Assembly (NCBI GenBank): GCA_029565915.1
Contig: JAKQNG010000204.1
Span: 8,755 to 72,754 of the forward strand
Length of the DNA: 64,000 nucleotides
Reading direction: 5' to 3'
DNA from: Deltaproteobacteria bacterium
GTDB lineage: Bacteria > Myxococcota_A > Polyangia > JAAYKL01
In this document: positions 1 to 64,000 of the stretch, in pieces
Numbering within the stretch: the stretch's first letter is position 1
How the letters are laid out: every line of letters begins with the position of its first letter
The notes under the pieces: generated by a model
Seen by the model: only the letters and a program-made list of their open reading frames with translations
Database searches by the model: none
Told to the model about the DNA's origin: nothing
Made by a program: the position numbers and the translations under genes

Positions 1-1
1 G

Positions 2-3000
2 CGGGACGGCAACCGGATCTACGCGGCCATCCTGGGCAGCGCCATCAACGAGGACGGGCGCACGGATGGCATCGCCCAGCCCGACAAGGACGCCCAGGTG
101 GCGGTGATGCGGGCGGCGTATGCGGACGCGGGGATCGATCCCTCCATCGTGGGACTGGTCGAGGCCCACGGGACAGGCACGGCGGCGGGGGATCCGGTTG
201 AGTGCAGCAGCATCGGACAGGTCATCGGCGCGGGGCGCACGGATCGGTGCCTCATCGGCTCGGTGAAGAGCAACATCGGCCACACGGAGCTGGCCAGCGG
301 CAGCGCGGGTCTCATCAAGCTGGCCCTCTCGCTCTTTCACGGGCAGGCCCCGCCGGTGGTCCACTTCCGCACGCCCAATCCGAAAATCGATTTCGACGGA
401 TGGCGACTGCAGGTGCCCGTGCGCGTGACGCCGGTTCCTGCAAGGGAAGGCATCCGTTACGGCGCCGTGAATTCCTTCGGCTTCGGTGGCGCCAATGCCC
501 ACCTGGTGCTGCGCTCCGTGCCGCCGGCAGAGACCCGGACCACCGGAGAAGGCCCTCTCTGTGCGCCCCTGTTCATTTCCGCGCGCTCCGAAAAATCCCT
601 GCGCCGCCTGGCGGGTGCCTACGCGGATCTTCTCGAAAAGGGCATCGACGGGCGGGAGCTGGCGCAGCAGGTCATCCGTCATCGATCCCGCCTCGAAGAC
701 GGACTCGCCCTGACGGACCCCCGGCATGCGGATGCGGCGGCCCGCCTGCGGAACTTTGCCAGGGGCAGGGACAGCGAGGGTGTCATCCCGGGTCGCCGGC
801 AGTTGCCGGAAAAGGGACAGACGGCGTTCGTGTTTTCCGGCCAGGGTCCCCAGTGGTGGGGCATGGGGCGGGAGCTGTTTTCCGCCGGGGGCGTCTACCG
901 GGATACAGTAGAAGAAGTGAGTGACCTGCTGAAACAAATCGGCTGGCTGAAAGAAGAAGGCAGCGATCTGGTCGCCGAGCTGCACAGGGACGAGGCATCG
1001 TCGCGGATGAACGAGACCGCCGTGGTCCAGCCGGCCCTGTTTGCCCTCCAGCTGGGGCTGGCGCGGCTCTGGATGTCCCACGGCGTCATGCCCGACATGG
1101 TGGTGGGCCACTCCATCGGCGAAGTGGCGGCGGCCTGTGTGAGCGGCGCCCTGACGGTTGCCGAGGCGGTGAAGGTGGTGTACTGGCGCAGCCGTTGTCA
1201 GTCCCGAGCAGCGGGGCGCGGCCGGATGCTGGCCGTGGGGCTTTCCGCGGAAGACGCCAGTGGCGCGATTGGGACCTTCGGCGGAAAAATTGACGTGGCG
1301 GCAATCAACGGGCCGGCCATGGTCACCCTGGCGGGCGACGCCGATGCCCTGGCCCTGCTGGCCCGCGGCCTGGAGGAGCGGGGCGTGTTCGTGCGCTTCC
1401 TGGTGGTGGACGTGCCGTTCCACAGCCACCTCCTCGACGATGTGGCCCGGGCCTTCTGCGAGGAGGTGCCCGCCATTGTGTCGTCGCCACCCCGCATCCC
1501 GCTCTATTCCACGGTGACCGGCCTTCCCGTGGAGGGCGCGGTCCTCGACAATGACTACTGGGCCGCCAACATCCGACAGCCGGTGCAGTTCTACCCCACT
1601 GTCCAGCGGATGGCCCGGGACGGCGCCGCCGCCTTCATCGAGATGAGCCCCCACCCGATTCTCGCCAACGGCCTGACCGCGGCCCTGTCCGCAGCGGGCA
1701 CAAAGGGCATCGTGATTTCCTCCCTGCGGCGGAAGGAACCGGATATTCCCACCTTTTCCGGAAACTTCTGCGCCCTGTGGCTGGCGGGCGGCGGCATCGA
1801 TCGAACGGTGTTCGGCCCCGGCGGTGCCCACCTGCGCGAACCCCTTCCCGCCTACCCGTTTGCGGAGGAGCGCTTCTGGCTCGAATCACCGGAGGCCCGC
1901 GCGGACCGCATCGGCACGAGAGTCCACGCCCACCTCGCCTCCTGCACCTCTGCCGCGGACGACGGGAACGATCAAATCTGGCAGGTGGAGCTGGACGCCC
2001 GCTGCGCCCCGTACATCCGGGATCACCGGGTGCAGGGCCCTCTGGTGTTTCCCGGGGCGGGACACGTGGATCTGGCCCTTGCCGCGGGCATGGCGTCCTT
2101 CGGTGACCGCTTGTGCTTTCTCGAAGACATCGAGTTCATCCGTCCCCTGTTCGTCCGGGAAGACGGAGAACCCGACGCCGTGCAGCTCCACGTGGTGGGC
2201 GACGAGGGAGACTACACCATCGCGGGGCGGACGGCGGAAAGGGACACGCCCTGGACCATTTTTTCGAAAGGCCGCATGAACTGCCTCGGCGAGGCATTCT
2301 GCACCGAACCCGTGTCCCTGAAGATGCTGAAGGCCCGCATTGTCCACCCGGTGGCCCTTCCGCCCCTGTTTGACGTGCTTGATCGGGGCGGACTGGTACT
2401 GGGCGACACGTTCCGGGGCATCCGCGCCCTGTGGCGGGGCGAAGGGGAATCCCTGGCGCGCATCGAGGCCCATCCGTCCATTGTGCACTCCCTGGCCCGT
2501 CACTGCATCCATCCGGCCCTCCTCGACGCCGGCTTCCAGTCCGCCTTCGGCATCCTCGCGCAGGAGGAGCGCATGGGCGTGTACATCCCGCGCCGCATCG
2601 GACGGGTGCGCTTTGCCGGCCCGCCCGCAGGAACGGTGCTGTACGCATGGGCCCGGGCGGCTGGCACGGACCGGGAACACCTGCGCGTGGATATCCGCAT
2701 CTTCAACGAGGACGGCAGCGACGTGTTGCAGGTGGAAGGGTTCGAAGGACAATACCTGAAGGGCTCGCGGGGCGAAGTGGACGCGGTCGACAGCCTGTTC
2801 TACCGCTATGAGCTCCGCCCCTGTGCGCGGCGCGACGAGCTGGTCACCCACCGGTTGGGCGCTGCCCTCGCACCTCCGGTTCCGGTGGACGAGGCCGTGC
2901 GCCGGACAATGGACCGCCACCGCGCCGATCCCCTGTCTGCCCGATTCTTCGACGCCCTCTCGCCGGCCATGGACGAACTGGCGATGGGTGTCATCCTCGA

Positions 3001-6000
3001 CGCCCTCCGATCACTGGATTCGACGTTGGCCGACGGTGCCTTCATCGACGGGTCCCGGCTGCTCGATCGGCTGGGCGTCGCGGAGCGGCACGAACGGCTC
3101 CTCCACGCCATGTTCGATCACCTCGTTGGCGCGGGCCTGGCCCGCCGGGAGTCCGCCGGGTGGCGCATGTCGGAATGGCCGAAAAAGGATGTCCGTCTGG
3201 TGGTGGCCAGGGCACAAACCGATCTGGCGCCTTTTGCCCGCGAAATTGAATTCTTCGCCCGGACCGGCGCCGAACTCGCCGCCGTGCTGCGGGGAGAAAC
3301 GGATCCGGGGGACGTGCTCTTTGCGGGAAACCGGTTTGACGAACTGGCCGACTACTACGCCAACTCCTTCACCACCGTCCGCATCAACCAGATGGCCGCT
3401 GACGCCTTCTGCGCGCTCCTTTCCACGGTTCCCGCCGGTCGTCCCCTGCGGGTGCTGGAGCTGGGCGCGGGCACCGGCGGCCTGACCCGGCACCTCCTGC
3501 CCCTGGTGGAAGAGCGGAACGGCACGTACCTGTTCACGGACCTGTCGCCCCTGTTCCTCGCCCGGGCGAGGGAAACCTTCAAGTACAACCCGGCAATGGA
3601 GTTCGCGGTGCTGGACATCGAAACGGATCCCGCTGCCCAGGGACAGATCCCTCACAGCTGGGACATCGTCGTCGCCTCGAACGTCCTTCACGCCACGGAG
3701 GACCTGCGCCGCACGCTGGCAAACTGTCGCTCCCTCCTGTGCGACAATGGCGTACTGTGCCTCGTCGAAGTGACAAGGGCGCCTCGATATCTCGATCTCA
3801 GCTTCGGCATGACCGAAGGCTGGTGGCGTTTCCGGGACGATGTGCGGACCGATCGCTGCACCCTGTCGGCGGAGGCCTGGCGCAGCGTGCTCGCGGAGTC
3901 CGGCTTTCCGGACGTGGCCGATTTCAGCGACGGCGAAGGACCGGATGCGGTGGCCCAGACACTGTTCGTTGCCCGGGCGCGAAGTGCTGCACAGGGAGAG
4001 CGGTTGGATCCGCGCCGTCCGAACGGCATCTGGCTGATCCTCGGCGACAATCGGGGCGTGTCCGCGGCGGTATCGGCCCTCCTCCGGGAGCGGGGCGATC
4101 GATGCATCCGCCTCACCTGCGCATCGAAAACGGCACCGACCGGTGTAGATCGCTTCGATTTCGATCCCGCCTGTCCGGACGCCCTCATCGACCATCTGCG
4201 GACCTTCGACGGACCTCTGCTGGGGGCACTGCACACCGCTTCGCTCGACCTGCCGCCCATCGAGGACAGCGACCCGACGGCGCTGCTGCGTGCGCAGGGA
4301 GACGGCGCCTGGTCGGCCATCGGCCTCGGCCGGGTGCTGTCCGCCGTGGGCAACGAGTCGTTTCTGTGGCTGGTCACCGCCGGTGTGCACGGCCCGACGC
4401 CGGCCCTGTCCCGGTCGCCCATGTGGGGTCTGGGTCGGGTGATGATGAACGAGCTCACCGGTGTGGCCGTGCGGCTGCTGGACGTGGACGGCGCCCTGCG
4501 GGTGGAGGACTGCGCGCGGATCGTGCAGGAGATGTGTGCGCCCTGTGCGGCGCCTTTCGAAGAAGAAATTGTTCTGCGGGACACGGGCCGCTTCGCAAAC
4601 GTCCTGGTGCGGGATCACCGGCCAAGGCGGATCGCCCGGGCCGTGCGGACGATTCCCTCCTGCGGGGCGACGGTGTCCCTGCGCCGGTCGTCCTCCTTTG
4701 TGCTGGACGATTGCATTTTCGTACCGTCGGACACGGCGATCTGCAGTGACGACGACGTAGCCATCGACGTGCATGTCGCGGGACTCAATTTCCGGGATGT
4801 GATGGTGGCCGGCGGAACCCTGCCGCGGGAAGCGGTGGAGGGCGGGCTTTTCGGCGATGCCCTCGGACTGGAGTGCGCGGGCATCGTGACGCAATGCGGC
4901 AGGCATGTCTCCCATGTGCGGGTGGGGGATGCGGTCATGGCCCTCGCCCGGGGGACCCTGTCGGGGCGCGTGGTCGCCCGGGGCGTTCTCACCCGGAAAA
5001 TTCCTTCGGGAATGGGGATGGCAGACGCCGCCGCCCTGCCTATGGCCCTGCTCACCGCCTGGTATTCGCTGGTGACCCTGGGCCGCCTGGAAGCGGGAGA
5101 GAGGGTGCTCATCCACGGGGCCGCCGGCGGGGTGGGCCTCGTGGCCGTTCAGCTGGCACAGGCCATGGGCGCTGAGGTATTCGCCACGGCGTCCAGGCCC
5201 AAGCACGACCTGCTGCGGGAACTGGGCGTCCGCTACGTGTTTGATTCCCGATCCGCCGCCTGGGCGGACGGGGTGGACGCCGCCGCGGAAGGGCGAGGGG
5301 TCAACGTGGTGCTGAACTCTCTCTCCGGCGTCCAGCTCACGCGGGGGCTGCGCCTGCTGGCGCCCATGGGTCGCTTCATCGAAATCGGCAAGGTGGACCT
5401 GTACGCAAACCGGCGCCTGGCCATGGGACTGTTGAAGGACAACGGCGCCTGGTTCAGTGTGGATATTGATCGGTTGCTGGTGCAGGCCCCGCAGAAGATG
5501 GCTGCCGCGTTCGATGAGGCCCTGCATTTCTTTGCGGTGCGCCGGTGGCCCGCACTGTCCGTGTCCGTGCATCCCTTGTCCGGGGCCGCTGATGCACTGG
5601 CCCTCATGGCAAAGGGCAACCATCGCGGTAAAATCGCGCTGGCCGCTGCGGATGTGCCGGTACACCCGGCCGAACACCTGACCGTGGCCAGGGACGGGGT
5701 ATTTCTCATCGCCGGGGGAACCCGGGGCTTCGGCCTTGCCGTGGGGACGTTTCTCGCGGACCGCGGTGCCCGGCACCTCGCCCTGCTGTCCCGGGGTGGC
5801 CTGCGAGGGGAAGAGGAAACCCGCGCGGTGGCCGCGCTGCGCCACCGGGGTGTGAATGTGGAAATTTTTGCGACAGACGTGACCGATCGCCTTGCTGTGG
5901 AGCGGGTGATTGCCGCCATTCATCGGGAGGAGCGTCCTCTGCGCGGCGTGTTCCAGTCCACGCTCGTGCTGGACGACGCCATGCTCGACCGGATGACCCG

Positions 6001-7549
6001 CCCCCAGCTGGACGGGCCCATGGCCCCCAAAGTGGCGGGCACCTGGAACCTGCACCTCGCCACGATCGGCATCCCCCTCGACTGGTTCGTCTCGTTTTCG
6101 TCCATCTCGTCCATTTATGGATTTCCCGGACAGGCGAACTATGCGGCAGCCAACCGGTTCCTGGACGATTTTGCCCTGTACCGTCGCTCCCTGGGGCTCC
6201 CCGGCACCACCATCAACTGGGGGGCACTGCAGGGCGCCGGATTCGTGGAACGCTCGGCCGCGGTGCGCAGTTTCCTCTCCAACAACGGCTGGGAAACGCT
6301 GACGCTGGAGGAGGCGCTGTCCGCCATGGAGCGCGTGCTGCTCGAAGGCCACCCGCAGATGGCCGTGTTCCGTGCGGACTGGTCCACCGTGGGACGCTCT
6401 TTCCCGGCCGGGTTGTCGTCCCTGCGGTTTGCCCATCTGCACGGCGCGGGTGCCGCCGAAAAGGACGACGGTGACCTGCGCGTGGCACTGACGGCGGCAG
6501 CTCCGGCGGCGCGGGCGATGCTGCTGCAGGGGTTCATTGCCGGGGCCACAGGGGCCATCATCGGTGCGGACGGCGCAAAGGTGGATCGACAGACGCCCCT
6601 CAACCGGCTGGGCCTCGATTCCCTGATGGCCAATCAGCTGCGCAGCGTACTGACCTCCCGCACGGGGGTCGAAATTTCTCTCATGCAGATCATGGCCGGG
6701 CCCACCATTGCGGATCTGGCCAACGAAATGGCATCCCGGTTCGAGAACACGGCGACGTCAGGCAGTGATCGTTCCGGTGGACAATGGGTGACGCGGGTCA
6801 CACCGGTTGCTTCACCGCAACTGCGGCTCTTCTGCCTGCCCTATCTGGGCGCCGGCGCCTCGATCTATTCGCGTTGGCAGGTGGGAGAAAACGTGGAGGT
6901 CTGTGCCATCGCCCTTCCCGGACGGGAAGAGCGCATCGGGGAGCCGCCTCTGACAGATGCCCATGAGTTGATCGAAACCATGGCCGGGGCTCTTCTGCCT
7001 CTGCTGGATGTGCCCTTTGCCATTTACGGCCACAGCTTCGGTGGAAACCTGGCCTTCAGCCTGGCGTCCTTCCTGCAGGAACGCCACGGAAAGGTACCCG
7101 ACCGCGTCTTCATCGGCGCCGCCGTGCCGCCGGGGATCGACAATCCCCTTGAAGAAGAGTTCCGCATTGCCGACAAGGATGAGGCCGCACGCCTCTCTGA
7201 CGACGCCCTGCGGGCGCTGCTCCAACGGCTCGGCGCACCGTCGGCGCTGATTCATGATGAAGCGGCGTTTTCCCGGATGGCACCGGCCCTGCGGGCGGAT
7301 CTGGCTATCGCCAAACAGCGTTTATTTCCGTCGGATCACCGTCTCCGCTGTCCCATCGTGGCCATTGCAGCCAGGGGTGACCACCTCTACAGCGAACAAC
7401 TTCTGCGTCACTGGCAACGGCATTCGGATGACTTTTCCCTGGAGGTTGTGAACGGCGGACACCTCTTCGTGCACGAAGACGAAGCAATGAAACACATACT
7501 GAAAATAATGTCACATCGATGGATCACACCGGCCCTGCGCTCGGCCTGA
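2..7549 (+). CDS. Type I polyketide synthase, 5'-truncated at the window edge. Domain order: KS (C-terminal part) - AT - DH - C-methyltransferase - ER - KR - ACP - thioesterase.
   Basis: The reading frame is open from nt 2 (RDGNRIYAAILGSAINEDGR... is a KS-like sequence). AT GHSIGE plus VPFHSH (malonyl-type). DH HxxxGxxxxP (HRVQGPLVFPGAGH). SAM motif LELGAGTGG. ER LIHGAAGGVGLVAVQLA. KR IAGGTRGFGLAVG. ACP LGLDSLMANQLRS. TE GHSFGG. Stop at 7547-7549. Confidence 0.9.
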   Translation, partial: RDGNRIYAAILGSAINEDGRTDGIAQPDKDAQVAVMRAAYADAGIDPSIVGLVEAHGTGTAAGDPVECSSIGQVIGAGRTDRCLIGSVKSNIGHTELASGSAGLIKLALSLFHGQAPPVVHFRTPNPKIDFDGWRLQVPVRVTPVPAREGIRYGAVNSFGFGGANAHLVLRSVPPAETRTTGEGPLCAPLFISARSEKSLRRLAGAYADLLEKGIDGRELAQQVIRHRSRLEDGLALTDPRHADAAARLRNFARGRDSEGVIPGRRQLPEKGQTAFVFSGQGPQWWGMGRELFSAGGVYRDTVEEVSDLLKQIGWLKEEGSDLVAELHRDEASSRMNETAVVQPALFALQLGLARLWMSHGVMPDMVVGHSIGEVAAACVSGALTVAEAVKVVYWRSRCQSRAAGRGRMLAVGLSAEDASGAIGTFGGKIDVAAINGPAMVTLAGDADALALLARGLEERGVFVRFLVVDVPFHSHLLDDVARAFCEEVPAIVSSPPRIPLYSTVTGLPVEGAVLDNDYWAANIRQPVQFYPTVQRMARDGAAAFIEMSPHPILANGLTAALSAAGTKGIVISSLRRKEPDIPTFSGNFCALWLAGGGIDRTVFGPGGAHLREPLPAYPFAEERFWLESPEARADRIGTRVHAHLASCTSAADDGNDQIWQVELDARCAPYIRDHRVQGPLVFPGAGHVDLALAAGMASFGDRLCFLEDIEFIRPLFVREDGEPDAVQLHVVGDEGDYTIAGRTAERDTPWTIFSKGRMNCLGEAFCTEPVSLKMLKARIVHPVALPPLFDVLDRGGLVLGDTFRGIRALWRGEGESLARIEAHPSIVHSLARHCIHPALLDAGFQSAFGILAQEERMGVYIPRRIGRVRFAGPPAGTVLYAWARAAGTDREHLRVDIRIFNEDGSDVLQVEGFEGQYLKGSRGEVDAVDSLFYRYELRPCARRDELVTHRLGAALAPPVPVDEAVRRTMDRHRADPLSARFFDALSPAMDELAMGVILDALRSLDSTLADGAFIDGSRLLDRLGVAERHERLLHAMFDHLVGAGLARRESAGWRMSEWPKKDVRLVVARAQTDLAPFAREIEFFARTGAELAAVLRGETDPGDVLFAGNRFDELADYYANSFTTVRINQMAADAFCALLSTVPAGRPLRVLELGAGTGGLTRHLLPLVEERNGTYLFTDLSPLFLARARETFKYNPAMEFAVLDIETDPAAQGQIPHSWDIVVASNVLHATEDLRRTLANCRSLLCDNGVLCLVEVTRAPRYLDLSFGMTEGWWRFRDDVRTDRCTLSAEAWRSVLAESGFPDVADFSDGEGPDAVAQTLFVARARSAAQGERLDPRRPNGIWLILGDNRGVSAAVSALLRERGDRCIRLTCASKTAPTGVDRFDFDPACPDALIDHLRTFDGPLLGALHTASLDLPPIEDSDPTALLRAQGDGAWSAIGLGRVLSAVGNESFLWLVTAGVHGPTPALSRSPMWGLGRVMMNELTGVAVRLLDVDGALRVEDCARIVQEMCAPCAAPFEEEIVLRDTGRFANVLVRDHRPRRIARAVRTIPSCGATVSLRRSSSFVLDDCIFVPSDTAICSDDDVAIDVHVAGLNFRDVMVAGGTLPREAVEGGLFGDALGLECAGIVTQCGRHVSHVRVGDAVMALARGTLSGRVVARGVLTRKIPSGMGMADAAALPMALLTAWYSLVTLGRLEAGERVLIHGAAGGVGLVAVQLAQAMGAEVFATASRPKHDLLRELGVRYVFDSRSAAWADGVDAAAEGRGVNVVLNSLSGVQLTRGLRLLAPMGRFIEIGKVDLYANRRLAMGLLKDNGAWFSVDIDRLLVQAPQKMAAAFDEALHFFAVRRWPALSVSVHPLSGAADALALMAKGNHRGKIALAAADVPVHPAEHLTVARDGVFLIAGGTRGFGLAVGTFLADRGARHLALLSRGGLRGEEETRAVAALRHRGVNVEIFATDVTDRLAVERVIAAIHREERPLRGVFQSTLVLDDAMLDRMTRPQLDGPMAPKVAGTWNLHLATIGIPLDWFVSFSSISSIYGFPGQANYAAANRFLDDFALYRRSLGLPGTTINWGALQGAGFVERSAAVRSFLSNNGWETLTLEEALSAMERVLLEGHPQMAVFRADWSTVGRSFPAGLSSLRFAHLHGAGAAEKDDGDLRVALTAAAPAARAMLLQGFIAGATGAIIGADGAKVDRQTPLNRLGLDSLMANQLRSVLTSRTGVEISLMQIMAGPTIADLANEMASRFENTATSGSDRSGGQWVTRVTPVASPQLRLFCLPYLGAGASIYSRWQVGENVEVCAIALPGREERIGEPPLTDAHELIETMAGALLPLLDVPFAIYGHSFGGNLAFSLASFLQERHGKVPDRVFIGAAVPPGIDNPLEEEFRIADKDEAARLSDDALRALLQRLGAPSALIHDEAAFSRMAPALRADLAIAKQRLFPSDHRLRCPIVAIAARGDHLYSEQLLRHWQRHSDDFSLEVVNGGHLFVHEDEAMKHILKIMSHRWITPALRSA

Positions 7550-7649
7550 ACTCTCGGAAGAATCGATGCGGTCAGAATCCCACGGGCACGAGATACCCGG
7601 GCGGATAACGTCGCAAAATTCTTTCCGTCAGTGAAAGAGGCGACCCGGA

Positions 7650-8786
7650 CTATTCCAGAATGATGAACGCGTCGCAGGGGCAGGAAACCGAAACGGCGAC
7701 ATTGCCGGTCTTGATGGATGCGCAGGCGTCTCCCACGAGCTCAATCTGGGACGGCGAGTTCATCTGCCATCCGTCCGGGTCCTCAAAGTCGAGGCGGGAC
7801 ACGTCGTCGCCGGCCGTGATGGAGACGTCACAGCTGCTCTGTTTGCCGTCCACCATTTCGCCCGTCAGATCGAGGACGCAGCTGCGCACGCCGTTGATAA
7901 TGGTGTCGAACGCCTCCACGAGTCCCTGTCCGTCCGTGGCTTCCCACCACTGCGCGTCCGTCATGGCACCCACGCCCGCATTGGCCAGATTCTGCATGTG
8001 CGACGCGGTGGTGTCTGCCCCGACGCTGATGATGTAGGTGGACACGCCGGCCGCAAAGGCCGCCGCCACCTGTTCTTCCGAATAGGCCCGGGCCTCCGCC
8101 GTCTGGGGGTCGGGAACCGCGCAGGTGTCCGGATCGCCGTCCGTGGCCAGCACGATGACCTTCGGACCGGGCTCGTCGATGGCCAGCAGCTCCGCGGCGA
8201 TGAGCTGGACCGACTCGGCGGTGGGGGTGTCCTCGCCCATGTCCGCCGGATCGAACAGATCATAAATGGCCGGGTAGTTGTCGAGGGCCGGCGCCACGGT
8301 GGTCAGCAGGGGGCATTCGTCGGGAACGGACCCGCCGTTGTAGCTGGTGTACAGGGCGATGCCGAAGCGCACCCGATCATCGAGCTGGAGAACGATGCCG
8401 TTTGTTTCGTCAATGAGCACCTCCTTCACCACCTCCCAGCGGGACGGGTCCCCGTGACCGGGAAACCCCGCGTCCATGCTGCTGGATTGATCGATGAGCA
8501 GGTACACCGTGGGAATCTGCGGGGTGAACGCCACATCCGCTTCGCCACAGACGGCCCCGGTGTCGGTATCGCTGTCCGTGTCGGTATCGCTGTCCGTGTC
8601 GGCATCACTGTCCCCGTCAGTGTCTCCGTCGGTGTCGGCATCACTGTCGCCGTCGGTGTCGCCGTCGGTGTCCGCATCGGTGTCCCCGTCGGACCCTCCC
8701 AGGTCGTCGCTGCAGGCGCCGGGCAGAAGCGCGATGCCAATCCACAGCGCCAGAAAGAAATAGAGAGCCTTTTGAGCGTTTTTCAT
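7650..8786 (-). CDS. Secreted vWA-domain lipoprotein with a (D-T/S-D-G/A)n acidic linker.
   Basis: Lipobox LLPGAC. Long DTDGDTDGDSDADTD repeat. MIDAS motif LLIDQSSSMD. RBS AAAGGAGA lies upstream of the ATG at 8786 (alternative ATG at 8804). Confidence 0.75.
   Translation of the reverse strand: MKNAQKALYFFLALWIGIALLPGACSDDLGGSDGDTDADTDGDTDGDSDADTDGDTDGDSDADTDSDTDTDSDTDTGAVCGEADVAFTPQIPTVYLLIDQSSSMDAGFPGHGDPSRWEVVKEVLIDETNGIVLQLDDRVRFGIALYTSYNGGSVPDECPLLTTVAPALDNYPAIYDLFDPADMGEDTPTAESVQLIAAELLAIDEPGPKVIVLATDGDPDTCAVPDPQTAEARAYSEEQVAAAFAAGVSTYIISVGADTTASHMQNLANAGVGAMTDAQWWEATDGQGLVEAFDTIINGVRSCVLDLTGEMVDGKQSSCDVSITAGDDVSRLDFEDPDGWQMNSPSQIELVGDACASIKTGNVAVSVSCPCDAFIILE
8561..8690. repeat. Tandem repeats (18-nt units, two copies exact) encoding the acidic linker of the vWA lipoprotein.
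   Basis: gtcggtatcgctgtccgt occurs twice exactly at 8562-8597, followed by degenerate copies (gtcggcatcactgtcc..., gtcggtgtcgccgtc...). Confidence 0.7.
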
Positions 8787-8963
8787 GAGATCTCCTTTAC
8801 CCATCGCCGGCGGGTTCCCCCGTCGCGGTCCTGATGATTAGTTGTTTCATCCAGCCGGGATTCCGCAATGCGGCTGTTGGATTCTACCGATTTTCACAGA
8901 ACGGTCGGAATGTTTTTAGTGAGGCAGGATGTTTGGACAAATACTGCAGAACGACCGTGTCTG

Positions 8964-9037
8964 TGGCGGGGGGGAGACTTGAACTCCCGACCTGTGGGTT
9001 ATGAATCCACCGCTCTAACCAGCTGAGCTACCCAGCC
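8964..9037 (-). tRNA. tRNA with CAT anticodon (elongator Met, initiator, or Ile-lysidine type).
   Basis: The reverse complement reads GGCTGGGTAGCTCAGCTGGTTAGAGCGGTGGATTCATAACCCACAGGTCGGGAGTTCAAGTCTCCC-CCCCGCC-A. It has canonical D-arm, T-arm and anticodon-loop signatures. There is one T:C mismatch in the acceptor stem. CCA is not encoded. Confidence 0.8.
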
Positions 9038-9211
9038 TCATGGCCGAACCGGGGCAGGCGCGGCGCGGCCTGTTGATTAGAGGAAAACCGCCGGGCGGTC
9101 AAGCCCCTGTGGGGTCCAGCGAGTCAAAAAGATTTAGGGAACAGGGTGTTTCGTGGTATGGCAGCGCCGTTAAATACAGGAACGCGGACGCGTTCCGTCA
9201 CGAGGTGCGGC

Positions 9212-10675
9212 ATGGCTGAAACCGGAAAGATAACAAAGCAGTCGGAAGATTTTCCCGCGTGGTATCAGGATGTGATCAGGGAAGGGGATCTGGCGGAAGT
9301 GGCGAAGATCGTCAAGGGATGCATGGTCATCAAGCCCCACGGCTATGCCATCTGGGAAAAAATCCAGGCCGACCTGGATCGCCGGTTCAAGGAAACCGGA
9401 CACCGCAACGCCTATTTTCCGCTGCTCATTCCCATGTCGTTCATCAAGAAGGAAGCCGAGCACGTGGAAGGGTTCGCTCCGGAAATCGCGGTGGTCACCC
9501 ATGCGGGCGGAAAACCCCTGCCCGAGGACGAGCAGTACTGCATCCGGCCCACGTCGGAGACCATCATCGGACACTTTTTCGCGAAATGGATCAGCTCGTA
9601 TCGCGATCTGCCCCTGCTGATCAACCAGTGGGCGAACGTCATGCGCTGGGAGCTGCATACCCGCATGTTCCTGCGCACCACCGAGTTCCTCTGGCAGGAA
9701 GGGCACACGGCCCACGCCACCCATGAGGACGCCCTTGCCGAAGTGGCGCGGATGCTGGACGTGTATGGGGACTTCGCGCAGGAGATGATGGCCATGCCGG
9801 TCATCCGCGGCGTGAAAACCGATTCGGAAAAATTCGCGGGCGCCCTGGAAACCCGCTGCATCGAGGCGATGATGCGGGACGGCCGGGCCCTGCAGGCCGG
9901 CACCAGCCACGATCTGGGCCAGAACTTCGGAAAGGCCTTTGACGTGAAATTCCAGACCGAAAAGGGCCGGGAGGAATACGTGTGGCAGACGTCCTGGGGC
10001 GTGTCCACCCGGCTCGTGGGCGCGCTGATCATGACCCACTCGGACGACTCGGGCCTCATCCTGCCGCCGGCGCTGGCCCCCGTGCAGGCGGTCATCGTGC
10101 CGATTTACAAAAAGGAAGAAGAGCGGGCACAGGTGGTGGAAGCGGCGCAGAAGCTGGCGGCGGACATCCGGAAAAAAGGCATCTGCGTTGAAGTGGATGA
10201 TCGGGACGGCAAGCGACCCGGCGACAAATACTACGAATGGGAGCGCAAGGGCGTGCCCGTCCGCATCGAAATCGGTCCGCGGGATATCGCCTCGGGGGAG
10301 GCGATGACAAAGCTGCGCCTTTCCGACGGCAAAGAAAAAATGCGCATGGATACCCTGGCGGCGGAGCTGCCCGGCACCCTGGCGGGCTTCCAGCGTTTTC
10401 TGTATGAGCGGGCCTGGAAATTCCGCGAGGACAATACGGTGGTCCTCAACACCTGGGATGAATTCCGTGAGGTGTTCGGCGAGAGCGGCGGTTCGAAGTT
10501 CGCCTGGTGCCACTGGGACGGCACAAGGGAAACCGAAGCGCTCATCAAGGAAGAAACAAAAGTGACCATCCGCTGCATCCCCCTCGAAGGCCAGGGTCCC
10601 GCGCCCGAAGACGGAACATGCATCCGCACGGGAAGGCCCTCCCGGCAACGGGTGCTCATGGCGCGGTCATACTGA
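9212..10675 (+). CDS. proS: Prolyl-tRNA synthetase (class II, archaeal/eukaryotic-like short form).
   Basis: N-terminus [14 protein letters not shown]...[10 protein letters not shown]. Class II motifs and a C-terminal zinc-less tail. RBS GAGGTG precedes the ATG at 9212. Confidence 0.9.
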
Positions 10676-10688
10676 TTCGGAGGACAAT

Positions 10689-12005
10689 ATGGGAAAGATC
10701 ATCCGGCACAGCATCGTGAGTCCCTTCGCCCTCGGACGGTTCAAATACGAGATTCGCGAAATCGTCGCCTTCGGCCACCAGCTGCAGAAGCTGGGGGTCA
10801 GGGACATCATCTGGGAAAACATCGGCGATCCGATCCACAAGGGCGAAAAATTGCCCGACTGGATCAAGGACGTTGTCGGAAAACTGGTGGCGGACGATTT
10901 GACCTGGGGCTACACGGCCACTCAGGGCGAGATGGATACGCGGAAATTCCTGTGCAACCGCGTGAACAGACGGGGCGGCGTGCAAATCACGGCGGACGAC
11001 ATCGTTTTCTTCAACGGTCTCGGGGACGCGGTGGCGCGCCTCTTCGGCGCCATGAAGCGCGAAGCCCGCGTCATCGGTCCGTCCCCCGCCTACCCGACCC
11101 ATTCGTCGGCGGAAGCGGCCCACTCCGGCTATGACCACGTCACCTACGGGCTCCGGTACGAGGACAACTGGTCACCGGACCTCGAAGAACTCGAAAACAA
11201 GGTGAAATACAACGACACCATTGCCGGCATCCTGATCATCAATCCCGGCAATCCCACGGGCGCCGTCTACTCCCGCGACATCATCGAAAAAATTGTGGAC
11301 ATCGCGCGGCGCTACGGCCTCATGGTCATCGCCGACGAAATCTATTCAAACATCACTTACAACGGCGCAACGATGACCTGCCTCTCCGATGTGATCGCCG
11401 AGGTGCCGGGGATTTCCCTGAAGGGCATCTCCAAGGAATACCCCTGGCCCGGCGGCCGCAGCGGCTGGATCGAAGTGTACAACCAGCACATGGACCGCAG
11501 CTTTTCCGAATACGTCACCAGCATCATACAGGCGAAGATGCTCGAAGTGTGTTCCACGAGCCTTCCCCAGCGGTCCATTCCGCTGGTCATGGGTGATCCC
11601 CGCTACGAAGGACACCTGGAAAACCGCCGACGGGTTTTTGAAGCGCGCACCAACGAGGCCGTGGCCATCTTTGAAAAGGTACCCGGAATCTCCGTGGTGC
11701 GGCCGAGAGGCGCGTTCTACATGTCCATCGTGTTCAACCCCGGCGTACTCCGGCCGGACCAGACCCTGCCCATCGACAACGCGGACATCCGCGCCTTCGT
11801 CGAAGCAAGGCTCTCCGGCCTCGAACTGGACAAGCGGTTCGCCTACTATCTGCTGGCGGCCCGGGGCATCTGCGTGGTGCCCCTCACGGGATTCTGCTGC
11901 CCTCTCCACGGATTCCGGATTACCACGCTGGAATGCGACGACGAAAAGCGGGTGGGCACCTGGCACCGCATCGCGCAGGCGATCACCGACTACGTCAACT
12001 CCTGA
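10689..12005 (+). CDS. PLP-dependent aminotransferase, class I/II (AlaA-like).
   Basis: 438 aa. Aminotransferase I/II fold signatures (NPGNPTG, SKEYPWPG lysine region). RBS GGAGGA upstream. Confidence 0.85.
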   Translation: MGKIIRHSIVSPFALGRFKYEIREIVAFGHQLQKLGVRDIIWENIGDPIHKGEKLPDWIKDVVGKLVADDLTWGYTATQGEMDTRKFLCNRVNRRGGVQITADDIVFFNGLGDAVARLFGAMKREARVIGPSPAYPTHSSAEAAHSGYDHVTYGLRYEDNWSPDLEELENKVKYNDTIAGILIINPGNPTGAVYSRDIIEKIVDIARRYGLMVIADEIYSNITYNGATMTCLSDVIAEVPGISLKGISKEYPWPGGRSGWIEVYNQHMDRSFSEYVTSIIQAKMLEVCSTSLPQRSIPLVMGDPRYEGHLENRRRVFEARTNEAVAIFEKVPGISVVRPRGAFYMSIVFNPGVLRPDQTLPIDNADIRAFVEARLSGLELDKRFAYYLLAARGICVVPLTGFCCPLHGFRITTLECDDEKRVGTWHRIAQAITDYVNS

Positions 12006-13081
12006 TGACTTACCGCCGCCTCCTGCTGTTTTTCGCCGCCTGTCTCATCGCACCGGCCGGTTGTGCAAAGCCGTCGCGGCCCACAGCGGTGGTGGAGCCC
12101 GCGCCCGTCTCCGTCATCGCATCCCGCCCGCTGCTGCCACCTCCGGATTTCCGGGTGATGACGTGGAACCTGCGGTTGCCCTCCCGGGAGGACGATGCGA
12201 AGAACCGGGGCTGGGAGCATCGCAAAGGGCTGCTGGTGCAGCTCATCCGCGAACAGCAACCGGACATCCTGGGAGTGCAGGAGCTGTTGGAAAAGAAACC
12301 GTCCTCGCCGGCGGAATGGCTCCGGACCGCCCTGACGAGCAAGGGCGCACCGATTCAATACCTCGTGGTGCAGGGCCCTCCCGGCCATCCGGAAGACATC
12401 TACCTGCGCGCGGACCGCTTCATGGTGCTCTTTCCGTCCGCCGCGACGGATGAACCGGGCGCGGTGCGTTTCGGCGGATGTCCCGAAAGCCCCGGCGCTG
12501 CAGACTGCCCGGCCCGCCTGACCAGCGGTTTCTACCTGCCCCCCGATGTCCGCACGCCCTGTGATTCTCCCATCACCGGAACCACCGAAGAAGGCCTGCG
12601 GCGGAGCGCCACCTTCGCCATCGTCCGAGACCGGAACACCGGCCGGGATTTCGCCGTTTTCAATACGCATCTCCACCACAAGCACGAAACAGCAGCGGAC
12701 GATCTCGTCCGACACGAAGAAGTGCGCTGCATCCGGAGGGCAATGGCGAGATTCGCCGGGGGACTGCCCGTCATCATCATGGGCGACCTGAATGCACGCT
12801 CGGACGCGCCCGAGCTCATGGCCCTGCGGGACGGTTTCGACGCCGGCGATGCACCCCTCTCCTTTACGCACCCGGAAGGGCCGCCCCTCGGCACCTACAA
12901 CAACTTCTGCGACGATTGCGTCCCGCAGGCCCGTATCGATCACATTCTCGTGGCCGGCTTCGACGTGGTGGCATCGGGTCGTCCTCTCTACGACCGGCCG
13001 GATGGCCGGTGGCCCTCGGACCACTGCCCCGTCATCGTCCGGCTGGCCCCCGGGGACAAGCCTCTTCCAGATATTCGTTGA
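12005..13081 (+). CDS. Endonuclease/exonuclease/phosphatase (EEP) family lipoprotein.
   Basis: TGATG overlap with the upstream stop. Signal peptide plus Cys (LIAPAGCAK). EEP motifs MTWNLR, NTHLHH, DHCPV. Confidence 0.7.
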   Translation: MTYRRLLLFFAACLIAPAGCAKPSRPTAVVEPAPVSVIASRPLLPPPDFRVMTWNLRLPSREDDAKNRGWEHRKGLLVQLIREQQPDILGVQELLEKKPSSPAEWLRTALTSKGAPIQYLVVQGPPGHPEDIYLRADRFMVLFPSAATDEPGAVRFGGCPESPGAADCPARLTSGFYLPPDVRTPCDSPITGTTEEGLRRSATFAIVRDRNTGRDFAVFNTHLHHKHETAADDLVRHEEVRCIRRAMARFAGGLPVIIMGDLNARSDAPELMALRDGFDAGDAPLSFTHPEGPPLGTYNNFCDDCVPQARIDHILVAGFDVVASGRPLYDRPDGRWPSDHCPVIVRLAPGDKPLPDIR

Positions 13082-13091
13082 GCGTGGTGCG

Positions 13092-14798
13092 CTACTGAGG
13101 CGGGAGCAGAGCGGTGAAGGAGCCGTCCGTGGCCACAGTGGAGCGGCCCACCAGGTAGGCGACCTGGCTGAACACCCGGTACCATTCCACGGACAGATCC
13201 CGCAGGTCGTCCGGATCGCCGCCCACGCCCGGTTCGAGTTCGAGGTGTCCCCGGATGCGGAAAGGGACGGTCAGTCGGATGGCATAGGTAAAGGTTTCGG
13301 ACTGACGGATGTTCCACACGCCGGTACCGGCGGCCCAGCCGCTCTCCAGGGGTGCCCGGGCCACCGCATGGTACAGGGAGTTGTCCAGCCAGATGGCGAA
13401 GGTGCCTTCCCGGCCACTCAGGGCGCTCAGACGATTGAGACCGCCCTGGCTGTTTTCAAGGTCGAAGGTTTCGATGGTGGCCATGGGTACGGTCGGGCCC
13501 GGGGATCCGGGCGCAGCGATGGTCCCGGTGATGGACAGGCGGGACGGCAACATCACAACAAAGGGTGCGCTGCCCGCGACTGTTACCTCCAGAAGGGCTT
13601 CCAGCCGGGCGGCGGAGCAGGTGGAGGGACTGCCGTCCAATGCCGCAACGGGAATGGCGGTGACCGCGTACAGCCCCGGATACAGATAGATCCCCGGATA
13701 GCCGTTCTGCCGTTCCACCTGCCCGTTGTCATTCGTATACACATCGTAGGACAGGGACGCGTGGCCCGTGTCGTCCTGCAGCGTCATCCGGATGCGGGTG
13801 CGGGGCGGCGGCGGCGGCATGGCGGATTCGGACTGGACCTGTACGGATCCTTCCACCATCACCGGCAGGGCGGGCAGCGGGATTTCGTACGTCTCACCGG
13901 TGCGCGTCACGTCGTTCACGTCGAAGTGATAAACCGGATGAAAGGGTTCGCGCTCCTTGAACACATCGATCCGCATGGAACGGACCCCCGGCGCCAGGGT
14001 CAGCTCGAACCACCCGCATTCTCCCTCCGGCCGGCATCCGGAGCGCACCGTCGACGACACCACCCGGGACGTGGCGGCATCCCGCGCCACCACCGAAAAA
14101 TCGTTGGCGGAAAAGGTTTCGCCGCTGTTCTGGCGATGAATCAGGTATCCCGAAAACGGTACGTAGGAAAAGTCCTCCTCCGCGTGAGGCATCCTCAGGT
14201 CGGCGGGAACGCCGTCCCCGTCAAGGAATGCGCCATTCGTGTCAACGAGGATTTCGCCTTTTGACAGCACCGGATAGAGGGCCGCGTCGTCGCCATCGGG
14301 CACCAGTGTCACTTCATAGCGGCCGGGAAGGAGGTGAAAATCACTGGCCGTCGCCCCCGCGTTGTACACTTCGATGCCCGGTTCCCGGCCGGGCAGGGCA
14401 TTGTCGAGGTCGAGGAAGACGACCCGGCCGACCATGGCGGGCTCGATGGACGACGTCCGGACCCGGGCGCGAACAGTCAGGAGCAGGTCCTCGCTGGTTT
14501 CCATGGGCACTTCAATGCGCTGGGGCCCGGTGCCGTCCCGTCCGCCGGTCAGCACGCGCGCCAGCAGCAGGGCATCCACGGCCGGTTGCGCGATGCAGAT
14601 GGATTCGTCAAGGTCACAGGCCCCCGTGGCGCAGTCCCCGTCGTCATTGCAGCGGTTGACCGGTCCGTCGTAACGCCACGCGTTGTCCACTTCCAGAGAC
14701 GACATGCACCCGCCAGAGGCCCAGACCAGGGCCATGACGGCGGCGCGGACGGCGGGGCCGATCCGGGGCCTACAACAGGTTCTGCGCGAATATTTCAT
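13092..14798 (-). CDS. Large secreted or lipoprotein of unknown function (568 aa).
   Basis: N-terminal R-rich n-region plus a hydrophobic segment ending in GGC. Repetitive beta-rich sequence. Last gene of the activator operon. Confidence 0.5.
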   Translation of the reverse strand: MKYSRRTCCRPRIGPAVRAAVMALVWASGGCMSSLEVDNAWRYDGPVNRCNDDGDCATGACDLDESICIAQPAVDALLLARVLTGGRDGTGPQRIEVPMETSEDLLLTVRARVRTSSIEPAMVGRVVFLDLDNALPGREPGIEVYNAGATASDFHLLPGRYEVTLVPDGDDAALYPVLSKGEILVDTNGAFLDGDGVPADLRMPHAEEDFSYVPFSGYLIHRQNSGETFSANDFSVVARDAATSRVVSSTVRSGCRPEGECGWFELTLAPGVRSMRIDVFKEREPFHPVYHFDVNDVTRTGETYEIPLPALPVMVEGSVQVQSESAMPPPPPRTRIRMTLQDDTGHASLSYDVYTNDNGQVERQNGYPGIYLYPGLYAVTAIPVAALDGSPSTCSAARLEALLEVTVAGSAPFVVMLPSRLSITGTIAAPGSPGPTVPMATIETFDLENSQGGLNRLSALSGREGTFAIWLDNSLYHAVARAPLESGWAAGTGVWNIRQSETFTYAIRLTVPFRIRGHLELEPGVGGDPDDLRDLSVEWYRVFSQVAYLVGRSTVATDGSFTALLPPQ

Positions 14799-15279
14799 AC
14801 ACCCACATCACCTGCAGGGTGCGCGCCCCATCGGGCGTTTCGTCCCCCGCGTCGTATCCCCGGTCCGACAGCTCCATCATCACGATGAGATTGGACGCGT
14901 CATCGCTGACTGCCCGCATGGTGATGGCGCAGTTCACGGTGACCACCACGCCGCCATCAAAGGAGGAAGCATCGCCCCGCACCGGCTCGCTGCACGAGAA
15001 CGTGTCCTTGAGCTGGACCGACGAACTGAGCTGTTCAATCAGGGTGATGCGGCCTTCATATCTCGAAAAATCGTCGTCGTCCGGATCCCAGACGGTCACT
15101 ACGAATTCGGTGAGCGTGTTGTTTTCGGCATAGTTGACCCCTTCCACCGGCGGATCTGCCGAAACGAACTGAGGGGGCTGGTTCCGCCGCAGGCTGAATT
15201 CGATTTCGTCCGACACCACGCAGGCGTCGGCGAGGACGGAAACGAGGATCAGAACGGCGACGGGGACAACGGGCTTCAT
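14770..15279 (-). CDS. Small secreted lipoprotein (169 aa).
   Basis: Signal peptide [20 protein letters not shown]. Its ATG overlaps the stop of the upstream activator gene (ATGA). Confidence 0.55.
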   Translation of the reverse strand: MKPVVPVAVLILVSVLADACVVSDEIEFSLRRNQPPQFVSADPPVEGVNYAENNTLTEFVVTVWDPDDDDFSRYEGRITLIEQLSSSVQLKDTFSCSEPVRGDASSFDGGVVVTVNCAITMRAVSDDASNLIVMMELSDRGYDAGDETPDGARTLQVMWVYEIFAQNLL

Positions 15280-17141
15280 GCCTTTTCCAGATAGCGGTAG
15301 ATGGTGCGCGGATCCACATCCAGCTCTTCGGCGGTCTGTACCCGGTTTCCACCGTTCTTTTCGAGGGCATCGAGGATGTACTGCCGCTGGAATCGCTCCC
15401 GTGCCTCCGCCAGGGTCTCTCCCTTCCGCGCCGTCTCTTCGCCCAGATCGAGATCATCGGGCCCCACCATTGAGCCGTCGCACAGGATGACCGCCTTCTT
15501 GATGCGGTTTTCCAGCTCCCGCACATTGCCGGGCCACGAGTGGCGTCGGATGGCGGCCATGGCGCCGGGACTGAACCCTTTCGCGGCGGAACCGAATTCG
15601 TCCGCGTATCGCTGCAGCAGATAGCGGGCCAGCAGGAGCACATCGTCTCCCCGCTCCCGCAGGGCCGGCAGCTCGATGTGTATGACGTTCAGCCGATAGT
15701 ACAGGTCTTCCCGGAACGCGCCCCGTCGGATTTCCTCCTCCAGGTTGCGGTTGGTCGCGGCCAGCACGCGGATGTCCAGGGTTTCGGTCTTCGTGGCGCC
15801 GACTTTCACCACCTGATGTTCCTGCAGTACCCGCAGAATTTTCACCTGCAGGGCCATGGGCATCTCGCCGATTTCGTCGAGGAAGATCGTGCCTTTGTCC
15901 GCAGCCTGGAACTTGCCGGGCCGGGTGGCTTCCGCACCGGTGAACGCACCTTTCACGTGACCGAAGAACTCCGATTCCATGAGGGTTTCGGGGATGGCGC
16001 CGCAGTTCACGGTGACAAAGGGACCCTGGCGCCGCTGACTCCGGCGGTGGATTTCCCGGGCGATGAGTTCCTTCCCGGTACCCGTTTCGCCGCCGATGAG
16101 CACGGACACTTCCGTGGCCGCCACCTTTTCCACCGTCTTGAACACCTGCTCCATGACCGGCGATGCACCGATAATCTCGCCGAACCGCTGATTGTCCAGC
16201 TCCCGGGACAGGGCCTCGTTGCGCAGCTTCAGCTCGTTCAGCAGCAGGGCGTTCTGCACGATGAGGGAGGCCTGGGCGGCGAACACCTTCAGCAGCTCCA
16301 GAGTGCCGGGCTCGAACAGGCCCCGCACCGTGTCGTTGCCCAGATAGATCAGCCCCAGCAGCTCGTCCTTGTGCTGCAGGGGCGCACACATCACCGAGCT
16401 GAGTTTCAGGTTGATGACGGATTGGGCGTGGGCGAACTTGTCGTGGCTCTGGGCGTCCGATACGATGATGGCGCTGCGGCTCTGCACCACCTGCGCCACG
16501 ATGCTGTCTGACAGCTGGCTCACCGCGGAGCCCAGGTTTTCCCGGTGCAGGTTTCTGGCCACCTTGATGATGGGCTCCCCGTCTTCAAACAGGATAAGAA
16601 ATCCCTTGGCCGCGCCCGTGATCTCGATGACACCGTCCATCAGTGCGTCGAGGACCTCGTCGACGGAGCCATGGCTGAAGAGGGAACTGGTGAACTCCTG
16701 CAGCTTGTGAAGGCCCGCCAGCTCCGCGCCCCGCCCGGATTCCCTGGAACGCACCGCGGATTCCGCCAGCATGCTGAATACGAAATCCGCCCGGCCCAGG
16801 GCAAATCGGTCCTGGTGGGCGAGGCGGCTCCGGCGCTTCTTTTTACCGTTCAGCACAAAGTCGTCGCCGTCCTCGATGCAGGCAAGGGAAAAATCCTTCC
16901 CGTCGAACACGAGCTGCACGTGGTAGGGCGCCAGGCCCAGATCCCTGACGACCACATCGTTTTCGGGGGCGGCGCCGATGGTGGTGATCGCTTTGGCAAT
17001 GGCGATACTGCTGCGATTGCCGTCTGTTGATCGCCAGCTGAGCGTGGGCATGAATCGTTCTTCCTGTTGGGACGGAGACGCCGGAATCCGCCTGTTGCCA
17101 TCTGTCTGCCGCAGTGTAGGACAAAACGGCAGTTCGCTCAA
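15276..17141 (-). CDS. Sigma-54-dependent transcriptional activator with N-terminal FHA and GAF domains (FHA-GAF-AAA+ sigma-54 activation domain-HTH).
   Basis: AAA+ motif [21 protein letters not shown] motif ([15 protein letters not shown]). C-terminal Fis-type HTH ([19 protein letters not shown]). N-terminal FHA-like segment and a GAF region. Confidence 0.9.
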
Positions 17142-17203
17142 TACGTCTCGGGGTGTCCGACGATGACGTTGACATTTCTTCGTTGCGTGACCATACGCAA
17201 CCC

Positions 17204-17635
17204 ATGAGGCTGTGGTCGCTCCATCCCCAACATCTCGACGGCAAAGGACTCGTGGCTCTGTGGCGGGAGGGGCTGCTGGCCCGGGCGGTACTTGCCGGCC
17301 AGACCGTCGGCTACCGGCATCATCCCCAGCTCATCCGTTTCCGCGCCCTTCCCGAACCTCTGCGGGCCCTCGACGGCTACCTCTCCCGCGTGTTCGACGA
17401 AGCGTCTTCGCGGGGCTATCGGTTCGACCGGACAAAAATCAACTATCAGGCCGGCTGCCATTCCCTGATTTTCGTCTCCACCGGTCAGCTCGCCCATGAA
17501 TGGGAACATCTGCTCCTCAAATTGAAGCGTCGGGCTCCATCGAAGTGGCAACAGGAACAGGACAACCGGCCGTCGCCCCATCCGTGTTTCGCCGTGCTGG
17601 ACGGTCCGATGGCGGAATGGGAAAAGGTGAAGTGA
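17204..17635 (+). CDS. Pyrimidine-dimer DNA glycosylase (T4 endonuclease V / DenV-like, Pyr_excise family).
   Basis: Begins MRLWSLHPQHLDGKGLVALWREGLLA, the characteristic N-terminus of this family. The ORF-track start at 17153 adds 17 poorly supported residues. Confidence 0.65.
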   Translation: MRLWSLHPQHLDGKGLVALWREGLLARAVLAGQTVGYRHHPQLIRFRALPEPLRALDGYLSRVFDEASSRGYRFDRTKINYQAGCHSLIFVSTGQLAHEWEHLLLKLKRRAPSKWQQEQDNRPSPHPCFAVLDGPMAEWEKVK

Positions 17636-17636
17636 A

Positions 17637-18578
17637 TCAATCGATGAGGTTGAATTCGCGGACGATCTGGAAACCGAACACCAGCTCCTTGAAGCCGCGC
17701 CGGGAATTGGCAACGATGCCATCCGCGCTCATGTACTGGGAATTGGCCACCACCAGGGAAAACGAGTGGCGGTGGGTGAGCACCCGGGCAGCAAATCCGA
17801 AAACCGGGTAATCCGCGCCGAATCCGGCCACATTGGCGGCGATTTCCGCATTGAGTGAAAAGCGCGGAATCGGACGCCATTCCAGATATCCGAGCACTGC
17901 CGCCGACGGATCCGGAGACTCCACAACCTTGGTTTCGCCGGAGGAATCCGTGTGGAATGCGAATCCCGCACCGAAGAGCAGACATTTCCACAGACGTCGA
18001 TCCAGCAGGATCTGTCCAAAGAATCCCGATGCGTCCTTTGCATCCTTCTGGACGAACCAGGTGCCGCCGATGACGATGGCCGCGTTGATGTAGTGGTACT
18101 GCTGCCGGAGCAGGTTCAGCTTTGTGTCGAACTGATAGACATCAAACAGATCGGTGCCGTTGCTCAACCGGTAAAAGCCCGCGTCCAGGAAGTCGAAGAT
18201 GCCGTAGCGCAGGCCGAGGCCCATTTTCAGGTTGCCCGCGTCCAGCCCCAGATAGTCGAACCAGGCGTCCTCCCCGCTGATGAACGAGGCATGGGCCCGA
18301 TGGTCAACCGTGAGCACGAGGGCGCCCTTCCGGGCGGTCAGCGTCGTCGGTACGTTGATGACCCGATCGGTCCGCGGCACGTTTTTTCCAATGTAGTGGA
18401 TGCCCAGGTGGCGATCTTCCGCCGCGGGCGCGGACACCGGTTGTTCCGTGTCGGCCACCGGCGTTGCCGTGCCGGATGTCCCCGATCCGTCTGCCTTTTC
18501 CTGCGCCGGCACAACGGCGGGAATCGTCATCCAGCCGGCGATGATCATCCATCGGAGCCCCTGTTGCAGCGTCGTCAT
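17637..18578 (-). CDS. Putative outer-membrane beta-barrel protein, unknown family.
   Basis: Signal peptide (MIIAGWMTIPAVVPAQE). Alternating amphipathic beta-strand-like segments. Lies 46 nt downstream of the FHA-GGDEF gene on the same strand. Confidence 0.45.
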   Translation of the reverse strand: MTTLQQGLRWMIIAGWMTIPAVVPAQEKADGSGTSGTATPVADTEQPVSAPAAEDRHLGIHYIGKNVPRTDRVINVPTTLTARKGALVLTVDHRAHASFISGEDAWFDYLGLDAGNLKMGLGLRYGIFDFLDAGFYRLSNGTDLFDVYQFDTKLNLLRQQYHYINAAIVIGGTWFVQKDAKDASGFFGQILLDRRLWKCLLFGAGFAFHTDSSGETKVVESPDPSAAVLGYLEWRPIPRFSLNAEIAANVAGFGADYPVFGFAARVLTHRHSFSLVVANSQYMSADGIVANSRRGFKELVFGFQIVREFNLID

Positions 18579-18624
18579 GGTCGTTGTTCCTTTGTAATAG
18601 AGTGTTGTCTGCGCGGTGTTGATA

Positions 18625-19566
18625 CTATTTCACGATGGAGGCCACAACCCGGTTTCTGCCTTTCTGCTTGGCCTCGTAGAGGTTTTCATCCGCCGTGCGC
18701 AGCAGGGCATCGCCGTTCATCACTCCGGCACCGCAGAGGGTGGCCGCACCGAGGCTGATGGTAACCGGCACACGAATGCCTTCTTCGGTCAGGATGCGCA
18801 GGTCCTGGACGATCTGACGCAGGCGTTCCGCCAGAGCCACCGCCCCTTCCGGCGCGATGTTGCGCGCCAGCACCACGAACTCCTCGCCGCCGTACCGGGC
18901 CGCCAGATCCTCCCCCCGCAGGGTGCGGGCCACGGCGCGAGCCACCCGGCACAGTACATCATCGCCGACGAGATGGCCCCAGGTGTCGTTTACCTTTTTA
19001 AAGTGATCGAGGTCGAACAGGATGGCGGACAGATGCGTACGGTGGCGCACGGCAAAGGACAGCTCGCTGCGGAGCATGTCGTCGAAATACCGGCGGTTGA
19101 AGACCCCGGTCAGTCCGTCCTTCACTGCGGATTCGTACATCTGCGACTGGTAGTGTTCGTCAAACGTGTCCACCCGCATGAAGCGCAGGATGGTGGAGCG
19201 GCCCAGGACCACCTTGTCCCCTTCGGAAAAGACGTGGCGCGCCACCCGTTCCCGTCCTACCCAGATGCCGTTGGTGCTGTTCATGTCTTCAATGATGCAG
19301 CGGTTCTGATCGTCGAGGACCACGCGGGCGTGAATCCTTGAAATCCCGTCATCGGAAATGATGAAATCGCACTCCTCGCCGCGGCCGATGAGCATGGGTG
19401 ATCGATCAATGATGAGGGAGCTGCCCCGGTCGATACCCTGCACCACGATGAGGGAGGGTCGCAGGGAGCTGCCCTCCCGGGCCGTGAGCATGTTCACCGT
19501 GGAGCGGTCGAAATTGAGGGTGATGTCCTCCTGCGGCAGCGCGATTTTGTCCGTTTTCTTCTGCAT
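18625..19566 (-). CDS. FHA-domain diguanylate cyclase (FHA-GGDEF).
   Basis: FHA core (LIGRGEECDFIISDDGISRIHARV...STNG). GGDEF domain with intact GGEEF and an RxxD I-site (RGED five residues upstream). Start ATG at 19566; the ORF-track N-terminal extension is rejected. Confidence 0.9.
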   Translation of the reverse strand: MQKKTDKIALPQEDITLNFDRSTVNMLTAREGSSLRPSLIVVQGIDRGSSLIIDRSPMLIGRGEECDFIISDDGISRIHARVVLDDQNRCIIEDMNSTNGIWVGRERVARHVFSEGDKVVLGRSTILRFMRVDTFDEHYQSQMYESAVKDGLTGVFNRRYFDDMLRSELSFAVRHRTHLSAILFDLDHFKKVNDTWGHLVGDDVLCRVARAVARTLRGEDLAARYGGEEFVVLARNIAPEGAVALAERLRQIVQDLRILTEEGIRVPVTISLGAATLCGAGVMNGDALLRTADENLYEAKQKGRNRVVASIVK

Positions 19567-19611
19567 GGGTCTTCCGGCAACTGGCGCCAGAATAGCGCAG
19601 GTCGGGCTTTC

Positions 19612-19640
19612 TTGACATACCTGTGGAAAGGTATTACTAT
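19612..19640 (+). promoter_or_regulatory. Near-consensus sigma-70-type promoter for the PilZ operon: TTGACA - 17 nt - TACTAT.
   Basis: TTGACA at 19612-19617 and TACTAT at 19635-19640 with a 17-nt spacer, inside an AT-rich 110-nt divergent intergenic region. RBS AGGAGA at 19664-19669. ATG at 19679. Confidence 0.5.
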
Positions 19641-19678
19641 GTAAACAATTTAAGTACATTGTAACAGGAGAAATCACA

Positions 19679-20143
19679 ATGTCACACAACAAGCGTTCCC
19701 AGTTCCGCGTGCCCGAATCCCGGCTCATCACCGAGTTTTCGAAAAACACACCTTTCGCGTCGAGCATTGTCAACCTGAGCTTCGACGGGTTGTACACGGT
19801 CAAGCCCTGCGAAAGCCTGACGACACCCCGGGGTCTCATCCAGCTCGAAATCCCGGTGCCCGAGGCAAGCGAGTCCATCTGGGCCACCGGCGAAGTGCTG
19901 TACGAGCACCACGGCGCAAAATCCGTGGGAACGGGTATCCGCCTGCGGAACATGGCGCAGTTTCACCGCAACCTGCTGCGGGATCTGGTGGAAAGCGGTC
20001 GCCGACAGGTACTGGCGGACATGCTGCAGCAGATTCTGTGGCAGCGCCAGCTCGCCCAGTATCCTACGCTGTTCGATGCCCCGGCGCCGCCGGTGACCGA
20101 GCACACGGTGCCCATGTTCCGCCTCGCGGACCTGCACCCCTGA
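19679..20143 (+). CDS. PilZ-domain c-di-GMP-binding protein.
   Basis: RxxxR motif RSQFR and (D/N)xSxxG motif NLSFDG at the expected spacing. Confidence 0.75.
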   Translation: MSHNKRSQFRVPESRLITEFSKNTPFASSIVNLSFDGLYTVKPCESLTTPRGLIQLEIPVPEASESIWATGEVLYEHHGAKSVGTGIRLRNMAQFHRNLLRDLVESGRRQVLADMLQQILWQRQLAQYPTLFDAPAPPVTEHTVPMFRLADLHP

Positions 20144-20189
20144 TTTTCGCATTGACGGCGCAGGGGCCCGGGACCTAGGCTCCAGCGCC

Positions 20190-20735
20190 ATGAACCCGGC
20201 CCCTGCCATTGATGCCCGGTCCGCCCTCCTGCGGCGGGGCGGCACCAGCTTCGCCCTCGCCGCCGTGGCATTTGCCCGGGGAACCCGGAACTGGCATGCC
20301 CTGTCTGTATCGCTCACCCATCCGGCTGATGAAATTCGATCTGTCATCGAAGAACACCCCGGTGCGGGCGCCCTCGCCGCCGCCGCAGACAGGGCCTTTT
20401 CCGACAGCCCCGGCGAACTGCCGGACTGGCTCGACGCTCTGACGGACGACGGACTGGTCCGCCTCGGCGATCGCCTGGCACCCCTCTGGCCCCCTTCGGG
20501 CGGTGCCCCGCTGCGGGGACGGGACGGCGGCATCGCGTCCCTGGCCATCGCGTTCTGCCGGCGCATGGATCGCATCCGGGCCATGGGCGACCGGTTGCCT
20601 CCGGAGGATGCCCGACAGCTTCTGCGCCGGGCCCGGCTCGCGGCCGTCCAGGTGGAACCCGGCGCGCCGAGCGCCATGAAACGGCAGATCCGCTCGCTGG
20701 TGGAAGGCGGCAACCATGGGACGACTCATCCGTAA
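20190..20735 (+). CDS. Hypothetical protein (181 aa), Ala/Arg-rich, unknown function.
   Basis: Intact ORF between the PilZ and FliH-like genes. Its 3' end overlaps the next gene by 20 nt. Confidence 0.4.
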   Translation: MNPAPAIDARSALLRRGGTSFALAAVAFARGTRNWHALSVSLTHPADEIRSVIEEHPGAGALAAAADRAFSDSPGELPDWLDALTDDGLVRLGDRLAPLWPPSGGAPLRGRDGGIASLAIAFCRRMDRIRAMGDRLPPEDARQLLRRARLAAVQVEPGAPSAMKRQIRSLVEGGNHGTTHP

Positions 20736-21165
20736 AACCGACCTGCCCGTATCGCCGCCGCTGCTCTCCTGTCCGGACCCGGCCCTCCTGTTTCTCCTGG
20801 AGGCCCGGGCCGAAGGGGAACGGTTCATCGCGCAGGCGAAGGAGGACCTCGTGCAACTGGCCGTGACCATGGCCGGCCGGCTGGCGGGCACGACCCTGGC
20901 CCTCGATGCCGCGCAACGGGAATCCCTTTACAAAGACGCTGTCAAACGGGCAGGCGCCCGCTCCTGTGTACTGCGGGTCCATCCGCAGGATGCGACGTCG
21001 ACTTCGCTCTGCAACCGGGCAGAGGATGCGGGATTCGACGTCGTGGCGGACGAATCCCTCATACCGGGGGACTGCGTGGTGGACGCGGGCGGCGTGACGG
21101 TAGACCGGCGGTTGTCCGTCCTGTTGTCCGTCATGGAAGAGGCCCTGCGGCGGAGGCTGCCGTGA
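20716..21165 (+). CDS. FliH/YscL/HrpE-family-like protein (peripheral-stalk or ATPase-regulator homologue), orphan.
   Basis: The C-terminus CVLRVHPQDA...GFDVVADESLIPGDCVVDAGGVTVDRRLSVLLSVMEEAL parallels the FliH C-terminus (LRVHPDDL...GGC.V....G.LDASV). Confidence 0.5.
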   Translation: MGRLIRKTDLPVSPPLLSCPDPALLFLLEARAEGERFIAQAKEDLVQLAVTMAGRLAGTTLALDAAQRESLYKDAVKRAGARSCVLRVHPQDATSTSLCNRAEDAGFDVVADESLIPGDCVVDAGGVTVDRRLSVLLSVMEEALRRRLP

Positions 21166-22091
21166 CGCCGTCGGGAACCCGTCGCCCCTGGGTCAACGGG
21201 TTGCTCTTCGCGCTGACCGTGCTGTCGGTGTTCGGCGCCGGCGTGTTCCACCTGTCCGCCCGCACCATGGACGAGGCCCTCTGGAACGGCGTTGTCTTCG
21301 CCGCCTCGGTCATGGGCATCCTGTGCGCCCACGAAGCCGGACACTACCTGATGGCCAGGAAGAACCGGGTGGATGCATCCCTGCCCTATTTCATTCCCGT
21401 GCCGCCGTTCTTTTCCCTGTTCGGCACCCTCGGCGCCGTCATCGTGATGCGCGGCCGCATCCGCTCGCGGGACGCACTGATGGAGGTGGGCGCGGCGGGA
21501 CCTCTGGCGGGCATGGCGGTGGCGTTGCCCCTGCTGCTCGTCGGGCTGGCGCGCTGTCCGTTGATGAAGATTCCCGAGGCGGCATGGATGGAGGGCCAGT
21601 CCCTGTTGTACCTGGCGGCCAAATCCATGGTGGTGGGCCCCATCCCGCCCGGCTGGGACGTGGCCCTGGATCGCTCCCCCATGGCGTTCGCCGGCTGGTT
21701 CGGCATGCTGATCACCATGCTGAACCTGCTGCCCATCGGTCAGCTGGACGGCGGACACATCTTTTACGCCCTGTTCGGAGACCTCCACGAAAAAGTATCG
21801 CGGCTGTTCCACCGCCTCCTGTTCGCCTTCGGACTCGGCGTGGCAACCTTCTACGGGCTCGACGCCTACGGGCGGGGACTCGCGCCGGATGCCGTGGCGG
21901 AAGCGGCGATACCGGGTTTCAGCTGGATTTTCCTGGGGATCATCATGGCCGTCGCCTTCCGCAGGAAAGGATTTTCCCACCCTCCCACGGACGATCGGAT
22001 CCTGTCTCCGCGCGGCCGCGCAGTCGGCATCGCCTGCCTCGTCCTCTTTGCCGTTACGTTCATGCCCGTGGTCATGCGGCCGATCGTCTGA
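21162..22091 (+). CDS. Site-2 protease family (M50) intramembrane zinc metalloprotease.
   Basis: HEAGHYLMA (HExxH). NLLPIGQLDGGHIFY (LDG motif). Polytopic membrane protein. GTG start overlaps the upstream stop (GTGA). Confidence 0.8.
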   Translation: MTPSGTRRPWVNGLLFALTVLSVFGAGVFHLSARTMDEALWNGVVFAASVMGILCAHEAGHYLMARKNRVDASLPYFIPVPPFFSLFGTLGAVIVMRGRIRSRDALMEVGAAGPLAGMAVALPLLLVGLARCPLMKIPEAAWMEGQSLLYLAAKSMVVGPIPPGWDVALDRSPMAFAGWFGMLITMLNLLPIGQLDGGHIFYALFGDLHEKVSRLFHRLLFAFGLGVATFYGLDAYGRGLAPDAVAEAAIPGFSWIFLGIIMAVAFRRKGFSHPPTDDRILSPRGRAVGIACLVLFAVTFMPVVMRPIV

Positions 22092-22096
22092 AGGAA

Positions 22097-22690
22097 TTAT
22101 TCCGCCAGTGGCAGGTCGATGGCGCCGGCCGTGGCGTTGCGCAGCTCCTCCGCAATGACACCGTGTTGATCCCCGGGTACACGCAACTCGAATACGACGC
22201 CCGACTCCGTATAGATTTCAGAGCGAAGAGTGCTGCCCGTCCGGGAAATCAACCCGTGGACGATCCCGATTGTGTCAAACGGCGCGGTGAATGTCATGTC
22301 CACCAGGCAGATCAGCGGTTGCTTTTCCGCTGCCCGCAGGCAGGCCGACGCCGCTCCGGCATAGGCGCGCACCAGACCGCCCGCCCCCAGCTTGATGCCG
22401 CCGAAGTGCCGGATAACAAGCACCACCGCATTGTCCACACGTTGTCCTTCGATGGCGCTGAGAATCGGGCGCCCGGCGGTACCGCCCGGTTCGCCGTCAT
22501 CGCTGAACCGATATCGGGAACCCGTTCGAAACGCCCAGCAGTTGTGGGTGGCCTGCGGATCCCGTTCCGCTTCGATGAAGGCCAGGGCGGCATCCGGTGA
22601 ATCGACGGGTGCAGCGATGGCGATGAATCGACTCTTCTTTACTTCCGTTTCGACAACCGTCCTGTGCAGCAGCGCAAACAAGACGCTACG
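22097..22690 (-). CDS. IMPACT/YigZ family protein (UPF0029).
   Basis: VETEVKKSRFIAIAAPV...HNCWAFR...GEPGGTAGRPIL signatures. The true start is uncertain (non-ATG). The ORF-track 5' extension overlaps the upstream gene. Confidence 0.65.
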   Translation of the reverse strand, partial: RSVLFALLHRTVVETEVKKSRFIAIAAPVDSPDAALAFIEAERDPQATHNCWAFRTGSRYRFSDDGEPGGTAGRPILSAIEGQRVDNAVVLVIRHFGGIKLGAGGLVRAYAGAASACLRAAEKQPLICLVDMTFTAPFDTIGIVHGLISRTGSTLRSEIYTESGVVFELRVPGDQHGVIAEELRNATAGAIDLPLAE

Positions 22691-23312
22691 ACCGGGATTC
22701 CCGTTCCATGGTGTCCCCGTAGAATTTGATAAACGCCGTGAGATAGTGCCAGCCGGACAGCAGGCCCACACTGATGCCGGTGATGACCGACAGCATGCCG
22801 CCATTGACCAGCAACCACCCCGGCGTGATGCCGGCCACCTGCCAGTCTGCGGGCACGGCGCCGGGTCGTTGCAGAATGAATCCCAGAAATACGAGGAACA
22901 GGGCCCACTGGATGCATGCGGATTTCGCTTTGCCGATCCACGAGGAGGGGAGCTTGCCGCCGCGGCTGTAAACGTACGAGCGAATGACGGTGACGGTGAA
23001 TTCCCGGAACAGATAGATGAGCAGCCAGCCTACCCAGATGCCGCCGGACATGACGGCGATGAGCAGGCTGGTGGATTCAAAAACGAGATCGCCCAGCTGG
23101 TCGATGAGCGCCCCGAGCTCGGTCATCTGGTTCAGTTTCCGCGCCAGGATGCCGTCGAACAGGTCGGTGATGCCCGCAAAAATGCCAATGATCAAGGCCG
23201 TCACAGGCATGTCGAGGCCGAGCCAGAACACCGCCACCAGCGGAGTCGTCACCAGCCGCAGAATGGAAATGGTATTGGGTACGTTGAACAGATGCTTTAC
23301 AAAAAGGCGCAT
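22686..23312 (-). CDS. CDP-alcohol phosphatidyltransferase (PgsA-like).
   Basis: DGILARKLNQMTELGALIDQLGDL matches the D-G-x2-A-R-x8-G-x3-D-x3-D motif. Multiple TM segments. Confidence 0.75.
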   Translation of the reverse strand: MRLFVKHLFNVPNTISILRLVTTPLVAVFWLGLDMPVTALIIGIFAGITDLFDGILARKLNQMTELGALIDQLGDLVFESTSLLIAVMSGGIWVGWLLIYLFREFTVTVIRSYVYSRGGKLPSSWIGKAKSACIQWALFLVFLGFILQRPGAVPADWQVAGITPGWLLVNGGMLSVITGISVGLLSGWHYLTAFIKFYGDTMERESRS

Positions 23313-23316
23313 GGCA

Positions 23317-23766
23317 TCATTCCCTGCACATCTGATCGTCCGGGGACAGATCACTGTCCCCATCCGGCGTGTCACAGTCAGAGATTTCCGTCGCGTTCAA
23401 CACCGTATCGTCGGACGACGGCGGAACGGTAGCGACAAATGCCGCCACGGTCACCTGCAACGTCACGGCGCCAGCCGTCCGATCCGGTCGACCGTCCCGC
23501 AGGGGTGTCTGGGGTTGGTAGGCCACGTCACCGCCCAGTTCGCAGGCGGCTTTCTTCAACCATGCCAGACAGGGACCCGCCTCATACTCCGGACAATTCT
23601 TCAGGGATACAAGGCCCACATCCCGCCAGGGCCGATCCGGCGTGGCACCCGGCGGCAGAACGAGGATGTCGCAGTCCGCCTGTCTGGGCGGCAGGGAAGG
23701 TCCCATGCGGGAAAGGGAGACCGGAGAACAGGCGAAGCACAGGAAGGAAAGAAAAAGATATTTCAT
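23317..23766 (-). CDS. Small Cys-containing lipoprotein (149 aa).
   Basis: Lipobox LCFACS. ATGA overlap with the glmU stop. Confidence 0.5.
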   Translation of the reverse strand: MKYLFLSFLCFACSPVSLSRMGPSLPPRQADCDILVLPPGATPDRPWRDVGLVSLKNCPEYEAGPCLAWLKKAACELGGDVAYQPQTPLRDGRPDRTAGAVTLQVTVAAFVATVPPSSDDTVLNATEISDCDTPDGDSDLSPDDQMCRE

Positions 23767-25184
23767 TTTTTCTGTGCGTCCTTTTTCTGCCGTTCCTTTT
23801 CTGCCTTCAATCGCTCTTTCAGCAGCGAACCGTAACCTTCCTTGTTGGTCTGGCGCACGCGCGAAATGGCCAGGGCACCTGCCGGCACATCGGATACAAC
23901 AGTGGTCCCCGAGGCCACGTAGGCACCTTCGCCGACGGTGACCGGGGCCACGAGCTGGGAATCGGAGCCGACAAATACGTTGTCGCCGATGACGGTCTGA
24001 TGCTTGAGAAAGCCGTCGTAATTGCAGAAAATGCAGCCGGCGCCCAGATTCACGTTGTCGCCGATGAGTCCGTCCCCCAGATAGGCCAGATGATTTGCCT
24101 TGGCGCCTTCTCCCATGACAGTTTTTTTCAGCTCCACCCAGTTGCCGACCTTTGCTTTCTTCTTCAGGACCGCACCGGGCCGCAGGCGCGCCATGGGCCC
24201 GACTTCGGCCATGGGCCCGACCACCGCTTCGTCCAGCACGGAATAAGCGCGGATCACGGCGGCGTCTTCGATTGTGCTGTCCCGCAGGATGGCACCGGCC
24301 TCAATGGTACAGCCCCGCCCGATGCGGGTGTTTCCCAGCAGCCGGACCATGGGGCCGAGCACCGTGTCTTCGCCGATGCGGCAATGCGCTTCGATGGTGA
24401 CGGTTTCCGGCCGCTCGACAGTGACCCCCGCGCGCATCCACTGCTGAACGATCCGCCGCTGCTGCACTGCCGCCAGATGGGCCAGATCCACCCGATCATT
24501 GACGCCGGTCACTTCGTCCGGTTCCGCCTCCACGATGGCCACCTGCGATTTCTGCGCTGCGATGGCCACCAGATCGGTCAGATAGAATTCGCCCTGGGCG
24601 TTGGCACTTTTCAGCTTCTGCAGTGATCGGCGCGCAAAGGCCGCGTCCATGAGGTAGATGCCGGAATTGACGAGACCGATACGGCGCTGGGCCGGCGTGC
24701 AATCCCGGTGTTCAACGATGGCGCAGACCTGTCCGTCCGTTTCGATGACCCGCCCGTAGCCCGTCGGATCCGCCGGGCGAAAGGCAATAAAGGCCAACGG
24801 CCCTTTTACGCGTCGCCATTCTTTTGCAAGTCGCGCCACGGTATTTTTCTGCAGCAGGGGAACATCCCCGTAAAGGATCAGCAGCGGGCCTTCGGTTCCC
24901 TTCAGGGCGGGCAGTGCACTCATTACCGCATGGCCGGTGCCGAGCTGCTGTTCCTGATGGGCAAACTGCACGTTCTGAAATCCCGCGCCGCCAACCGCCG
25001 ATTCCACGTCTTCACGTTGATGCCCCACCACCACCACGGTGCGACTGCTCCCGAGGTCGGCGGCCAGTTGGAGCGGATAGTGGATGAGCGGCTGCCCGCA
25101 TAGGGGATGAAGCACCTTGGCCGTGGCCGATTTCATCCGGGTACCTTTGCCGGCGGCCAGTACAATAGTGGCAACGTCTTTCAT
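23763..25184 (-). CDS. glmU: Bifunctional GlmU (UDP-GlcNAc pyrophosphorylase / GlcN-1-P acetyltransferase).
   Basis: IVLAAGKGTRMKS nucleotidyltransferase motif. C-terminal left-handed beta-helix hexapeptide repeats. RBS AAGGA. Confidence 0.9.
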   Translation of the reverse strand: MKDVATIVLAAGKGTRMKSATAKVLHPLCGQPLIHYPLQLAADLGSSRTVVVVGHQREDVESAVGGAGFQNVQFAHQEQQLGTGHAVMSALPALKGTEGPLLILYGDVPLLQKNTVARLAKEWRRVKGPLAFIAFRPADPTGYGRVIETDGQVCAIVEHRDCTPAQRRIGLVNSGIYLMDAAFARRSLQKLKSANAQGEFYLTDLVAIAAQKSQVAIVEAEPDEVTGVNDRVDLAHLAAVQQRRIVQQWMRAGVTVERPETVTIEAHCRIGEDTVLGPMVRLLGNTRIGRGCTIEAGAILRDSTIEDAAVIRAYSVLDEAVVGPMAEVGPMARLRPGAVLKKKAKVGNWVELKKTVMGEGAKANHLAYLGDGLIGDNVNLGAGCIFCNYDGFLKHQTVIGDNVFVGSDSQLVAPVTVGEGAYVASGTTVVSDVPAGALAISRVRQTNKEGYGSLLKERLKAEKERQKKDAQKK

Positions 25185-25193
25185 GAACAGTCC

Positions 25194-26816
25194 TTACAGC
25201 GTTGGTTCGGTTTCCACGAGGCCCTTCAGGATATCCCGCAGGGCCTGCATGTCGAAGGGTTTCTGGATGAATGCGTCAGCGCCCAGAGACAGGAGCTGGT
25301 CGGCCTTTTCTTCCTTGCTGTACCCCGAGGACAGCAGGATGGGCAGATCCGGCGCGATTTCCCGCAGGCGGACAAAGGTTTCGGGACCGTCCATCACAGG
25401 CATGATGAGGTCGAGGATGACCACGGAAATCTGATCCGGATGCTCGCCGTAGAGGCGCAGCGCCTCCCGGCCGTCCCTGGCCAGCAGCACACCGTAGCCC
25501 ATTTTTTCCAGCACGCGGCGACCGGCGAGGCGGATCATTTCTTCGTCGTCCACGAGCATCACCGTTGCGATCCGGGCAATGGACGGGGTTTTCCGCTCGT
25601 TGCCCCCGCTGCTGTCGCTGCGGGTGTTCGTGTCCGCCAGGGGCAGCATCATGGTCACCGTCGTTCCTCTGTTGACACGGCTCTCCAGCAGCACGTCTCC
25701 GCCGTGATTTTTCACGGTGCCGTACACCATGGGAAGACCAAGGCCCGAGGCCTCTCCCATCGGCTTGGTGGTAAAGAACGGCTCGAAGGCCATGGCGGCG
25801 ACTTCCGGTTCCATGCCCCGTCCCGTGTCGCTGACCGCGATCACCGCGTATTCGCCCTTTTCCAGTTCCCGCAAATCCGTGGATTCGTCGTAGCTCTCAT
25901 ACACGCGTTCCGTGGTGACTTCCACGGTCAGCACGCCGCTGTCGCCCATGGAATCCACCGCGTTCAGGCACAGGTTCATGACGGCGTGGTGAATCTGGGT
26001 CGGGTCGCCGTGAATTTCGAGGGGCGCATCGGTCAACCGCGTGACGATGGCAATTTTTTTAGGAATCGAATGTTTGAGGAGGTTCAGCACGTCTTCGATG
26101 ACCGTGTTGACGCAGAAGGTTTCGCGCCGGAACTTTCCCTTTCGCGCAAAGCCCAGCAGATTGAGCATGAGCGTCCGCCCCTTGCGGCAGGCCTTCATGA
26201 TCTGGTCCAGATCGTCGGCGGCCGGACTTCCCGGATGCACTTCCGCCTGCAGTACCGAAGCGAATCCCATGATGGCGCCCAGGGTATTGTTCATGTCATG
26301 GGCGACGCCGCCGGCCAGCCGACCCAGGGATTCCATTTTCTGGGACTGACGCAACTGCTGTTCCACCGTGCGGTTTTTCTTCTTGTCCTCAATGTCCTGC
26401 AGGAAGGCCACCACGGCGCTGTCTCCGTTCCAGGTGATTGTGGTCAGGGCCGCATTGAACCAGCGCCGACGCCGCTCCACCGGCGCCATGTGAATATCGA
26501 TGATGAGCTGTTCGCCCGCCTTTCTGCGGGGCCGCGTGAACCAGCAGCGGATCTGTTCCCGGCACCGCTCCTCCAGCAGGTCGCAGAGAAGCGCGCCCAT
26601 GAACTCCTCGGTGGTCGCCTCAAAACAGGCGCAGAGCGCGCCATTGGCCCAGATGATGCGCTCGTCGCGCAGAATGAAGACGGGACACCGGACCATTTCG
26701 AGAAGAGGAATATCCCGGCCGGACAGGGCGAGGCCCGGAAGAAAATTGTTTTCGTCGTCGGTGAATTGTCCCGCCGTGCCTGTTTGATCGGAAACCATGC
26801 CGGGTGTGCCTGTCAT
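25194..26816 (-). CDS. Hybrid sensor histidine kinase (PAS - HisKA - HATPase - REC).
   Basis: H-box GGVAHDMNNTL. HATPase G-boxes (DTGRGM, GLGLPMV). C-terminal receiver (MLVDDEEM...ILDLIMP). The stop lies 9 nt upstream of the glmU RBS/ATG. Confidence 0.85.
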   Translation of the reverse strand: MTGTPGMVSDQTGTAGQFTDDENNFLPGLALSGRDIPLLEMVRCPVFILRDERIIWANGALCACFEATTEEFMGALLCDLLEERCREQIRCWFTRPRRKAGEQLIIDIHMAPVERRRRWFNAALTTITWNGDSAVVAFLQDIEDKKKNRTVEQQLRQSQKMESLGRLAGGVAHDMNNTLGAIMGFASVLQAEVHPGSPAADDLDQIMKACRKGRTLMLNLLGFARKGKFRRETFCVNTVIEDVLNLLKHSIPKKIAIVTRLTDAPLEIHGDPTQIHHAVMNLCLNAVDSMGDSGVLTVEVTTERVYESYDESTDLRELEKGEYAVIAVSDTGRGMEPEVAAMAFEPFFTTKPMGEASGLGLPMVYGTVKNHGGDVLLESRVNRGTTVTMMLPLADTNTRSDSSGGNERKTPSIARIATVMLVDDEEMIRLAGRRVLEKMGYGVLLARDGREALRLYGEHPDQISVVILDLIMPVMDGPETFVRLREIAPDLPILLSSGYSKEEKADQLLSLGADAFIQKPFDMQALRDILKGLVETEPTL

Positions 26817-26990
26817 CGCTGCGTACGCGTTTCAGGTCTGTCCTGCTTTACCACAACGTATCGGGGTAGTCTATTTCCGCCAATTCGCCCCGCGGAAAAA
26901 TCCCGGGAACCCGGACGCCCTTCCCGCTGTCCATTTCTGCAGAAGCCACGGCACACAACCCGTGGAAAATCGACAACAGGGAGGTCGGCC

Positions 26991-28394
26991 ATGACACTGC
27001 ATGAATGGATGCGGAAATGCTCCGGTGCGCCTGGAGAACACCTGGAACCCAGCGCGGAAGTGCGCGTATTCTGGCGGGATACCTGCCTGCAGGTGGATCC
27101 TCTGCCCGTGAAGGATGGTGCCATCTACCACATCGGTGAGGACCCCGGGTGTGCGTGTCTGCTGCCGGCGGACATGCTCGGCGGACGGCCTTCGTTTCCA
27201 CTGCTGACCGTGGAAGGCGGACGCGCCGTACTGCAGGTGCCGGAGGCCGGATTTCTGGAAACCTGTCGCGCAGGCACCTCCCGGATGGCGCAGATCCCGG
27301 AGCGCCGTGTGACAGTGGATCCGGATATCCTGTACACCGTTTGCCTCGATCCCTGGTTCTTTCAGATTTCCCTCGGCACCCTGCCCGGCCGGCCTCCGGG
27401 CCCACCTGTCCCCTTCGCGCCCCTGCGATGGACCGCTCTGTCTCTTGCGGCCCACGCGGCTTTCTTTCTCGTGCTGGCAATGGTTCCGCCCGATGCGGCG
27501 GGCATGAACCTGAACGATACGCTGCAGCACAACCGGTTTTCGCGGTACATGATTCCGGCGGCTGCCGCGCCGCGGTCAGACGAAACCCGCATCGACCTGC
27601 GGGATCAGAGCGGAAAGCCCGGTGGTGCACCGGCCCCGGGACCGTCAGGCCGGATGGGCAACGCCCGCAGCCCGAAAACGTCCATCCGGATGCCATCGCC
27701 GCAGGAACGGAATCTGAAACCGTTCAGCATTTCGCGGGATGTGTCGAGGGAAGCAGCGTCCCGTGCCGGGATCATTTCGTTCATGACCGGTGCGCAGGCG
27801 TCCCTGTTTCCACAGGACGCCATGACGGGCATCAGCCCCGAAAGTGCGCTGTCCTATCTTGTCACCGGAGGAAATGTCGACGGATCCGGATACGATGGAC
27901 TGAGCATCCGGGGCACCGGGCGCGGCGGCGGCGGCGATCCGGACGGTGTGATCGGTGTGCACATCGGCCGGATTCCCGGTGACGGAAGAGGGGGCAACTG
28001 CACGGGTGGGCGCTGCGGCTCTCCGGCGCCCGGGGATCTGAGTGGGCACCGTCGGATGACCGATCCCGTTACACCGGGAAATGCGGTGCTGGTGGGTTCC
28101 CTGTCCCGGGAAACCATCCGCCGCCACATTCAGCGCCGCATGAATGAAGTGCGCTACTGCTACGAAGCGGGGTTGAAGAAGAATCCCGGCCTGTCGGGTC
28201 GTATCAGCGTGTTTTTCACCATCGATATGAACGGCATCGTGACGCGCTCCGAAGTCCGGGAAAACTCCCTGACAGGTCAGGACGTGGCGCAGTGCATTGC
28301 CAGGGTGGTACAGCACATCCGCTTTCCGCCGCCTCCGGATCGGGGCACTGTCGCGGTCACCTACCCGTTTTCGCTGATTCAGACGGACAATTGA
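26991..28394 (+). CDS. AgmX/PglI-type C-terminal (TonB-C-like) domain protein with a Pro/Gly-rich central region.
   Basis: RBS GGGAGG. C-terminal ETIRRHIQRRMNEVRYCYEAGLKKNPGLSGRISVFFTIDMNGIVTRSEV...GTVAVTYPFSLIQ. One TM helix (LSLAAHAAFFLVLAMV). Confidence 0.6.
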   Translation: MTLHEWMRKCSGAPGEHLEPSAEVRVFWRDTCLQVDPLPVKDGAIYHIGEDPGCACLLPADMLGGRPSFPLLTVEGGRAVLQVPEAGFLETCRAGTSRMAQIPERRVTVDPDILYTVCLDPWFFQISLGTLPGRPPGPPVPFAPLRWTALSLAAHAAFFLVLAMVPPDAAGMNLNDTLQHNRFSRYMIPAAAAPRSDETRIDLRDQSGKPGGAPAPGPSGRMGNARSPKTSIRMPSPQERNLKPFSISRDVSREAASRAGIISFMTGAQASLFPQDAMTGISPESALSYLVTGGNVDGSGYDGLSIRGTGRGGGGDPDGVIGVHIGRIPGDGRGGNCTGGRCGSPAPGDLSGHRRMTDPVTPGNAVLVGSLSRETIRRHIQRRMNEVRYCYEAGLKKNPGLSGRISVFFTIDMNGIVTRSEVRENSLTGQDVAQCIARVVQHIRFPPPPDRGTVAVTYPFSLIQTDN

Positions 28395-28409
28395 AGAAAC
28401 CGGAGCGGA

Positions 28410-28745
28410 TCAGAAACGCGGGCGGATGGCCTTGCGGCGACGGCGGGCGGCTTCCCGGCGCTTGATGCGTTTGACTTCACTGGGCTTGAAATAGTGGCGG
28501 CGGTTTTTCAACTCGCGCAGAATGCCTTCCCGGGCCAGTCGGTTCTTCAGCTGGCGGATGGCCTGTTCCACCTTGTTGTCGCGGACCTGAACCTCCAGAG
28601 GTCGACAGAGAACGGCTTCCCCGACCGTGCTTCGCCGCGGACGACGCCGCTCGTCCCGATCGCGGTAGTCGTCACCGTCGGAATAGTCATTGTGCATTTC
28701 GTTGCGATCATCTGTCGTCGAGTCGAAACCCTCGTCCATCATCAT
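28410..28745 (-). CDS. rpsU: 30S ribosomal protein S21 with an acidic N-terminal extension.
   Basis: The core LEVQVRDNKVEQAIRQLKNRLAREGILRELKNRRHYFKPSEVKRIKRREAARRRRK aligns with S21. RBS GGAGGA is 8 nt before the ATG at 28745. The extension is MMMDEGFDSTTDDRNEMHNDYSDGDDYRDRDE... Confidence 0.7.
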   Translation of the reverse strand: MMMDEGFDSTTDDRNEMHNDYSDGDDYRDRDERRRPRRSTVGEAVLCRPLEVQVRDNKVEQAIRQLKNRLAREGILRELKNRRHYFKPSEVKRIKRREAARRRRKAIRPRF

Positions 28746-28877
28746 TCTACTTTCCTCCATCGGAAACAGGTTGTCCTGCCCGGGGGCAGGAGAGTGAGCA
28801 CCATAATCGGCAGATCCCCGGTTGGCAAGTGATTTCTCTTTTGAAAAACGGGTGCCGGTGGATCACTGAACAGAAGG

Positions 28878-30065
28878 TCAGAGAGCGGAAATCGCGGCGG
28901 TCATCCGGCTAATTCCGTCGTTCACGAGGGACATGGCGACCGCGTACGACAGCCGGAGATATCCGGGGGCGCCGAAGGCGGATCCCGGCACCGTGGCCAC
29001 CCGGGCCTCATCGAGGAGCCATCGGGCCACATCTTCGTCGGTTTTTCCGGCACCGAGGCGGGAGGCCAGTCCGGTGACGTCGGGAAAAACGTAGAACGCA
29101 CCCCGGGGACAGCGACAGGTAACGCCTGCCATGGCATTCAGGCCCCGCACCATCGCGTCGCGACGGTCCGCGTATTCCGAACGCCAGGCCGGCAGGAAAT
29201 CCGCATCCCGGGAAAGGGCTTCCCGGGCGGCAGACTGGGACACGGCGGTGGGACAGGAAATGGTCTGCCCCTGCATGACGGTCATTCCGCGGATGATGTC
29301 CGGATCGCCGATGCCCCAGCCGATCCGCCATCCGGTCATCGCGTAGGATTTGGATACGCCGTCCACGGTGAAAATCCGGTTTCTGCCATCCGCGTTGACG
29401 GCCGTCAGGGCGGGTGCGAACGCAACATCGTCGTACAGCAGATCCCGGTAGATTTCGTCCGACACAACGAGAAGGTTTCGATGGACGGCCAGGTTCACCA
29501 ACGCCCGGAGCGCATCCTCATCGTAGACCGCGCCGGTGGGATTGCACGGCGAATTCAGGACGAGGGCCTTCGTTCGGGGGGTGATCGCCTTTTCGAGGGC
29601 CTCCGGCGACAGGAGCCAGCCGTCTGCCTCGGTGGTGGGAATGCCGACGGGAACGCCGCCGGCGAGGCGCACCTGATCCGGATAGGACACCCAGGCGGGA
29701 AGAGGGACAATCACTTCATCCCCTTCATCGAGGATGGCCATGAAAAGGTTGTACAGCACGTGCTTGGCGCCGGCGCAGATAATCACTTCTTCCGGTTGAC
29801 AGGGAACCCTGCGGACGGATTCGCTCTGCGCAGCCACGGCGCGGCGCAGTTCCATTGTTCCGCTGATGGCCGTGTAGCGGGTGGCGCCGTCCCGCAGCGC
29901 ACTGCAGGCGGCGTCGATAATGTAACGCGGGGTTGGGAAATCCGGTTCGCCGGCGGTAAAGCTGATGACGTCGATTCCCCGGGCTTTCAGGTCCGCCGCG
30001 GTCTGGGTCATCCGCATGGTGGCGGACGGAATGATGCGATCCATTCGCGAAGACATTTTTTTCAT
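28878..30065 (-). CDS. Aspartate/aromatic-type class I aminotransferase.
   Basis: 395 aa. PLP-lysine region SKSYAMTGWRIGW. NPxNPTG motif. Confidence 0.85.
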   Translation of the reverse strand: MKKMSSRMDRIIPSATMRMTQTAADLKARGIDVISFTAGEPDFPTPRYIIDAACSALRDGATRYTAISGTMELRRAVAAQSESVRRVPCQPEEVIICAGAKHVLYNLFMAILDEGDEVIVPLPAWVSYPDQVRLAGGVPVGIPTTEADGWLLSPEALEKAITPRTKALVLNSPCNPTGAVYDEDALRALVNLAVHRNLLVVSDEIYRDLLYDDVAFAPALTAVNADGRNRIFTVDGVSKSYAMTGWRIGWGIGDPDIIRGMTVMQGQTISCPTAVSQSAAREALSRDADFLPAWRSEYADRRDAMVRGLNAMAGVTCRCPRGAFYVFPDVTGLASRLGAGKTDEDVARWLLDEARVATVPGSAFGAPGYLRLSYAVAMSLVNDGISRMTAAISAL

Positions 30066-30114
30066 GGGTTCAACCTCAGTGGGGATGGAAATGGAGGCGA
30101 CCTGAACGATCCGG

Positions 30115-30351
30115 TCAATCCCCCGACTTGTCGTCGGCTTTCCGGATGGCGTCGTCCCCTTCGCCTTTTTTTTCGCCGTCCCCTTTCAGGCCTTCTTTGA
30201 AATTGCGGATGCCTTCTCCGAGCCCCTTGCCGAGTTTGGGCAGCTTGGTGGCACCGAACAGCAGAAAAAGAACTCCCACGATGAGCAGGATTTCTCCCAT
30301 CCCCGGGGGCCCGATCAACGGCATCGCCAGCGCAACGCACAGTAATGTCAT
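30115..30351 (-). CDS. tatA: Twin-arginine translocase TatA/E.
   Basis: MTLLCVALAMPLIGPPGMGEILLIVGVLFLLFGATKLPKLGKGLGEGIRNFKEG. RBS AAGGAG is 7 nt upstream of the ATG at 30351. Confidence 0.75.
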   Translation of the reverse strand: MTLLCVALAMPLIGPPGMGEILLIVGVLFLLFGATKLPKLGKGLGEGIRNFKEGLKGDGEKKGEGDDAIRKADDKSGD

Positions 30352-30427
30352 GACAATCACTCCTTGGCGGAAAGGAACCACCCTCGGTTCGATCCGTATG
30401 CGTGTCATATCACGATTTCCGGCGCGG

Positions 30428-31519
30428 TCACAACGCCCGTCCACCGAATCTGTATTTCGACACAAGAAGTCCGGCCGCCAGGATCGCACCCACCGGGATC
30501 AGCGGAAAAAATGCGCCCTGGAAGGGACTGATGGTTCCTTGTTCCATAAGGACTTCCGCCGCGCGCTCACACAGATGAACAAAGAGGAACAACCCGATTC
30601 CCGGAAGCACGGCCATCGATTTCCGCCGCCAGTTCCCGCTGAAGGCCGCCAGCAGCGATGTGATGCCCAGCAGGAAAAATGACAGCGGACGCGCGTGGCG
30701 CCGCCAGAGCTCGAATTGCCATTGTTCCGGAGATGCGCCGTCACAGGCCGGGCCGCGCAGCGCAGCAGTGGTGCGGCTCATGTGGGCCGGAAGGAATGGA
30801 AGGGAGGACGGGGCATCGGGGAGGTCCACCGCCATGGACAGTGTGCCGAAGGACACGGTCGTTCGCTCGTCGCCGCGGAAGCGGAACAGCTCCCCATCGG
30901 TGACGGCCAGATGGACGCGGCGCAGATGGTCAGGGAAGGTCAGGCGGGCATCAGCGGCCACCAGCAGAACAGCGTCGTCAGGCGTTGTGCGGGACAGGAC
31001 GACACCTTTGTAGTGACCCTTTCCGGCGGATGTATCCGCGTAAAAGGCCAGACCGTTTGCGGGAGTGTAAAAGACACCCCGGTCGAGCGCATCGGCAAGT
31101 CCTTCCGGAATGATTTCCACCGCGAATCGCGCAGCCACACCCCGTGCCGCCGGTGCCCCATCCAGCCACAGGAAGGCGCTGAGCACCGTCAGAAAAAGGG
31201 TCATGAGAACGGGCATCCGCAGCAGGCGGAATCTCGAAATGCCCGCGCTGTCCGTGGCCACAAATTCGCCCCGGACGGACATGGCACCGGCTGTGGCAAA
31301 GGCGCCGATGATGATCGCGGGCGTCAATGCCCAGGCGACGACGGAAACGGACAGACAGGCCATGATCTGTCCCAGCACCAGAGCGGGAATCCCGATGTCG
31401 GTCATGGACGGCAGGAGCCGCAGGAACTGCGTGACGAAAAATGCAACGGTACAGCAGACCAGCGCAATGACTGTCCATCCGGCGAGTTCCCGGGCAATGC
31501 GGCTGTCGAGTCGATTCAT
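30428..31519 (-). CDS. LptF/LptG (YjgP/YjgQ) family permease.
   Basis: Six-TM permease with a large periplasmic loop. N-terminus MNRLDSRIARELAG. ATG at 31519. Confidence 0.65.
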   Translation of the reverse strand: MNRLDSRIARELAGWTVIALVCCTVAFFVTQFLRLLPSMTDIGIPALVLGQIMACLSVSVVAWALTPAIIIGAFATAGAMSVRGEFVATDSAGISRFRLLRMPVLMTLFLTVLSAFLWLDGAPAARGVAARFAVEIIPEGLADALDRGVFYTPANGLAFYADTSAGKGHYKGVVLSRTTPDDAVLLVAADARLTFPDHLRRVHLAVTDGELFRFRGDERTTVSFGTLSMAVDLPDAPSSLPFLPAHMSRTTAALRGPACDGASPEQWQFELWRRHARPLSFFLLGITSLLAAFSGNWRRKSMAVLPGIGLFLFVHLCERAAEVLMEQGTISPFQGAFFPLIPVGAILAAGLLVSKYRFGGRAL

Positions 31520-31651
31520 GTTTTCTTCCTGAAAGGTGGGCAGATGCCGCGCCCGTGCGTTCAAAGATTCCCTCGCAAAACCCCACCCGCTCTGATAAGA
31601 AAGGCTATCCGAACACATGTCTTGTGTACAAACAATAAGGAAGGTGCGCAG

Positions 31652-32275
31652 ATGGACGCCAGAGTAATACTAGACAAGGTCATCGAACTCGATAAGGAAA
31701 TCGCGACGCTGCAGAATCGGTTCGATGAACTGCCGACAGAGGATCAGGCGGCTGCCCTGACGACCCTGTTTGACAACCAGTTGAAATCCACGGGAGAACT
31801 GGATGAAGATATCCGCCCGTTCTACCGGGTGGTGGAAATGATGAGCACCATCGACGGCGCCGCCCTGCTGCTGGCCCGGGGTCTGTCCCATTCCAACGAA
31901 GGCGTCCGCCACGTGTGCGGTGATGTCCTGTCCCACATTGCGGCGGAGGACGGACTTGCGGCCATTGCTCCCGCGGTGGAACACGCCATCCGGATGCAGG
32001 ATCTCTCGGCCCGGGAGATGCCCTATATTCTGTCTCTGATCGAGGACCCGGCCGCGGTGGCCCAGATTCACCGTTTTCTGGACAGCGAAGACACGGAGGT
32101 GGTGTATCAGGCCATCGAAGCCTGCGCCAACCTGTCGGACATGGACTCCCTGCCGCCCCTGCGCCGCCTGATAGACGATGATCGGGAAATCGACATTGAT
32201 GACGAGGAAGGACCGGTCACCATCGGCATGCTGGCCCGGGAAGCCATTGAGATCATTGAGTCGGACGAGGAGTAG
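31652..32275 (+). CDS. HEAT-repeat protein.
   Basis: RBS AAGGAAGG. Repeated ...AA.LL....SHSNEGVRHVCGDVL... HEAT/PBS-lyase-like units. Acidic C-terminus. Confidence 0.5.
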   Translation: MDARVILDKVIELDKEIATLQNRFDELPTEDQAAALTTLFDNQLKSTGELDEDIRPFYRVVEMMSTIDGAALLLARGLSHSNEGVRHVCGDVLSHIAAEDGLAAIAPAVEHAIRMQDLSAREMPYILSLIEDPAAVAQIHRFLDSEDTEVVYQAIEACANLSDMDSLPPLRRLIDDDREIDIDDEEGPVTIGMLAREAIEIIESDEE

Positions 32276-32278
32276 GAA

Positions 32279-33193
32279 ATGAAGCGCGATTTTCTGTCTG
32301 TCATCGATTTCAGTGCCGCGGAGCTGCGCGCGAACATCCACCTCGCGGCGGAATTAAAAGCCAAGGCGAAGCAGGGAATTTTTCCCGATGTGCTGAAAAA
32401 AGGCGTCGGCGCCCTCATTTTTCACAAACAGTCGCTGCGCACGCGGGCTTCCTTTGAAGTGGCATTCCATCAGCTCGGCGGCAGCGCTGTGTACATCACG
32501 GACAAGGAAATCGAACTGGGCAAGCGGGAATCCATTGCGGATGTCGCCCGGGTGATGAGCCGGTTCTTCAAGGTTATCTGCATCCGCACCTACTCGCACA
32601 GCGACGTGGAAGAGCTCGCCCGCTGGTCGGACGTGCCCGTGGTCAACATGCTGACCGATCTGCTGCACCCCTGCCAGTTGATGGCGGACATGCTCACGAT
32701 TCTCGAACACCGCGGCACCATTGACCATCTGCGTGTCACCTACATGGGGGACGGCAACAACATGACCAATTCCTGGATGCGGATGGCCCAGCGGATTCCC
32801 ATGCGCCTGACGGTGGGCACCTCGCCGGATACCCTTCCGGACATGGGCATCTTCAAGGAAACCAACGATGCGGGTCTCTCCGAGGTCATCATCGAACACG
32901 ATCCCGTCCGCGCAGTACAGGATGCCGATGTGATCTACACCGATGTGTGGGCTTCCATGGGTGCGAAGGATAAGATCGACGAACAGATTCGCCGACTGTC
33001 GCCCTATCAGGTGAACCTCGACCTCGTGAAGCACGCGAAGAAGGATGTCACCATCATGCACTGCCTGCCCGCGGAACGGGGCCGGGAAATCACCGGGGAG
33101 GTGATGGACCTGCCCAACACGGTGGTCTTCGACGAAGCGGAAAACCGCCTCCACGCCCAGAAGGCCATTCTCGTCAAACTCCTCGAAGGCTGA
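32279..33193 (+). CDS. argF: Ornithine carbamoyltransferase.
   Basis: STRTR-type motif (SLRTRASFE). DVWASMG and HCLPA motifs. Confidence 0.9.
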   Translation: MKRDFLSVIDFSAAELRANIHLAAELKAKAKQGIFPDVLKKGVGALIFHKQSLRTRASFEVAFHQLGGSAVYITDKEIELGKRESIADVARVMSRFFKVICIRTYSHSDVEELARWSDVPVVNMLTDLLHPCQLMADMLTILEHRGTIDHLRVTYMGDGNNMTNSWMRMAQRIPMRLTVGTSPDTLPDMGIFKETNDAGLSEVIIEHDPVRAVQDADVIYTDVWASMGAKDKIDEQIRRLSPYQVNLDLVKHAKKDVTIMHCLPAERGREITGEVMDLPNTVVFDEAENRLHAQKAILVKLLEG

Positions 33194-33220
33194 TCGCCGC
33201 TGTCTGCGCAGTTGTTTCGT

Positions 33221-33604
33221 TCACCGGGGCGGTGGAAGGGAATTGCGGACCACCTCGTCGATGACCGCGTCGTCGTCCCCCAGATTGATGCTCACCAGTC
33301 GTCGCAGGTGGGTGACCGATTCGAGGGAAACGCCGTCCATGACGAACTGCACACCCAGGCGGCCTTCCGATTCCCGCACGATCCGCCCGCCGACGATAAT
33401 GTCCAGGGGTTCGGATCCGCCTTCGAGATGGATGGATGCCCGGACCTGTGTGCCCGGTGCCAGTTTCGCATCGGACACCACCAGCATGCCCGCCATGCTG
33501 AGGTTCTTCACGTCTCCCCGGGCCAGTGGATTGCCGGATGTGTCCGACAGCCGGGCGGTCGTTTGAAAGGACACCCGGGAGAACTGTCGCTTATCTTCGG
33601 TCAT
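33221..33604 (-). CDS. PilZ-domain protein, last gene of the Mla-like operon.
   Basis: RxxxR motif RQFSR and NLSMAG ((D/N)xSxxG motif). ATG at 33604. Confidence 0.7.
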   Translation of the reverse strand: MTEDKRQFSRVSFQTTARLSDTSGNPLARGDVKNLSMAGMLVVSDAKLAPGTQVRASIHLEGGSEPLDIIVGGRIVRESEGRLGVQFVMDGVSLESVTHLRRLVSINLGDDDAVIDEVVRNSLPPPR

Positions 33605-33612
33605 GACAGGTG

Positions 33613-34191
33613 TCAGAACCACCAGCGGGCGCCGGCGGCCACCCAGAACAGCTGGAAACCGATGGGGTCGGGCCGGAACAGGCGGATGGCCGGATTCGCT
33701 TCCACGAAGCACTCCAGCGGGAATTTCTTGAACCAGAGGCTGACGCCGGTCACCAGCCGGATGAACATGGCGGCATACCATTCATCGCGGTAATAATAAT
33801 TGTCATACACGTAGCGCCCGTCCCAGTCCGCGTAGTACCAGCCCCGGAAGAGCCCCAGCGCCACGCCCCCGCCGATGGTGAGATTGAGGGCGCAGGTCTT
33901 CCATCCGTCATAGATGACCACTGGATGAAAAATGACATCGATGCCGGTGATGAACATGGAATGATAATAGTCGTTCCATCCCCAGCCGCCGCCGCCCAGG
34001 TAGAACTGGAAGCCGAAAACCTCCACGGGGAGGACTTTTGCGGTGATGGCCGTTGGATCGCCGAGCTGGAGGCCGACGCCGAAGACTTCGTTGCCGGTGA
34101 GGGTGCGGGCTTCGCTGGTTGCGGGCAGGACGAGGAGCGCGAACGCAGCAACAATCAGTGCCATACGGATTTTAGTATTCATGTAACGCAC
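33613..34191 (-). CDS. Small outer-membrane beta-barrel protein (Trp/Tyr-rich, C-terminal Phe).
   Basis: Signal peptide ending ATSEA. Aromatic-girdle-rich strands. Terminal ...ARWWF. Confidence 0.55.
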   Translation of the reverse strand: MRYMNTKIRMALIVAAFALLVLPATSEARTLTGNEVFGVGLQLGDPTAITAKVLPVEVFGFQFYLGGGGWGWNDYYHSMFITGIDVIFHPVVIYDGWKTCALNLTIGGGVALGLFRGWYYADWDGRYVYDNYYYRDEWYAAMFIRLVTGVSLWFKKFPLECFVEANPAIRLFRPDPIGFQLFWVAAGARWWF

Positions 34192-34244
34192 GATATCACA
34201 GGGGGGTTCAGGTGTCGACAGGCAAAGGGGATCAATCCCGGGAC

Positions 34245-35348
34245 TCAGGGGTTGTCCTTCTTCATCTTCTTGATGACGTCCTTCGCTTCGTCGTCGAGGA
34301 GCCAGGTCTTCTGCAGGGCCTTCAACACGATGGACAGCTCCCGCATGGTGGCGTTCAGCTCCTTGGCCATGCCGGGTATCTCCGGTCCGATTTTCGCCAT
34401 CTGCACCGAGAGGGTCGTCATGTTGCGCACGAGTTGTTCGATCTGCTGCTCCTTGGTCAGTTGCGCCATGGATACCAGCATTTTGTCCAGCTTGCCGTCG
34501 TTCAGCAGTCGATCGGTTCCCGTCAGCGTCTTCTGCAGGGGCGCTTCCGGTTCGGTGATTTCGTTGAGGCGCGCTATCAGCTTGTCGCTTTTGTTGATCA
34601 GTGACTTCACCTTCTCCGGCTCCAGCGACACCGCCAGTGTTTCGATGAGTTGTTTTGTTTTCTTGTCGCCCATCATGTCCGCTGTATTCTTGAACGCGCG
34701 CGGCACATTCGGATCGGTGACGACTGCCAGCAGGGGTTCGTCGATATCTGTAAAGAACTGATTCATGACATCAAGGGTGGGACCCAGCTTGTCGAAGGAT
34801 TCCAGCATCCGCTCCAGCCGGTCCTGCTCGTCCAGCTTGGTCATCACCACGTCCAGGGATTTCACGGCCCGGTCCATGGTTTCCATGTATTTGCCCAGAT
34901 CCAGGGAGGACACCACGTCGAGCAGGTCCCGCGGTTCATCCACGGGTATCGCCGCGTCCGGGGGCAGCTGGGGCATGGGGCCCTTTGACTCCGGCGGCAG
35001 ATAGAGCAGGACGCGCTTTTCACCGATGCCCAGAGCGCGCCGGATCTCGGCCCGGATCCCGCTGGTAATCCGGTAGGCGTGGACGGTCAGGATGGAGAGG
35101 GTCACGTCGATGCGACCGTCCTTGAGAATGGTCATGTCACCCACCCGGCCGATTTCCACACCGGAAAACAGCACCGGAGAGCCCTTGCTCAGGCCGTCGC
35201 CGCGCACCACGTACACATGGTAGGACGTCTTCGGCGTGAACCAGAGGTTTTCCACCGCGGCGCCGATGATGAACAGCGAGACCAGCACGATGGTCACGAG
35301 AATGAAGAAACCGGCGATCCGCTCGCGATAGGTCAGGTAAATTTTCAC
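34245..35348 (-). CDS. mlaD: MlaD/MCE-domain protein with a long C-terminal helical extension.
   Basis: N-terminal TM helix, then the MCE core (YHVYVVRGDGLSKGSPVLFSGVEIGRVGDM). Confidence 0.8.
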   Translation of the reverse strand: MKIYLTYRERIAGFFILVTIVLVSLFIIGAAVENLWFTPKTSYHVYVVRGDGLSKGSPVLFSGVEIGRVGDMTILKDGRIDVTLSILTVHAYRITSGIRAEIRRALGIGEKRVLLYLPPESKGPMPQLPPDAAIPVDEPRDLLDVVSSLDLGKYMETMDRAVKSLDVVMTKLDEQDRLERMLESFDKLGPTLDVMNQFFTDIDEPLLAVVTDPNVPRAFKNTADMMGDKKTKQLIETLAVSLEPEKVKSLINKSDKLIARLNEITEPEAPLQKTLTGTDRLLNDGKLDKMLVSMAQLTKEQQIEQLVRNMTTLSVQMAKIGPEIPGMAKELNATMRELSIVLKALQKTWLLDDEAKDVIKKMKKDNP

Positions 35349-35359
35349 GGTGTTCTCCT

Positions 35360-36055
35360 TCAGACGCTGCGTTCTTTGTACTCTACCACGATTCCGCCCC
35401 GCTCCTCCAGCCAGCTTTCAAAGCCCCGGTTCCGCCGTGACGCGCAGATGCAGATGCCCGACCGACCGGTCTGGTGCCAGGCCACGAGTTGCCGCCAGGC
35501 GATGCCGGTGCCGCTGTCCATGGCCCAGTCTCCGATGCCCTCCAGCACCAGATAGGCGGGCGACAGCACCATGGCCCGGGCGAGACAGGTGCGCCACCGC
35601 GTGAAGCCGTCCACCATGTGGGGCCGCTGATCGGCTACCGCGTGCAGACCAAACGCCTCAATGTAACGGTGGACCAGCGCAGTTTCTTCTTCGAGGGGCA
35701 ACCGGGCGTGTTCCGAGACGGGCAGCGCCACATTGTCCCGGATGGTCCGGTTGGACAGCAGGCCGCCGTATCCCTGCACGAATCCCAGTCGGGCGCGCAG
35801 CCGCTGGACCTCGCGATATCCGATGTTGTAGACGTCCTGCTCAAACACTTCCACGGTGCCGCGGGTGGGCGGGTGCAGGCTGATCAGGCATCGGGCGATG
35901 GTGCCCGCCGGATCCATGGCGGGGTCGGGATTTTCGGGCACGAGGGCCATCCACTGTCCCGCGTGAAGCCGTACGGGCGGAATGACGCAGACAACGGAGC
36001 CCACGGTAATCCGCAGGCCGTCCGTCAGGCGCAGGATGCATGGCAACCCGGTCAC
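35360..36055 (-). CDS. MlaF-like ABC ATPase homologue with all catalytic motifs degenerate (pseudo-ATPase).
   Basis: Homology to MlaF over LGFVQGYGGLLSNRTIRDNVALPVSEHARLP and ...TCLARAMVLSPAYLVLEG. Walker A is replaced by ENPDPAMD. Signature LSGGM is replaced by DGFTRW. Walker B DE becomes EG. The H-loop His is absent (CICAS). Proposed GTG start overlaps the mlaE stop (GTGGTGA). Confidence 0.55.
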   Translation of the reverse strand: MTGLPCILRLTDGLRITVGSVVCVIPPVRLHAGQWMALVPENPDPAMDPAGTIARCLISLHPPTRGTVEVFEQDVYNIGYREVQRLRARLGFVQGYGGLLSNRTIRDNVALPVSEHARLPLEEETALVHRYIEAFGLHAVADQRPHMVDGFTRWRTCLARAMVLSPAYLVLEGIGDWAMDSGTGIAWRQLVAWHQTGRSGICICASRRNRGFESWLEERGGIVVEYKERSV

Positions 36056-36876
36056 CACATGCCTCCAAAGAAGATATTGGCGTCGTTGGACAGCACCATG
36101 ACAAACGAAGCGCCCAGATCGACGGTGAGCAGAAATACCAGGCTGTTCAGGGAGGCCCTTGAAACGGCCACGGGCACCTCCGTCGAGGAACTCTCCACGC
36201 TCATGCCGTGGTAGCAGGCGATCACAAAGACGCCGATACCGCCGAGGACCACCTTGAAGGACAACCCGAACAGATCCATGGGCGTCACGGCCTTGAACAG
36301 GGAGCTGAAAAATGCTTCCGCGGGGATGGACACCAGGAGCTGGGCAACGACGAACCCGCATACCAGGGCCACCGCGTTGAACACCACGTTCAATCCGAAG
36401 AACGAAATCAGGCCACCGAAGATGCGCGGGGTGATCAACTGGCGAACCGGTGAAATGCCCATCGCCTCCAGGGCTTCGATTTCCCGCTGCACGCGCATGA
36501 AACCCAGCTCTGCGGCGATGGCCGTGATGGAGCGCACAATGACGATGCCGCCGGTGAGCAGGGGCGCCAGCTCCCGGATGACCACCACGGTGACCATCTT
36601 TCCGATGTTTTCTGCCCCCGACATCATGCCACCCACACCGCCCAGGCCGCTGACGATAGCGAGGGTTCCCACGCCCAGCGCGACGATGACGACGGGGCCC
36701 ACCGCCTGCACGCCGGTGAAGTAGATCTGCAGAAATACCTGCCGCATGAAATCCCGCTGGCCCAGGTCGCGGTTGGTCCAGATGACCTTGATGGACAGGT
36801 AGAACAGGGCCACCAGCATGAACAGATACTGGAAGAATCCAAAGCCGGCTCTGCCTGTCCGTTGTAGAATATCCAT
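36052..36876 (-). CDS. mlaE: MlaE-family ABC permease.
   Basis: EIEALEAMGISPVRQLITPRIFGGLIS (EAA-like loop). Multiple TM segments. RBS AAGGAGGA precedes the ATG at 36876. Confidence 0.8.
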   Translation of the reverse strand: MDILQRTGRAGFGFFQYLFMLVALFYLSIKVIWTNRDLGQRDFMRQVFLQIYFTGVQAVGPVVIVALGVGTLAIVSGLGGVGGMMSGAENIGKMVTVVVIRELAPLLTGGIVIVRSITAIAAELGFMRVQREIEALEAMGISPVRQLITPRIFGGLISFFGLNVVFNAVALVCGFVVAQLLVSIPAEAFFSSLFKAVTPMDLFGLSFKVVLGGIGVFVIACYHGMSVESSSTEVPVAVSRASLNSLVFLLTVDLGASFVMVLSNDANIFFGGMW

Positions 36877-36987
36877 GGGGATCCGCCGCTCCTCCTTGTC
36901 GGGACGCATGCGCCGTTGCAGATTGTCAACGTCCCGGGTTTGTATCATAGAATCGCCCCGGAATGTACCATCATTCCATTCGGATTC

Positions 36988-37761
36988 ATGGTCGGCAATA
37001 CCCGGAACACGACACCCCTGCCGCTTCACGTTACCGCCGTCGGCGAAGGGCCGCCGGTGGTCTGTCTGCCGGGACTCGGCTTGTCGGCGGTGATTTTTTC
37101 ACCCCTGGCGCCCCATCTGCCGGACGTGGGGCTCATGCTGGTGGACAATCCCGGCGCCGGCGCCAGCCCCGCACCGAAGGGAGACTACACCATCCAGTGG
37201 ATGGCGGATTGCACCGCTGACCTGATTGACCGCATGTCCATTGCACCCTGCGCGGTAGTCGGTCATTCAATGGGTGGATTCATCGCCCTGCAGCTGGCCC
37301 TCGACCATCCCGACCTCGTATCGCGCATCGCGCTCATCGCATCGAGCCCGGTGTATCTGCACGGCGGGTTGCGACTCGACGAAAAGGGCGATGCGTCCCG
37401 GATCATCCGCGCCAATCTCGGCCGCTTGACGGCCCCGGCCTTCCGCGCGAAGGGTGACGCCTTCGAACGGGTGGTCGAGGACGTGGTGCGCACGGCCGGT
37501 CCCGGCCGGGGATTTGCGGGTCAACTGGCCGCCGCCCGGGCCTTCGATGTCACCGACCGGCTGCAGGATATCCGTTGCGATGCGCTGATCATCCACGGCG
37601 CGCAGGATGCCATCGTCCCTGAATCGACGGCCCGGTTCCTGCACGACAACATCTACCGCAGCCACCTCGCCGTCATCGAAGCGTCCGGCCATCTGCCCAC
37701 CGTGGAAACGCCCGAAGAGACCGCTTCGCTGCTGCGGTCGTTCATCGGTCAACGGTCATAA
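36988..37761 (+). CDS. Alpha/beta hydrolase.
   Basis: Nucleophile elbow GHSMGG. HGxxD and His motifs near the C-terminus. The start is chosen to avoid overlapping the divergent mlaE. Confidence 0.7.
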   Translation: MVGNTRNTTPLPLHVTAVGEGPPVVCLPGLGLSAVIFSPLAPHLPDVGLMLVDNPGAGASPAPKGDYTIQWMADCTADLIDRMSIAPCAVVGHSMGGFIALQLALDHPDLVSRIALIASSPVYLHGGLRLDEKGDASRIIRANLGRLTAPAFRAKGDAFERVVEDVVRTAGPGRGFAGQLAAARAFDVTDRLQDIRCDALIIHGAQDAIVPESTARFLHDNIYRSHLAVIEASGHLPTVETPEETASLLRSFIGQRS

Positions 37762-37802
37762 GTTTCTGTCGTAGGTTCCGCCGGATCAGCGTGTCGGCGC
37801 AT

Positions 37803-38291
37803 TCATTGGCACGGGGTGGTCGGCAGTCCCGCGGCGGTCCATGCGTCGATGCCGCCGTCCAGAATCCACAGGGATGTGTATCCGCTTTCCTGAAGGGTCG
37901 TGAAGGCACTCTCGCTGCGTACGCCCCGCCGGCAGTAAATCAGGATGTCCGCATCAACGGAAACTTCGGTGAGGCGATCCGGCAGCTGATCCCAGGGAAT
38001 CAGCAGGGATTCGCCGATGCAGCCGAGCTCGTAGAATTCCACGTCGGCCACGTTGAGCAGCAGCAGGTCTGCACCTCCTTCGAGGGCGGCCGACAACTGG
38101 TCCGGAGAAACGAATTTCTGCGCAGGAAGCGATGCCGTTTCGCTGTTGCTGTCCTCGTCTTCCGAGGACGACGTGTCTGCGCCCGTCGCGGAGGTATCGG
38201 AATCCCCGTCCGGTGGCGACGGGGAGTCGGCGCAACGACCGCCGAGCAGCGCCGGCGCGAAAAAAAGCAGGAGAACAGATATGGTTTTCAT
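37803..38291 (-). CDS. Secreted rhodanese-domain sulfurtransferase with an acidic N-terminal linker.
   Basis: Signal peptide. Active-site loop YCRRGVRS. Confidence 0.75.
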   Translation of the reverse strand: MKTISVLLLFFAPALLGGRCADSPSPPDGDSDTSATGADTSSSEDEDSNSETASLPAQKFVSPDQLSAALEGGADLLLLNVADVEFYELGCIGESLLIPWDQLPDRLTEVSVDADILIYCRRGVRSESAFTTLQESGYTSLWILDGGIDAWTAAGLPTTPCQ

Positions 38292-38300
38292 GGTTGTTCC

Positions 38301-40280
38301 TTACATGGACATCGGCCCGCCATCGGGCAGGGGAAGGCGGATGATGAACGTTGTTCCTTCACCGGGACGGGAGTCCACGCGCATTTCGCCGCGATGGGTT
38401 TCTGTGATGATGAAGTAGGACACGGCAAGCCCCAACCCGGTGCCCACACCCACTTCCTTGGTGGTAAAAAACGGCTCGAATACGCGCTTCGCAATGTGTT
38501 CATCCATTCCGGGGCCGTTGTCGGCAATATCGATCTGCAGCATGCCGTCGCGGATGTGTACGCGAATAACGAACTTCGAAGGCACGCGGGAACCGGTCAC
38601 CAGTCGCTGTTCGGCCATGGCCTGGGCGCCATTTTTGAAAACGTTGAACAGCACCTGCTGGATGCGGCTCCGTTCGCAGAGGATGAGGGGCAATCCGGGC
38701 GCGTAGTCCCGTTCGATGGCGATTTTGCGAAAATCGTAATCGTTTTTCAAATCGTAGTCGTTTTTCATGAGCGCCAGGGTTTCCTCGATGAGCGCGGGGA
38801 CATCGTTGGAGGAACTGCTGGAGCTGTTTTTGCGCGTGAAGTTGAGCATGTTGCGGACGATATCCGTGGCCCGTTCTCCGGACTCGCGGATCATTCCGAT
38901 CATCTGCAGAATCCGCCGCTTTTCGAGATACGCTCGGATGGCGGCCATGGTGGTGCCCGCTTCCCGCGCCGCGTCCACATTGGCAGCGAGATCGTCGCGG
39001 AACCGGTTTTCGAGCACCTGAGCGTTCTGCAGCATTCCGCCGAGGGGGTTGTTGATTTCGTGGGCCATGCCCGCGGCGAGCCCGCCCACGGAGATCATCT
39101 TTTCCGACTGCAGCATCATTTCTTCGAACCGCTTCTTTTCACTCACATCGTCCACGCGGATCACTGCCCCTTCCACGCCGTTGGCCACCAGCGGAAAGAT
39201 GGTCACGTCCTCATAGCGCAGCTCATCGTTGACCAGCGTCTTCCGGGTGGGCGAGGTGTGAATCCGCCGCTGACGCATGGCGGCGAGAATATCGTCCATC
39301 TGCGCCGCAAAGCGGGGAAACACATCCGTCAGGTTCTTTCCCACGGCCTCTGCCGCGCGCACGCCGGTCTGCTGCTCCGCGTGGCGGTTCCACTGGGTCA
39401 CCCGGCCGTCCGCGTCCACGGACACCAGCACGGAGGGCATGGAATTGATGATGTTGTCCACGTAGTTGCGTATGTGGATGAGCTCTTTTTCGGCCTGCTT
39501 GCGCGCCGTAATATCCTGCAGGTGTTCAATGACGTACTGCACCTCTCCAGTTTCATTGAGGATGGGATAAGAACGACACAGGAGCCACACCTGCTTTCCG
39601 GTGTGGAACTTTTCAATTTCCGCCGGCTGCTTCGTTTCCCGCGCGATTCTGCTCGCACATTCGTCGCAGGGGTTGTTCCGGCCGATGACTTCGAAACAGT
39701 ATTGCCCTTTCACCTCTTCCAGCGACTTTCCGTGAAAGCGATAGCCCGCCGCATTGTACCGGATGACGCGGCGATCCCGATCCTGCACGCCGATGACGTC
39801 CGGGATGCCGTTGAGCACTGCTTCCAGCAGCTCCTTGCTGTCGGCGAGCTCCCTGGTGCGGTGCGCAATCTCTTCCTCCAGCGCTCGTTGTCGCGCGGCG
39901 ATGGCAAGGTGATTCTGAATCCGCGCGATCAGTTCGTCGGGGAAAACGGGCTTGGTCAGAAAGTCCGCGGCGCCCGCCGCAAAAGCCCCGGACATGATTT
40001 CCGCATCCGCGAATCCGGTGATGAACACCACGGGAATCCGCGCGGTGGCGGCATCGGCCTTCAGCGCCGCGCAGACAGATACGCCGTTTCCATCGGGCAG
40101 GTTCACGTCCAGCAGAATGAGGGCGGGCGGGGCGGTGGCGATGGCCTCCCGGGCGGCGGCGGCGGTGGCGGTGGTGCGGGTCTCCAGACCCCGGGATGTC
40201 AGGGTGGCCGCACAGAGATCACGGCTCAGCGGATCGTCGTCGACAACCAGAATATGTCGGCCGGCCGTGTCTTCGTTCAT
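38301..40280 (-). CDS. Hybrid response regulator / sensor kinase (REC - PAS - PAS - HisKA - HATPase).
   Basis: N-terminal receiver (ILVVDDDP...LLDVNLPDGNG). H-box AAGMAHEINNPL. HATPase DNGPGM...GLGLAVS. Confidence 0.85.
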   Translation of the reverse strand: MNEDTAGRHILVVDDDPLSRDLCAATLTSRGLETRTTATAAAAREAIATAPPALILLDVNLPDGNGVSVCAALKADAATARIPVVFITGFADAEIMSGAFAAGAADFLTKPVFPDELIARIQNHLAIAARQRALEEEIAHRTRELADSKELLEAVLNGIPDVIGVQDRDRRVIRYNAAGYRFHGKSLEEVKGQYCFEVIGRNNPCDECASRIARETKQPAEIEKFHTGKQVWLLCRSYPILNETGEVQYVIEHLQDITARKQAEKELIHIRNYVDNIINSMPSVLVSVDADGRVTQWNRHAEQQTGVRAAEAVGKNLTDVFPRFAAQMDDILAAMRQRRIHTSPTRKTLVNDELRYEDVTIFPLVANGVEGAVIRVDDVSEKKRFEEMMLQSEKMISVGGLAAGMAHEINNPLGGMLQNAQVLENRFRDDLAANVDAAREAGTTMAAIRAYLEKRRILQMIGMIRESGERATDIVRNMLNFTRKNSSSSSSNDVPALIEETLALMKNDYDLKNDYDFRKIAIERDYAPGLPLILCERSRIQQVLFNVFKNGAQAMAEQRLVTGSRVPSKFVIRVHIRDGMLQIDIADNGPGMDEHIAKRVFEPFFTTKEVGVGTGLGLAVSYFIITETHRGEMRVDSRPGEGTTFIIRLPLPDGGPMSM

Positions 40281-40431
40281 CCGACTGTCCACCCCTTCAT
40301 CGGAACGCTGGAGACAACTGACAGAACATCAATGTTACTTTATCGCGCGATAATTAGAACAGAGAAAACCCGTCGGTGCTGCTTTCCCATCTTTCCTTGC
40401 AGACTCCCCGGGCCGTCACTACGATGCACCC

Positions 40432-40896
40432 ATGACCGGAGACTGTCTGGAAAACGGCCTGGTGCGAACCATTGCGGGAAATCAGGCCGTTGTGGTGGTG
40501 ACGCGAACGGAGGCCTGCGGGGCCTGTGCCGCAAGAGGTGCATGTCACGCCCTCGGCGGAGAGAAGGAAGATCTCGCGTTGACACTCGACAATGAGATCG
40601 GAGCGCAGGAAGGGGACACGGTGGCCATCCGCATGCCCTCGGACGCCATCGTGCGGATCTCCGCCATTCTTTATCTGGTGCCGGCCCTGGCGCTCCTTTC
40701 CTTTGCGACGTGCGGGTTCCTGCTGGCGTCACAGGCGGGAATCGCGGGCGACACGGGAACCATCGTCGGCGCGGTGGCGGGCCTGTTGTCGGGATTCGGG
40801 GCCTCCCGGCTTCTGGGTACGCGACTGCGGCGCAAAGGAGAGGGCGTGCCCCGGATGACGGCCATTGTGAACCGATCGGAGGAAAACAGAAAATGA
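40432..40896 (+). CDS. RseC/MucC family protein (SoxR-reducing system component-like).
   Basis: Cys cluster (TEACGACAARGAC) followed by two TM helices. The stop overlaps the next start. Confidence 0.6.
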   Translation: MTGDCLENGLVRTIAGNQAVVVVTRTEACGACAARGACHALGGEKEDLALTLDNEIGAQEGDTVAIRMPSDAIVRISAILYLVPALALLSFATCGFLLASQAGIAGDTGTIVGAVAGLLSGFGASRLLGTRLRRKGEGVPRMTAIVNRSEENRK

Positions 40897-41435
40897 ATGT
40901 GAATGAGGCCATCCGGATGCGCAAGAGCGTGCGGCGATATCGCAGCACTGATGTAGAAGAAGAAAAGCTGACGGAGATCCTGGAAGCAGCGAGGCTCGCG
41001 CCGTCAGCCAGCAATCGGCAGGAGTGGCGATTTATCGTCGTGCGGGATGCAATGACACGTCGTCAGCTCGCCAACGCGGCCAATCAGCAGGCCTTTGTGG
41101 CCGACGCGCCGGTGGTCATCGCGTGCTGTGCGATGACGGACAACCATCTGATGGCCTGCGGTCAGCCCTGCTATCCCATCGACGTCGCCATCGCCATCGA
41201 CCACATGACGCTGGTCGCTGCGTCCCTGGGCCTCGGCACCTGCTGGATCGGCGCATTTGAGGAACCGGCGGTCCGGGGCATTCTCCACATCCCGCGGGAC
41301 GTGCGGATCGTTGAGCTGCTCACCCTCGGATATCCCACTGATCCGTCCATCAAACAGAAGAACCGCCTGGCCCTCCAACAGATTGTCCACTACGAGCGCT
41401 GGAACGGATCGACAAACGGACTGGAGAAGGAATGA
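40893..41435 (+). CDS. Nitroreductase family protein.
   Basis: RKSVRRY...LEAARLAPSASNRQEWRFIVV signature. Confidence 0.8.
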   Translation: MNVNEAIRMRKSVRRYRSTDVEEEKLTEILEAARLAPSASNRQEWRFIVVRDAMTRRQLANAANQQAFVADAPVVIACCAMTDNHLMACGQPCYPIDVAIAIDHMTLVAASLGLGTCWIGAFEEPAVRGILHIPRDVRIVELLTLGYPTDPSIKQKNRLALQQIVHYERWNGSTNGLEKE

Positions 41436-42127
41436 TGACCGATCTGAAAGGAAAGTGGGCCCTCGTGACGGGCTCGAGTCGCGGCATCGGCCGGCAGATT
41501 GCCCTGGGTCTCGCGCAACGCGGGGTGAACATCATCGTGCACGGGCGCACGATGGCAAACGCGGAGGCCACACGTCAACTGCTGGCCCCCAAAGGGGTGC
41601 AGACCGCATGCATCTGCGGCAGTCTCGACAGCGACGACGGAGCCCGCGGGATCGTCGAGCAGGCCCGGGCGGTGGCAGATATCGATATCCTTTACAACAA
41701 CGCGGCCATCCAGAACGAATGGAAGGAGGTCTGGGATATCGCCATCGACGAGTGGAAAGCGTTGTTCCAGATCAATTTCTTTTCGCAGGTGATCATCGCC
41801 AACGGGCTGCTGCCGGGCATGGTGAAACGGGGATGGGGCCGTGCGATCATCCTGACGAGCGGCATTCCCGACATTCCCCAGCTGTCTCCCTACGGCGCCT
41901 CCAAATGGGCGGTGAACAAGTATGTCTTCGACATGGCGGCGCAGCTCCGGGGTTCGGGCGTGACCATCCATGCGCTGGATCCGGGCTGGCTGCGGACGGA
42001 TCTGGGTGGCCCGGAGGGAGAACACCCGGTGGAGGCAGTTCTGCCCGGCGCTCTCGTTCCCGTCATCACCGACAACGTCATTCCCAGCGGTGCCGTGTAC
42101 CGGGCCCAGGACTACCGGGGTCTGTAA
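41432..42127 (+). CDS. Short-chain dehydrogenase/reductase (SDR).
   Basis: TGSSRGIGRQIA Rossmann motif. YxxxK (YGASKWAVNK). Confidence 0.85.
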   Translation: MMTDLKGKWALVTGSSRGIGRQIALGLAQRGVNIIVHGRTMANAEATRQLLAPKGVQTACICGSLDSDDGARGIVEQARAVADIDILYNNAAIQNEWKEVWDIAIDEWKALFQINFFSQVIIANGLLPGMVKRGWGRAIILTSGIPDIPQLSPYGASKWAVNKYVFDMAAQLRGSGVTIHALDPGWLRTDLGGPEGEHPVEAVLPGALVPVITDNVIPSGAVYRAQDYRGL

Positions 42128-42129
42128 AT

Positions 42130-42893
42130 CGGCGGAACTGATTAGAAAGGTACATTCCGCTTCATCCGGGTCCGGAATCCCTCCCGTTTGCCTTCTGAAA
42201 AAGTAACAATTTGAAATTATTAATATTTTAAGTATTTTCCGAACGATAAAGACAGGTCATTTCGCCGACGTGGAAATAAAAAATGAATATTCTGGAGATA
42301 TATATTGGCAACTCTGCATTCCGGCGGTATATTTATTTTCGGAAGGCACCCATGCGGACGGGAACCCGGAAAGGTGCTTTCTAAAAAGGATTTCCGGCCA
42401 TGTGCCGGTGGTGCGACGACCCCGAAAGGGGATATCTGGACTGTCTCTGAACTGAAGGAACCCGAACACGGATGGAGTGCGACGCCCGGATTTGACACCG
42501 GGTCGTCTGGACTGCTCCAGGACTGAGGAACCCAAACACGGAAGAAAGGAGGAAAACCGTGCTTGCAGCACTGGACCAGTTCCGTGGTTCCCGCCACGGC
42601 CGCGTCGCATGTTTTAACAAAGAACTTGCCCGCCGATACCAGCATCCGATGGCGCGCGTTTTCATAGTAGCGGATTCCCGCGGTAAAAATTGCGGTTTCT
42701 GATTAATGGTGTGGATGCTTTCCATCGGCTCCGGGGCTTTTATCTTCAATATATTGAATTTGTATTCCTCAAGTCCTGCGGTGAGGCGGAATCCGGTTGA
42801 AGTACGGACAGTCCCGGTGTAACAAAACTGCGAAATTTTTTACGCGGTCCAAGCGACGGTACCGTCCCGAACGAACAATCGAAGGAGAACACC
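42130..42893 (+). promoter_or_regulatory. 764-nt non-coding leader upstream of oadGAB: AT-rich islet, triplicated GGAACCC(G/A)AACACGG motif, and a stable hairpin.
   Basis: AT-rich stretch at 42199-42340. Motif copies at 42361, 42457 and 42527. The latter two sit in 38-nt direct repeats at 42437-42476 and 42508-42545. Hairpin CCGTGGttcccgCCACGG at 42581-42598. RBS GAAGGAGA precedes the oadG ATG. Confidence 0.5.
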
Positions 42894-43124
42894 ATGAACG
42901 AAATGTTACTGCAGGGGCTTGAACTGATGGCAGCCGGCATGGGAACGGTCTTTCTGTTTCTCATCATCATGGTCTACGTGATGCACCTGTCGGGCGTGAT
43001 CCTCCGGCGGATGGGCACCGGCGAGACCGCGTCACCGGGTGGCGGCAGCGCGGGCGCCGGCGGGGATTCTCTTGAACAGGTTGCTGTGGCAATTGCAGCG
43101 GCGAAACGTCATACGCAGGGTTGA
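42894..43124 (+). CDS. oadG: Oxaloacetate decarboxylase gamma subunit.
   Basis: 76 aa with one N-terminal TM helix (LMAAGMGTVFLFLIIMVYVM). Located immediately upstream of oadA. Confidence 0.7.
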   Translation: MNEMLLQGLELMAAGMGTVFLFLIIMVYVMHLSGVILRRMGTGETASPGGGSAGAGGDSLEQVAVAIAAAKRHTQG

Positions 43125-43137
43125 AAGGACAACGAAC

Positions 43138-44946
43138 GTGGCAAAGAAAAGAATCAAGTTCATGTGCACGGCGTTCCGGGATGGTTTCCAGTCTGTCTAC
43201 GGCGCCAGAGTTCTGACCAGAGACTTCATGCCCGCGGTGGAAGCGGCGAAAAATGCCGGAATTGACTGGTTCGAAGCCGGTGGCGGCGCGCGGTTCCAGT
43301 CCCTGTATTTCTACTGCAACGAAGACGCATTTGACATGATGGATACCTTCCGCAGGGTTGTCGGTCCGTCGGTGAATCTGCAGACCCTCGCCCGGGGCGT
43401 GAATGTGGTGGCCCTTGACTCCCAGCCGGCGGACGTGATCAAGCTGCATGCAGTGCTGTTCAAGAAGCACGGCATCACCAGCATCCGCAATTTCGATGCG
43501 CTGAACGACGTGAACAACCTGATCTACAGCGGTCGGTGCATCACGGAGGCGGGATTGAAACACCAGGTGTGCGTTTCGCTGATGGAGCTGCCGCCGGGCT
43601 GCACGGGTGCCCACGACCCGGATTTCTACGAAAAGACGCTGCGGAAAATCCTGGACGCGGGCATTCCCTACGATTCCGTCTGCTTCAAGGATGCCTCCGG
43701 GACGTCCGTTCCTGCAACCGTGTTCGAAACGGTGAAGCGGGCCAGGAAGATGCTGCCGGCCGGCATCCCCGTTCACTTTCATACGCACGAAACCGCGGGC
43801 ATCGGCGTGACCTGCTACAAGGCGGCCCTGGAGGCGGGCGCGGATGCCATCGATCTGTCCCTGGCGCCGGTGTCCGGCGGCACCTGTCAGCCGGACGTGG
43901 CCACCATGTGGCACGCCCTGCGCGGCACGGAGTTCGATCTGGGCGTGGACATCGACAAGGTGATGGAAGCCGAAGCCGTGTTCAAGGAGTGCATGAAGGA
44001 TTACTTCCTGCCGCCGGAAGCCACCATGGTGGAGCCCCTCATTCCCTGGAGTCCCATGCCGGGCGGCGCCCTGACGGCGAACACCCAGATGCTGCGGGAC
44101 AACCACCAGATGGACAAGTATCAGGACATCATCAAGGCCATGAAGGAAGTGGTTGTGCGGGGCGGCTTCGGCACGTCCGTCACGCCCGTGTCCCAGTTCT
44201 ACTTCCAGCAGGCGTACAACAACGTGATTCACGGGCCCTGGAAGAAGATCGCCGAGGGCTATGGCAAAATGGTGCTCGGTTATTTCGGCCAGACACCGGT
44301 GCCCGCAGATCCGGAAATCGTGAAGATCGCCGCAGAGGCGCTCAAGCTGGAGCCCACCACGAAGACCGCGATGGAAATTGACGACGCGGATCCGAAAAAA
44401 GGCCTCGGCGCGGCAAGGAAGATGCTGGAGGCGGAAAAGCTGCCGGTGACGGACGAAAATCTCTTCATCGTCGCGTCCTGCAAAGACAAGGGCATCCTCT
44501 ACCTGAAAGGGGAGGCCCGGGTGAACGTGCGTAAGAAAGATCCGGCCGCGGCGGCCCCTGCCGCTGCGGGTGCAAAGGCCTCCAGCTACACCGTCACGGT
44601 CAGCGGCACGCCCTACACCGTGTCGTTTGACGGCGACCGGGCCAGCGTGAACGGCCGCTCCTACGACGTGAAGGTGGAAGCCGGCGGATCGGCTCCTGCG
44701 ACCGGCCAGGCGCCGGCAAAGGCATCGGGCGAAACGTCCACCGTGGCCGCGGCCCTGCCGGGCCTCATTGTGCGGATTCCCGCTAAAGTGGGCGATTCGG
44801 TGAAACCCGGAGATGTCCTTGTGGTGATGGAAGCCATGAAGATGGAAATGAATATCGAGGCGGTGTCCGCCGGAACGGTGTCTGCCATCAAGGTAAAGCC
44901 TGGCGACCAGGTGACCCCGGGTACGGAGATGGTGGTCCTCAACTGA
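43138..44946 (+). CDS. oadA: Oxaloacetate decarboxylase alpha subunit (carboxyltransferase + biotinyl domain).
   Basis: Pyruvate carboxyltransferase TIM-barrel. C-terminal biotinyl-lysine motif EAMKMEMNIEA. GTG start with RBS AAGGA. Confidence 0.9.
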   Translation: MAKKRIKFMCTAFRDGFQSVYGARVLTRDFMPAVEAAKNAGIDWFEAGGGARFQSLYFYCNEDAFDMMDTFRRVVGPSVNLQTLARGVNVVALDSQPADVIKLHAVLFKKHGITSIRNFDALNDVNNLIYSGRCITEAGLKHQVCVSLMELPPGCTGAHDPDFYEKTLRKILDAGIPYDSVCFKDASGTSVPATVFETVKRARKMLPAGIPVHFHTHETAGIGVTCYKAALEAGADAIDLSLAPVSGGTCQPDVATMWHALRGTEFDLGVDIDKVMEAEAVFKECMKDYFLPPEATMVEPLIPWSPMPGGALTANTQMLRDNHQMDKYQDIIKAMKEVVVRGGFGTSVTPVSQFYFQQAYNNVIHGPWKKIAEGYGKMVLGYFGQTPVPADPEIVKIAAEALKLEPTTKTAMEIDDADPKKGLGAARKMLEAEKLPVTDENLFIVASCKDKGILYLKGEARVNVRKKDPAAAAPAAAGAKASSYTVTVSGTPYTVSFDGDRASVNGRSYDVKVEAGGSAPATGQAPAKASGETSTVAAALPGLIVRIPAKVGDSVKPGDVLVVMEAMKMEMNIEAVSAGTVSAIKVKPGDQVTPGTEMVVLN

Positions 44947-44973
44947 TTGTTCCTTCTGCAAGGAGAAGTTCCC

Positions 44974-46362
44974 GTGACGAATACAAAGAATACCTTTCTG
45001 CGGATGTCCCGCTCCTGGTGGATTGCCTTCCTGGCCATCCTCGTCGTCGGCACGGCGGCCTCCGCCCTGCTGGCAGCGGACGACAGCGCCCCTGCTCAGT
45101 CGCCTATTGTGGAACCGGATGGTTCGCCGGTGGTGGAGCAGAAGGATAACGCCTTCATGAAGCTGGTGAAGAGCACCGGTCTCTACGCCCTGGCGCAGGG
45201 ATTCATCGAGCTCGGCGGCGGCACGCCGTCGCCAGTGCCGGAGATGGGCTTCCGCCCCAAGAAAAACGTGGAAAAGGAAAAACCCCTGCTGCCGGACGGC
45301 GTGGGCAAGGTGGTGATGATCGCCGTTTCCCTGCTGCTGATCTGGCTGGCCATCAAGAAGGGCTTTGAACCCCTGCTGCTGCTGCCCATCGGCTTCGGCG
45401 GCATTCTGGCAAACATTCCGGTGGAGCACATCGCGGGGCCGGATGGTTTCCTCGGCATCATCTTCGGCTTCGGCATTTCCAACGGCCTCTTCCCCCTGTT
45501 CATTTTCATGGGGGTGGGTGCCATGACCGATTTCGGTCCCCTCATCGCGAATCCGAAGACCGCCCTGCTGGGCGCGGCGGCCCAGTTCGGCATCTTCGCC
45601 ACCCTGCTGGGCGCCATCGCCCTCGGTTTTGACATGCGGGAGGCGGCCTCCATCGGCATCATCGGCGGCGCGGACGGCCCCACGTCCATCTACGTGACGG
45701 TGCGCATGGCCGAACACCTGCTCGGTGCGGTGGCGGTGGCCGCCTATTCCTACATGGCGCTGGTGCCCATCATCCAGCCGCCCATCATGCGCCTGCTGAC
45801 CACAAAGGCCGAGCGGGCCATCAAGATGGACCAGCTGCGGTTCGTGAGCAAAACCGAAAAAATCGTATTTCCGCTGGTGGTGCTGGGCCTGTGCATCCTG
45901 CTGCTGCCCAGCGCGACGCCCCTCATCGGCGCCCTGTGCTTCGGCAACCTGGTGCGGGAAGCGGGTGTGGTGGAGCGGCTCAGCAAGACCCTGCAGAACG
46001 AATTCATCAACATCGTCACCATCCTGCTGGGCCTCACCGTGGGGTCCAAGCTCTCCGCCGACAAGTTCCTGTGCCTCGGCACCCTGAAAATCCTGGTCCT
46101 CGGATGTGCGGCCTTCTCCCTCGGCACCGCCGCGGGTGTGGTGCTCGCAAAAATCATGAACAAATTTTCCAAGTCCCCCATCAATCCCCTCATCGGCTCA
46201 GCCGGCGTATCCGCTGTGCCCATGGCCGCCCGGGTGTCCAACACCGTGGGACTCGAGGCCAACAAGACCAACTTCCTGCTCATGCACGCCATGGGTCCCA
46301 ACGTCTCCGGCGTGATCGGTTCCGCGGTGGCCGCCGGCGTTCTCCTCGCCCTCATCGACTGA
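44974..46362 (+). CDS. oadB: Na+-translocating decarboxylase beta subunit.
   Basis: Polytopic OadB-family membrane protein. RBS AAGGAG, then a GTG at 44974. The ORF-track start at 44947 is a non-ATG codon. Confidence 0.9.
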
Positions 46363-47374
46363 TCAGGTACGCGGCCTTTTCTTGACGTTCCAGGATGGCT
46401 TCCACGTCTGACAACGCCCTGCGCAGGGCCTCGCTTTGCGGAAACGGTCCGGCGCTGTCCACGATGAGCTCCCGGGCAGCCCAGGGATCCCGGGCCCGCA
46501 GCAGCAGGGACACCCGCCGTGCCAGTTGTTCGTCGTCGCCGGGGCCCAGGGTGTGGATGTGGCGCACCGCCCGCCGGAAGAGACCGGCAGACAGCAGCGC
46601 CTCGATGAGCTCCAGCCGTCCCGGATCGTTTGTGCTGTCGCCCGCGACAACCGCTTCGAGCAGCGCGATGCCGCCGGCCCGGTTGCCGTCCGCCAGCATG
46701 GCGAGGGCCAGTTGACGGGCTTCTTCCCGGTCATCGCCACCGGCATTCAGATACCGCACGAGGTATACGGTAGCCGCGTCCCGGTCGCCCGTTGCCCGGG
46801 CGGCATGGGAGCAGGTGCGCAGGACGGGAGCGGTCTCGCGCTTCGCGAGGGCCTGTCGGCACAGATCGAGGGCGGTGGCGGGACTGGTGGGCAGATGATG
46901 ATCTGCCAGCCACAGGAGCCCATCCGTTCCTTCCGGATCCACTTCGACCGCGTGCTGTGCCGCGGCGACGGCGTCATCCATGCGATCCTGCGATCGGTGG
47001 AGGTCCGCGAGGACCAGCCAGGGGCGGGGTGACGCGGGATCGATGGAGACGGCCCTGCCCAGACAGCGGCGCGCCCGATCCGGTTCGCCCCGGGCCATGC
47101 GCAGCTCCGCCATCTTCACCCACAGCAGGCAGTCATCGTCGTCCCCGTCAAGGGCCTTTTCCAGCTCCGCAAGGGCCTTGTCGAGCTCGCCCCGGCGCTG
47201 GTAGATGTCCGACCGCAGCAGATGCTCGTAGGCATAGGGAGAACCCCATCTCGCCTCGTCCTGCTGCGCACCGTCGTCCCTGTGGCGCGTTGGATCGAGC
47301 ATCCGGCGGAAGGTGAAGCATCCCGGGACTGCCGCGGTGAGCGCAATCAGCAGAATGGTCAGTATCCGCCCCAT
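46352..47374 (-). CDS. Secreted TPR-repeat protein.
   Basis: Signal peptide [11 protein letters not shown]. Multiple TPR-like helical repeats. Confidence 0.6.
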
Positions 47375-47376
47375 GG

Positions 47377-48354
47377 TCAGTCCTTCTCCGTAGCCCGCGC
47401 CACCATCAACAGGTAGGTCCGGGCGGCTTCCACGCGGGTGAACGGGTCCTCACTGGCCATGGCCGCCGCCGCCGCGGCCAGATCCACCGCACCGGGCGCT
47501 GCCCCCACGGCGCCCAGCATCCGCACCGCTTCCCGCTGCAGGGCGCCATTGCCCCGCACGCAGATCCGCCGCAGCAGCTCCGGTGGATGAAACCGCATGG
47601 GTGAATCCAGCAGTCGCAGCAGGACGCTGTTGGGCCAGGCATCCTTCTTGCGGGGAAAACCGCCGGCGGGTGCGGTCACGCCGAAGGAGGACAGCAGTTC
47701 GCCCCGCAGATCGGCCGCCAGCGGATATCGCGTGCCGTTCTGCGTTCCGGCCAGCTCGCGCCGTCTCGCCGCGGAAAACGCCACAGCCACGGCCAGCGGT
47801 CCGTTGTCGAAGGGCGCCAGCAGGGCGGGAAGCGCCTTCCATTCGTCGGGAAGCGGTGCGTCGGCGGTGGCGTCGCCCGCGTGCATGGCAGTGCGCAGTC
47901 CGTCCGGGACAGTTCCGCGTCGCGCGCAGGCCAGCCATGCGAATACCGCCACTTCCGGGGCCGTGTCGTCGTTCCCGCGCCAGGGGGGAAGCGGATCGTC
48001 AACGCGCTCGGCGATCCATCGCCAGCACAGGGCCGCCAGCAGCGGATCGGCGTCCTCGGTGCCGCGGGCGATGGCGGATTGTGCCTTTTCTTCGTCGTGG
48101 CGCAGGGACAGGCGCCGGGCGTACACCGCCGCCCAGGCAGCGAGGGTCGGGTCGTTGCCACTCAGGGCATCCGCGAGGATATCCGCCGCAACCTGCGCAT
48201 CCCTCTCCACCAGATCGTCGATGGGGCCGGGGTCTGTTTCCGTTGCGTTCGGTTCGTCCGGCGACTCCGCAATGACGCGGGAGGCACCACCGCTGCCCCC
48301 GCAGGCGCAGAGCAGTATCGTCGCGAACACCATCCCGGAGCGGCGGGGGATCAT
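47377..48354 (-). CDS. Hypothetical lipoprotein (helical repeat).
   Basis: Lipobox LLCAC. Overlaps both neighbouring genes by 4 nt (operon). Confidence 0.4.
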   Translation of the reverse strand: MIPRRSGMVFATILLCACGGSGGASRVIAESPDEPNATETDPGPIDDLVERDAQVAADILADALSGNDPTLAAWAAVYARRLSLRHDEEKAQSAIARGTEDADPLLAALCWRWIAERVDDPLPPWRGNDDTAPEVAVFAWLACARRGTVPDGLRTAMHAGDATADAPLPDEWKALPALLAPFDNGPLAVAVAFSAARRRELAGTQNGTRYPLAADLRGELLSSFGVTAPAGGFPRKKDAWPNSVLLRLLDSPMRFHPPELLRRICVRGNGALQREAVRMLGAVGAAPGAVDLAAAAAAMASEDPFTRVEAARTYLLMVARATEKD

Positions 48355-48845
48355 CCGGACACCAGGGCGCAGCGCGCGAGGGCGCCGGTAACTTCCAGGG
48401 CCCGGTAAAGGCCGATGGAGACGCTGTTGGCCAGATTGAGGGACCGCACGGTGTGCGAGAGCGTTGGAATACCGTAGGTGCAGCCCTCATATCTGGCGAG
48501 GATATCTGCTGACAGGCCCACGCTCTCCGAACCGAACACCAGCGCGCTGTCCTCTTTAAAAGGGGCGGTCAGATAGGACTGACGGGCCTTTGACGAAAAG
48601 ACGATGGGTTGATCGGTGCCGATGGCCTTGAGGCAGTCGTCCAGGGTGTCGTGGGTGGAGACGTCCACCAGGTGCCAGTAATCAAGGCCCGCCCGGCGTA
48701 CGGCCTTTTCGTCGATGGAAAATCCCAGCTCCCCCACCAGGTGCAGACAGGCGCCCGTGGCCGCGCAGAGACGGGCGATGTTGCCCGTGTTCTGGGGGAT
48801 CTCGGGGCGCACCAGCACAATGGACAGGGCCCTGCGATCCTTCAT
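48351..48845 (-). CDS. trmL: tRNA (cytidine/uridine-2'-O)-methyltransferase TrmL (SpoU class).
   Basis: LSIVLVRPEIPQNTGNIARLCAATGACLHLV is the SpoU/TrmL N-terminal signature. Confidence 0.8.
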   Translation of the reverse strand: MKDRRALSIVLVRPEIPQNTGNIARLCAATGACLHLVGELGFSIDEKAVRRAGLDYWHLVDVSTHDTLDDCLKAIGTDQPIVFSSKARQSYLTAPFKEDSALVFGSESVGLSADILARYEGCTYGIPTLSHTVRSLNLANSVSIGLYRALEVTGALARCALVSG

Positions 48846-48883
48846 TCGCAGGCGGGCGGTGGCGGACGTGTCCACGCCGGGTT

Positions 48884-49402
48884 TCATGGGGAGACCGACA
48901 GGGGAAGGGCCCGGGCCATGGGCACGAAGTCCCCGTTGTGACCGAGAAATCCCACGGCGGCCGTGTGGACGGCCCAGTCGGGGGTACCCGCCAGATGCAT
49001 GGTGCCGGCGGGAATCTGGGCTTCGATGTCGCGGACGGTGGTGCGCACCCCCCGGGGTCCCGGGGCGGCGGTGAAGAGCCGGATGACGCTGCGACCCGAA
49101 TACCGGACGCGCCGCCTTGCCAGGTCGAGCCCGTCGGGGGTCAGCTCCCAGTCGATGCGCAGGACCCCGTCCACCGGGGCAACCGATATCTGATCGATAC
49201 CGGTCGGCGCGGCGGCAGTCTGCACGGGATCGCCGATTCCCCGGCGCCGATCCAGCCGGGCGCGCAGGGCGACGACCCGCGGATCCCGGGGCGAGCGCTG
49301 TTCGAGGGTCTCGATGACCGACTGGGCTTCGTCGAGCTGGTCCTGCAGCAGCAGGATTTCGGCCATGGATGCAGTGACAAAGGCGCCTGCCGTGTCGTTC
49401 AT
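48884..49402 (-). CDS. Hypothetical protein (172 aa).
   Basis: Intact ORF embedded by 4-nt overlaps between ribF and trmL. Confidence 0.35.
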   Translation of the reverse strand: MNDTAGAFVTASMAEILLLQDQLDEAQSVIETLEQRSPRDPRVVALRARLDRRRGIGDPVQTAAAPTGIDQISVAPVDGVLRIDWELTPDGLDLARRRVRYSGRSVIRLFTAAPGPRGVRTTVRDIEAQIPAGTMHLAGTPDWAVHTAAVGFLGHNGDFVPMARALPLSVSP

Positions 49403-50376
49403 CGTTCCTCCAGTGTGCGTCTCACCGCCGCCACATCCTGTTCGATCTGCGCGCGCAGGGCGTCCGCCGTTTCGAATTTCACATCGCCTCTCAGGCGTTC
49501 TGCAAATGCCACCCTGACCACGGCGCCGTAGAGGTCGCCCCGGAAGTCGAGCAGATGGGCCTCCAGGGATCGGCCGTGTCCCAGGGTGGGTCGTTCGCCC
49601 ACGTAGACCGCCGCGGGCAGGCGCCGGTTATCGGGTAGTTCGCAGAAGGCCGCATAGATGCCGTCGCCGGGCAGCAGCACGTCGCAGGTGTGCAGGTTTA
49701 CGGTGGGATAGCCGAGGGCGGTGCCCATCTGCCTGCCTTCCACGACACGGCCTTCCACCTCGTGGAGGCGGCCGAGGAGTTCCGCCGCTGTCCCCACGTT
49801 TCCGTCCAGCAGCAGTCGTCGAATCCGCGACGAGGAAACGGGTTCGCCGCTCCGCTCCACCAGCGGCGCACCGGTGACGGCAAAGCCGAAGGTCCGTCCC
49901 AGATCGGTGAGCAGGGCCACGTCGCCCCGGCGGTCCTTTCCGAACCGGAAATCCGCTCCCACCACCACGATGCGGGCGCGCAGGGCGTCTTTCAGAATCC
50001 TCGAGGCGAAATCACCGGCCGTGAGGGCGGCAAAGGACTCGTCAAAATGCTGGGCGAGCACCACATCGATGCCGAGCCCCGAGAGCAGGCGGTATTTGCG
50101 GGCCGGACTGACCAGCCGCAGGCGCGTTTCCCCGGGCATGAAGATTTCGAAGGGGTGGGGTTCAAAGGTGCAGATGGCGCTCTCCAGAGATTCGCGACGG
50201 GCGATGTCGCGGGCCATTTCGATGACCGCGAGGTGACCCAGGTGGACGCCATCGAAATTGCCGATGGAGACCACGCGGCAGGACGCATCCTGCTGTTCGA
50301 TTAAAAGACGATAGTCATTGAATAGCTGCACCGGGGAAAAATAGGGTGCCTGTCCGGACAGGTCAAGGCAAACCAC
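49399..50376 (-). CDS. ribF: Bifunctional riboflavin kinase / FMN adenylyltransferase.
   Basis: GNFDGVHLGH at the N-terminus. Riboflavin kinase C-terminal domain. The start is uncertain (non-ATG; TTG/GTG near 50376-50385). Confidence 0.8.
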   Translation of the reverse strand: MVCLDLSGQAPYFSPVQLFNDYRLLIEQQDASCRVVSIGNFDGVHLGHLAVIEMARDIARRESLESAICTFEPHPFEIFMPGETRLRLVSPARKYRLLSGLGIDVVLAQHFDESFAALTAGDFASRILKDALRARIVVVGADFRFGKDRRGDVALLTDLGRTFGFAVTGAPLVERSGEPVSSSRIRRLLLDGNVGTAAELLGRLHEVEGRVVEGRQMGTALGYPTVNLHTCDVLLPGDGIYAAFCELPDNRRLPAAVYVGERPTLGHGRSLEAHLLDFRGDLYGAVVRVAFAERLRGDVKFETADALRAQIEQDVAAVRRTLEER

Positions 50377-50381
50377 CTTGT

Positions 50382-51848
50382 TCAATCGGCGAGGAAGGGG
50401 AAGGCGTCCAGCAGATCCGCCCGATCGCTCAGCTGGGCCTTTGATTCGATGACGTCCTGCAGCAGTCCGGCCATGGCGGTGTCGCCGAGCAGCACCGCGC
50501 CCCGCAGGGTATTGTCCCTGGTCACCAGCCGCAGGAAGCGGCCGTTTTCCATCCGGTCGAAAATCCGGAAACTGCCGTCCGAAGGGGCGATGGTGCCGAT
50601 GCTGAAGAGATCCACGCTCAGTACCTTGAGCCGGTTGGACGGTGGCATACCCGACCATTCCTGCCCGCCGCCCAGGACGTTCTGCGCGGCGACGACTCCC
50701 TGGATGAAGGCCGCCGGCCAGATGCCGTAGAGGACCCCGCGATGCTCCACCGCGTCGCCGGCCGCAAAAATATCCGGATCACCGGTACGCATGTTGTCGT
50801 CCACCGCGATGCCGCCGGCCACGTGGAGGCCGCACTGGCGGGCCAGATAACTGTTGGGCCGCACTCCCGTGGAGATCAGCACGAGATCCGCCGGTATCTG
50901 GCGGCCGTCTTCGAGGAGCACGGCGCGCACGTGTTCGTCGCCGCAGATTTCCTTTGTCCGCGCACCGGTAAGGACGGTGATGCCGGTCTGTTGCAGGTGA
51001 TCGGCCAGCAGGCGGGCGGCTTCCTCCGGCAGCTGGCGGGGCAGGATCCAGTCGAACCCTTCGATGACCGTGACCGCGCATCCCCGTCGGGACAGCGCCC
51101 CGGCGGCCTCCAGACCCAGCAGTCCTCCGCCGATGCAGACGCAGGCGGCGCCCTTTGTTGCACGGTCAATGATCGCGCGGGTATCCGCCAGGGTGCGCAG
51201 AGTGGTCACGCCCTGCCGGTGGGAGCCCGTCAGGGGCGGAACAAACGGATGGGCACCGGTGGCGAGGATCAGGCGATCCCAGCGCAGGGTGCGGCCGTCC
51301 CGCAGGGACACGGTCTTCTGTTCCCGGTCGATGCGGACCACGTCTCCATCCAGCAGCTTGATTCCCTGTGCGGCAAACCAGTCGGCGTCCTTCATCGTCA
51401 ATGCCGCTTCGCTCACCTCGCCGGCAAGATATCGCGTGAGGTTCAACCGGAAATAGGGAAGCCCCTGTTCCCGGCTGATGAGGGTGACCTCCGCGCCGCC
51501 GGCCGCCAGGGTTTCCGCGGCCGTGAGCCCGGCGATGCCCGCGCCGATGACAACCACGCTGAGCGCGGTGGCGCCTTCTCTGGGCACGTCGCCGGATGGG
51601 AGGGCCGTAAAGTGGACCGCCGGTACCGAACAGACTGGACACTGGTCGGGGGGCGCACTGCCGTTGTGGACATAACCGCAGACATTGCAGCGCCAGACAG
51701 CGCCCGTCGCCGGGGCGGGCGGGTCCGGCAGGTCGACGGCGACAAAGTGGGACGCATCCACGCCGCAGATGGGACAGATGTCGGGCGGTCCATCGCCCCG
51801 GTGCATGTAGCCGCAGATATCGCATTTCCAGAGGCGGGCCGATTCCAT
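50382..51848 (-). CDS. Fusion of two rubredoxin domains with a NAD(P)H-dependent FAD oxidoreductase (rubredoxin reductase-like).
   Basis: WKCDICGY...CPICG and WRCNVCGY...CPVCS rubredoxin knuckles. VVVIGAGIAGLTAAE FAD-binding motif. RBS AGGAGA is 6 nt before the ATG at 51848. Confidence 0.8.
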   Translation of the reverse strand: MESARLWKCDICGYMHRGDGPPDICPICGVDASHFVAVDLPDPPAPATGAVWRCNVCGYVHNGSAPPDQCPVCSVPAVHFTALPSGDVPREGATALSVVVIGAGIAGLTAAETLAAGGAEVTLISREQGLPYFRLNLTRYLAGEVSEAALTMKDADWFAAQGIKLLDGDVVRIDREQKTVSLRDGRTLRWDRLILATGAHPFVPPLTGSHRQGVTTLRTLADTRAIIDRATKGAACVCIGGGLLGLEAAGALSRRGCAVTVIEGFDWILPRQLPEEAARLLADHLQQTGITVLTGARTKEICGDEHVRAVLLEDGRQIPADLVLISTGVRPNSYLARQCGLHVAGGIAVDDNMRTGDPDIFAAGDAVEHRGVLYGIWPAAFIQGVVAAQNVLGGGQEWSGMPPSNRLKVLSVDLFSIGTIAPSDGSFRIFDRMENGRFLRLVTRDNTLRGAVLLGDTAMAGLLQDVIESKAQLSDRADLLDAFPFLAD

Positions 51849-51976
51849 GGTCATTCTCCTGTGGTGACGGGTTGACGGTTCCGGGTATCCTGCCAGAACA
51901 GGGCCCCATGTAAAGAGGCGGAACGCCCGGAGGAATTGGGCTGGATTCCGCGCCCGCTTCAATGATATGACACGCG

Positions 51977-52010
51977 TCAAACGACACACGAATCGTTTTT
52001 CAAACGACAC
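51977..52010 (+). promoter_or_regulatory. Two exact TCAAACGACAC direct repeats (23 nt start-to-start) 10-43 nt upstream of the P-type ATPase start; candidate operator.
   Basis: Repeat copies at 51977-51987 and 52000-52010, with a third partial copy GACACGCG just upstream. In the divergent intergenic region between the reductase and ATPase genes. Confidence 0.4.
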
Positions 52011-52019
52011 GAGGTACCC

Positions 52020-54764
52020 ATGAAACCCTGGATGGAATCTGCCCAATCGGTCGCGCAGCAACTGGCCACAAACCCCGCCGTCGGACTCTCCTCCGCGGAG
52101 GCGGAAGCGCGGCTGATAAAATACGGTCCCAACGAGCTGAAGGAAACCGGCGGTCGCAGCATCGCCGCCATGCTCTTCGAACAGTTTTCCGCCACCATGG
52201 TGGTTATCCTGATCATCGCGGCCGTCGTGTCGCTGTGCATCGGTAAATACCTCGAATCCGTTTCGATTTTCATCATCGTCATCATGTTCGGCCTGCTGGG
52301 GTTCTTTCAGGATTACCGGGCCGAAAAGGCCATGGCCGCCCTGAAGAAGATGTCCCGTCCCCGGGTGCGGGTGCGGCGGGACGGCCAGATCTGCGAGCTG
52401 GAATCCACGGCCCTGGTGCCCGGCGACGTGGTGCTCATCGAAAACGGCAACATCGTGCCCGCGGACGGACGGCTGGTGGAGTGCGTGTCCTGCCAGGTGC
52501 AGGAGGCGGCCCTGACCGGGGAATCCGAGAGCGTCGAAAAGCATCTGGAAGTCGTCCCCGACGAGGCGGCAGGCCCGGGTGATCGCCGCAACATGGTGTT
52601 CATGGGCACCACGGTGACCAACGGCCGCGGCGCCTTCATCGTCACGGGTTCGGGCATGGACACGGAGCTGGGCCGCATCGCCGCCATGCTCTCCGCGGTG
52701 AAGGAAACGCAGACGCCCCTGCAGAAGAAGCTGGACGGGGCCGGCAAGCTGCTGGCCGCCGTGGGCGGGGCGGTGGCCGTGCTCATCGCCGGGGCGGGTC
52801 TGCTGCGGGGCGAGAGCCCGGCGGACATGTTCCTGCTGGCCATCAGCGTGGCCGTGGCGGTCATCCCCGAAGGATTGCCCGCGGTGGTGACCATCACTCT
52901 CGCCATCGGCGCCCGCCGCATGCTGGCGCGCCATGCCCTCATCCGGCGGCTGCCCGCGGTGGAAACCCTGGGCTCTGTCACCCACATCTGCTCGGACAAG
53001 ACCGGCACCCTTACGCAGAACCGGATGACCGTGCAGTCCGTTCTCGTGCCGGAAAATCCCGGCGATGTGCCCGCGGCGGTTGCGGACGCCCGGAATCCGG
53101 AGATGCTGCTCCTGTGCGGCGCCCTGTGCAACGACGCCCGTCTGTCAAAACTGCCGGATGGCAGCGGACTCTCCGCCATCGGCGACCCGACCGAAGGCGC
53201 CCTTGTAATGGCGGCCGGCGAAAAGGGCCTGCAGCAGGACGATATCGAAGCCCTGTTTCCCCGGGTGGCGGAATTCGCCTTTGACAGCGACCGCAAGCGG
53301 ATGACCACCGTGCATGAGATCACCGCCGCGGCCCGGCAGAAATTTGCCGCCTTTGCCGCTGCACCCATGGCCGGCTGCGATCACGTGGCCTTCATCAAGG
53401 GATCGCCGGACGGACTGCTGGATACGGCCTCGTCTGTCATGACGCGCGCCGGTGCCGCTTCCCTGGACGACCGCTGGACGAAAACCCTGGAGGACGCCAA
53501 CGAATCCCTGGCTCAGTCGGGCATGCGAGTGCTGGGCGCCGGCTTCCGGCCGTTGCCGAAGGACTGGAAAACCAGCCTTGCCACAGCGGATCAGATGGAG
53601 CGGAACATCGTCATCGCCGGCCTGTTCGGCCTGATCGATCCGCCCCGATCGGAAGTGCGGGACGCCATTGCCCTGTGCCGCACGGCGGGCATCCGTCCGT
53701 TCATGATCACGGGGGACCATCCGCTCACGGCCCGGGCCATCGCAAAGGAACTGAAGCTCGATTCGGGGGAGCGGGCCATCAGCGGCAAGGAGCTGCAGAC
53801 CATGGACGAGCCCGGCCTGACGGCCAGCCTGCACGACGTGTCCGTGTTTGCCCGGGTGTCGCCGGAGCACAAAATCCGCATCGTCACGGCCCTGCAGCAG
53901 GAGGGCGGCGTGGTGGCCATGACCGGCGACGGGGTGAACGACGCACCGGCCCTGAAGAAGGCCGATATCGGCGTGGCCATGGGCATCACGGGCACGGATG
54001 TGTCCAAGGAAGCCTCGGACATGGTGCTGCAGGACGACAACTTTGCCACCATCGTGGCGGCGGTGGAAGAGGGCCGCGTCATCTACGACAACATCCGCAA
54101 GTTCATCAAGTTTTCCATTGCGGGCAACCTGGGCAAAATTCTGGCGGTCAGTGTACTGCCCTTCGCGTGCCTGTTTCTGCTGCAACAGATGAATGGTGAC
54201 ACCGGGCTCACGGCCCCGGCGGTGGCCCTGCTGCCCCTGCAGCTCCTGTGGTTGAACCTGCTGACGGACGGATTGCTGGGCGTGGGACTGGGCGTGGAAC
54301 CCGCGGAGAGCGGCGTGATGAAGCGTCCCCCGGTGTCTCCGACCGCGGGGGTGTTCAGCGGCGGCATGATCGGTCAGATCCTGCGCATGGGCGGCCTCAT
54401 CGGCCTCATCTCCCTGGCGACGGGCATCTGGAGCTGGCACAGCGGATCCGAGACGTGGCAGACCGTGCTGTTCACCACCCTCGCCTTTGCTCAGGTATTC
54501 CAGGCCATCGGCACAAGGTCCACCACCGACTCCCTTCTGCGCATCGGTCTGTTCTCCAATCCATCCATCATGGGCCTTGTGGTGCTCGTTTCCGGCCTGC
54601 AGATGGGCTCCGTGTACCTTCCCCCCATGCAGAAGTTCCTCGGCACCACCGCCCTGTCCGGCAGCGATCTCCTGCTCAGCATTGCCGCCAGCTCCCTCGT
54701 GCTCGTTTACTCGGAAGTGGACAAACTCCTGTTCCCGGCCCCCCACGCCCGCAAAGCGAAATAA
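52020..54764 (+). CDS. Cation-transporting P-type ATPase (type II/III-like).
   Basis: ICSDKTGTLTQN phosphorylation motif. TGDGVNDAPALKKADIG hinge motif. Ten TM segments predicted. Confidence 0.9.
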   Translation: MKPWMESAQSVAQQLATNPAVGLSSAEAEARLIKYGPNELKETGGRSIAAMLFEQFSATMVVILIIAAVVSLCIGKYLESVSIFIIVIMFGLLGFFQDYRAEKAMAALKKMSRPRVRVRRDGQICELESTALVPGDVVLIENGNIVPADGRLVECVSCQVQEAALTGESESVEKHLEVVPDEAAGPGDRRNMVFMGTTVTNGRGAFIVTGSGMDTELGRIAAMLSAVKETQTPLQKKLDGAGKLLAAVGGAVAVLIAGAGLLRGESPADMFLLAISVAVAVIPEGLPAVVTITLAIGARRMLARHALIRRLPAVETLGSVTHICSDKTGTLTQNRMTVQSVLVPENPGDVPAAVADARNPEMLLLCGALCNDARLSKLPDGSGLSAIGDPTEGALVMAAGEKGLQQDDIEALFPRVAEFAFDSDRKRMTTVHEITAAARQKFAAFAAAPMAGCDHVAFIKGSPDGLLDTASSVMTRAGAASLDDRWTKTLEDANESLAQSGMRVLGAGFRPLPKDWKTSLATADQMERNIVIAGLFGLIDPPRSEVRDAIALCRTAGIRPFMITGDHPLTARAIAKELKLDSGERAISGKELQTMDEPGLTASLHDVSVFARVSPEHKIRIVTALQQEGGVVAMTGDGVNDAPALKKADIGVAMGITGTDVSKEASDMVLQDDNFATIVAAVEEGRVIYDNIRKFIKFSIAGNLGKILAVSVLPFACLFLLQQMNGDTGLTAPAVALLPLQLLWLNLLTDGLLGVGLGVEPAESGVMKRPPVSPTAGVFSGGMIGQILRMGGLIGLISLATGIWSWHSGSETWQTVLFTTLAFAQVFQAIGTRSTTDSLLRIGLFSNPSIMGLVVLVSGLQMGSVYLPPMQKFLGTTALSGSDLLLSIAASSLVLVYSEVDKLLFPAPHARKAK

Positions 54765-54782
54765 TCCGCCGCGGAGGCGGGG

Positions 54783-54900
54783 AGCCTGCAGCAGATCTCG
54801 GATACAGAGTACACCTTCAAGCTGAAGACGCCCTGGCGGGACGGGACTACGTATCTGATCCTCTCGCCCATGGAGCTGATCGAGAAGCTCGCGGCCCTGG
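54783..54900 (+). mobile_element. Relic of an IS91-family transposase C-terminus (about 40 aa).
   Basis: Translation ...EYTFKLKTPWRDGTTYLILSPMELIEKLAALVPPP matches the conserved IS91 TnpA C-terminal block (TPWRDGTTH..MSPLEF..RLAALVP). It reads in-frame directly after the ATPase stop and then decays. No catalytic N-terminal part is present. Confidence 0.45.
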
Positions 54901-55178
54901 TGCCACCACCCGGCCGCCGCCGCAACTGGAATTCGACTACGTAGACATCGACGACGACACCGGCGCGTGAGCTGGACGCTGACAAATTCCTGCCGTCTTC
55001 CATCAGACAGGCGTACGATAGAGTTCAAGCTGACAGAAACAAGGCGGAGGGATGGAAGAAACGATGACTTTCAGACAGCAGGAAAAGGGGCTTAATCCGT
55101 CCGATGTCCAATAGCGAAAATGAATTGGGTGGGCATCCAACAATTTTTCCGACAACAAAAAACAACAAGGGGGCCATC

Positions 55179-56033
55179 ATGTCCATTATTCGTGAAGTTA
55201 TCAGCAAGAAGGTGCGCAGGTCGATGATTGTTCTTTTACTTGTTCTAATTTCAGGGAGTTGCTCCAACAACAATGAAGATGTTGATCAGACTGATGACAC
55301 TGAGAGCAGCAGCGATTCGGACTCGAATGATACCGATACAGATTCTGGTTCCACGGACGCAAACAGCGTGTACGCAAACACAACAATGACCTACGGAGAG
55401 ATTACACCAGAGGACTTTCCGATTCTGTCCGAAGATTGGCGAATCACCGGCATTGAAGCTCTTCGGTGTCTTCTTTGGAACTATGACAGCGAGACCCGTG
55501 TACTGGTTGTGGACTGGATTAATGAGAGTGCGCCATCCACCCATCTTGAATGGCAAATCATGACGGACGATTCAGCGTCGATTACTTCGTTCGTCATTTT
55601 TAAAGACGACGCGGAGTGTTCTGAGAACTCTGGTCTGCTCTACAACTGGCGGATTGAGTCGACACTTGAGGACAGCGCTGAGGGTGGCATGTTTGATGTT
55701 TCCATCCGGAATTGTCTTGCGAATGATTATGAAATTGCAAGGACCGTTCCTGTTTCCCCGGTCGATGTTCCACGAGGTGCGATTTGTCAGCATTTTGATG
55801 ATTTTGAGGTCTTCCCGATGAACACAACTGGGTGTGGTACGCAGGAAGGATTTTGCCGTTCAACAAATAATGTGACCTTCGCAGCAGATTGCACTGTGTC
55901 AGATCAGGTTTGTGAAGTTGGGTTGGAGTGTTTTTCCGACAGGTGTTTATCGCCTTGTGAAACTGTAGACGATTGTGCCGATGAGGTTATCTACGATTGT
56001 CAGAATAGTGTCTGTGTGCTTCGTCAGAACTGA
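55179..56033 (+). CDS. Low-GC, horizontally acquired lipoprotein with an acidic S/T/D linker and a Cys-rich C-terminal module.
   Basis: RBS AAGGGGG. Lipobox LISGSC. Linker SDSDSNDTDTDSGSTD. About 45% GC versus about 67% in the flanks. C-terminus with 12 Cys (CGTQEGFC...CEVGLECFSDRCLSPCETVDDCADEVIYDCQNSVC). Confidence 0.6.
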   Translation: MSIIREVISKKVRRSMIVLLLVLISGSCSNNNEDVDQTDDTESSSDSDSNDTDTDSGSTDANSVYANTTMTYGEITPEDFPILSEDWRITGIEALRCLLWNYDSETRVLVVDWINESAPSTHLEWQIMTDDSASITSFVIFKDDAECSENSGLLYNWRIESTLEDSAEGGMFDVSIRNCLANDYEIARTVPVSPVDVPRGAICQHFDDFEVFPMNTTGCGTQEGFCRSTNNVTFAADCTVSDQVCEVGLECFSDRCLSPCETVDDCADEVIYDCQNSVCVLRQN

Positions 56034-56223
56034 TCTGCCCTGCTGTCCGGGCTGACCCCGGTCGCGCACCCCACCCGGGAAAGCCGAAATCATTCGTGAA
56101 TCTGGCCCAGTCGTCACAGCGAAAGCAGTTGAGGCGCGATACACCCGCCGGGTTGTTGCGCCGGTGTGTTCAATCAAGTAAGAGATTTGCAGATTCGCGG
56201 TTGATCCGTCGAAGGAGGCACCC

Positions 56224-57216
56224 TTGATCAAGGTTGAGCATCTGACCAAGAAATATGCGGCTGTGGCGGCCGTGGACGGCATTTCGTTTGAAATTGCCGA
56301 ACGGGAAATCGTGGGATTCCTGGGGCCCAACGGCGCCGGAAAGAGCACCACGCTGAAGGTGCTCACGGGCTATCACGCGGCGAGCGGCGGCCGCGTCACC
56401 ATCGGTGGGAAGGATGTCTTTGCGGAACCCGAATCCGTGAAAAAAATGATCGGCTACCTGCCCGAAAACGTGCCCCTCTATCCCGAGATGCGGGTGCGCG
56501 AATACCTGCACTACCGCGCCGGCCTGAAGGGTGTGGGGAGAAAACGGAGAGAGGCCGCCGTGGACGGCGCCATGGGGCGCTGCCGCATTGACGGCGTGGC
56601 CGATCGGATCATCGGTCAGCTTTCCAAGGGCTACCGGCAGCGGGTGGGCCTGGCGGACGCCCTGGTGGCGGATCCCCCCATCCTCATCCTGGACGAGCCC
56701 ACCATCGGCCTCGACCCGGGTCAGATCCGGGAGGTGCGGGAGCTGATCCGGGAGCTTGGAAAGGAACGGACGGTGCTCCTCTCCAGCCACATCCTGCCCG
56801 AGGTGGAGGCGGTCTGCTCAAGGGTGCTGATCATCAACCGGGGACGCATCGCGGGCAGCGGGCGTCCCGACGAGCTGCGCGCCGCCGCGGGACAGAACGA
56901 AACGATTATCGACCTCGAAATACGGGACGGTGGAGAAGACGGCCATCGGGTATTTGAAGCCGTCGACGGCATCACCGCAGTCGACATTGAACAGGGAGAC
57001 GGCCCGGTCCGGCGGATCCGACTGCGAGGGGAGGGCGGTCGCGACGTGCGTGAGGCGGTGTTCGATGCGGCCGTCGCGGGCGGCCTGAAAATCCTGTCCA
57101 TGGGACAGAGAAGCCATTCCCTCGAAGACGTCTTTGTTGACATTGTCACCCGCGAGGAAACGCCGGACGAACCCGCGCCACCTCCGGCCGAGGCTGCGGC
57201 GCAGGAGGCCCCATGA
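56224..57216 (+). CDS. ABC transporter ATP-binding protein (GldA-like).
   Basis: Walker A GPNGAGKST. Signature LSKGYRQR. Walker B ILILDEPT. TTG start with RBS GAAGGAGG. Confidence 0.85.
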   Translation: MIKVEHLTKKYAAVAAVDGISFEIAEREIVGFLGPNGAGKSTTLKVLTGYHAASGGRVTIGGKDVFAEPESVKKMIGYLPENVPLYPEMRVREYLHYRAGLKGVGRKRREAAVDGAMGRCRIDGVADRIIGQLSKGYRQRVGLADALVADPPILILDEPTIGLDPGQIREVRELIRELGKERTVLLSSHILPEVEAVCSRVLIINRGRIAGSGRPDELRAAAGQNETIIDLEIRDGGEDGHRVFEAVDGITAVDIEQGDGPVRRIRLRGEGGRDVREAVFDAAVAGGLKILSMGQRSHSLEDVFVDIVTREETPDEPAPPPAEAAAQEAP

Positions 57217-57947
57217 ACTATTTCTGGCAGCTCCGGCGGGAGTTCACCGCGTTCTTTTATTCGCCCGTGGCCTATGTGGTCATCGGCATTTCCGCCATCC
57301 TGAATGCCGCCACGTTTTTTCTCATCCTGCGGTTCCTGTCCGGCGCCGGTCCCACTGCGGGCGCACCCATGGAGATGCTGTTTTCCACGGCCCTCTTCTG
57401 GCTGATCGTCATGACCCTGACCCCCCTCATCACCATGCGCACCTTCGCCGAGGAAAAACACGCGGGCACCCTGGAAACCCTGGTGACGGCACCCATCAGC
57501 GACACCCGCATCGTGCTGGCCAAGTACACGGCCGCCCTGGCGTTCTACGCCATCATGTGGGCGCCCACACTGCTCTATCCGGTGCTGCTCACCCGCTGGA
57601 CACCCGTCGACCCGGGCCCTGTCCTGTCGGGATACACGGGCACCCTGGCCATGGGCGCCATGCTCGTTTCCATCGGCGTGCTGTGTTCGGCCCTCACCCG
57701 CAACCAGATTGTGGCGGCCATCATCACGTTTGCGGCCATGATGGGCATGTTCCTGGCGGGGCTGTTCAGCTACGTGGACGGGGTGTCGCAGGCGGCGGTG
57801 TTCCAGTACGTGAACCTGTCGTCTCACATGGAGAGCTTTGCGCGGGGCATCGTGGACACCCGGCCCCTCGTCTACTACGCGTCCGTTGCGGCCATGGCGC
57901 TCTTCCTCACCGTGCAGGTCATTGGAGCGAGGAGGTGGCGCCGATGA
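57213..57947 (+). CDS. ABC-2 family permease (GldF-like).
   Basis: Six-TM ABC-2 permease. 4-nt overlap with the ATPase gene. Confidence 0.7.
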   Translation: MNYFWQLRREFTAFFYSPVAYVVIGISAILNAATFFLILRFLSGAGPTAGAPMEMLFSTALFWLIVMTLTPLITMRTFAEEKHAGTLETLVTAPISDTRIVLAKYTAALAFYAIMWAPTLLYPVLLTRWTPVDPGPVLSGYTGTLAMGAMLVSIGVLCSALTRNQIVAAIITFAAMMGMFLAGLFSYVDGVSQAAVFQYVNLSSHMESFARGIVDTRPLVYYASVAAMALFLTVQVIGARRWRR

Positions 57948-59443
57948 ACCGCGATGACAACCGCATGACCGCCATGGGCATGAACGTGCTCATTTCCGTG
58001 CTGGGGGCCGCGGCGCTTCTGGTCATGACCAACTACCTGAGCGGCCGCCACTACGTCCGCGCGGACTGGACCGCGTCGCGCATGTACACCCTGTCGGACA
58101 AATCCCGCCAGGTGGTCACGGGTCTGAAAAAGGACGTGACCCTTCACGTGCTGTGGTCAAAGGCGGATCCCCTGTTCGGACAACTGGAAGAATTGCTGAA
58201 GGGCTACGAGGCCCTGTCGGCGCGCCTGCACGTGGCCTACTGCGACCCCGACGAGGATCCGGAGCAGTTTTCCCTGATTGCCAGCCGCTACGGCAAGGCG
58301 AAGGTGAACGAGCTGGGCCAGGAGGGATTCGAGGCAGGCGTCTTTGCGGTGAGCGGCGACAACGTGCGCTTTCTGCCGGCAGACGGGTTTCAGCAATTCG
58401 GCGACGACGAGGGACTCACCGACGAAACGCCGGAGCTGTCCTTTGTGGCCGAGAGCGAAATCACGTCGGCCCTCATCAATGTGACGGCCGCCCGGCAGCA
58501 GACCATCTGCTTTACCCAGGGCCACGGGGAATGGGCCTTCGACGGGGGCGATCGGGATTCCCTGCGCCACATCCGCAAGGAGCTGTCCCTCTCCGGATTT
58601 GAATCCACGGCGGTGAACCTCCTGCAGGACGGCACCGCCTTCGACCGCTGTGACGCGGTGGTGGTGGCCGGCCCGAAGAAGGCGTTTTCCGAAAAAGAAA
58701 CCGCGACCCTGTCGACGGCCCTGCGCAATGGCGGACGACTGCTCCTGCTGCTCGATCCCGTGTTCGAAGATCGGCGTTTTCTGCCCACGGGACTCGAATC
58801 CCTCACAGCGGAACAGGGCATTTCCCTGCGCAGCGATTTCGTTCTGGAGACGGATCCGCGTCGGTTGCCCACGGAGACGCCGGTGACGTTCATCGCGGAT
58901 CGGTTTTACAACCACGGCGCGGTGAAGCCCCTGGCAAAGGACGGTCCGGGCCCGCTGCCGGTGGTGTTCTCCGCCGTACGCTCCCTGTTTCCCGTAGAAA
59001 AATCGGAAGTGGTGGCCGATGAGCTGGTCGCCACGTCCGACATGTCTTTTGGCGAAACAGACCTCGCCACACTGCTGGAGGGCGGCGCGGTTCCCGAACA
59101 GGATGCCCTGGACGCGGACGGACCTCTGACCATTGCCATGGCCGCCGTGCGCGGGAGCTCCGACGGTGGTGAGGCCAGTCGGCTGGTCGTCGTGGGCGAC
59201 AGCGATTTTCTGAGCGAGGAGCTGTTTGCCAATGCGGGCCTGTACAACCAGGATTTCTTTTCGTCCATCGTGGGGTGGCTGACCCAGCGACGGGACATGG
59301 TGTCCATCGCACCGCGCAATCCCGAACAGATCCGGCTGGCGCTGACGGACAGCGACTTCGGCGACCTGCTGGTCACCCTGCTGATGGAAGTACTCCTCAT
59401 TCTGATGGCCGGCGGGCTGGTCATCTACCGCAGGAGAAAGTGA
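57944..59443 (+). CDS. GldG-like ABC-transporter-associated protein.
   Basis: N-terminal TM helix, large extracytoplasmic domain, C-terminal TM helix (LLVTLLMEVLLILMAGGLVIY). RBS GGAGGTGG. 4-nt overlap with the upstream permease gene. Confidence 0.65.
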   Translation: MNRDDNRMTAMGMNVLISVLGAAALLVMTNYLSGRHYVRADWTASRMYTLSDKSRQVVTGLKKDVTLHVLWSKADPLFGQLEELLKGYEALSARLHVAYCDPDEDPEQFSLIASRYGKAKVNELGQEGFEAGVFAVSGDNVRFLPADGFQQFGDDEGLTDETPELSFVAESEITSALINVTAARQQTICFTQGHGEWAFDGGDRDSLRHIRKELSLSGFESTAVNLLQDGTAFDRCDAVVVAGPKKAFSEKETATLSTALRNGGRLLLLLDPVFEDRRFLPTGLESLTAEQGISLRSDFVLETDPRRLPTETPVTFIADRFYNHGAVKPLAKDGPGPLPVVFSAVRSLFPVEKSEVVADELVATSDMSFGETDLATLLEGGAVPEQDALDADGPLTIAMAAVRGSSDGGEASRLVVVGDSDFLSEELFANAGLYNQDFFSSIVGWLTQRRDMVSIAPRNPEQIRLALTDSDFGDLLVTLLMEVLLILMAGGLVIYRRRK

Positions 59444-59444
59444 C

Positions 59445-61538
59445 ATGAAGACGAGAACCGCTGCGGTCATCCTCGGTCTGTGCGCGGTCCTTGCCGCGTT
59501 CATCTGGTTCGTGGAGCGCGACGCCATGACCACGGCTGAGCGCAACGCCCGCTCAGACAGCGCCTTTGCCTCCCTGCGGGTGGATTTTGTCGAGGAGGTG
59601 TCCCTTTCCGGGCAGAAGGGAAAGGTGCTTCTGAAGAAAGACAGAACGGGTCGCTGGCGGATTGCGTCGCCCGTGGCGCTGGACGCGGACGATGTGGAGG
59701 TGAAGGCCCTGCTGTCGTCGCTGGATTTTCTGCTGGTGGAGCGCAGGGTGGAAAGGGCCGCGGCAAAGACCGTCGGCTGCGATCAACCCCGCCTGTCCGG
59801 GACAGCCCTGTCCGGTGGAAAGACCGTGCGGTTCCGCATTGGAAAACAGGCGCCCGACGGACTCATTTATCTGTGTGTGGACAAAAACGTGTTTGCCGTG
59901 AGCGGCGATTTTCTGGAGGCCGTGGACCGGGGCGTGAACGACCTGCGGCGGCGGCGCCTGCTGGATATGGACAAGGATGACGTGGAAGCGATTTCGCTCC
60001 GCGTGGATGGCGTTGATACCGTTCTGACCCAAAACCCCCGGACGGGATGGACCGTGAACGCGGGTCCGGACGGCGCGCCTCTGGCCGCGGACAGCGCGGG
60101 TGTGGCCCGGCTCCTCGCTGCCGTGACACAGGTGGAAGCATCCCGTTTTGTGGCGGACGGCGCAACCGATCTGTCGAAGTGGGGACTGGACGAAGACGCC
60201 GCCCGGGTGACGCTGCGCCGGAAGGGACAAACACCCGTGGAACTGCGCGCGGGAACCGACTGCGGCGACGGGCTCGTGCACGCCACGGTGGTGGGCAGCG
60301 GTACGGTCGTGTGCGCAGGCGGCAATTTCAAAGAGACGATTCGCTGGCAGGCCCGGCGCTTCATCGATCGCCGACCGGCCCGGTTCCGCCCGGAAGAAGT
60401 GACGGCCATCCGCATTTCCCGCGGATCCCGGGATCTGGCGCTGACATCGGACGACAACGGATTGTGGCACGCCGGCGAACTGACCCCGGAAGAGACCGAT
60501 CAGGGACAGGTGTCGGCCCTGCTGGAATCCTTCTGCGCGGCGACCGCCGTGCCGGTTGATGGCGAAGCGAAGGCGTGTCCGGCCGCGGCTGTCCTGTCGT
60601 TCCGCCTCGCGGACGGTGGAGAGCGGCAGATCACCTTCTGTGAAGACGGGGACGGTCTGCTCGCCCGGCGCGACGACGAACCCCTGCGGCTGCGGGCGGA
60701 TCGCACTCTGCTCGACGGCTTCGTGCCCTTTGCAACCGTGTACAGGGTGAAGCTGCTGCGACGGGACGGCGACGTGGAACAGCTCGACATCGGCGGTGTC
60801 CTCTCCCAGTCCCTCGTGCAAAATGACGGTCACTGGGCCATCCGCGCCCCGGTGGCGGCTCCCGCTTCACCGCCGGACGTGGAAAAAGTCGTCGAGCTGG
60901 TTACCGCCACAAAGGTGGAGCGATTCGTTCCCCCTTCCGAGGCGGCCTCCTTCAATCCGCTCTTCGCCACCGTGACCGCCACCCTCGCCCGGACCCGCAC
61001 GGCGGCCGACGGTTCGGCGGACCGGACCGAAACTGTCCGCATCGAGCTGCAGATCGGTGCACCCGTGGATGGCGAAAACCGCTATGCGCGGGTGAAAGGG
61101 GAGGACGAGGTGTTCACCGTAGGGCCCGCGTACTGGCAGCGCTTGATGGCACCTCTCGCGGATCCCGCGTCCCTGCAGATCGCCGCGGAGGGGATGGACC
61201 GACTGGAGCTGCGGCGGGGCGGACGCACCGTGAAGGCCGATCTGCGGGACGGGGTGTGGGAGAGCGGCGACTGCGCCCTGGACAGCGAAGCGGTCAAACG
61301 GCTGCTCATCGACCTGTCCACCATCCGGGCGATATCGGTCCGCTCCTTCGGGGATACGGTCGGACCCCGGGTCGCCATCCTTTTTCTGTACAGCAAACGC
61401 ACTGACGCACCGGCGGTACTGGAATTCGGAGACGCCGTCCCGGACGTGGATGGAAGAGCGGCCCGCCGCGGCGATCTCGACATGACGTTTGTTGTGCCCG
61501 ACAGGCCCGCAGAGGAGCTCCTGCAGCTCTGCAGATAG
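59445..61538 (+). CDS. DUF4340-like protein that usually follows gldG-type genes.
   Basis: N-terminal signal/TM segment. 697 aa of repetitive beta-rich domains. Starts 2 nt after the upstream gene. Confidence 0.5.
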   Translation: MKTRTAAVILGLCAVLAAFIWFVERDAMTTAERNARSDSAFASLRVDFVEEVSLSGQKGKVLLKKDRTGRWRIASPVALDADDVEVKALLSSLDFLLVERRVERAAAKTVGCDQPRLSGTALSGGKTVRFRIGKQAPDGLIYLCVDKNVFAVSGDFLEAVDRGVNDLRRRRLLDMDKDDVEAISLRVDGVDTVLTQNPRTGWTVNAGPDGAPLAADSAGVARLLAAVTQVEASRFVADGATDLSKWGLDEDAARVTLRRKGQTPVELRAGTDCGDGLVHATVVGSGTVVCAGGNFKETIRWQARRFIDRRPARFRPEEVTAIRISRGSRDLALTSDDNGLWHAGELTPEETDQGQVSALLESFCAATAVPVDGEAKACPAAAVLSFRLADGGERQITFCEDGDGLLARRDDEPLRLRADRTLLDGFVPFATVYRVKLLRRDGDVEQLDIGGVLSQSLVQNDGHWAIRAPVAAPASPPDVEKVVELVTATKVERFVPPSEAASFNPLFATVTATLARTRTAADGSADRTETVRIELQIGAPVDGENRYARVKGEDEVFTVGPAYWQRLMAPLADPASLQIAAEGMDRLELRRGGRTVKADLRDGVWESGDCALDSEAVKRLLIDLSTIRAISVRSFGDTVGPRVAILFLYSKRTDAPAVLEFGDAVPDVDGRAARRGDLDMTFVVPDRPAEELLQLCR

Positions 61539-61546
61539 GAATTCAT

Positions 61547-62530
61547 ATGACACAGAAGAACATTGCAGTCGGAATCGATATCGGCGGCACGAACACCACC
61601 TGGGGATTTGTCGACGAAGGGGGCGGCATTCTGGTGGGCGGCAGCTTTCCCACCTTTGCGGACGAACCCCCGGAAAAGCTGGCAGCGCGCATTGCGGCGG
61701 CGGTCAAGGCGGACTGGCTGTCCATTGAGCAGGACGACATGGCCCTTCTGGGCATCGGCATGGGCGCCCCGAACGCGAACTACCACCGGGGTACCATTGA
61801 ATATCCGCCGAACTTCGACTGGGAGGTGGTGGAGTTCGTGAAGCTGATCCGCCAGCATATCGATTTGCCGGTGGTCATGACCAACGACGCAAACGCCGCA
61901 GCCATCGGCGAGATGACCTTCGGTGACGCGGTGGGGGTGGACGATTTCATCGTCATCACCCTGGGCACCGGACTGGGCAGCGGCATTGTGAGCGGCGGTC
62001 GTCTGGTGCTGGGCCACGATGGATTTGCCGGCGAAATGGGGCATATCACCGCGCAGCGGGACAGCGATCGCCTCTGCGGTTGCGGCCGCACGGGCTGCCT
62101 CGAAACCTTTGCCTCGGCAACGGGAATTGTCACCACTGCACGGGAGCTGTTGTCCCTCCGGAGTGATGATTCGACCCTGCGGCTCGCGGCAGGGGACGGA
62201 CTCACCGCCGCGGACGTGGGAAAGGCGGCCGCCCGGGGCGATGCGCTGGCCCTCGAAGCCTTCGAGATCACCGGGCGCATGCTCGGTCGCTCCCTGGCCG
62301 ACGCGGTGGCCATTCTGTCGCCGCAGGTCGTGTTCCTGTTCGGTGGACTCGCCAATGCGGGGGAGCTGATTACGGCACCGGTCAAACGCCACATGGAAGA
62401 CAACCTGCTGCCCATCTTCCGCAACAAGGTGGATGTCCGCATCTCGGGACTGCAGCAGAAGAACGCGGCCATTCTGGGGGCCGCAGCACTGATCACCAGG
62501 GAACGGATCAGGAATCCGGCAGATGTGTAA
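61547..62530 (+). CDS. ROK-family glucokinase.
   Basis: GIDIGGTNT at the N-terminus. CGCGRTGCLE zinc motif. Confidence 0.85.
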   Translation: MTQKNIAVGIDIGGTNTTWGFVDEGGGILVGGSFPTFADEPPEKLAARIAAAVKADWLSIEQDDMALLGIGMGAPNANYHRGTIEYPPNFDWEVVEFVKLIRQHIDLPVVMTNDANAAAIGEMTFGDAVGVDDFIVITLGTGLGSGIVSGGRLVLGHDGFAGEMGHITAQRDSDRLCGCGRTGCLETFASATGIVTTARELLSLRSDDSTLRLAAGDGLTAADVGKAAARGDALALEAFEITGRMLGRSLADAVAILSPQVVFLFGGLANAGELITAPVKRHMEDNLLPIFRNKVDVRISGLQQKNAAILGAAALITRERIRNPADV

Positions 62531-62709
62531 TTCTTTATAAATTCCGGAATATTCGCCTCCGGGATCTCCATCGGGATCGGGCCTTCTCGACTTTTTCCCG
62601 ATTTTTTCGTGAAACGCACCTCCCATCATCATCTAAAACAAAGCTCGTAAAAGTTTTCATAAAAAAGGGCCATGAACCCGTTTTCCCCGTATTTCCAAAG
62701 GAGCCTGTC

Positions 62710-64000
62710 ATGAACATGAAGTTTCGCTGGATGTCTGTCGCGGCGCTCATCGCCGTATCCATCAACTGGGGATGCAGCAGCGGTGGTGACAGTGGCGGGC
62801 CGGGAGATGTGGATTCGGACACCGACTCCGATTCGGACAGCGACTCGGATTCGGACACCGACTCGGATTCGGACACTGACTCGGATTCGGACAGCGACTC
62901 GGATTCGGACAGCGACTCCGACAGCGACGGCGACACGGATTTCCAGCTGTTTGATTCCTATCTCTGGGTGGCGAACACCCTGGAAGGCACCGTGTCCAAG
63001 GTGGACACCAAGCTGGCGGTGGAAGTGGCCCGGTACCGGACCTGTCCCCAGGCGGCGGAAAACACCTACTGCGATCCGTCCCGCACTTCGGTGAACCTCC
63101 ACGGCGACATGGTGGTGACCAACCGATATCCCAGTCCCAACACAACGAACCCGGATATTCCCCACCCCTCTTCGGTGACAAAAATCATCTCGGCCCTGGG
63201 CGAGTGCGAGGACCGCAATGACAACGGCCGCATCGATACGTCCGAAGGACCCGATGATGTTCTGGGCTGGCCCGCGGACGGCCCGCCGGAGGATGAATGC
63301 ATCGCGTGGCACACCCCCCTTCCGGAGCGATCCGGTTCCCGGGCCACGGCCTGGGACGGCAGCGAGGACCCGGAATCCGGCGAAGGCGGCAACGTGATCA
63401 TCGGCACCTGCATCACGGCCGAGGGAGACGCGCTGCCCTCCGACAGCTTGGACACCAATCTGGTGTACATCATCAACGGCGACACGGGTGCCATCGAAGA
63501 GACGGTCACCCTTGCACCCGACCAGGAGTGCTTCTACGGCGGCGCCATGGACTACAAGGGCTGGATCTGGCTCATGGAGGGATTCGGCTATCCCCGGTTC
63601 CTCAAGGGAATCAACACGATCAACACAGCGGATACCTCCTACAGCCGGCCCCTCACCTGCGGGTACGGCATCACCGTGGATCCGAACGGCCGGGTGTGGA
63701 CCGGCGGCAAGGGCAACAGCGAGCCCTGTGAATGGGGCACCCACAGCTGCATTCAGCGGATTGATCCGGAGTCGGGCGAAAGTGTCATTTCCGAACCGAT
63801 TCTCAATTCATGGTTGCGGGGCATCGCAGTGGGCAGCGGCCTGAGTGAGAACTACGTGTGGGCCACGGAAACCTCCGGCAACCTCTACAAGATCAACATG
63901 GCCACCGTGGAAGTCGAAGACGTGGTCCGCATCCGGGGTGAGGAGGGCGTCGTGGATGCCAACGGCATGATCGGCGTGGCCATCGACCTCGAAGGGTACA
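62710..64000 (+). CDS. Lipoprotein with a (D-S/T)n acidic linker and a probable beta-propeller domain; runs off the window end.
   Basis: Signal peptide plus Cys (AVSINWGCSS). Linker DVDSDTDSDSDSDSDSDTDSDSDT... Propeller-like repeats (LWVANTLEGTVSKVDT, NLYKINMATVEV). Absent from the ORF track because there is no stop codon in the window; I translated it directly. Confidence 0.6.
   Translation, partial: MNMKFRWMSVAALIAVSINWGCSSGGDSGGPGDVDSDTDSDSDSDSDSDTDSDSDTDSDSDSDSDSDSDSDSDGDTDFQLFDSYLWVANTLEGTVSKVDTKLAVEVARYRTCPQAAENTYCDPSRTSVNLHGDMVVTNRYPSPNTTNPDIPHPSSVTKIISALGECEDRNDNGRIDTSEGPDDVLGWPADGPPEDECIAWHTPLPERSGSRATAWDGSEDPESGEGGNVIIGTCITAEGDALPSDSLDTNLVYIINGDTGAIEETVTLAPDQECFYGGAMDYKGWIWLMEGFGYPRFLKGINTINTADTSYSRPLTCGYGITVDPNGRVWTGGKGNSEPCEWGTHSCIQRIDPESGESVISEPILNSWLRGIAVGSGLSENYVWATETSGNLYKINMATVEVEDVVRIRGEEGVVDANGMIGVAIDLEGY
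62808..62940 (+). repeat. Tandem 12-nt repeats (gactcggattcggacagc/acc) encoding the DSDSDT linker.
   Basis: At least ten near-identical units between 62808 and 62940. Confidence 0.75.

Follow-up and report, generated by a model that had tools for sequence, protein, structure and literature searches.

Mycocerosic acid synthase (MAS) and the mycobacterial MAS-like PKSs are stand-alone, fully reducing single modules that make methyl-branched fatty acids. MAS extends long acyl-CoA starters, takes its methyl branches from methylmalonyl-CoA and has neither a cMT nor a TE, its product being off-loaded by a separate acyltransferase. The order KS-AT-DH-cMT-(ER)-KR-ACP occurs in cis-AT modules of the CurJ/JamJ type, which sit within multi-module proteins, and the fungal HR-PKSs of the LovB type carry KS-AT-DH-cMT-ER-KR-ACP in one polypeptide, normally without a fused TE. 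Animal FAS is ordered KS-MAT-DH-(pseudo)ME-ER-KR-ACP-TE, and its methyltransferase-like domain is inactive. The five-gene cluster SRO_6377-6381 of Streptomyces rochei, which includes an iterative PKS with a C-MT domain, has been entered under “Type I PKS (Iterative)” (PMC6662830). OlsH of planctomycetes is a bacterial GH3 enzyme that makes N-acyl ornithine by coupling free fatty acids to the amino acid at the expense of ATP (PMC12493201), and in Legionella the knockout of a cluster-borne GH3 gene left the polyketide product unchanged (PMC5640695). Here we describe a locus in which a single-module PKS carrying its own cMT and TE lies beside a GH3 gene.

We analyzed a 64,000-nt stretch of a contig from a Deltaproteobacteria bacterium (the window), which opens within a PKS gene. 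The frame comprises 2,515 codons without an internal stop and ends with TGA. A protein from public contigs, P0001 (2,776 aa), is 100% identical to the window translation, so that the 5’-truncation noticed in an earlier, sequence-only reading of the window amounts to only 261 codons, which puts the start codon 783 nt before window position 2. P0001 has the N-terminus MTQKKESRTPIAIVGIGCRFPGG; its KS begins at residue ~10, its TE forms the C-terminal end, and neither a loading ACP nor a FAAL domain precedes the KS. No other KS, AT, KR, TE, PPTase or AMP-ligase was found in the remaining 56 kb of the window, and the 8 kb upstream of the PKS contained no further PKS gene, PPTase or AMP-ligase. Since the protein starts with a KS and ends with a TE and no PKS gene lies nearby, the PKS is a stand-alone single module with the order KS-AT-DH-cMT-ER-KR-ACP-TE, outside any assembly line. 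The sequence-only reading had named a multi-modular assembly line as the finding that would overturn it, and the upstream sequence and the flanks contradict such a placement; the CoA-ligase gene or additional upstream modules for which it had proposed to look are both missing within 8 kb.

The proposed domain order was reproduced by Pfam matches in series, with all motifs intact (Table 1). In alignment A1, which holds 22 homologues of 2,770-2,830 aa, all catalytic residues are invariant, including C182, H317 and H355 of the KS (the active-site Cys, in DTACSSS, falls upstream of the window), GGVG of the ER, K2271, S2294, Y2308 and N2312 of the KR, and the phosphopantetheine-attachment residue S2468 of the ACP. 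The possibility that the cMT might prove degenerate on alignment was not borne out: motif I, the His and the Glu, which lies 26 residues after the His, all align with CurJ (E 7e-56) and are invariant in the 22 family members. We take the His of SNVLHAT and the Glu of LCLVEVT to correspond to the His-Glu dyad that is catalytic in CurJ. The LDD motif of the KR is presumably the mark of a B-type KR. The TE found its PDB matches among RifR, 6vap, RedJ, human TE II and TesA (60-95 bits), with the DEBS and Pik TEs at ~22 bits; by these matches the fused TE, whose Ser, Asp and His are present as the terminal TE call had implied, is a hydrolase-type domain like the type II thioesterases.

Table 1 Features of the PKS gene and of its neighbours in the window (positions in nt of the window; aa, residues of the window translation; motif positions in brackets)
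Feature	Position	Strand	Match or extent	Motifs
PKS gene, 3’ 7.5 kb	2..7549	+	residues 262-2776 of 2,776 aa	
KS, C-terminal half, and start of KS-AT linker	2..634	+	Pfam Ketoacyl-synt_C, KAsynt_C_assoc; aa 7-122, E 5e-38	His motifs EAHGTGT (161-181), KSNIGH (266-283)
AT	827..1756	+	Pfam Acyl_transf_1; aa 276-585, E 5e-69	GHSIGE (1106-1123), VPFHS (1412-1426)
DH	1925..2758	+	Pfam PKS_DH_N, PS-DH; aa 642-919, E 7e-17 and 3e-25	HRVQGPLVFP (2024-2053), LLDAGFQ (2519-2539)
cMT	2957..3982	+	Pfam Methyltransf_12; aa 1140-1303, E 2e-20	motif I LELGAGTGG (3455-3481), His in SNVLHAT (3677-3697), Glu in LCLVEVT (3755-3775), FGMTEGWW (3803-3826)
ER	4748..5641	+	Pfam ADH_N, ADH_zinc_N, ADH_zinc_N_2; aa 1583-1880	NADPH motif HGAAGGVG (5114-5137)
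KR	5696..6232	+	Pfam KR; aa 1899-2077, E 3e-60	GGTRGFG, LDD (5963-5977), catalytic K, S, Y, N
ACP	6554..6724	+	Pfam PP-binding; aa 2185-2241, E 3e-10	Ser in GLDSL (6611-6625)
TE, type II / PF00975 kind	6824..7513	+	Pfam Thioesterase; aa 2275-2504, E 7e-31	GHSFGG (7028-7045), Asp in AARGDH (7367-7384), His in NGGHLF (7451-7468)
vWA gene, convergent	7650..8804	-	Pfam VWA, E 2e-7	
tRNA-Met (CAT)	8963..9037	-	ARAGORN; 1,414 nt past the PKS stop codon	

In an alignment with Lsd14 and DEBS, whose ATs are of the methylmalonyl type and read GHSQGE and YASH, the window protein has GHSIGE and VPFH at the corresponding sites, placing Ile at the site of the methylmalonyl-type Gln and Phe at the site of the YASH Ser. 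These substitutions make a malonyl-type AT plausible, and the motifs named in the sequence-only reading do stand at the diagnostic sites. The assignment fits the residues at these two positions only and runs contrary to the scores of the whole domain, for which methylmalonyl- or ethylmalonyl-type ATs are best.

The sequence-only reading had placed the enzyme closer to fungal HR-PKSs such as LovB than to bacterial PKSs, and this did not hold, as bacterial enzymes outscore LovB in each region. For the KS-AT region, CurL scored 621 bits, followed by DEBS (573), MAS (557), LovB (471), PsoA (457) and animal FAS (378). For the DH, the best PDB match was 7TZL (150 bits) and the second the CurJ DH (84 bits), and LovB was undetected among the DH-region matches; for the cMT, CurJ (193 bits) exceeded PksCT (147) and LovB (114), and for ER-KR, MAS was best (300 bits) with animal FAS at 216 and LovB at 95. 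On these scores, “fungal-style” is a description that applies to the domain order only, although an iterative logic is presumed for LovB and the window PKS alike. CurL and CurJ are thus the best matches for KS-AT and cMT, respectively, but the modules of their type are embedded in multi-module proteins, while the window PKS stands alone with its own TE. The linear order of animal FAS is identical to that of the window PKS, terminal TE included; its scores are nevertheless much lower, the methyltransferase domain that is inactive in animal FAS is intact here, and the ACP-TE PDB matches contained no FAS TE-domain chain, only the separate human TE II (4xjv).

A phylogeny of the cMT, one of the checks that had been proposed, was informative at short range only. 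In an NJ tree of 107 cMT sequences (283 columns), the clade of L001, L003 and L004 is solid (100/100) and is the only solid one; the fungal-versus-bacterial split received 51/100, and monophyly of the single-module cMTs was recovered with BLOSUM62 distances, yet appeared in 27/100 bootstraps with Kimura distances. Because the deep support is weak, we draw no deep conclusion from the cMT phylogeny.

By length, coverage and domain content, the PKS is a member of a widespread bacterial family of ~2,770-2,830 aa with the same eight domains. About 96 of the best 100 matches have 2,769-2,828 aa, 99-100% query cover and an identical Pfam set, and the hosts, which belong to at least five bacterial phyla, include “Deltaproteobacteria” MAGs, Bacteroidota, Nocardia, Streptomyces, Leptospirales and Chitinispirillaceae. 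In a scan of GTDB that returned 79 loci, the source genome and its closest clade not being in the returned set, ~35-38 loci contained exactly one KS-AT-MT-ER-KR-TE unit. Given so large a family of equal length and architecture, the window PKS is no oddity among bacteria, as it had first seemed to be. Nor is an in-line cMT untypical of bacterial modular PKSs, as had also been claimed: ~25 of the scanned loci are multi-module bacterial loci with repeated KS-AT-MT-(ER)-KR units, the true multi-module loci having two to four KS units per 20 kb. With ATs from other members of the single-module family the window AT shares 42-60% identity, and with modular ATs 29-35%. A literature search found no description of the KS-AT-DH-cMT-ER-KR-ACP-TE architecture in bacteria.

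Two known systems are especially close to the window PKS. The Streptomyces member P0106 (2,812 aa; S. murinus, S. griseofuscus) is 37% identical over 100% of the query, and its DH domain is that of PDB 7TZL (99.6% identity); it matches the S. rochei cluster, the span of which agrees with locus L006. This monomodular C-MT PKS has the eight domains in the same order, in a single module and with a fused TE, as here. It differs from the window PKS in the phylum of its host and in its partner genes, which encode a P450, a halogenase-like flavoenzyme, an SDR and a 4HBT thioesterase in place of a GH3. The second system is MAS, which ranks first among the full-length PDB matches (915 bits) and from which the window PKS is set apart by the malonyl-type residues of its AT, its intact cMT, and a fused TE with Ser, Asp and His where MAS uses a separate off-loading enzyme. 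The NCBIfam models Pks2_ls1_myc (801 bits, cut-off 2,400) and PKS_plus_SDR (808 bits, cut-off 1,740) both stayed far below their thresholds.

Directly upstream of the PKS gene, beyond the window edge, lies a gene for a GH3 acyl-acid amido synthetase, which the sequence-only reading had missed. The GH3 protein is full-length (Pfam GH3, GH3_M and GH3_C; E 4e-58), and its alignment with the structures of plant GH3 enzymes spans the whole length (E 2e-24). Its TTSGTTGEPK, YVATE and YRYDMND align with TSSGTSAGERK, YASSE and YRYRVGD of the plant enzymes, and the nucleotide-binding motifs are intact. Its sole NCBIfam match is the OlsH lyso-ornithine-lipid synthetase model, and since it reaches 95 bits against a cut-off of 620, the protein is not an OlsH equivalent. 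An alpha/beta-hydrolase gene, the OlsI partner, is likewise missing from the GH3-PKS operon.

The linkage of GH3 and PKS is conserved in the closest relatives. A same-strand GH3 gene stands immediately 5’ of the PKS gene in L001/L002, L092, L003, L004, L086 and L087, with overlapping start and stop codons in L003 and L004; it stands immediately 3’ in L007, and the two genes are divergent in L091. The pairing is thereby found in three gene arrangements, with PKS homologues that are 36-51% identical overall to the window protein. Eight further pairs of GH3 and a PKS homologue are represented by members on equal-sized contigs. The hosts of the pair are uncultivated “Deltaproteobacteria”/Myxococcota-like bacteria, Chitinispirillaceae and at least one further lineage (L091). 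In L087, alone among the loci examined, an OlsA-like O-acyltransferase gene precedes GH3 and PKS. The GH3 gene is missing beside the PKS in the Bacteroidota, Nocardia and Streptomyces loci and in L088 and L089, and since many PKSs of the family have no adjacent GH3, the PKS does not require it. Conversely, most GH3 homologues at 36-45% identity lie beside a HAD hydrolase gene and without a PKS, some of these homologue loci also holding an MMPL transporter and a PPTase. We found no description of GH3 together with a PKS and N-acyl amino acids by literature search. The pairing is the new point of this locus, and it suggests a methyl-branched N-acyl amino acid lipid as the product.

On the other side of the PKS, the convergent gene noticed before as a vWA lipoprotein encodes a protein with the N-terminus MKNAQKALYFFLALWIGIALLPGAC, a signal peptide ending in LPGAC and acidic D/T/G repeats; it is probably a secreted or lipoprotein-like vWA protein outside the PKS system, and it is not conserved beside the PKS in the loci of relatives. 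The tRNA-Met gene was located by ARAGORN at the 1.4 kb distance given earlier. Its adjacency is no sign of an island, as GC3 is 0.80 in the PKS gene, 0.83 in the GH3 gene and 0.75-0.86 in neighbouring genes, and neither an integrase nor a GC3 shift was found near it. It is also absent from the PKS loci of relatives and appears to be an incidental neighbour. A fungal origin or recent transfer beside the tRNA was rejected on the per-region scores together with GC3. As to the host, relatives of its ProRS are found in “Deltaproteobacteria” MAGs (75-82% identity) and in Myxococcota (71%). Elsewhere in the window, long ORFs without a Pfam match are shadow ORFs opposite real genes.

We propose that the locus encodes a single-module, highly reducing and iterative PKS whose TE-released acid is amidated by the GH3 of the same two-gene operon, and give this explanation as a whole a probability of about one half. 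The AT would load malonyl units, which the KS would condense in repeated rounds on the single ACP, while the cMT would add alpha-methyl groups from SAM in every cycle or in some of them and KR, DH and ER would reduce the chain. Hydrolysis by the type II-like fused TE would then release a free carboxylic acid, methyl-branched and similar to a fatty acid. Such a free carboxylate is what GH3 chemistry needs, and a hydrolytic TE would supply one; the GH3 would adenylate the acid with ATP and couple it to an amine, for which an amino acid is the likeliest candidate, giving an N-acyl amino acid compound of the aminolipid type. Iteration and hydrolytic release, the chain length and methylation pattern, and the action of the GH3 on the PKS product are points that we infer, and a “fully reduced” product, as had been suggested, cannot be assumed for an iterative enzyme. 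Somewhat more tentatively, the pair may constitute a route, not described before, to N-acyl amino acid lipids with methyl branches; it would parallel the OlsH pathway but be fed by a dedicated PKS, whereas OlsH draws on the fatty acid pool.

The PKS could instead extend a long-chain acyl starter from primary fatty acid synthesis by one C2 unit or a few, each methyl-branched and fully reduced, with little or no iteration, acting like MAS but with methyls from SAM and yielding a 2-methyl or oligomethyl long-chain acid, with or without conjugation by the GH3. The rank of MAS among the full-length and ER-KR structural matches argues for this, as do Bacteroidota relatives in which genes for a FadD-like acyl ligase and for a PlsC-type acyltransferase adjoin the PKS, neighbours that indicate fatty acyl substrates and a lipid fate. 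The locus described here, however, has no acyl ligase, its PKS lacks an N-terminal loading ACP or FAAL domain, and the Streptomyces relatives are classed as iterative enzymes that build short chains de novo (PMC6662830), so that we regard this version as unlikely.

It is similarly improbable that the GH3 has no functional relation to the PKS product and is adjacent through shared regulation only; it may then activate another acid, supply or modify a starter before the PKS acts, or make a separate aminolipid. The many GH3 homologues and family PKSs that occur without each other are in keeping with such independence, as is the unaltered product of the Legionella GH3 knockout (PMC5640695). Against it, the adjacency persists through three gene orders among PKS homologues at 36-51% identity, start and stop codons overlap in L003 and L004, and the carboxylate that the GH3 needs would come from the hydrolytic TE. 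As to a role in supplying starters, GH3 enzymes are not, to our knowledge, known to load carrier proteins.

Less probable still is a short, partly unsaturated methylated polyketide, with the ER and cMT used in selected cycles only. This is the kind of product to which the Streptomyces homologue of the same architecture points, as it lies in an iterative C-MT cluster that has been put forward as a candidate for citreodiol-type compounds (PMC6662830), and monomodular clusters of Streptomyces griseofuscus gave citreodiols and allenomycins (PMC7896053). Yet the cloning-primer arms for the allenomycin/citreodiol link do not map within L006, the identity to the Streptomyces clade is only 37% overall, and the tailoring genes in Streptomyces are of the P450, halogenase-like and SDR kinds, where the locus described here has a GH3. 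Finally, it is extremely improbable that the gene belongs to an ordinary multi-modular cis-AT assembly line or was recently acquired from a fungus, for even though the domain order equals that of fungal HR-PKSs and CurJ/JamJ-type modules and the cMT tree resolves the fungal-bacterial split poorly, the protein is bounded by KS and TE with no other PKS gene in the 8 kb before it or the 56 kb after it, all regions score higher with bacterial than with fungal enzymes, GC3 matches that of housekeeping neighbours, and at least five phyla of bacteria contain homologues.

The architecture is accordingly not a fungal one: bacteria hold a large family of single-module synthases with the order KS-AT-DH-cMT-ER-KR-ACP-TE. 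For one clade of this family, the GH3 partner yields a testable prediction, namely that a branched acid made by the PKS is joined to an amine. If the GH3-PKS reading is true, the pair would be a compact two-gene system for methyl-branched acyl amides; aminolipid biosynthesis in bacteria would gain a new logic, and bacterial GH3 enzymes linked to a PKS would have their first function.

Translated, the PKS gene at the window's edge runs without interruption for 2,515 codons up to a stop codon. Its domains were assigned by Pfam at E-values of 1e-10 to 1e-69, which exclude chance, and the table gives them and their motifs in the numbering of this translation. Together these bore out the sequence-only reading as a description, including the tRNA-Met and the convergent vWA gene. 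The translation is identical to P0001, the full-length protein in public data (2,776 aa), and lacks only its first 261 residues. The N-terminus of P0001, MTQKKESRTPIAIVGIGCRFPGG, contains the DTACSSS motif; the KS starts at residue ~10 and includes the active-site cysteine, and this N-terminus lacks a loading domain, an N-terminal ACP and a docking region. In a 22-sequence alignment, the catalytic residues of all eight domains were invariant.

Positions of the features discussed (window nucleotides unless a locus is named; aa, residues of the window translation)
Feature	Position	Strand	Motifs or remarks
PKS	2-7549	+	
KS C-terminal half with linker	aa 7-122		EAHGTGT, KSNIGH
AT	aa 276-585		GHSIGE, VPFHS
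DH	aa 642-919		HRVQGPLVFP, LLDAGFQ
cMT (class I methyltransferase)	aa 1140-1303		LELGAGTGG, SNVLHAT, LCLVEVT
ER	aa 1583-1880		HGAAGGVG
KR	aa 1899-2077		GGTRGFG, LVLDD; catalytic Lys, Ser, Tyr, Asn present
ACP	aa 2185-2241		GLDSL
TE (thioesterase)	aa 2275-2504		GHSFGG, AARGDH, NGGHLF
vWA protein	7650-8804	-	signal peptide, lipobox-like, acidic repeats; convergent with PKS
tRNA-Met (CAT)	8963-9037	-	
ProRS ORF	9146-10675	+	509 aa as called
FHA-GAF-sigma-54 activator	15276-17141	-	
FHA-GGDEF diguanylate cyclase	18625-19953	-	
Shadow ORF	25107-28394	+	
Hybrid histidine kinase	25194-26816	-	opposite shadow ORF
Shadow ORF	37791-40595	+	
Hybrid histidine kinase	38301-40292	-	opposite shadow ORF
Shadow ORF	42967-45717	-	
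Oxaloacetate decarboxylase alpha and beta	43039-46362	+	opposite shadow ORF
Rubrerythrin fusion	50382-52985	-	866 aa
7TZL region	L006:10728-11564		P0106 residues 910-1188
GH3 cassette	L090:10001-16736		all genes in one direction
GH3 with divergent synthase	L133:211-7796		
GH3 with divergent synthase	L135:975-4474		

Two JGI metagenome contigs of the same organism (L001 and L002) contain the PKS gene. Upstream, in order toward the PKS, they carry a gene without annotation, one of the alpha-amylase family, a sigma-54 response regulator, one or two small ORFs and a 554-aa GH3-family gene (acyl-acid amido synthetase family), which ends 27 nt 5' of the PKS start. Neither the 8 kb upstream nor the 56 kb downstream in the window contained another PKS gene or any gene for an NRPS, acyl ligase or PPTase. 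Since neither flank holds a further PKS or NRPS, the gene is not one module of an ordinary assembly line, the finding that would chiefly have refuted the sequence-only reading.

We compared the PKS with all solved structures, region by region and at the sequence level. In KS-AT, CurL (621 bits), Lsd14 (584), DEBS (573) and MAS (557) were the bacterial matches, and Dictyostelium PKS16 (475), LovB (471), PsoA (457) and animal FAS (378) the eukaryotic ones. The DH matched 7TZL (150) and CurJ (84) best, then CurF, CurK, CurH and MAS (55); Dictyostelium PKS16 reached 32 bits and LovB was undetected. For the cMT, the bacterial CurJ (193), DisA (141) and AprA (117) were found alongside the eukaryotic PksCT (147), PsoF (136) and LovB (114). 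ER-KR was closest to MAS (300) and a spinosyn module (247), with FAS at 216 and LovB at 95, and ACP-TE matched RifR, 6vap, RedJ, human TE II (its sole eukaryotic match) and TesA at 60-95 bits and the DEBS and Pik TEs at ~22. By these region-wise best matches, the PKS is a mosaic, part bacterial cis-AT-like and part MAS-like. The proposed fungal-style character therefore holds for the domain order but not for sequence affinity, as the top score in each region is bacterial. Nor is a cMT placed in line between DH and ER atypical for bacteria: scanning 185,579 species genomes for the cMT pattern returned ~25 multi-module loci with repeated KS-AT-MT-(ER)-KR units in cyanobacteria, Chloroflexota, Acidobacteriota and other groups. 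We based the affinity on score differences and not on a neighbour-joining tree of 107 cMT domains, in which the L001, L003 and L004 domains formed a clade (100/100 bootstraps) and the deep branches were unresolved (single-module cMT monophyly, 27/100; fungal-versus-bacterial split, 51/100).

The best 100 homologues were nearly all 2,769-2,828 aa long, with 99-100% query coverage and the same Pfam content; identities were 46-51% in "Deltaproteobacteria" MAGs, ~37% in Bacteroidota MAGs and 36-38% in Nocardia, Streptomyces and Kibdelosporangium. Of the 79 loci from the genome scan, 35-38 carried exactly one KS-AT-MT-ER-KR-TE unit (in Bacteroidota, Nocardia, Leptospirales, one Burkholderiales MAG and one Chitinispirillaceae MAG), and their ATs were 42-60% identical to the query, versus 29-35% in multi-module loci. 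The PKS is an uncharacterised member of a known bacterial kind of single-module, C-MT-containing type I PKS, presumably iterative.

GC3 of the PKS (0.80) and GH3 (0.83) matched that of neighbouring genes (0.75-0.86; ProRS 0.78, aminotransferase 0.82), no integrase was present, and in relatives unrelated genes surround the GH3/PKS pair; the adjacency of the tRNA-Met and the vWA gene is therefore incidental. In the vWA protein the signal peptide is followed by a long acidic D/T/G repeat, and the protein matches the Myxococcus gliding-motility lipoprotein CglB model weakly (27.6 bits, cut-off 200). ProRS relatives at 75-82% identity were all "Deltaproteobacteria bacterium" MAGs, with Myxococcota next at 71%; the contigs came from JGI samples 3300010353 and 3300010355 and an activated-sludge assembly. 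On its 5' side the ProRS ORF probably extends ~22 codons too far (database form 487 aa, 96% of query covered). Three very long ORFs (915-1,095 aa, no Pfam match, low GC3 of 0.61-0.66) were rejected as shadows opposite real genes. The FHA-GAF-sigma-54 activator and the FHA-GGDEF cyclase lie on either side of a DUF5777 beta-barrel gene; in our view, such FHA-coupled signalling is typical of Myxococcota-like genomes. An 866-aa protein fuses rubrerythrin/rubredoxin-like domains to a pyridine nucleotide-disulphide oxidoreductase and a rubredoxin-reductase C-terminal domain, and, taken with the Na+-translocating oxaloacetate decarboxylase, hints at an organism that lives anaerobically or as a microaerophile.

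The GH3 protein is full length (Pfam GH3, GH3_M and GH3_C) and can be aligned over its whole length with plant GH3 acyl-acid amido synthetases (E 2e-24), its TTSGTTGEPK, YVATE and YRYDMND aligning with the plant nucleotide-binding motifs; its sole NCBIfam match is the OlsH lyso-ornithine-lipid synthetase model (95 bits vs a cut-off of 620). In L001/L002 and L092, all from this organism, GH3 is the gene directly upstream of the PKS and shares its strand. The arrangement recurs in L003, L004, L086 and L087 (PKS 45-49% identical to the query), with overlapping start and stop codons in L003 and L004. GH3 lies directly downstream in a Chitinispirillaceae MAG (L007), and in L091 (PKS 36% identical) GH3 and a HAD hydrolase are divergent from the PKS. 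Eight further GH3 homologues are on contigs of equal size to PKS-homologue contigs. The pairing is thus conserved. The pair in L087 follows an acyltransferase gene, whose product scores best in NCBIfam against the model for OlsA, the lyso-ornithine-lipid O-acyltransferase.

A GH3 enzyme activates a free carboxylic acid by adenylation and then passes it to an amine. By this chemistry OlsH joins fatty acids to ornithine (PMC12493201). GH3 needs a free acid, and hydrolysis by the type II-like TE would release one; we therefore propose a TE-then-GH3 route. Observed are the domain architecture with its intact sites, the single module, membership of the family and the conserved synteny with GH3, and iteration, chain length, degree of reduction per cycle and amine identity are what we infer. 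The AT would load malonyl, since Ile in GHSIGE and Phe in VPFH replace the Gln and Ser of methylmalonyl-type ATs; condensation would be iterated on the single ACP, with alpha-methylation by the SAM-dependent cMT and reduction by KR, DH and ER, and the chain would be hydrolysed off by the TE and converted to an amide by GH3. One main rival, that GH3 is only co-regulated with the PKS, is less likely and has to be set against the conserved pairing; in its favour, GH3 is absent beside the PKS in L088, L089, the Bacteroidota loci, Nocardia and Streptomyces, and its homologues at 36-45% identity are mostly paired with a HAD hydrolase, without a PKS. A second main rival, about as likely as the first, is a PKS that extends a fatty acyl starter, as MAS does.

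One family member has already been worked on: PDB 7TZL is a DH domain with 99.6% identity to P0106, the homologue in Streptomyces murinus, S. griseofuscus and S. rochei. The entry is deposited as '3-oxoacyl-[acyl-carrier-protein] reductase' and is actually the DH domain; no paper mentioning it was found in the literature searched. P0106 belongs to a five-gene set (12,790 bp) of P450, PKS, halogenase-like flavoprotein, SDR and 4HBT thioesterase, and this span agrees with that of an S. rochei cluster listed as an iterative type I PKS with a C-MT (PMC6662830). Citreodiols and allenomycins came from monomodular S. griseofuscus clusters by heterologous expression (PMC7896053); we could match none of these clusters to P0106. 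A partly unsaturated product, as in Streptomyces, is the third main rival and slightly less likely than the other two.

GH3 also occurs outside the PKS context. In ~50 of the metagenome loci L093-L171 (including L096, L097, L100 and L139), a GH3 homologue (36-45% identity) is followed by a HAD-family hydrolase, and no PKS was present in these GH3-HAD loci; termite-gut, rumen and gut metagenomes carry tandem arrays of 2-5 GH3 paralogues. In L090 and L093, GH3, HAD hydrolase, putative acyltransferase, MMPL-family transporter and PPTase genes run in one direction; this gene set points to lipid metabolism and resembles a cassette for making and exporting lipids around a GH3 enzyme. In L133 and L135, a PlsC-like acyltransferase and GH3 precede a much more divergent KS/AT-containing synthase (27-31% identity to the PKS), and GH3 coupling may not be limited to one type of synthase. 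We found no description of a conserved GH3 partner of a bacterial single-module PKS in the searchable literature; this partner sets the PKS of the TE-then-GH3 route apart from other single-module C-MT PKSs.

Follow-up and report, generated by a model that had tools for sequence, protein, structure and literature searches.

Several NtrC-family enhancer-binding proteins (EBPs) are encoded beside the sigma-54-dependent operon that they target, PspF with pspABC and NorR with norVW being examples, and many such cases are found in Myxococcus and Desulfovibrio. The activator dealt with here, encoded on a 64,000-nucleotide stretch of deltaproteobacterial DNA (the window), shares with them an AAA+ domain carrying GAFTGA, a C-terminal Fis-type helix-turn-helix (HTH) and an N-terminal sensory region, although the latter consists of a degenerate FHA-like domain and a GAF domain, with no receiver domain. 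In the sister clade of the group to which the window belongs (the window clade: the window together with loci L011-L014), an inverted repeat about 100 nt upstream of a candidate TGGCAC-N5-TTGC promoter beside the regulator gene is a further point of likeness, but the enhancer predicted there overlaps the regulator's own stop codon. The window clade also departs from the NtrC-family pattern in having neither promoter nor enhancer, and the genes for a pair of lipoproteins overlap the regulator gene.

EBPs with an FHA domain are said to have been described in Myxococcus xanthus by Jelsbak, Givskov and Kaiser in 2005. The combination of an FHA-type N-terminus with a sigma-54 activator is common to those proteins and the present one, as is a delta-proteobacterial or myxobacterial lineage (L014 is labelled Polyangia). 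By contrast, no clade of the present family has the phosphothreonine-contacting Ser, and the window clade is without the Arg as well; there is an additional GAF domain, and no kinase partner was found nearby. Another relative at the domain level is the YscD/EscD family, a component of the inner-membrane ring of type III secretion systems, as Yop-YscD_cpl is the best Pfam model for activator residues 20-93; the likeness is confined to the domain, the activator being a transcription factor.

That components of the envelope and exterior come under sigma-54 control is a theme already described (PMC3162934). For the larger of the two proteins encoded downstream of the activator, the comparison is with beads-on-a-string proteins of the transthyretin-like/CarboxypepD_reg/CnaB type, among them the carboxypeptidase D regulatory domain, the N-terminal extension of SusC, Gram-positive pilins and adhesins, NOMO and macroglobulin MG arrays. 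Differences from those surface proteins are predicted lipid anchoring via an N-terminal Cys, not LPXTG or a TonB barrel, a 4-Cys knot that the family has for itself, and a conserved ...ALLPP C-terminus.

Gene order and overlaps

Three successive minus-strand ORFs, 15276..17141, 14770..15279 and 13092..14798, all with GC3 of a coding type (0.79-0.81), make up the locus. The sequence-only reading began the first of them at TTG 17141, a start now replaced by ATG 17051, giving an EBP gene of 15276..17051 (591 aa), because the MPTLSW N-terminus is conserved; the approximately 25 activator homologues all open with MPTLSW or MPSLKW. Position 17141 instead opens a -35-like hexamer, TTGAGC. It lies in the upstream intergenic region (17052..17203) that is shared with a divergent Pyr_excise gene, and is part of a weak sigma-70-like candidate, TTGAGC-17 nt-TACACT (17141-17113, match 8/12), that is to be regarded as tentative since its score is below the threshold of the promoter scanner. 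A -10-like TACAGT/TACACT is kept in L012-L014.

Next on the same strand is the gene for a small lipoprotein (14770..15279, 169 aa), whose product has a signal peptide, Cys20, the motifs VV.DEIEF, N-x-PP and WDPD, and Cys96/Cys117, and then that for a large lipoprotein (13092..14798, 568 aa) with a signal peptide, Cys31, a 4-Cys knot and serial transthyretin-like/CarboxypepD_reg beta-sandwiches. Both overlaps initially proposed were borne out: an ATGA joins activator and small gene at 15276..15279 (TGA 15276-15278, ATG 15277-15279), and 29 nt are common to the small and large genes at 14770..14798, with the ATG of the latter at 14798. Two observations support this M1 start and, with it, the 29-nt overlap: Cys31 is invariant, and an AGGTGAT Shine-Dalgarno sequence (14807-14813) lies 8 nt upstream of the start. 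Terminators between the genes, raised at the outset as the finding that would tell against coupling, were sought by a terminator scan, and there is no terminator-like hairpin at either junction of the three-gene unit.

The tightness of the arrangement extends to relatives. Within the window clade the gap between activator and small gene is 1-16 nt in the relatives (-4 to +16 nt with the window included). At the small/large junction, L012 has an 11-nt overlap, L013 an ATGA, as does the marine clade, and L035 a 5-nt gap; across relatives, junction distances range from -29 to +22 nt. In the window, stop and start codons overlap or abut with no terminator between them, as is characteristic of a translationally coupled operon, and in the window clade the three genes probably form one compact operon of this kind, to judge from their sequence.

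The activator and its input

The Pfam domains of the activator are FHA/YscD-like, GAF, Sigma54_activat, AAA_lid_14 and HTH_8, all encoded on the minus strand. The Sigma54_activat match (PF00158, 15672..16175) is full length (1-168/168, E=2e-73), and within it Walker A (GETGTGKE, 16068-16091), the GAFTGA sigma-54 contact loop (residues 368-373, 15933-15950) and Walker B (FLDEIGE, 15864-15884) are all intact. The Fis-type HTH (PF02954, E=3.4e-10, 15285..15401) runs right up to the stop codon; in the alignment, sister-clade activators continue for about 10-20 residues beyond it. With Walker A and B, GAFTGA and the C-terminal HTH present, the protein has the domain features of an EBP. None of the NCBIfam sigma-54 activator models reaches its equivalog cutoff, the best being PEP_resp_reg at 378 bits vs 503. 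Among the window ORFs scanned there was no rpoN. The domain makeup first proposed thus stands for GAF (Pfam GAF/GAF_2/GAF_3, 16254..16667), for AAA+ with its intact GAFTGA and for the Fis-type HTH, but the match to FHA is only marginal.

The N-terminal domain in question (residues 20-93, 16773..16994) scores 22.4 bits on Pfam FHA PF00498 (cutoff 20.7) and higher, 39.2 bits (cutoff 33.2), on Yop-YscD_cpl PF16697; among PDB sequences there is a weak match to GarA (E=0.026). From the FHA label it had been argued that the domain reads a phospho-Thr mark set by a Ser/Thr kinase, making the module a kinase-responsive switch for surface proteins. Beyond the marginal passing of the Pfam cutoff, such a view can draw on FHA-containing EBPs reportedly being on record in Myxococcus xanthus, and on a canonical FHA-GGDEF protein encoded 1.5 kb from the module. 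Alignment of the domain to GarA and to that neighbouring canonical FHA, followed by comparison across clades, is mostly unfavorable to it. The arginine of the GR position is retained (IGR) in most sister-clade members, but is Ala in the window (IGA, 16956-16979) and Ser (IGS) in L012-L014 and in L030; at SxxH, every clade has Ala, Asp or Glu in place of the phosphate-contacting serine (LAPYH in the window, 16920-16934), though the His is kept; and the Asn position is not conserved. The better score is on a model for the YscD family, which is known for an FHA fold without the pThr-binding residues. Neither Pkinase nor PP2C was found by Pfam among the window ORFs scanned or among the sister-clade neighbor genes scanned. 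Kinase input is not supported, because the pThr-binding residues are missing and no Ser/Thr kinase turned up among the nearby ORFs scanned, and we consider a kinase-responsive switch improbable. It is more likely that the signal enters via the highly conserved GAF domain than by phospho-Thr recognition; in the alignment, GAF is the best-conserved portion of the N-terminal sensory region, long stretches of it being invariant among window-clade members. A more general caution is that an 'FHA' label is not to be equated with 'kinase input' where the phosphate-binding residues are absent.

Two lipoprotein families

Judging by signal peptide and invariant cysteine, both downstream proteins are likely to be envelope lipoproteins. 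After the signal peptide of the small protein, Cys20 (15220-15222, minus strand) is invariant in all 16 of the small-family sequences (16/16), and Cys31 of the large protein (14706-14708, minus strand) aligns with a post-signal-peptide Cys that is invariant in 31/31 large-family members. Set against the lipobox [LVI][ASTVI][GAS]C, the window pair, with L-A-D-A-C and A-S-G-G-C, are both off-consensus at -3; many relatives carry good lipoboxes (VAGC, LLGC, VSGC, LMSC, LMGC). Public calls of the large gene start at M32 (JGI/ENA, 537 aa) or M22 (NCBI, 547 aa), with loss of the signal peptide, and a correction of annotation is in order as these truncated calls hide the lipoprotein nature of the product.

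Of the two lipoproteins, for both of which fold prediction had been proposed, the small one probably consists of just one Ig-like beta-sandwich. For the large one, modeling gives with confidence a chain of transthyretin-like 7-stranded beta-sandwiches, and the predicted architecture would be adhesin- or stalk-like and non-enzymatic. Foldseek matches to the TIE, PitA and SpaC arrays have E-values as low as 9e-9; global TM-scores amount to only 0.1-0.2. Its description as 'repetitive' is apt in a structural sense, in that predicted beta-sandwich domains follow one another in series, but not at the level of sequence, as BLASTP self-comparison yields no internal repeat. The family, with 51 representative relatives, is further marked by the 4-Cys knot near the N-terminus (C50, C56, C61 and C68 in the window protein) and by conservation of its C-terminal ...ALLPP. 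No Pfam model, PF13620 (CarboxypepD_reg) included, matches the window large protein; PF13620 does match 10/31 of its relatives, at best with E=4.7e-7. Neither lipoprotein family is covered by any Pfam or NCBIfam model.

Conservation of the triad

Three loci from MAGs, L011 (which is partial) and 19 loci from metagenomes were compared, with activators 52-71% identical to that of the window. Wherever a related locus extends far enough downstream, the activator gene is followed by the small and then by the large lipoprotein gene, and the prospect that the lipoprotein genes would not be found downstream of the activator in relatives did not materialize. With tblastn, the triad of L012-L014 shows 70-71% identity for the activator, and 34-41% and 31-33% for the other two. 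Activator identity to the sister clade is 52-59%, and there a profile search places the large family 0.5-0.65 kb beyond the end of the EBP gene in 19/19 metagenome loci with enough sequence, with a small lipoprotein ORF occupying the interval between. The flanking genes differ between clades while order and strand of the triad are kept, in agreement with the self-contained module of the sequence-only reading. The unit is a conserved three-gene module of uncultured Deltaproteobacteria/Myxococcota-type bacteria, its hosts being sediment, digester and MAG lineages of these groups. Midpoint rooting of the tree places the root between the window clade and the rest, which favors neither loss nor gain of the spacer described below.

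A candidate sigma-54 promoter in the sister clade

In the sister clade the spacer between EBP and small gene holds sites resembling sigma-54 promoters, located +74 to +125 relative to the EBP stop. Matches are 11/12 in L016 (TGGCACCGCGCTTGCA), L017 (TGGCACTCGCGTTGCA), L018 (CGGCACGTGGGTTGCT) and L030 (TGGCACGCGCTTTGCG), 10/12 in the marine clade (CGGCATGGCCTTTGCT) and 9/12 in L035 (GGGATCGAAGTTTGCA). A palindrome, TGACAT-NN-ATGTCA, is present at, or at most 35 nt from, the EBP stop in every sister-clade lineage except L019, and is 70-90 nt upstream of the -24 element. The start of the small gene follows the GC of the -12 element by 14 nt in L017, L030 and L035, by 17 nt in the marine clade and by 20 nt in L016, and these starts give good signal peptides. 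In L018 there is no canonical start codon after the promoter-like site, and L019 has the EBP but neither palindrome nor promoter in 475 nt of sequence.

A palindrome and a near-consensus sigma-54 promoter before the small gene suggest, at the level of sequence, that the activator serves the lipoprotein pair as its dedicated regulator. An opposing view is that the EBP regulates the pair in no lineage, the motifs being due to chance or coding and the linkage being inherited gene order. It can be said for it that the regulatory model derives from sequence alone, that the window clade is without any such promoter, and that the 10/12 motif of the marine clade overlaps an in-frame ATG (MAFASKF...); since that start gives a more typical signal peptide, with Lys in its n-region, the motif there could be kept for coding reasons. 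It has to contend, however, with 11/12 matches in four separate lineages within the same ~100-nt spacer, as against none in a background of 354,780 bases of the same loci (7 matches of at least 10/12, 0 of at least 11/12; 0.003 per 150 nt), with the keeping of the 70-90 nt and 14-20 nt spacings in spacers that are otherwise unalignable, and with persistence of the triad while every flanking gene changes. We judge it very improbable. That the activator controls surface proteins, as originally supposed, is accordingly a good reading for the family, given promoter and palindrome in the sister clade, but not visibly so for the pair in the window.

The window clade

In the window clade the spacer is missing, with the small gene abutting or overlapping the EBP stop. 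Neither a palindrome nor a conserved GG-N10-GC is present between -450 and +700 around the EBP gene, and in the window itself no sigma-54 promoter was found in or upstream of the module. In the window, the pair looks to be expressed along with the activator, with no visible control by it.

Could a diverged sigma-54 promoter be hidden here, either upstream of the EBP gene, for positive autoregulation, or in its 3' coding region? The EBP has stayed intact under strong constraint (its GAFTGA and Walker motifs; 70% identity between genomes whose GC is 53-63%), which means that somewhere there must be a promoter for it to act on, and there is an 8/12 GG-N10-GC match at -60 from the ATG (CGGCAGACAGATGGCA) and a 10/12 match inside the EBP gene at 15631. 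Neither, though, is kept at the aligned position in L012-L014; the GG-N10-GC positions that are conserved encode conserved protein motifs and are without a TTGC -12 element; and the window module region has no TGACA/TGTCA palindrome. Nor did the search for GG-N10-GC sites proposed at the outset find an excess in the window, with 54 sigma-54-like sites observed vs 76 expected. A cryptic promoter of this sort is unlikely, and co-expression remains the preferred reading for the window clade.

Two arrangements of one module

On the model that we consider moderately probable from these sequences, the sister-clade EBP would act through an enhancer and a sigma-54 promoter for the pair, while in the window clade EBP and lipoproteins would be on one transcript. 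For the sister clade, palindrome, promoter and start geometry are the reasons for proposing that the EBP binds TGACATNNATGTCA as predicted enhancer and drives sigma-54 transcription of the pair from the TGGCAC-N5-TTGC element, the resulting mRNA probably being leaderless or having a very short leader. In the window clade a promoter upstream of the EBP gene would drive all three genes as one transcript, with translation probably coupled across the overlaps, and lipoprotein output would track EBP expression, not EBP activity. Since it is still intact, the window EBP presumably has a sigma-54 target elsewhere.

A quite unlikely elaboration is that the pair in the window clade takes part in the workings of the EBP pathway, for instance by sensing at the envelope or by feedback; its level would then have to track that of the regulator, and it would signal back via a transducer to the GAF or FHA-like domains. 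If it were true, linkage would have been kept without the regulatory wiring, and the pair would not be mere cargo.

The module and two lipoprotein families outside Pfam and NCBIfam are now defined, and for most members there is a concrete, testable regulatory model comprising enhancer, promoter, geometry and a probably leaderless start. The two architectures of the one module, own sigma-54 promoter vs overlap, could show how a sigma-54 circuit is rewired; aside from this, the arrangement is an ordinary one of regulator plus target.

Gene structure and start codons

Three minus-strand ORFs succeed one another at 13092-17141 of the window, namely an activator (EBP, enhancer-binding protein; 15276..17051), a small lipoprotein of 169 aa (14770..15279) and a large one of 568 aa (13092..14798), and all three look coding, since GC at third positions is 0.79-0.81 as against 0.39-0.50 at second positions. 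The activator stop and the ATG of the 169-aa ORF overlap as ATGA (15276-15279), and the end of the latter overlaps the ATG of the 568-aa ORF by 29 nt (14770-14798). This anatomy, with both overlaps, is as proposed by the earlier sequence-only reading, subject to three corrections; no terminator-like hairpin separates the genes at either the activator/small or the small/large junction.

Because all of the about 25 activator homologues begin MPTLSW or MPSLKW, the true activator start is ATG 17051 (591 aa), where JGI gene calls also place it, and not the TTG at 17141 first suggested. That TTG opens the -35-like hexamer of a sigma-70-like candidate, TTGAGC-17 nt-TACACT, whose -10-like element recurs, as TACAGT, ahead of the orthologous genes of three related MAG loci (L012-L014); at only 8/12, under the promoter scanner's threshold, the candidate is tentative. 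For the large protein, public gene calls use M32 (JGI/ENA, 537 aa) or M22 (NCBI, 547 aa), with either of which the 29-nt overlap disappears. All these calls begin within the signal peptide or beyond it, and miss the family-invariant lipobox Cys31. The 568-aa start, and with it the overlap, is upheld by that cysteine, by a signal peptide ending at it which only M1 supplies, and by an AGGTGAT Shine-Dalgarno sequence 8 nt upstream of M1.

Conservation of the triad

The three MAG loci, two of 'Deltaproteobacteria bacterium' and one of 'Polyangia bacterium', were found by scanning genomes with the alignment of the large protein (a scan with the small-protein alignment gave no match), and in each the order and strand of the triad are those of the window, with identities to it of 70-71% for the full-length activator, 34-41% for the small protein and 31-33% for the large. 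The same activator-small-large junctions recur on a 966-nt contig (L011), which is placed in the window clade by its junction and not by the activator tree. A reverse metagenome scan with the FHA-like and GAF region of the activator alone gave 27 loci, the window organism included (L015). The activator tree, midpoint rooted, divides the window and L012-L014 from a sister clade comprising L016/L017, L018, L019, L030, L035 and a marine-sediment group. Of the sister-clade loci whose sequence extends far enough downstream, 19 of 19 proved on profile search to have a large-family ORF at 0.5-0.65 kb beyond the activator stop, and a small-family ORF fills the gap between. Flanking genes differ between the clades and are not common to them, so the triad is the conserved unit; retention of the lipoprotein ORFs downstream of the activator in relatives was a point on which the proposal of a module could have fallen, and here the proposal stands. 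Elsewhere the small-to-large junction is an 11 nt overlap (L012), ATGA (L013 and the marine clade) or a 5-nt gap (L035), and overlap or near-abutment almost everywhere suggests that the two lipoproteins are needed together. In the literature searched, general sigma-54/EBP papers, no description of the activator-small-large triad was found.

Activator domains and signal input

Pfam domains of the activator are Yop-YscD_cpl/FHA, GAF, Sigma54_activat (E=2e-73), AAA_lid_14 and HTH_8, with Walker A (GETGTGKE), GAFTGA and Walker B (FLDEIGE) intact. Every NCBIfam sigma-54 activator model scores well under its equivalog cutoff, and the protein is accordingly not an orthologue of a named regulator. The window-clade activators are without a C-terminal tail of ~10-20 residues present in the sister clade.

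Canonical FHA domains bind the phosphate through two residues, an Arg in a Gly-Arg loop and a Ser in a Ser-x-x-His loop (e.g. Rad53 FHA1 R70/S85). On alignment to GarA (PDB 2kfu/6i2p) and to a neighbouring FHA-GGDEF protein, whose FHA is fully canonical (IGR, SRIH, STNG), the window activator has IGA and LAPYH at the phosphate-contact positions. Throughout the activator family, in all clades, Ala, Asp or Glu takes the place of the Ser, and the Arg is missing from the window clade and from L030. With these contacts replaced, with a YscD-type FHA-fold model outscoring the FHA model, and with neither Pkinase nor PP2C found in the window ORFs that were scanned, the phospho-Thr input through FHA that had been proposed, and hence the overall notion of a Ser/Thr-kinase-responsive module, is not supported. 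Long stretches of the GAF domain are invariant across the window clade, and it appears more likely to be the sensor than the FHA-like domain.

The two probable lipoproteins

Neither the small nor the large protein matched a Pfam or NCBIfam model, they have no sequence similarity to each other, and word-index homology searches with both gave only self and one 56% homologue. Exhaustive search for the large protein gave 51 representative relatives, nearly all of 550-610 aa and colinear. Across an alignment of 31 sequences Cys31 never varies and closes a hydrophobic signal peptide in each; four further cysteines (C50, C56, C61, C68) are invariant in a knot, Y.GP.N.C....DC..G.C.....C, and there are recurrent LPG.Y/LYPG.Y.VT..P motifs and a conserved C-terminal EWY...ALLPP. 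The AlphaFold2 model made from that alignment is all-beta and confident (pLDDT 86.6, pTM 0.79). Its Foldseek matches are to multi-domain pilin/adhesin and macroglobulin arrays, with E down to 9e-9 and TM-scores of only 0.1-0.2; PF13620 (CarboxypepD_reg) is matched by 10 of the 31 relatives, and no catalytic domain is visible. On this evidence the large protein appears to be a chain of beta-sandwiches on a lipid anchor, resembling a stalk or adhesin. Its earlier description as repetitive holds in that structural sense and not for the sequence, the 568 aa being free of internal repeats. Resemblances of the four-Cys knot to ICK toxins (E 0.03-0.3) and of the small protein to N-cadherin (E 0.96) are not significant and are leads only. 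The window lipoboxes, LADA/C and ASGG/C, are off-consensus at position -3 (those of many relatives are canonical), and for this reason lipoprotein status of both window proteins is probable rather than proven.

Two proposed regulatory architectures

Sister-clade loci have a 75-130-nt spacer after the activator stop, in which are found a palindrome (TGACAT-NN-ATGTCA) and a sigma-54-like site (GG-N10-GC type, TGGCAC-N5-TTGC, scored as matches out of 12). The palindrome, at the stop or ≤35 nt from it, is TGACATCGATGTCG in both L016 and L017, GGACATGGATGTCA in L018, TGACAGCGATGTCA in L030, TGACATTAATGTCA in the marine group and TGACGGCGATGTCC in L035. The corresponding sigma-54-like sites, with distances from the activator stop, are TGGCACCGCGCTTGCA (L016, 11/12, +125), TGGCACTCGCGTTGCA (L017, 11/12, +89), CGGCACGTGGGTTGCT (L018, 11/12, +117), TGGCACGCGCTTTGCG (L030, 11/12, +105), CGGCATGGCCTTTGCT (marine group, 10/12, +74 to +76) and GGGATCGAAGTTTGCA (L035, 9/12, +89). 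Outside the spacer, both strands of the same loci contain 7 sites of ≥10/12 and none of ≥11/12 in 354,780 bases, a background of 0.003 per 150 nt. Palindrome centres are 70-90 nt upstream of the -24 element, and a start codon with a good lipoprotein signal peptide follows the -12 GC by 14 nt (L017, L030, L035), 17 nt (marine) or 20 nt (L016). Judged from sequence, this geometry of palindrome, promoter and start is the classic EBP enhancer-promoter layout together with its target, and implies that the lipoprotein-pair mRNA would be leaderless or have a very short leader. The sigma-54-like motif of the marine group runs across an in-frame ATG, and a start there would yield a signal peptide of more typical form. 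In L018 the predicted promoter is not followed by a canonical start codon, and neither palindrome nor sigma-54-like site is present in the 475 nt available for L019. A second, shorter inverted repeat, TGACA-N(0-3)-TGTC, is found ~35 nt after the first palindrome in some marine-clade spacers (L021 7858, L026 6761, L027 2029) and could be a second activator site.

In the window and L012-L014, neither a TGACA/TGTCA palindrome nor a GG-N10-GC element both well matched and conserved is found in the stretch about the activator gene (-450 to +700). The only site of ≥10/12 within the module, at 15631, is inside the lid-coding region and absent from orthologues; a candidate promoter within the HTH-coding region (TGGATGTGGATCCGC) was rejected, its -12 GC being present in the window only and not in L011-L014. 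A search of all 64 kb for the sigma-54 promoters envisaged by the sequence-only reading gave 54 sites as against 76 expected from shuffles, with no intergenic site of ≥10/12 save possibly one at 55751 (-) in a doubtful ORF. That site, AGGAACGGTCCTTGCA (10/12), is the best in the window and is within a low-GC stretch (~54800-56100, 0.55); the ORF there, 55104-56033, with GC3 at only 0.48, is probably non-coding. Scanning the window for the palindrome at 2 mismatches gave 3 matches, 1.5 being expected, with none near the module.

Relative to the activator stop, the small gene starts at -4 in the window, +1 in L013, +4 in L014, +4 to +16 in L012 and +8 nt in L011. This abutment is kept between genomes of 63% and 53-55% GC, and the tight activator/small junction originally noticed is, on comparison of these loci, a clade-level feature. 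The most economical reading for the window clade is that one promoter ahead of the activator gene would serve all three genes as a single transcription unit, and that translation of each lipoprotein gene would be coupled by termination-reinitiation to that of the gene before it. The activator being fully intact, its target in this clade is presumably a sigma-54 promoter at some other place in the genome. Since the midpoint root separates the two architectures, either loss of the spacer in the window clade or its gain in the sister clade is possible.

Neighbouring genes

Three lineages of the sister clade, the marine one, L030 and L035, have a gene for Lnt (apolipoprotein N-acyltransferase; LNT_N and CN_hydrolase) that converges on the large lipoprotein gene (L036 10135-11886, L035 10251-11822 and L030 9929-11551, all (-)); the window has none. 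A divergent PilZ gene lies immediately upstream of the activator in the marine group, and 1.5-3 kb upstream of the module in the window are the gene for the FHA-GGDEF diguanylate cyclase (18625-19953 (-)) and a weak PilZ-domain ORF (19679-20143 (+); 21.9 bits, just under the cutoff of 22.5). There is here a weak hint of envelope or lipoprotein biogenesis and of c-di-GMP, with neither kept across all clades. A heme-biosynthesis cluster (HemX/CcsA-like, hemA, hemC, hemB, hemL, hemE, hemN) follows the large gene by 45-90 nt on the same strand in L012-L014 (L012 7225-13175, L013 11749-20344, L014 11807-21762); it is absent from the window and was judged unrelated. A DUF5777 membrane beta-barrel gene (17637-18578 (-)) is just upstream of the module on its strand, with a divergent pyrimidine-dimer glycosylase gene between, and does not accompany the module at other loci.

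Elsewhere in the window, a highly reducing type I polyketide synthase module is truncated where the window begins; the 2515 or more residues encoded at 2-7549 (+) cover the KS C-terminus, AT, DH, C-methyltransferase, ER, KR, ACP and TE. A FliH-like ORF and an M50 site-2 protease gene overlap at 20716-22091 (+), the region around them showing nothing else of flagellar or type III secretion type, and at 43039-46362 (+) an oxaloacetate decarboxylase alpha-like gene (carboxylase and biotinyl domains) adjoins that for a Na+-translocating beta subunit.

Relation to known systems

The triad resembles the familiar pairing of an EBP with a sigma-54-dependent envelope operon next to it, and control of the cell exterior by sigma-54 is a theme already described (PMC3162934). 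New are the two lipoprotein families without a Pfam or NCBIfam model and the sensory region of a degenerate FHA-like domain with GAF. New also are the two arrangements of the regulator with its lipoprotein pair: in the window lineage the pair and the regulator gene overlap, no promoter being recognisable between them, and in the sister clade an apparent enhancer would overlap the regulator's own stop codon.

Follow-up and report, generated by a model that had tools for sequence, protein, structure and literature searches.

Genes and control elements of the locus

The locus lies in a window of 64,000 nucleotides, the whole stretch of DNA that was analysed, and comprises five genes encoding an FHA-GGDEF diguanylate cyclase, a PilZ protein, a 181-aa uncharacterised protein, a 149-aa FliH-family protein and an M50 site-2 protease (Table 1). 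Four of them form an operon, with the PilZ gene first and a three-gene cassette as its distal part, placed head-to-head with the gene of the DgcB-like cyclase. This arrangement had been described in a first-pass annotation and was confirmed: none of the five genes is spurious, and profile searches (Pfam, NCBIfam) and motifs uphold every family assignment.

Table 1. Features of the locus, with positions counted from the first nucleotide of the window
Feature	Position	Strand	Remarks
DgcB-like diguanylate cyclase, 313 aa	18625..19566	-	N-terminal ~45-aa Thr-containing tail, FHA, GGDEF
sigma-70-like promoter TTGACA-17-TACTAT	19612..19640	+	upstream of PilZ operon; consensus scan, 10/12 positions
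sigma-70-like promoter GTGACA-16-TACAAT, TG-extended	19658..19685	-	toward cyclase gene; predicted only; consensus scan, 10/12 positions
stand-alone PilZ protein, 154 aa	19679..20143	+	RxxxR 6-10, NxSxxG 32-37, conserved ~50-aa C-terminal helix and tail
181-aa all-helical non-membrane protein, uncharacterised family	20190..20735	+	always immediately upstream of short FliH-like gene
short FliH/SctL-family protein, 149 aa	20716..21165	+	N-terminal MGR[VIL][IV]K, 42-residue helix, C-terminal alpha/beta globular domain
M50 site-2-protease family intramembrane metalloprotease, 309 aa	21162..22091	+	HEAGH 57-61, NLLPIGQLDGGH 188-199, HPPTDD 273-278

The near-consensus promoter postulated earlier for the plus-strand unit is present. 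A consensus scan of 4 kb yielded three promoter-like sites, compared with 0.4 expected. The plus- and minus-strand promoters face each other, thus the two predicted start sites would be about 4 nt apart. An AGGAG sequence is located 9 nt 5' of the PilZ ATG. Both gene overlaps that had been reported were read from the sequence: the 181-aa and the FliH-like reading frames share 20 nt (20716-20735), and the FliH-like frame shares GTGA (21162-21165) with the M50 frame. Hydropathy analysis found no transmembrane segment in the PilZ, 181-aa and FliH-like proteins, and identified the M50 protein as polytopic. Pfam searches with 49 ORF translations from all over the 64 kb found no genes for FliI/SctN, flagellar or injectisome components or V/A/F-ATPases, as had been stated earlier for FliI/injectisome and V/A-ATPases and for flagellar genes; C-ring and stator genes were likewise not found.

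The three proteins of the cassette

The 149-aa protein matched the FliH model PF02108 with 36.7 bits (cut-off 24.1) over residues 33-134. A profile of its subfamily retrieved Salmonella FliH (5b0o) from the PDB with an E value of 5e-9, and comparison with classical FliH by hhalign gave 99.6%. The AF2 model (pLDDT 91.4) predicts helices at residues 22-63 and 65-79, followed by a beta/alpha domain, and its top Foldseek matches were the FliH chains of 5b0o (E 2e-5) and then V/A-ATPase subunit E. Taking into account that the protein passes PF02108 and that its predicted fold is that of FliH and subunit E, it is not an unrelated coiled coil, and the FliH/YscL/HrpE-like C-terminus recognized in the first-pass annotation stands.

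The likeness to the FliH/SctL family (YscL, HrpE) extends from the predicted long helix and C-terminal alpha/beta globule to a common motif, VHPxD...D..[LV]..G[GD]C.[VI]....G..[VI]D. The subfamily alignment shows a conserved motif, MGR[VIL][IV]K, at the N-terminus, in which G2 and K6 hardly vary; some classical FliH proteins have a similar start of the [RK][VI][IL]K type. In contrast to those proteins, which have about 210-260 aa, the protein is short because the central variable region is absent; its gene is followed by the M50 gene and not by fliI/sctN, it is preceded by the gene of an orphan 180-aa helical protein and not by fliG, and the host window lacks flagellar and T3SS genes. In FliH/SctL proteins the N-terminal segment docks on FliN/SctQ or FlhA; no SpoA-domain gene was found near the gene of the short protein. 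The protein is not an equivalog of the known types, as the best NCBIfam FliH model gave 33.7 bits (cut-off 279) and the SctL model TIGR02499 gave 18 (cut-off 78.7). With subunit E of V/A-ATPases it shares the overall fold (Foldseek probability 1.0, query-normalised TM-score ~0.6 against many V-ATPase E chains), but there is no match at the sequence level, where it is nearer to FliH, and neither a subunit G partner nor ATPase genes lie near its gene.

For the 181-aa protein no match was found in Pfam, NCBIfam, PDB or PADLOC, in agreement with its earlier designation as an unknown. Its AF2 model is helical, with a pLDDT of 50. Homologues occupy the equivalent position in L008, L009, L092, L093, L094-L098, L101, L104, L134, L135 and L137. 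The possibility that it is a FliG-, FliI- or FliJ-like protein was rejected, as hhalign probabilities were at most 0.2%, compared with 99.6% for the positive control. Searches of Pfam, NCBIfam and PDB detected no similarity of the 181-aa or the FliH-like protein to sigma or anti-sigma factors.

The assignment of the last gene to the M50 site-2 proteases with HEAGH and LDGG motifs was verified (69.7 bits with PF02163 in Pfam). An alignment of 17 homologues shows no variation in either motif, residues H57, E58, H61 and D196 included; there are about seven hydrophobic segments in the hydropathy profile, and the HPPTDD motif is also conserved. Like RseP (with RseA/RseB) and SpoIVFB (with BofA and SpoIVFA), the protein has the HExxH and LDG signatures of an intramembrane zinc protease and is encoded alongside small accessory proteins, which are its plausible regulators. 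Unlike these enzymes it has neither the PDZ domain of RseP nor the CBS domain of SpoIVFB, the M50 domain being the only one detected by Pfam and NCBIfam, and the accessory proteins are soluble and cytoplasmic by prediction, one of them being a FliH homologue. It does not qualify as an RseP equivalog (TIGR00054, 20.6 bits compared with 147.55), and no conserved sigma or anti-sigma neighbour was found in the loci compared.

Conservation of the cassette

The conserved unit is a three-gene cassette of Myxococcota-affiliated bacteria, consisting of the genes for the 181-aa protein, the short FliH-like protein and the PDZ-less M50 protease. It recurs in 13 divergent loci, whose GC content ranges from 38 to 74%. 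Its carriers include L008, L009, L092, a JGI contig, L093, L094-L099 and L137. Where it was measured, the M50 proteins of these relatives are 53-62% identical to that of the window. The first two genes overlap by 4-20 nt at all loci but one, which has a 4-nt gap, and the FliH-like and M50 genes overlap by 4-8 nt or are separated by 6 nt. Among the metagenome hits, every full-length match to the profile of the short family has an M50 gene downstream, and matches restricted to the C-terminal part all fall in classical fliF-G-H-I-J loci. No ATPase gene is located downstream at the short-family loci, where an M50 or a convergent gene is found instead (for the JGI contig as judged from the gene table alone); in the classical loci of the same scan fliH is followed by fliI. 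Longer PF02108 proteins are encoded directly upstream of M50 genes in nine further Myxococcota loci, so that the FliH-M50 adjacency, seen in 13 + 9 independent loci, exceeds chance. In uncultured relatives of the myxobacteria, a short FliH-family protein is encoded together with a membrane protease in place of its usual ATPase partner. A literature search found no paper describing a FliH-S2P or a PilZ-S2P unit, in line with the earlier view that the arrangement had not been described.

The association has exceptions on both sides. The pair of genes for the 181-aa and FliH-like proteins occurs without M50 in two lineages (L134 and L135/L136). Members of the M50 subfamily lacking a FliH-like neighbour were found in Chloroflexota, Nitrospirota, Halobacterium, Sorangium and Kofleriaceae, and among the M50 orthologues examined the nearest, three with 66-68% identity, are solitary and preceded by an MCP gene, which shows that the protease link is separable. 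Judging from these gene orders, physical coupling of the FliH-like and 181-aa proteins to the protease is likely, but the split pair in two lineages and the three lone orthologues indicate that it is not obligatory.

The PilZ protein and the cyclase

The four-gene order proposed in the first-pass annotation was conserved only in part: the distal three genes stay together in very divergent relatives, but a PilZ gene adjoins them in only three of the eight informative loci and is two genes away in one more. PilZ orthologues with intact motifs (E 1e-74 to 1e-88) adjoin the cassette in L008 and L096 and lie two genes off in L092; near the cassettes of L009, L093, L098 and the JGI contig PilZ is missing.

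The PilZ protein had been called a canonical receptor. Its two binding motifs, RSQFR (6-10) and NLSFDG (32-37), survive alignment and are kept in three to four orthologues, but its Pfam score of 21.9 bits is just below the gathering score of PF07238 (22.5). The L096 orthologue scores 27.6 bits, and precomputed PF07238 matches are on record for those of L008 and L092. From its motifs the protein is predicted to be a c-di-GMP receptor. It shares with single-domain PilZ adaptors the RxxxR and [D/N]xSxxG motifs in canonical spacing and one barrel; it differs in carrying at its C-terminus 50 conserved residues that make up a helix and tail (W..[QE]L...P..F.AP.P...E.TV.M) and in being marginal against the Pfam model. 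A PDB search by sequence returned no relative. In this protein of 154 aa the PilZ domain begins as early as residue 4, and Pfam detected no second domain. The YcgR-N/PilZN domain of YcgR is thus lacking, and the suggested analogy with YcgR-type proteins had to be abandoned, there being no flagellar genes in the window either: for a protein made up of a single domain and a tail the comparison with a rotor brake is baseless.

Pfam identified the GGDEF (159.8 bits, E 6e-47) and FHA (60.7 bits, E 2e-16) domains of the cyclase. Its GGEEF site is at residues 226-230, with the RGED sequence of the RxxD I-site five residues upstream (217-220), and the FHA residues GR, SxxH and NG are all there, so that the domain make-up first reported for this protein proved correct. 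A 442-aa reading frame in the mechanical ORF list was rejected as an upstream over-extension; the metagenome gene call and the DgcB alignment support the ATG at 19566. Across both domains (residues 48-308) the best PDB match is full-length DgcB of Bdellovibrio (6HBZ, E 1.5e-36). In Bdellovibrio bacteriovorus, DgcB (Bd0742) is an FHA-GGDEF cyclase that becomes active through its own N-terminal tail once this is phosphorylated (PMC6733907). The two proteins are equal in architecture and similar in length (313 and 310 aa), and the window cyclase has the pThr-binding FHA residues, the active site, the I-site and a Thr-containing tail before the FHA domain. In this tail of 45 residues (T5, T16, T23, T28) the sequence T16-L-N-F, with F at position +3, agrees with the pTxx(hydrophobic) pattern that FHA domains prefer. 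The tails, however, cannot be aligned by eye, and in Bdellovibrio DgcB acts on an unrelated downstream process, prey invasion. No Ser/Thr kinase gene was found in the 64-kb window. The pairing of an FHA-GGDEF cyclase with the operon is true of the window; among the loci compared, the cyclase adjoins the cassette in no other species, and the pairing is therefore a local feature.

Possible function

Several explanations can be considered for these observations. One, which we regard as unlikely but worth keeping in mind, is that the FliH-like protein is still the stalk or regulator of a FliI/SctN- or A/V-type ATPase encoded elsewhere, e.g. in a non-flagellar T3SS of the Myxococcales type, and that the M50 protease is a co-expressed but uncoupled neighbour. 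The C-terminal globule does align with the FliI-binding FliH_C of 5b0o, conserved reduced NF-T3SS loci exist in Myxococcales (PMC3459982), and the FliH-like gene and its upstream partner can occur apart from M50. Against this, there is no ATPase gene in the 64 kb and none visible beside the short-family genes (in the JGI contig by the gene table alone), the protein is ~100 residues short of the usual FliH, and in 13 + 9 loci, with overlapping start and stop codons, M50 is found where fliI would be, whereas classical fliH/sctL loci keep the H-I-J order (bioRxiv 10.1101/2021.01.01.425057). We consider it quite improbable that the protease, instead of being regulated by the 180-aa and FliH-like proteins, has one or both of them as substrates or substrate chaperones, e.g. 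as a cytoplasmic factor that it releases or destroys. Site-2 proteases are often encoded beside their substrates or regulators (RseA/RseP, SpoIVFB/pro-sigma-K), and translation of the three genes is tightly coupled; however, the substrates of these enzymes are normally membrane-anchored, whereas the two proteins are without transmembrane segments (maximal 19-residue hydropathy 1.05 and 1.35) and are unlike sigma and anti-sigma families.

That the genes are functionally unrelated, the operon being an accident of a compact genome, with a housekeeping M50 protease and with PilZ and cyclase acting elsewhere, is very improbable and already disfavoured. The M50 subfamily is widespread and usually solitary, linkage of PilZ and cyclase is not universal, and neighbouring genes vary between loci, but the adjacency is kept over GC contents of 38-74%, ~50% protein divergence and more than 20 loci with stop/start overlaps, and the short family, as defined by its profile, occurs among metagenome hits only in the M50 context. 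As c-di-GMP controls flagellar and T3SS export ATPases and the PilZ motifs are intact, the FliH-like protein could also be imagined as the remnant of a motility-type machine that PilZ, in the style of YcgR, brakes in response to c-di-GMP. This we consider hardly credible: the PilZ domain begins too close to the N-terminus (residue 4) for a YcgR N-terminal domain, the window contains no flagellar, C-ring or stator genes, and the 180-aa partner is unlike FliG, FliI and FliJ in the controlled hhalign comparison.

The reading we prefer, tentatively and at somewhat less than an even chance, sees in the FliH-like protein a cytoplasmic adaptor of the protease, derived from FliH and receiving c-di-GMP input via PilZ in some lineages. 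The FliH-like protein would keep the role of its family, that of a dimeric coiled-coil stalk tethering a soluble partner to a membrane complex, but with exchanged partners. Its C-terminal globule might hold the co-translated 180-aa protein where the N-terminus of the ATPase would sit, and its conserved N-terminal motif might attach to the M50 protease or close to it. Together they would make up an arm in the cytoplasm that regulates intramembrane proteolysis or presents its substrates. In lineages with the PilZ gene, c-di-GMP-bound PilZ may modulate this arm. In the window species, the neighbouring cyclase would supply at least part of the c-di-GMP; as in DgcB, this enzyme is probably switched on when a Ser/Thr kinase phosphorylates its own N-terminal tail. 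The interpretation offered in the first-pass annotation is partly supported, and we infer that the locus may act as the c-di-GMP-gated proteolytic switch suggested there. A further link to c-di-GMP is seen at L008, where the divergent unit encodes a GAF-HD-GYP-type protein.

Gene content and layout of the locus

The interval 18625-22091 of the window had been read as an FHA-GGDEF cyclase gene divergent from a PilZ - unknown - FliH-like - site-2 protease (S2P) operon. Pfam matches showed that all five genes are real and belong to the families claimed, the 181-aa protein being the one without a match. The overlaps described between the unknown and the FliH-like gene (20 nt) and between the FliH-like and the M50 gene (4 nt, GTGA) were seen in the sequence, and a promoter scan recovered the promoter proposed for the operon. 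AGGAG is located 9 nt ahead of the PilZ ATG. In the 112 bp that separate the cyclase gene from the PilZ gene two sigma-70-like sites of opposite strands face each other (19612-19685), each with a 10/12 match and with predicted start sites approximately 4 nt apart. If both promoters are real, expression of the cyclase gene and of the PilZ operon would interfere mutually at the level of transcription. When 49 ORF translations from the whole 64 kb window were compared with Pfam, none proved to be a FliI/SctN, flagellar, injectisome or V/A/F-ATPase gene product, which upholds the absence of ATPase and flagellar genes reported in the first-pass annotation.

Features of the window discussed in the text
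Feature	Length	Position	Strand	Basis or description
FHA-GGDEF cyclase	313 aa	18625-19566	-	Pfam GGDEF E 6e-47, FHA E 2e-16
PilZ protein	154 aa	19679-20143	+	PF07238 21.9 bits, just under the 22.5 cut-off
Unknown protein	181 aa	20190-20735	+	no Pfam or NCBIfam match
FliH-like protein	149 aa	20716-21165	+	PF02108 36.7 bits (cut-off 24.1)
M50 protease	309 aa	21162-22091	+	PF02163 69.7 bits; HEAGH, LDGG
Promoter TTGACA-17-TACTAT		19612-19640	+	promoter scan
Promoter-like GTGACA-16-TACAAT		19685-19658	-	consensus scan, prediction
Second FHA regulator	591 aa	15276-17051	-	FHA-GAF-sigma54 activator-HTH_8
Pyrimidine-dimer glycosylase, T4 endonuclease-V type		17204-17635	+	Pyr_excise, precomputed match on identical contig
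Membrane beta-barrel protein		17637-18578	-	DUF5777
Type I polyketide synthase module, large		98-7549	+	cut by window start
Na+-translocating oxaloacetate decarboxylase		43000-46362		alpha/beta pair
FAD-synthetase ORF		49399-50658		
Rubredoxin-like/oxidoreductase ORF	up to 867 aa	50382-52985	-	
ABC ATPase, GldG-like ABC_transp_aux protein, DUF4340 protein		56182-61538	+	in this order

A shortened FliH-like subfamily and its partner

The FliH-like identity of the 149-aa product was confirmed by Pfam, profile comparison, AlphaFold2 and Foldseek, and the outcome of an unrelated coiled coil was not seen. When the FliH-like and the 181-aa proteins were used as queries, word-indexed searches recovered no homologues beyond their own cluster, and relatives had to be collected by an exhaustive HMMER search. 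Approximately 30 of the 352 matches obtained with the FliH-like protein form a subfamily of 145-156 aa, which align end to end and share the N-terminal motif MGR[VIL][IV]K (alignment A1). The other matches were 190-300 aa long, aligned over the C-terminal part alone and represent classical FliH/SctL. The profile of the short subfamily matched Salmonella FliH in the FliH-FliI complex (5b0o) with an E value of 5e-9. An AlphaFold2 model built with A1 (pLDDT 91.4) shows a helix of 42 residues, another helix and an alpha/beta globule at the C-terminus; in Foldseek this model matched the FliH chains of 5b0o best, and many subunit E chains of V/A-ATPases ranked next. The protein scored far under all NCBIfam FliH/SctL equivalog thresholds. 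It is a distinct shortened subfamily, orthologous to neither FliH nor SctL.

The 181-aa ORF is a real gene, and homologues with 32-39% identity occupy the same position in many loci. The protein has no transmembrane segment and gave no match in Pfam, NCBIfam, PDB or PADLOC, the last of which matched none of the five proteins. A five-sequence profile of the family returned only noise from PDB and Pfam, and the AlphaFold2 prediction from a two-sequence alignment (all-helical, pLDDT 50) was not used. Flagellar operons have fliG ahead of fliH, and for this reason a FliG-like identity was considered. It was rejected when hhalign gave probabilities of 0.2% or less against FliG, FliI, FliJ and FliH reference alignments built from classical loci (positive control 99.6%).

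Conservation of the three-gene cassette

Conservation of gene order was examined from two starting points, the homologues of the M50 protease and the FliH-like family. Of the four-gene order suggested before, the three-gene cassette (180-aa protein, FliH-like protein, M50 protease) proved to be conserved in relatives, and the PilZ gene only partly linked to it.

Gene order at related loci
Locus	M50 identity to window	Gene order
L008	59%	PilZ - 172 aa - FliH - M50
L009	53%	194 aa - FliH - M50
L092	62%	PilZ - cysteine-desulfurase-like - Se/S carrier - 189 aa - FliH - M50
JGI contig	58%	as L092, without PilZ
L093	55%	196 aa - FliH - M50
L137 (NCBI MAG, 38% GC)		176 aa - FliH - M50 - Maf

In a metagenome scan with a five-sequence alignment of the FliH-like family, all full-length matches to the short-family profile (L094-L099) had M50 directly downstream, and the 180-aa protein directly upstream wherever the contig reached that far. 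The 180-aa protein was also upstream in two further loci (L101, L104). All matches restricted to the C-terminal part were in classical fliF-fliG-fliH-fliI-fliJ loci. The cassette loci range from 38 to 74% in GC content, and the cassette is translationally coupled, with start/stop overlaps kept at both junctions. In nine more loci (Polyangiaceae, Myxococcaceae and 'delta' MAGs) a longer FliH-family form is located directly upstream of M50. The long form scored 47-58 bits on PF02108 at three scanned loci, and two inspected examples have a GRVVKA-like N-terminus; no recognisable 180-aa partner was found beside the long form in these nine loci. The two closest FliH-like relatives (P0129 and P0130, loci L134-L136) have kept the upstream partner and are followed by a convergent unrelated gene. 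The FliH-like protein is the hub of the gene set. Its partner is always the 180-aa protein (for the short form) or M50 (for the short and the long form), and usually both are present.

A FliH-like-M50 fusion was considered for some Polyangiaceae loci because both matches were inside one long stop-to-stop segment; the FliH-like match is in a different reading frame, which ruled the fusion out. In L092 (3607-4979) and in JGI 3300075153 (3652-5021) genes for a cysteine-desulfurase-like Aminotran_5 protein and a Se_S_carrier protein (PF11823), with overlapping stop and start codons, are directly upstream of the cassette, in L092 between PilZ and the cassette. In L008 (8078-9784) and L009 (8070-9773) M50 is followed by a conserved 567-568-aa protein of no firm family, with a weak DUF2207 match in L009 only; this protein is absent from the window.

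The closest named relatives of the M50 protein are in MAGs labelled Deltaproteobacteria, Polyangia and Myxococcota, and the window proteins recur on metagenome contigs from JGI, ENA, Logan and NCBI, of up to 92 kb. The host is accordingly taken to be an uncultured member of a Myxococcota-affiliated group. In the three closest M50 orthologues examined (L007, L011 and L091; 66-68% identity) the gene is solitary. In the sister clade (L007 5195-8745 and L091 4188-7741; 67-68% M50 identity to the window) it stands between a chemoreceptor gene, encoding a methyl-accepting chemotaxis protein, and a Fic gene of convergent orientation. Solitary members of this M50 subfamily also occur in Chloroflexota, Nitrospirota, Halobacterium, Sorangium So ce56 and Kofleriaceae.

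PilZ, the cyclase and other c-di-GMP-related neighbours

The PilZ motifs RSQFR (residues 6-10) and NLSFDG (residues 32-37) are present as described. Compared with a profile of three sequences, the orthologues gave E values between 1e-74 and 1e-88, with identical motif positions and a C-terminal tail conserved in common. A YcgR-type reading had to be abandoned, the protein being a single-domain receptor. Besides the window itself, L008 and L096 have PilZ next to the cassette, and L092 has it two genes away; as far as their flanks are available, L009, L093, L098 and the JGI contig lack it. In L008, where PilZ is beside the cassette, a divergent unit (2383-5326, - strand) encodes PhoH and a GAF-HD_5 protein (HD-GYP-type, 122 bits). 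The latter is a second c-di-GMP-related neighbour and possibly a c-di-GMP phosphodiesterase, sitting where the window has the cyclase.

The cyclase has GGEEF at residues 226-230, an RGED I-site five residues upstream, and the FHA phosphothreonine-binding residues GR / SxxH / NG. A 442-aa ORF proved to be an over-extension; the ATG at 19566 fits the metagenome gene call and the structural homologue. The closest solved relative across both domains (E 1.5e-36) is 6HBZ, full-length Bdellovibrio DgcB, an FHA-GGDEF enzyme that is switched on when its own N-terminal tail, phosphorylated on Thr, binds the FHA domain (PMC6733907). The window cyclase has a comparable N-terminal tail of 45 residues with four Thr, and by homology it is an ordinary DgcB-type enzyme.

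The proposed pairing of the cyclase with the operon did not generalize: FHA-GGDEF adjoins the cassette only in the window's own species. In one other locus, L081 of a Myxococcales MAG, FHA-GGDEF is next to M50. There a close homologue of the window cyclase (6916-7850, - strand; E 2e-62 over both domains) is convergent with the M50 orthologue and no FliH-like gene is present. This single case could hint once more that cyclase and M50 are linked, or it could be fortuitous; it was treated as coincidence.

The second FHA regulator is encoded two genes from the cyclase, and the pyrimidine-dimer glycosylase and DUF5777 genes sit between the two FHA regulators. No Ser/Thr kinase gene for phospho-Thr input to either of them was seen in the window.

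Possible function of the cassette

FliH, SctL and subunit E are dimeric stalks whose C-terminal globule grips the N-terminus of the ATPase subunit and whose N-terminus attaches to a membrane-associated complex. S2P enzymes cut membrane-anchored regulators, and PilZ proteins swap partners when c-di-GMP is bound. In the model that we propose the short FliH-like dimer would hold the 180-aa protein in the ATPase's stead and would bring it to M50, forming a cytoplasmic regulatory or substrate-presenting arm. Control by c-di-GMP would be exerted through PilZ in the lineages having it, and in this species c-di-GMP would come from the DgcB-like cyclase once that enzyme has received Ser/Thr-kinase input. 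That the FliH-like and 180-aa proteins serve as an arm on M50, with PilZ/c-di-GMP input where present, is a function we infer tentatively, as possible and somewhat short of probable. The statement that an ATPase-free homologue of FliH/SctL/subunit E is the cytoplasmic arm of an S2P with a dedicated 180-aa partner, gated by PilZ/c-di-GMP in some lineages, appears rather doubtful.

To our knowledge, every FliH, SctL or subunit E protein described so far is the stalk of a rotary or an export ATPase. The main rival explanation is that the FliH-like protein still serves an ATPase encoded elsewhere, for example that of a reduced type III secretion system (T3SS), which Myxococcales carry (PMC3459982); we consider this unlikely. 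Every part of the gene set belongs to a known family; what is new is a conserved FliH-like subfamily with a dedicated orphan partner and an intramembrane protease gene at the usual position of the ATPase gene. Full-text literature searches found no description of a FliH-S2P, PilZ-S2P or c-di-GMP-S2P unit, in agreement with the earlier view that the arrangement is undescribed.

If the c-di-GMP-gated arm on M50 is real, it would give the first case of a FliH-family protein at work away from ATPase complexes, and would tie c-di-GMP directly to regulated intramembrane proteolysis for the first time. A distinct, conserved FliH subfamily that traded the ATPase gene for that of an intramembrane protease would clearly exemplify exaptation, with a bearing on the evolution of T3SS and ATPase parts. 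Cytoplasmic-side regulation of PDZ-less S2P enzymes is poorly understood, and M50 with two candidate cytoplasmic regulators, plus a second-messenger receptor in some lineages, would offer a testable S2P system. Annotators who meet the label 'Flagellar assembly protein FliH' in a Myxococcota genome should infer neither a flagellum nor an injectisome from it.

Other genes in the window

The domain order of the polyketide synthase module is KS(C-terminal part)-AT-DH-methyltransferase-ER-KR-ACP-thioesterase. The ORF at 50382-52985, up to 867 aa long, encodes a pyridine-nucleotide-disulphide oxidoreductase and a Rubredoxin_C domain together with rubredoxin-like domains of the rubrerythrin type; its true start may be downstream, because the first Pfam match starts near residue 380 and the 3' end of the ORF overlaps the FAD-synthetase ORF. 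The order ABC ATPase - GldG-like - DUF4340 is the gliding-associated ABC arrangement.
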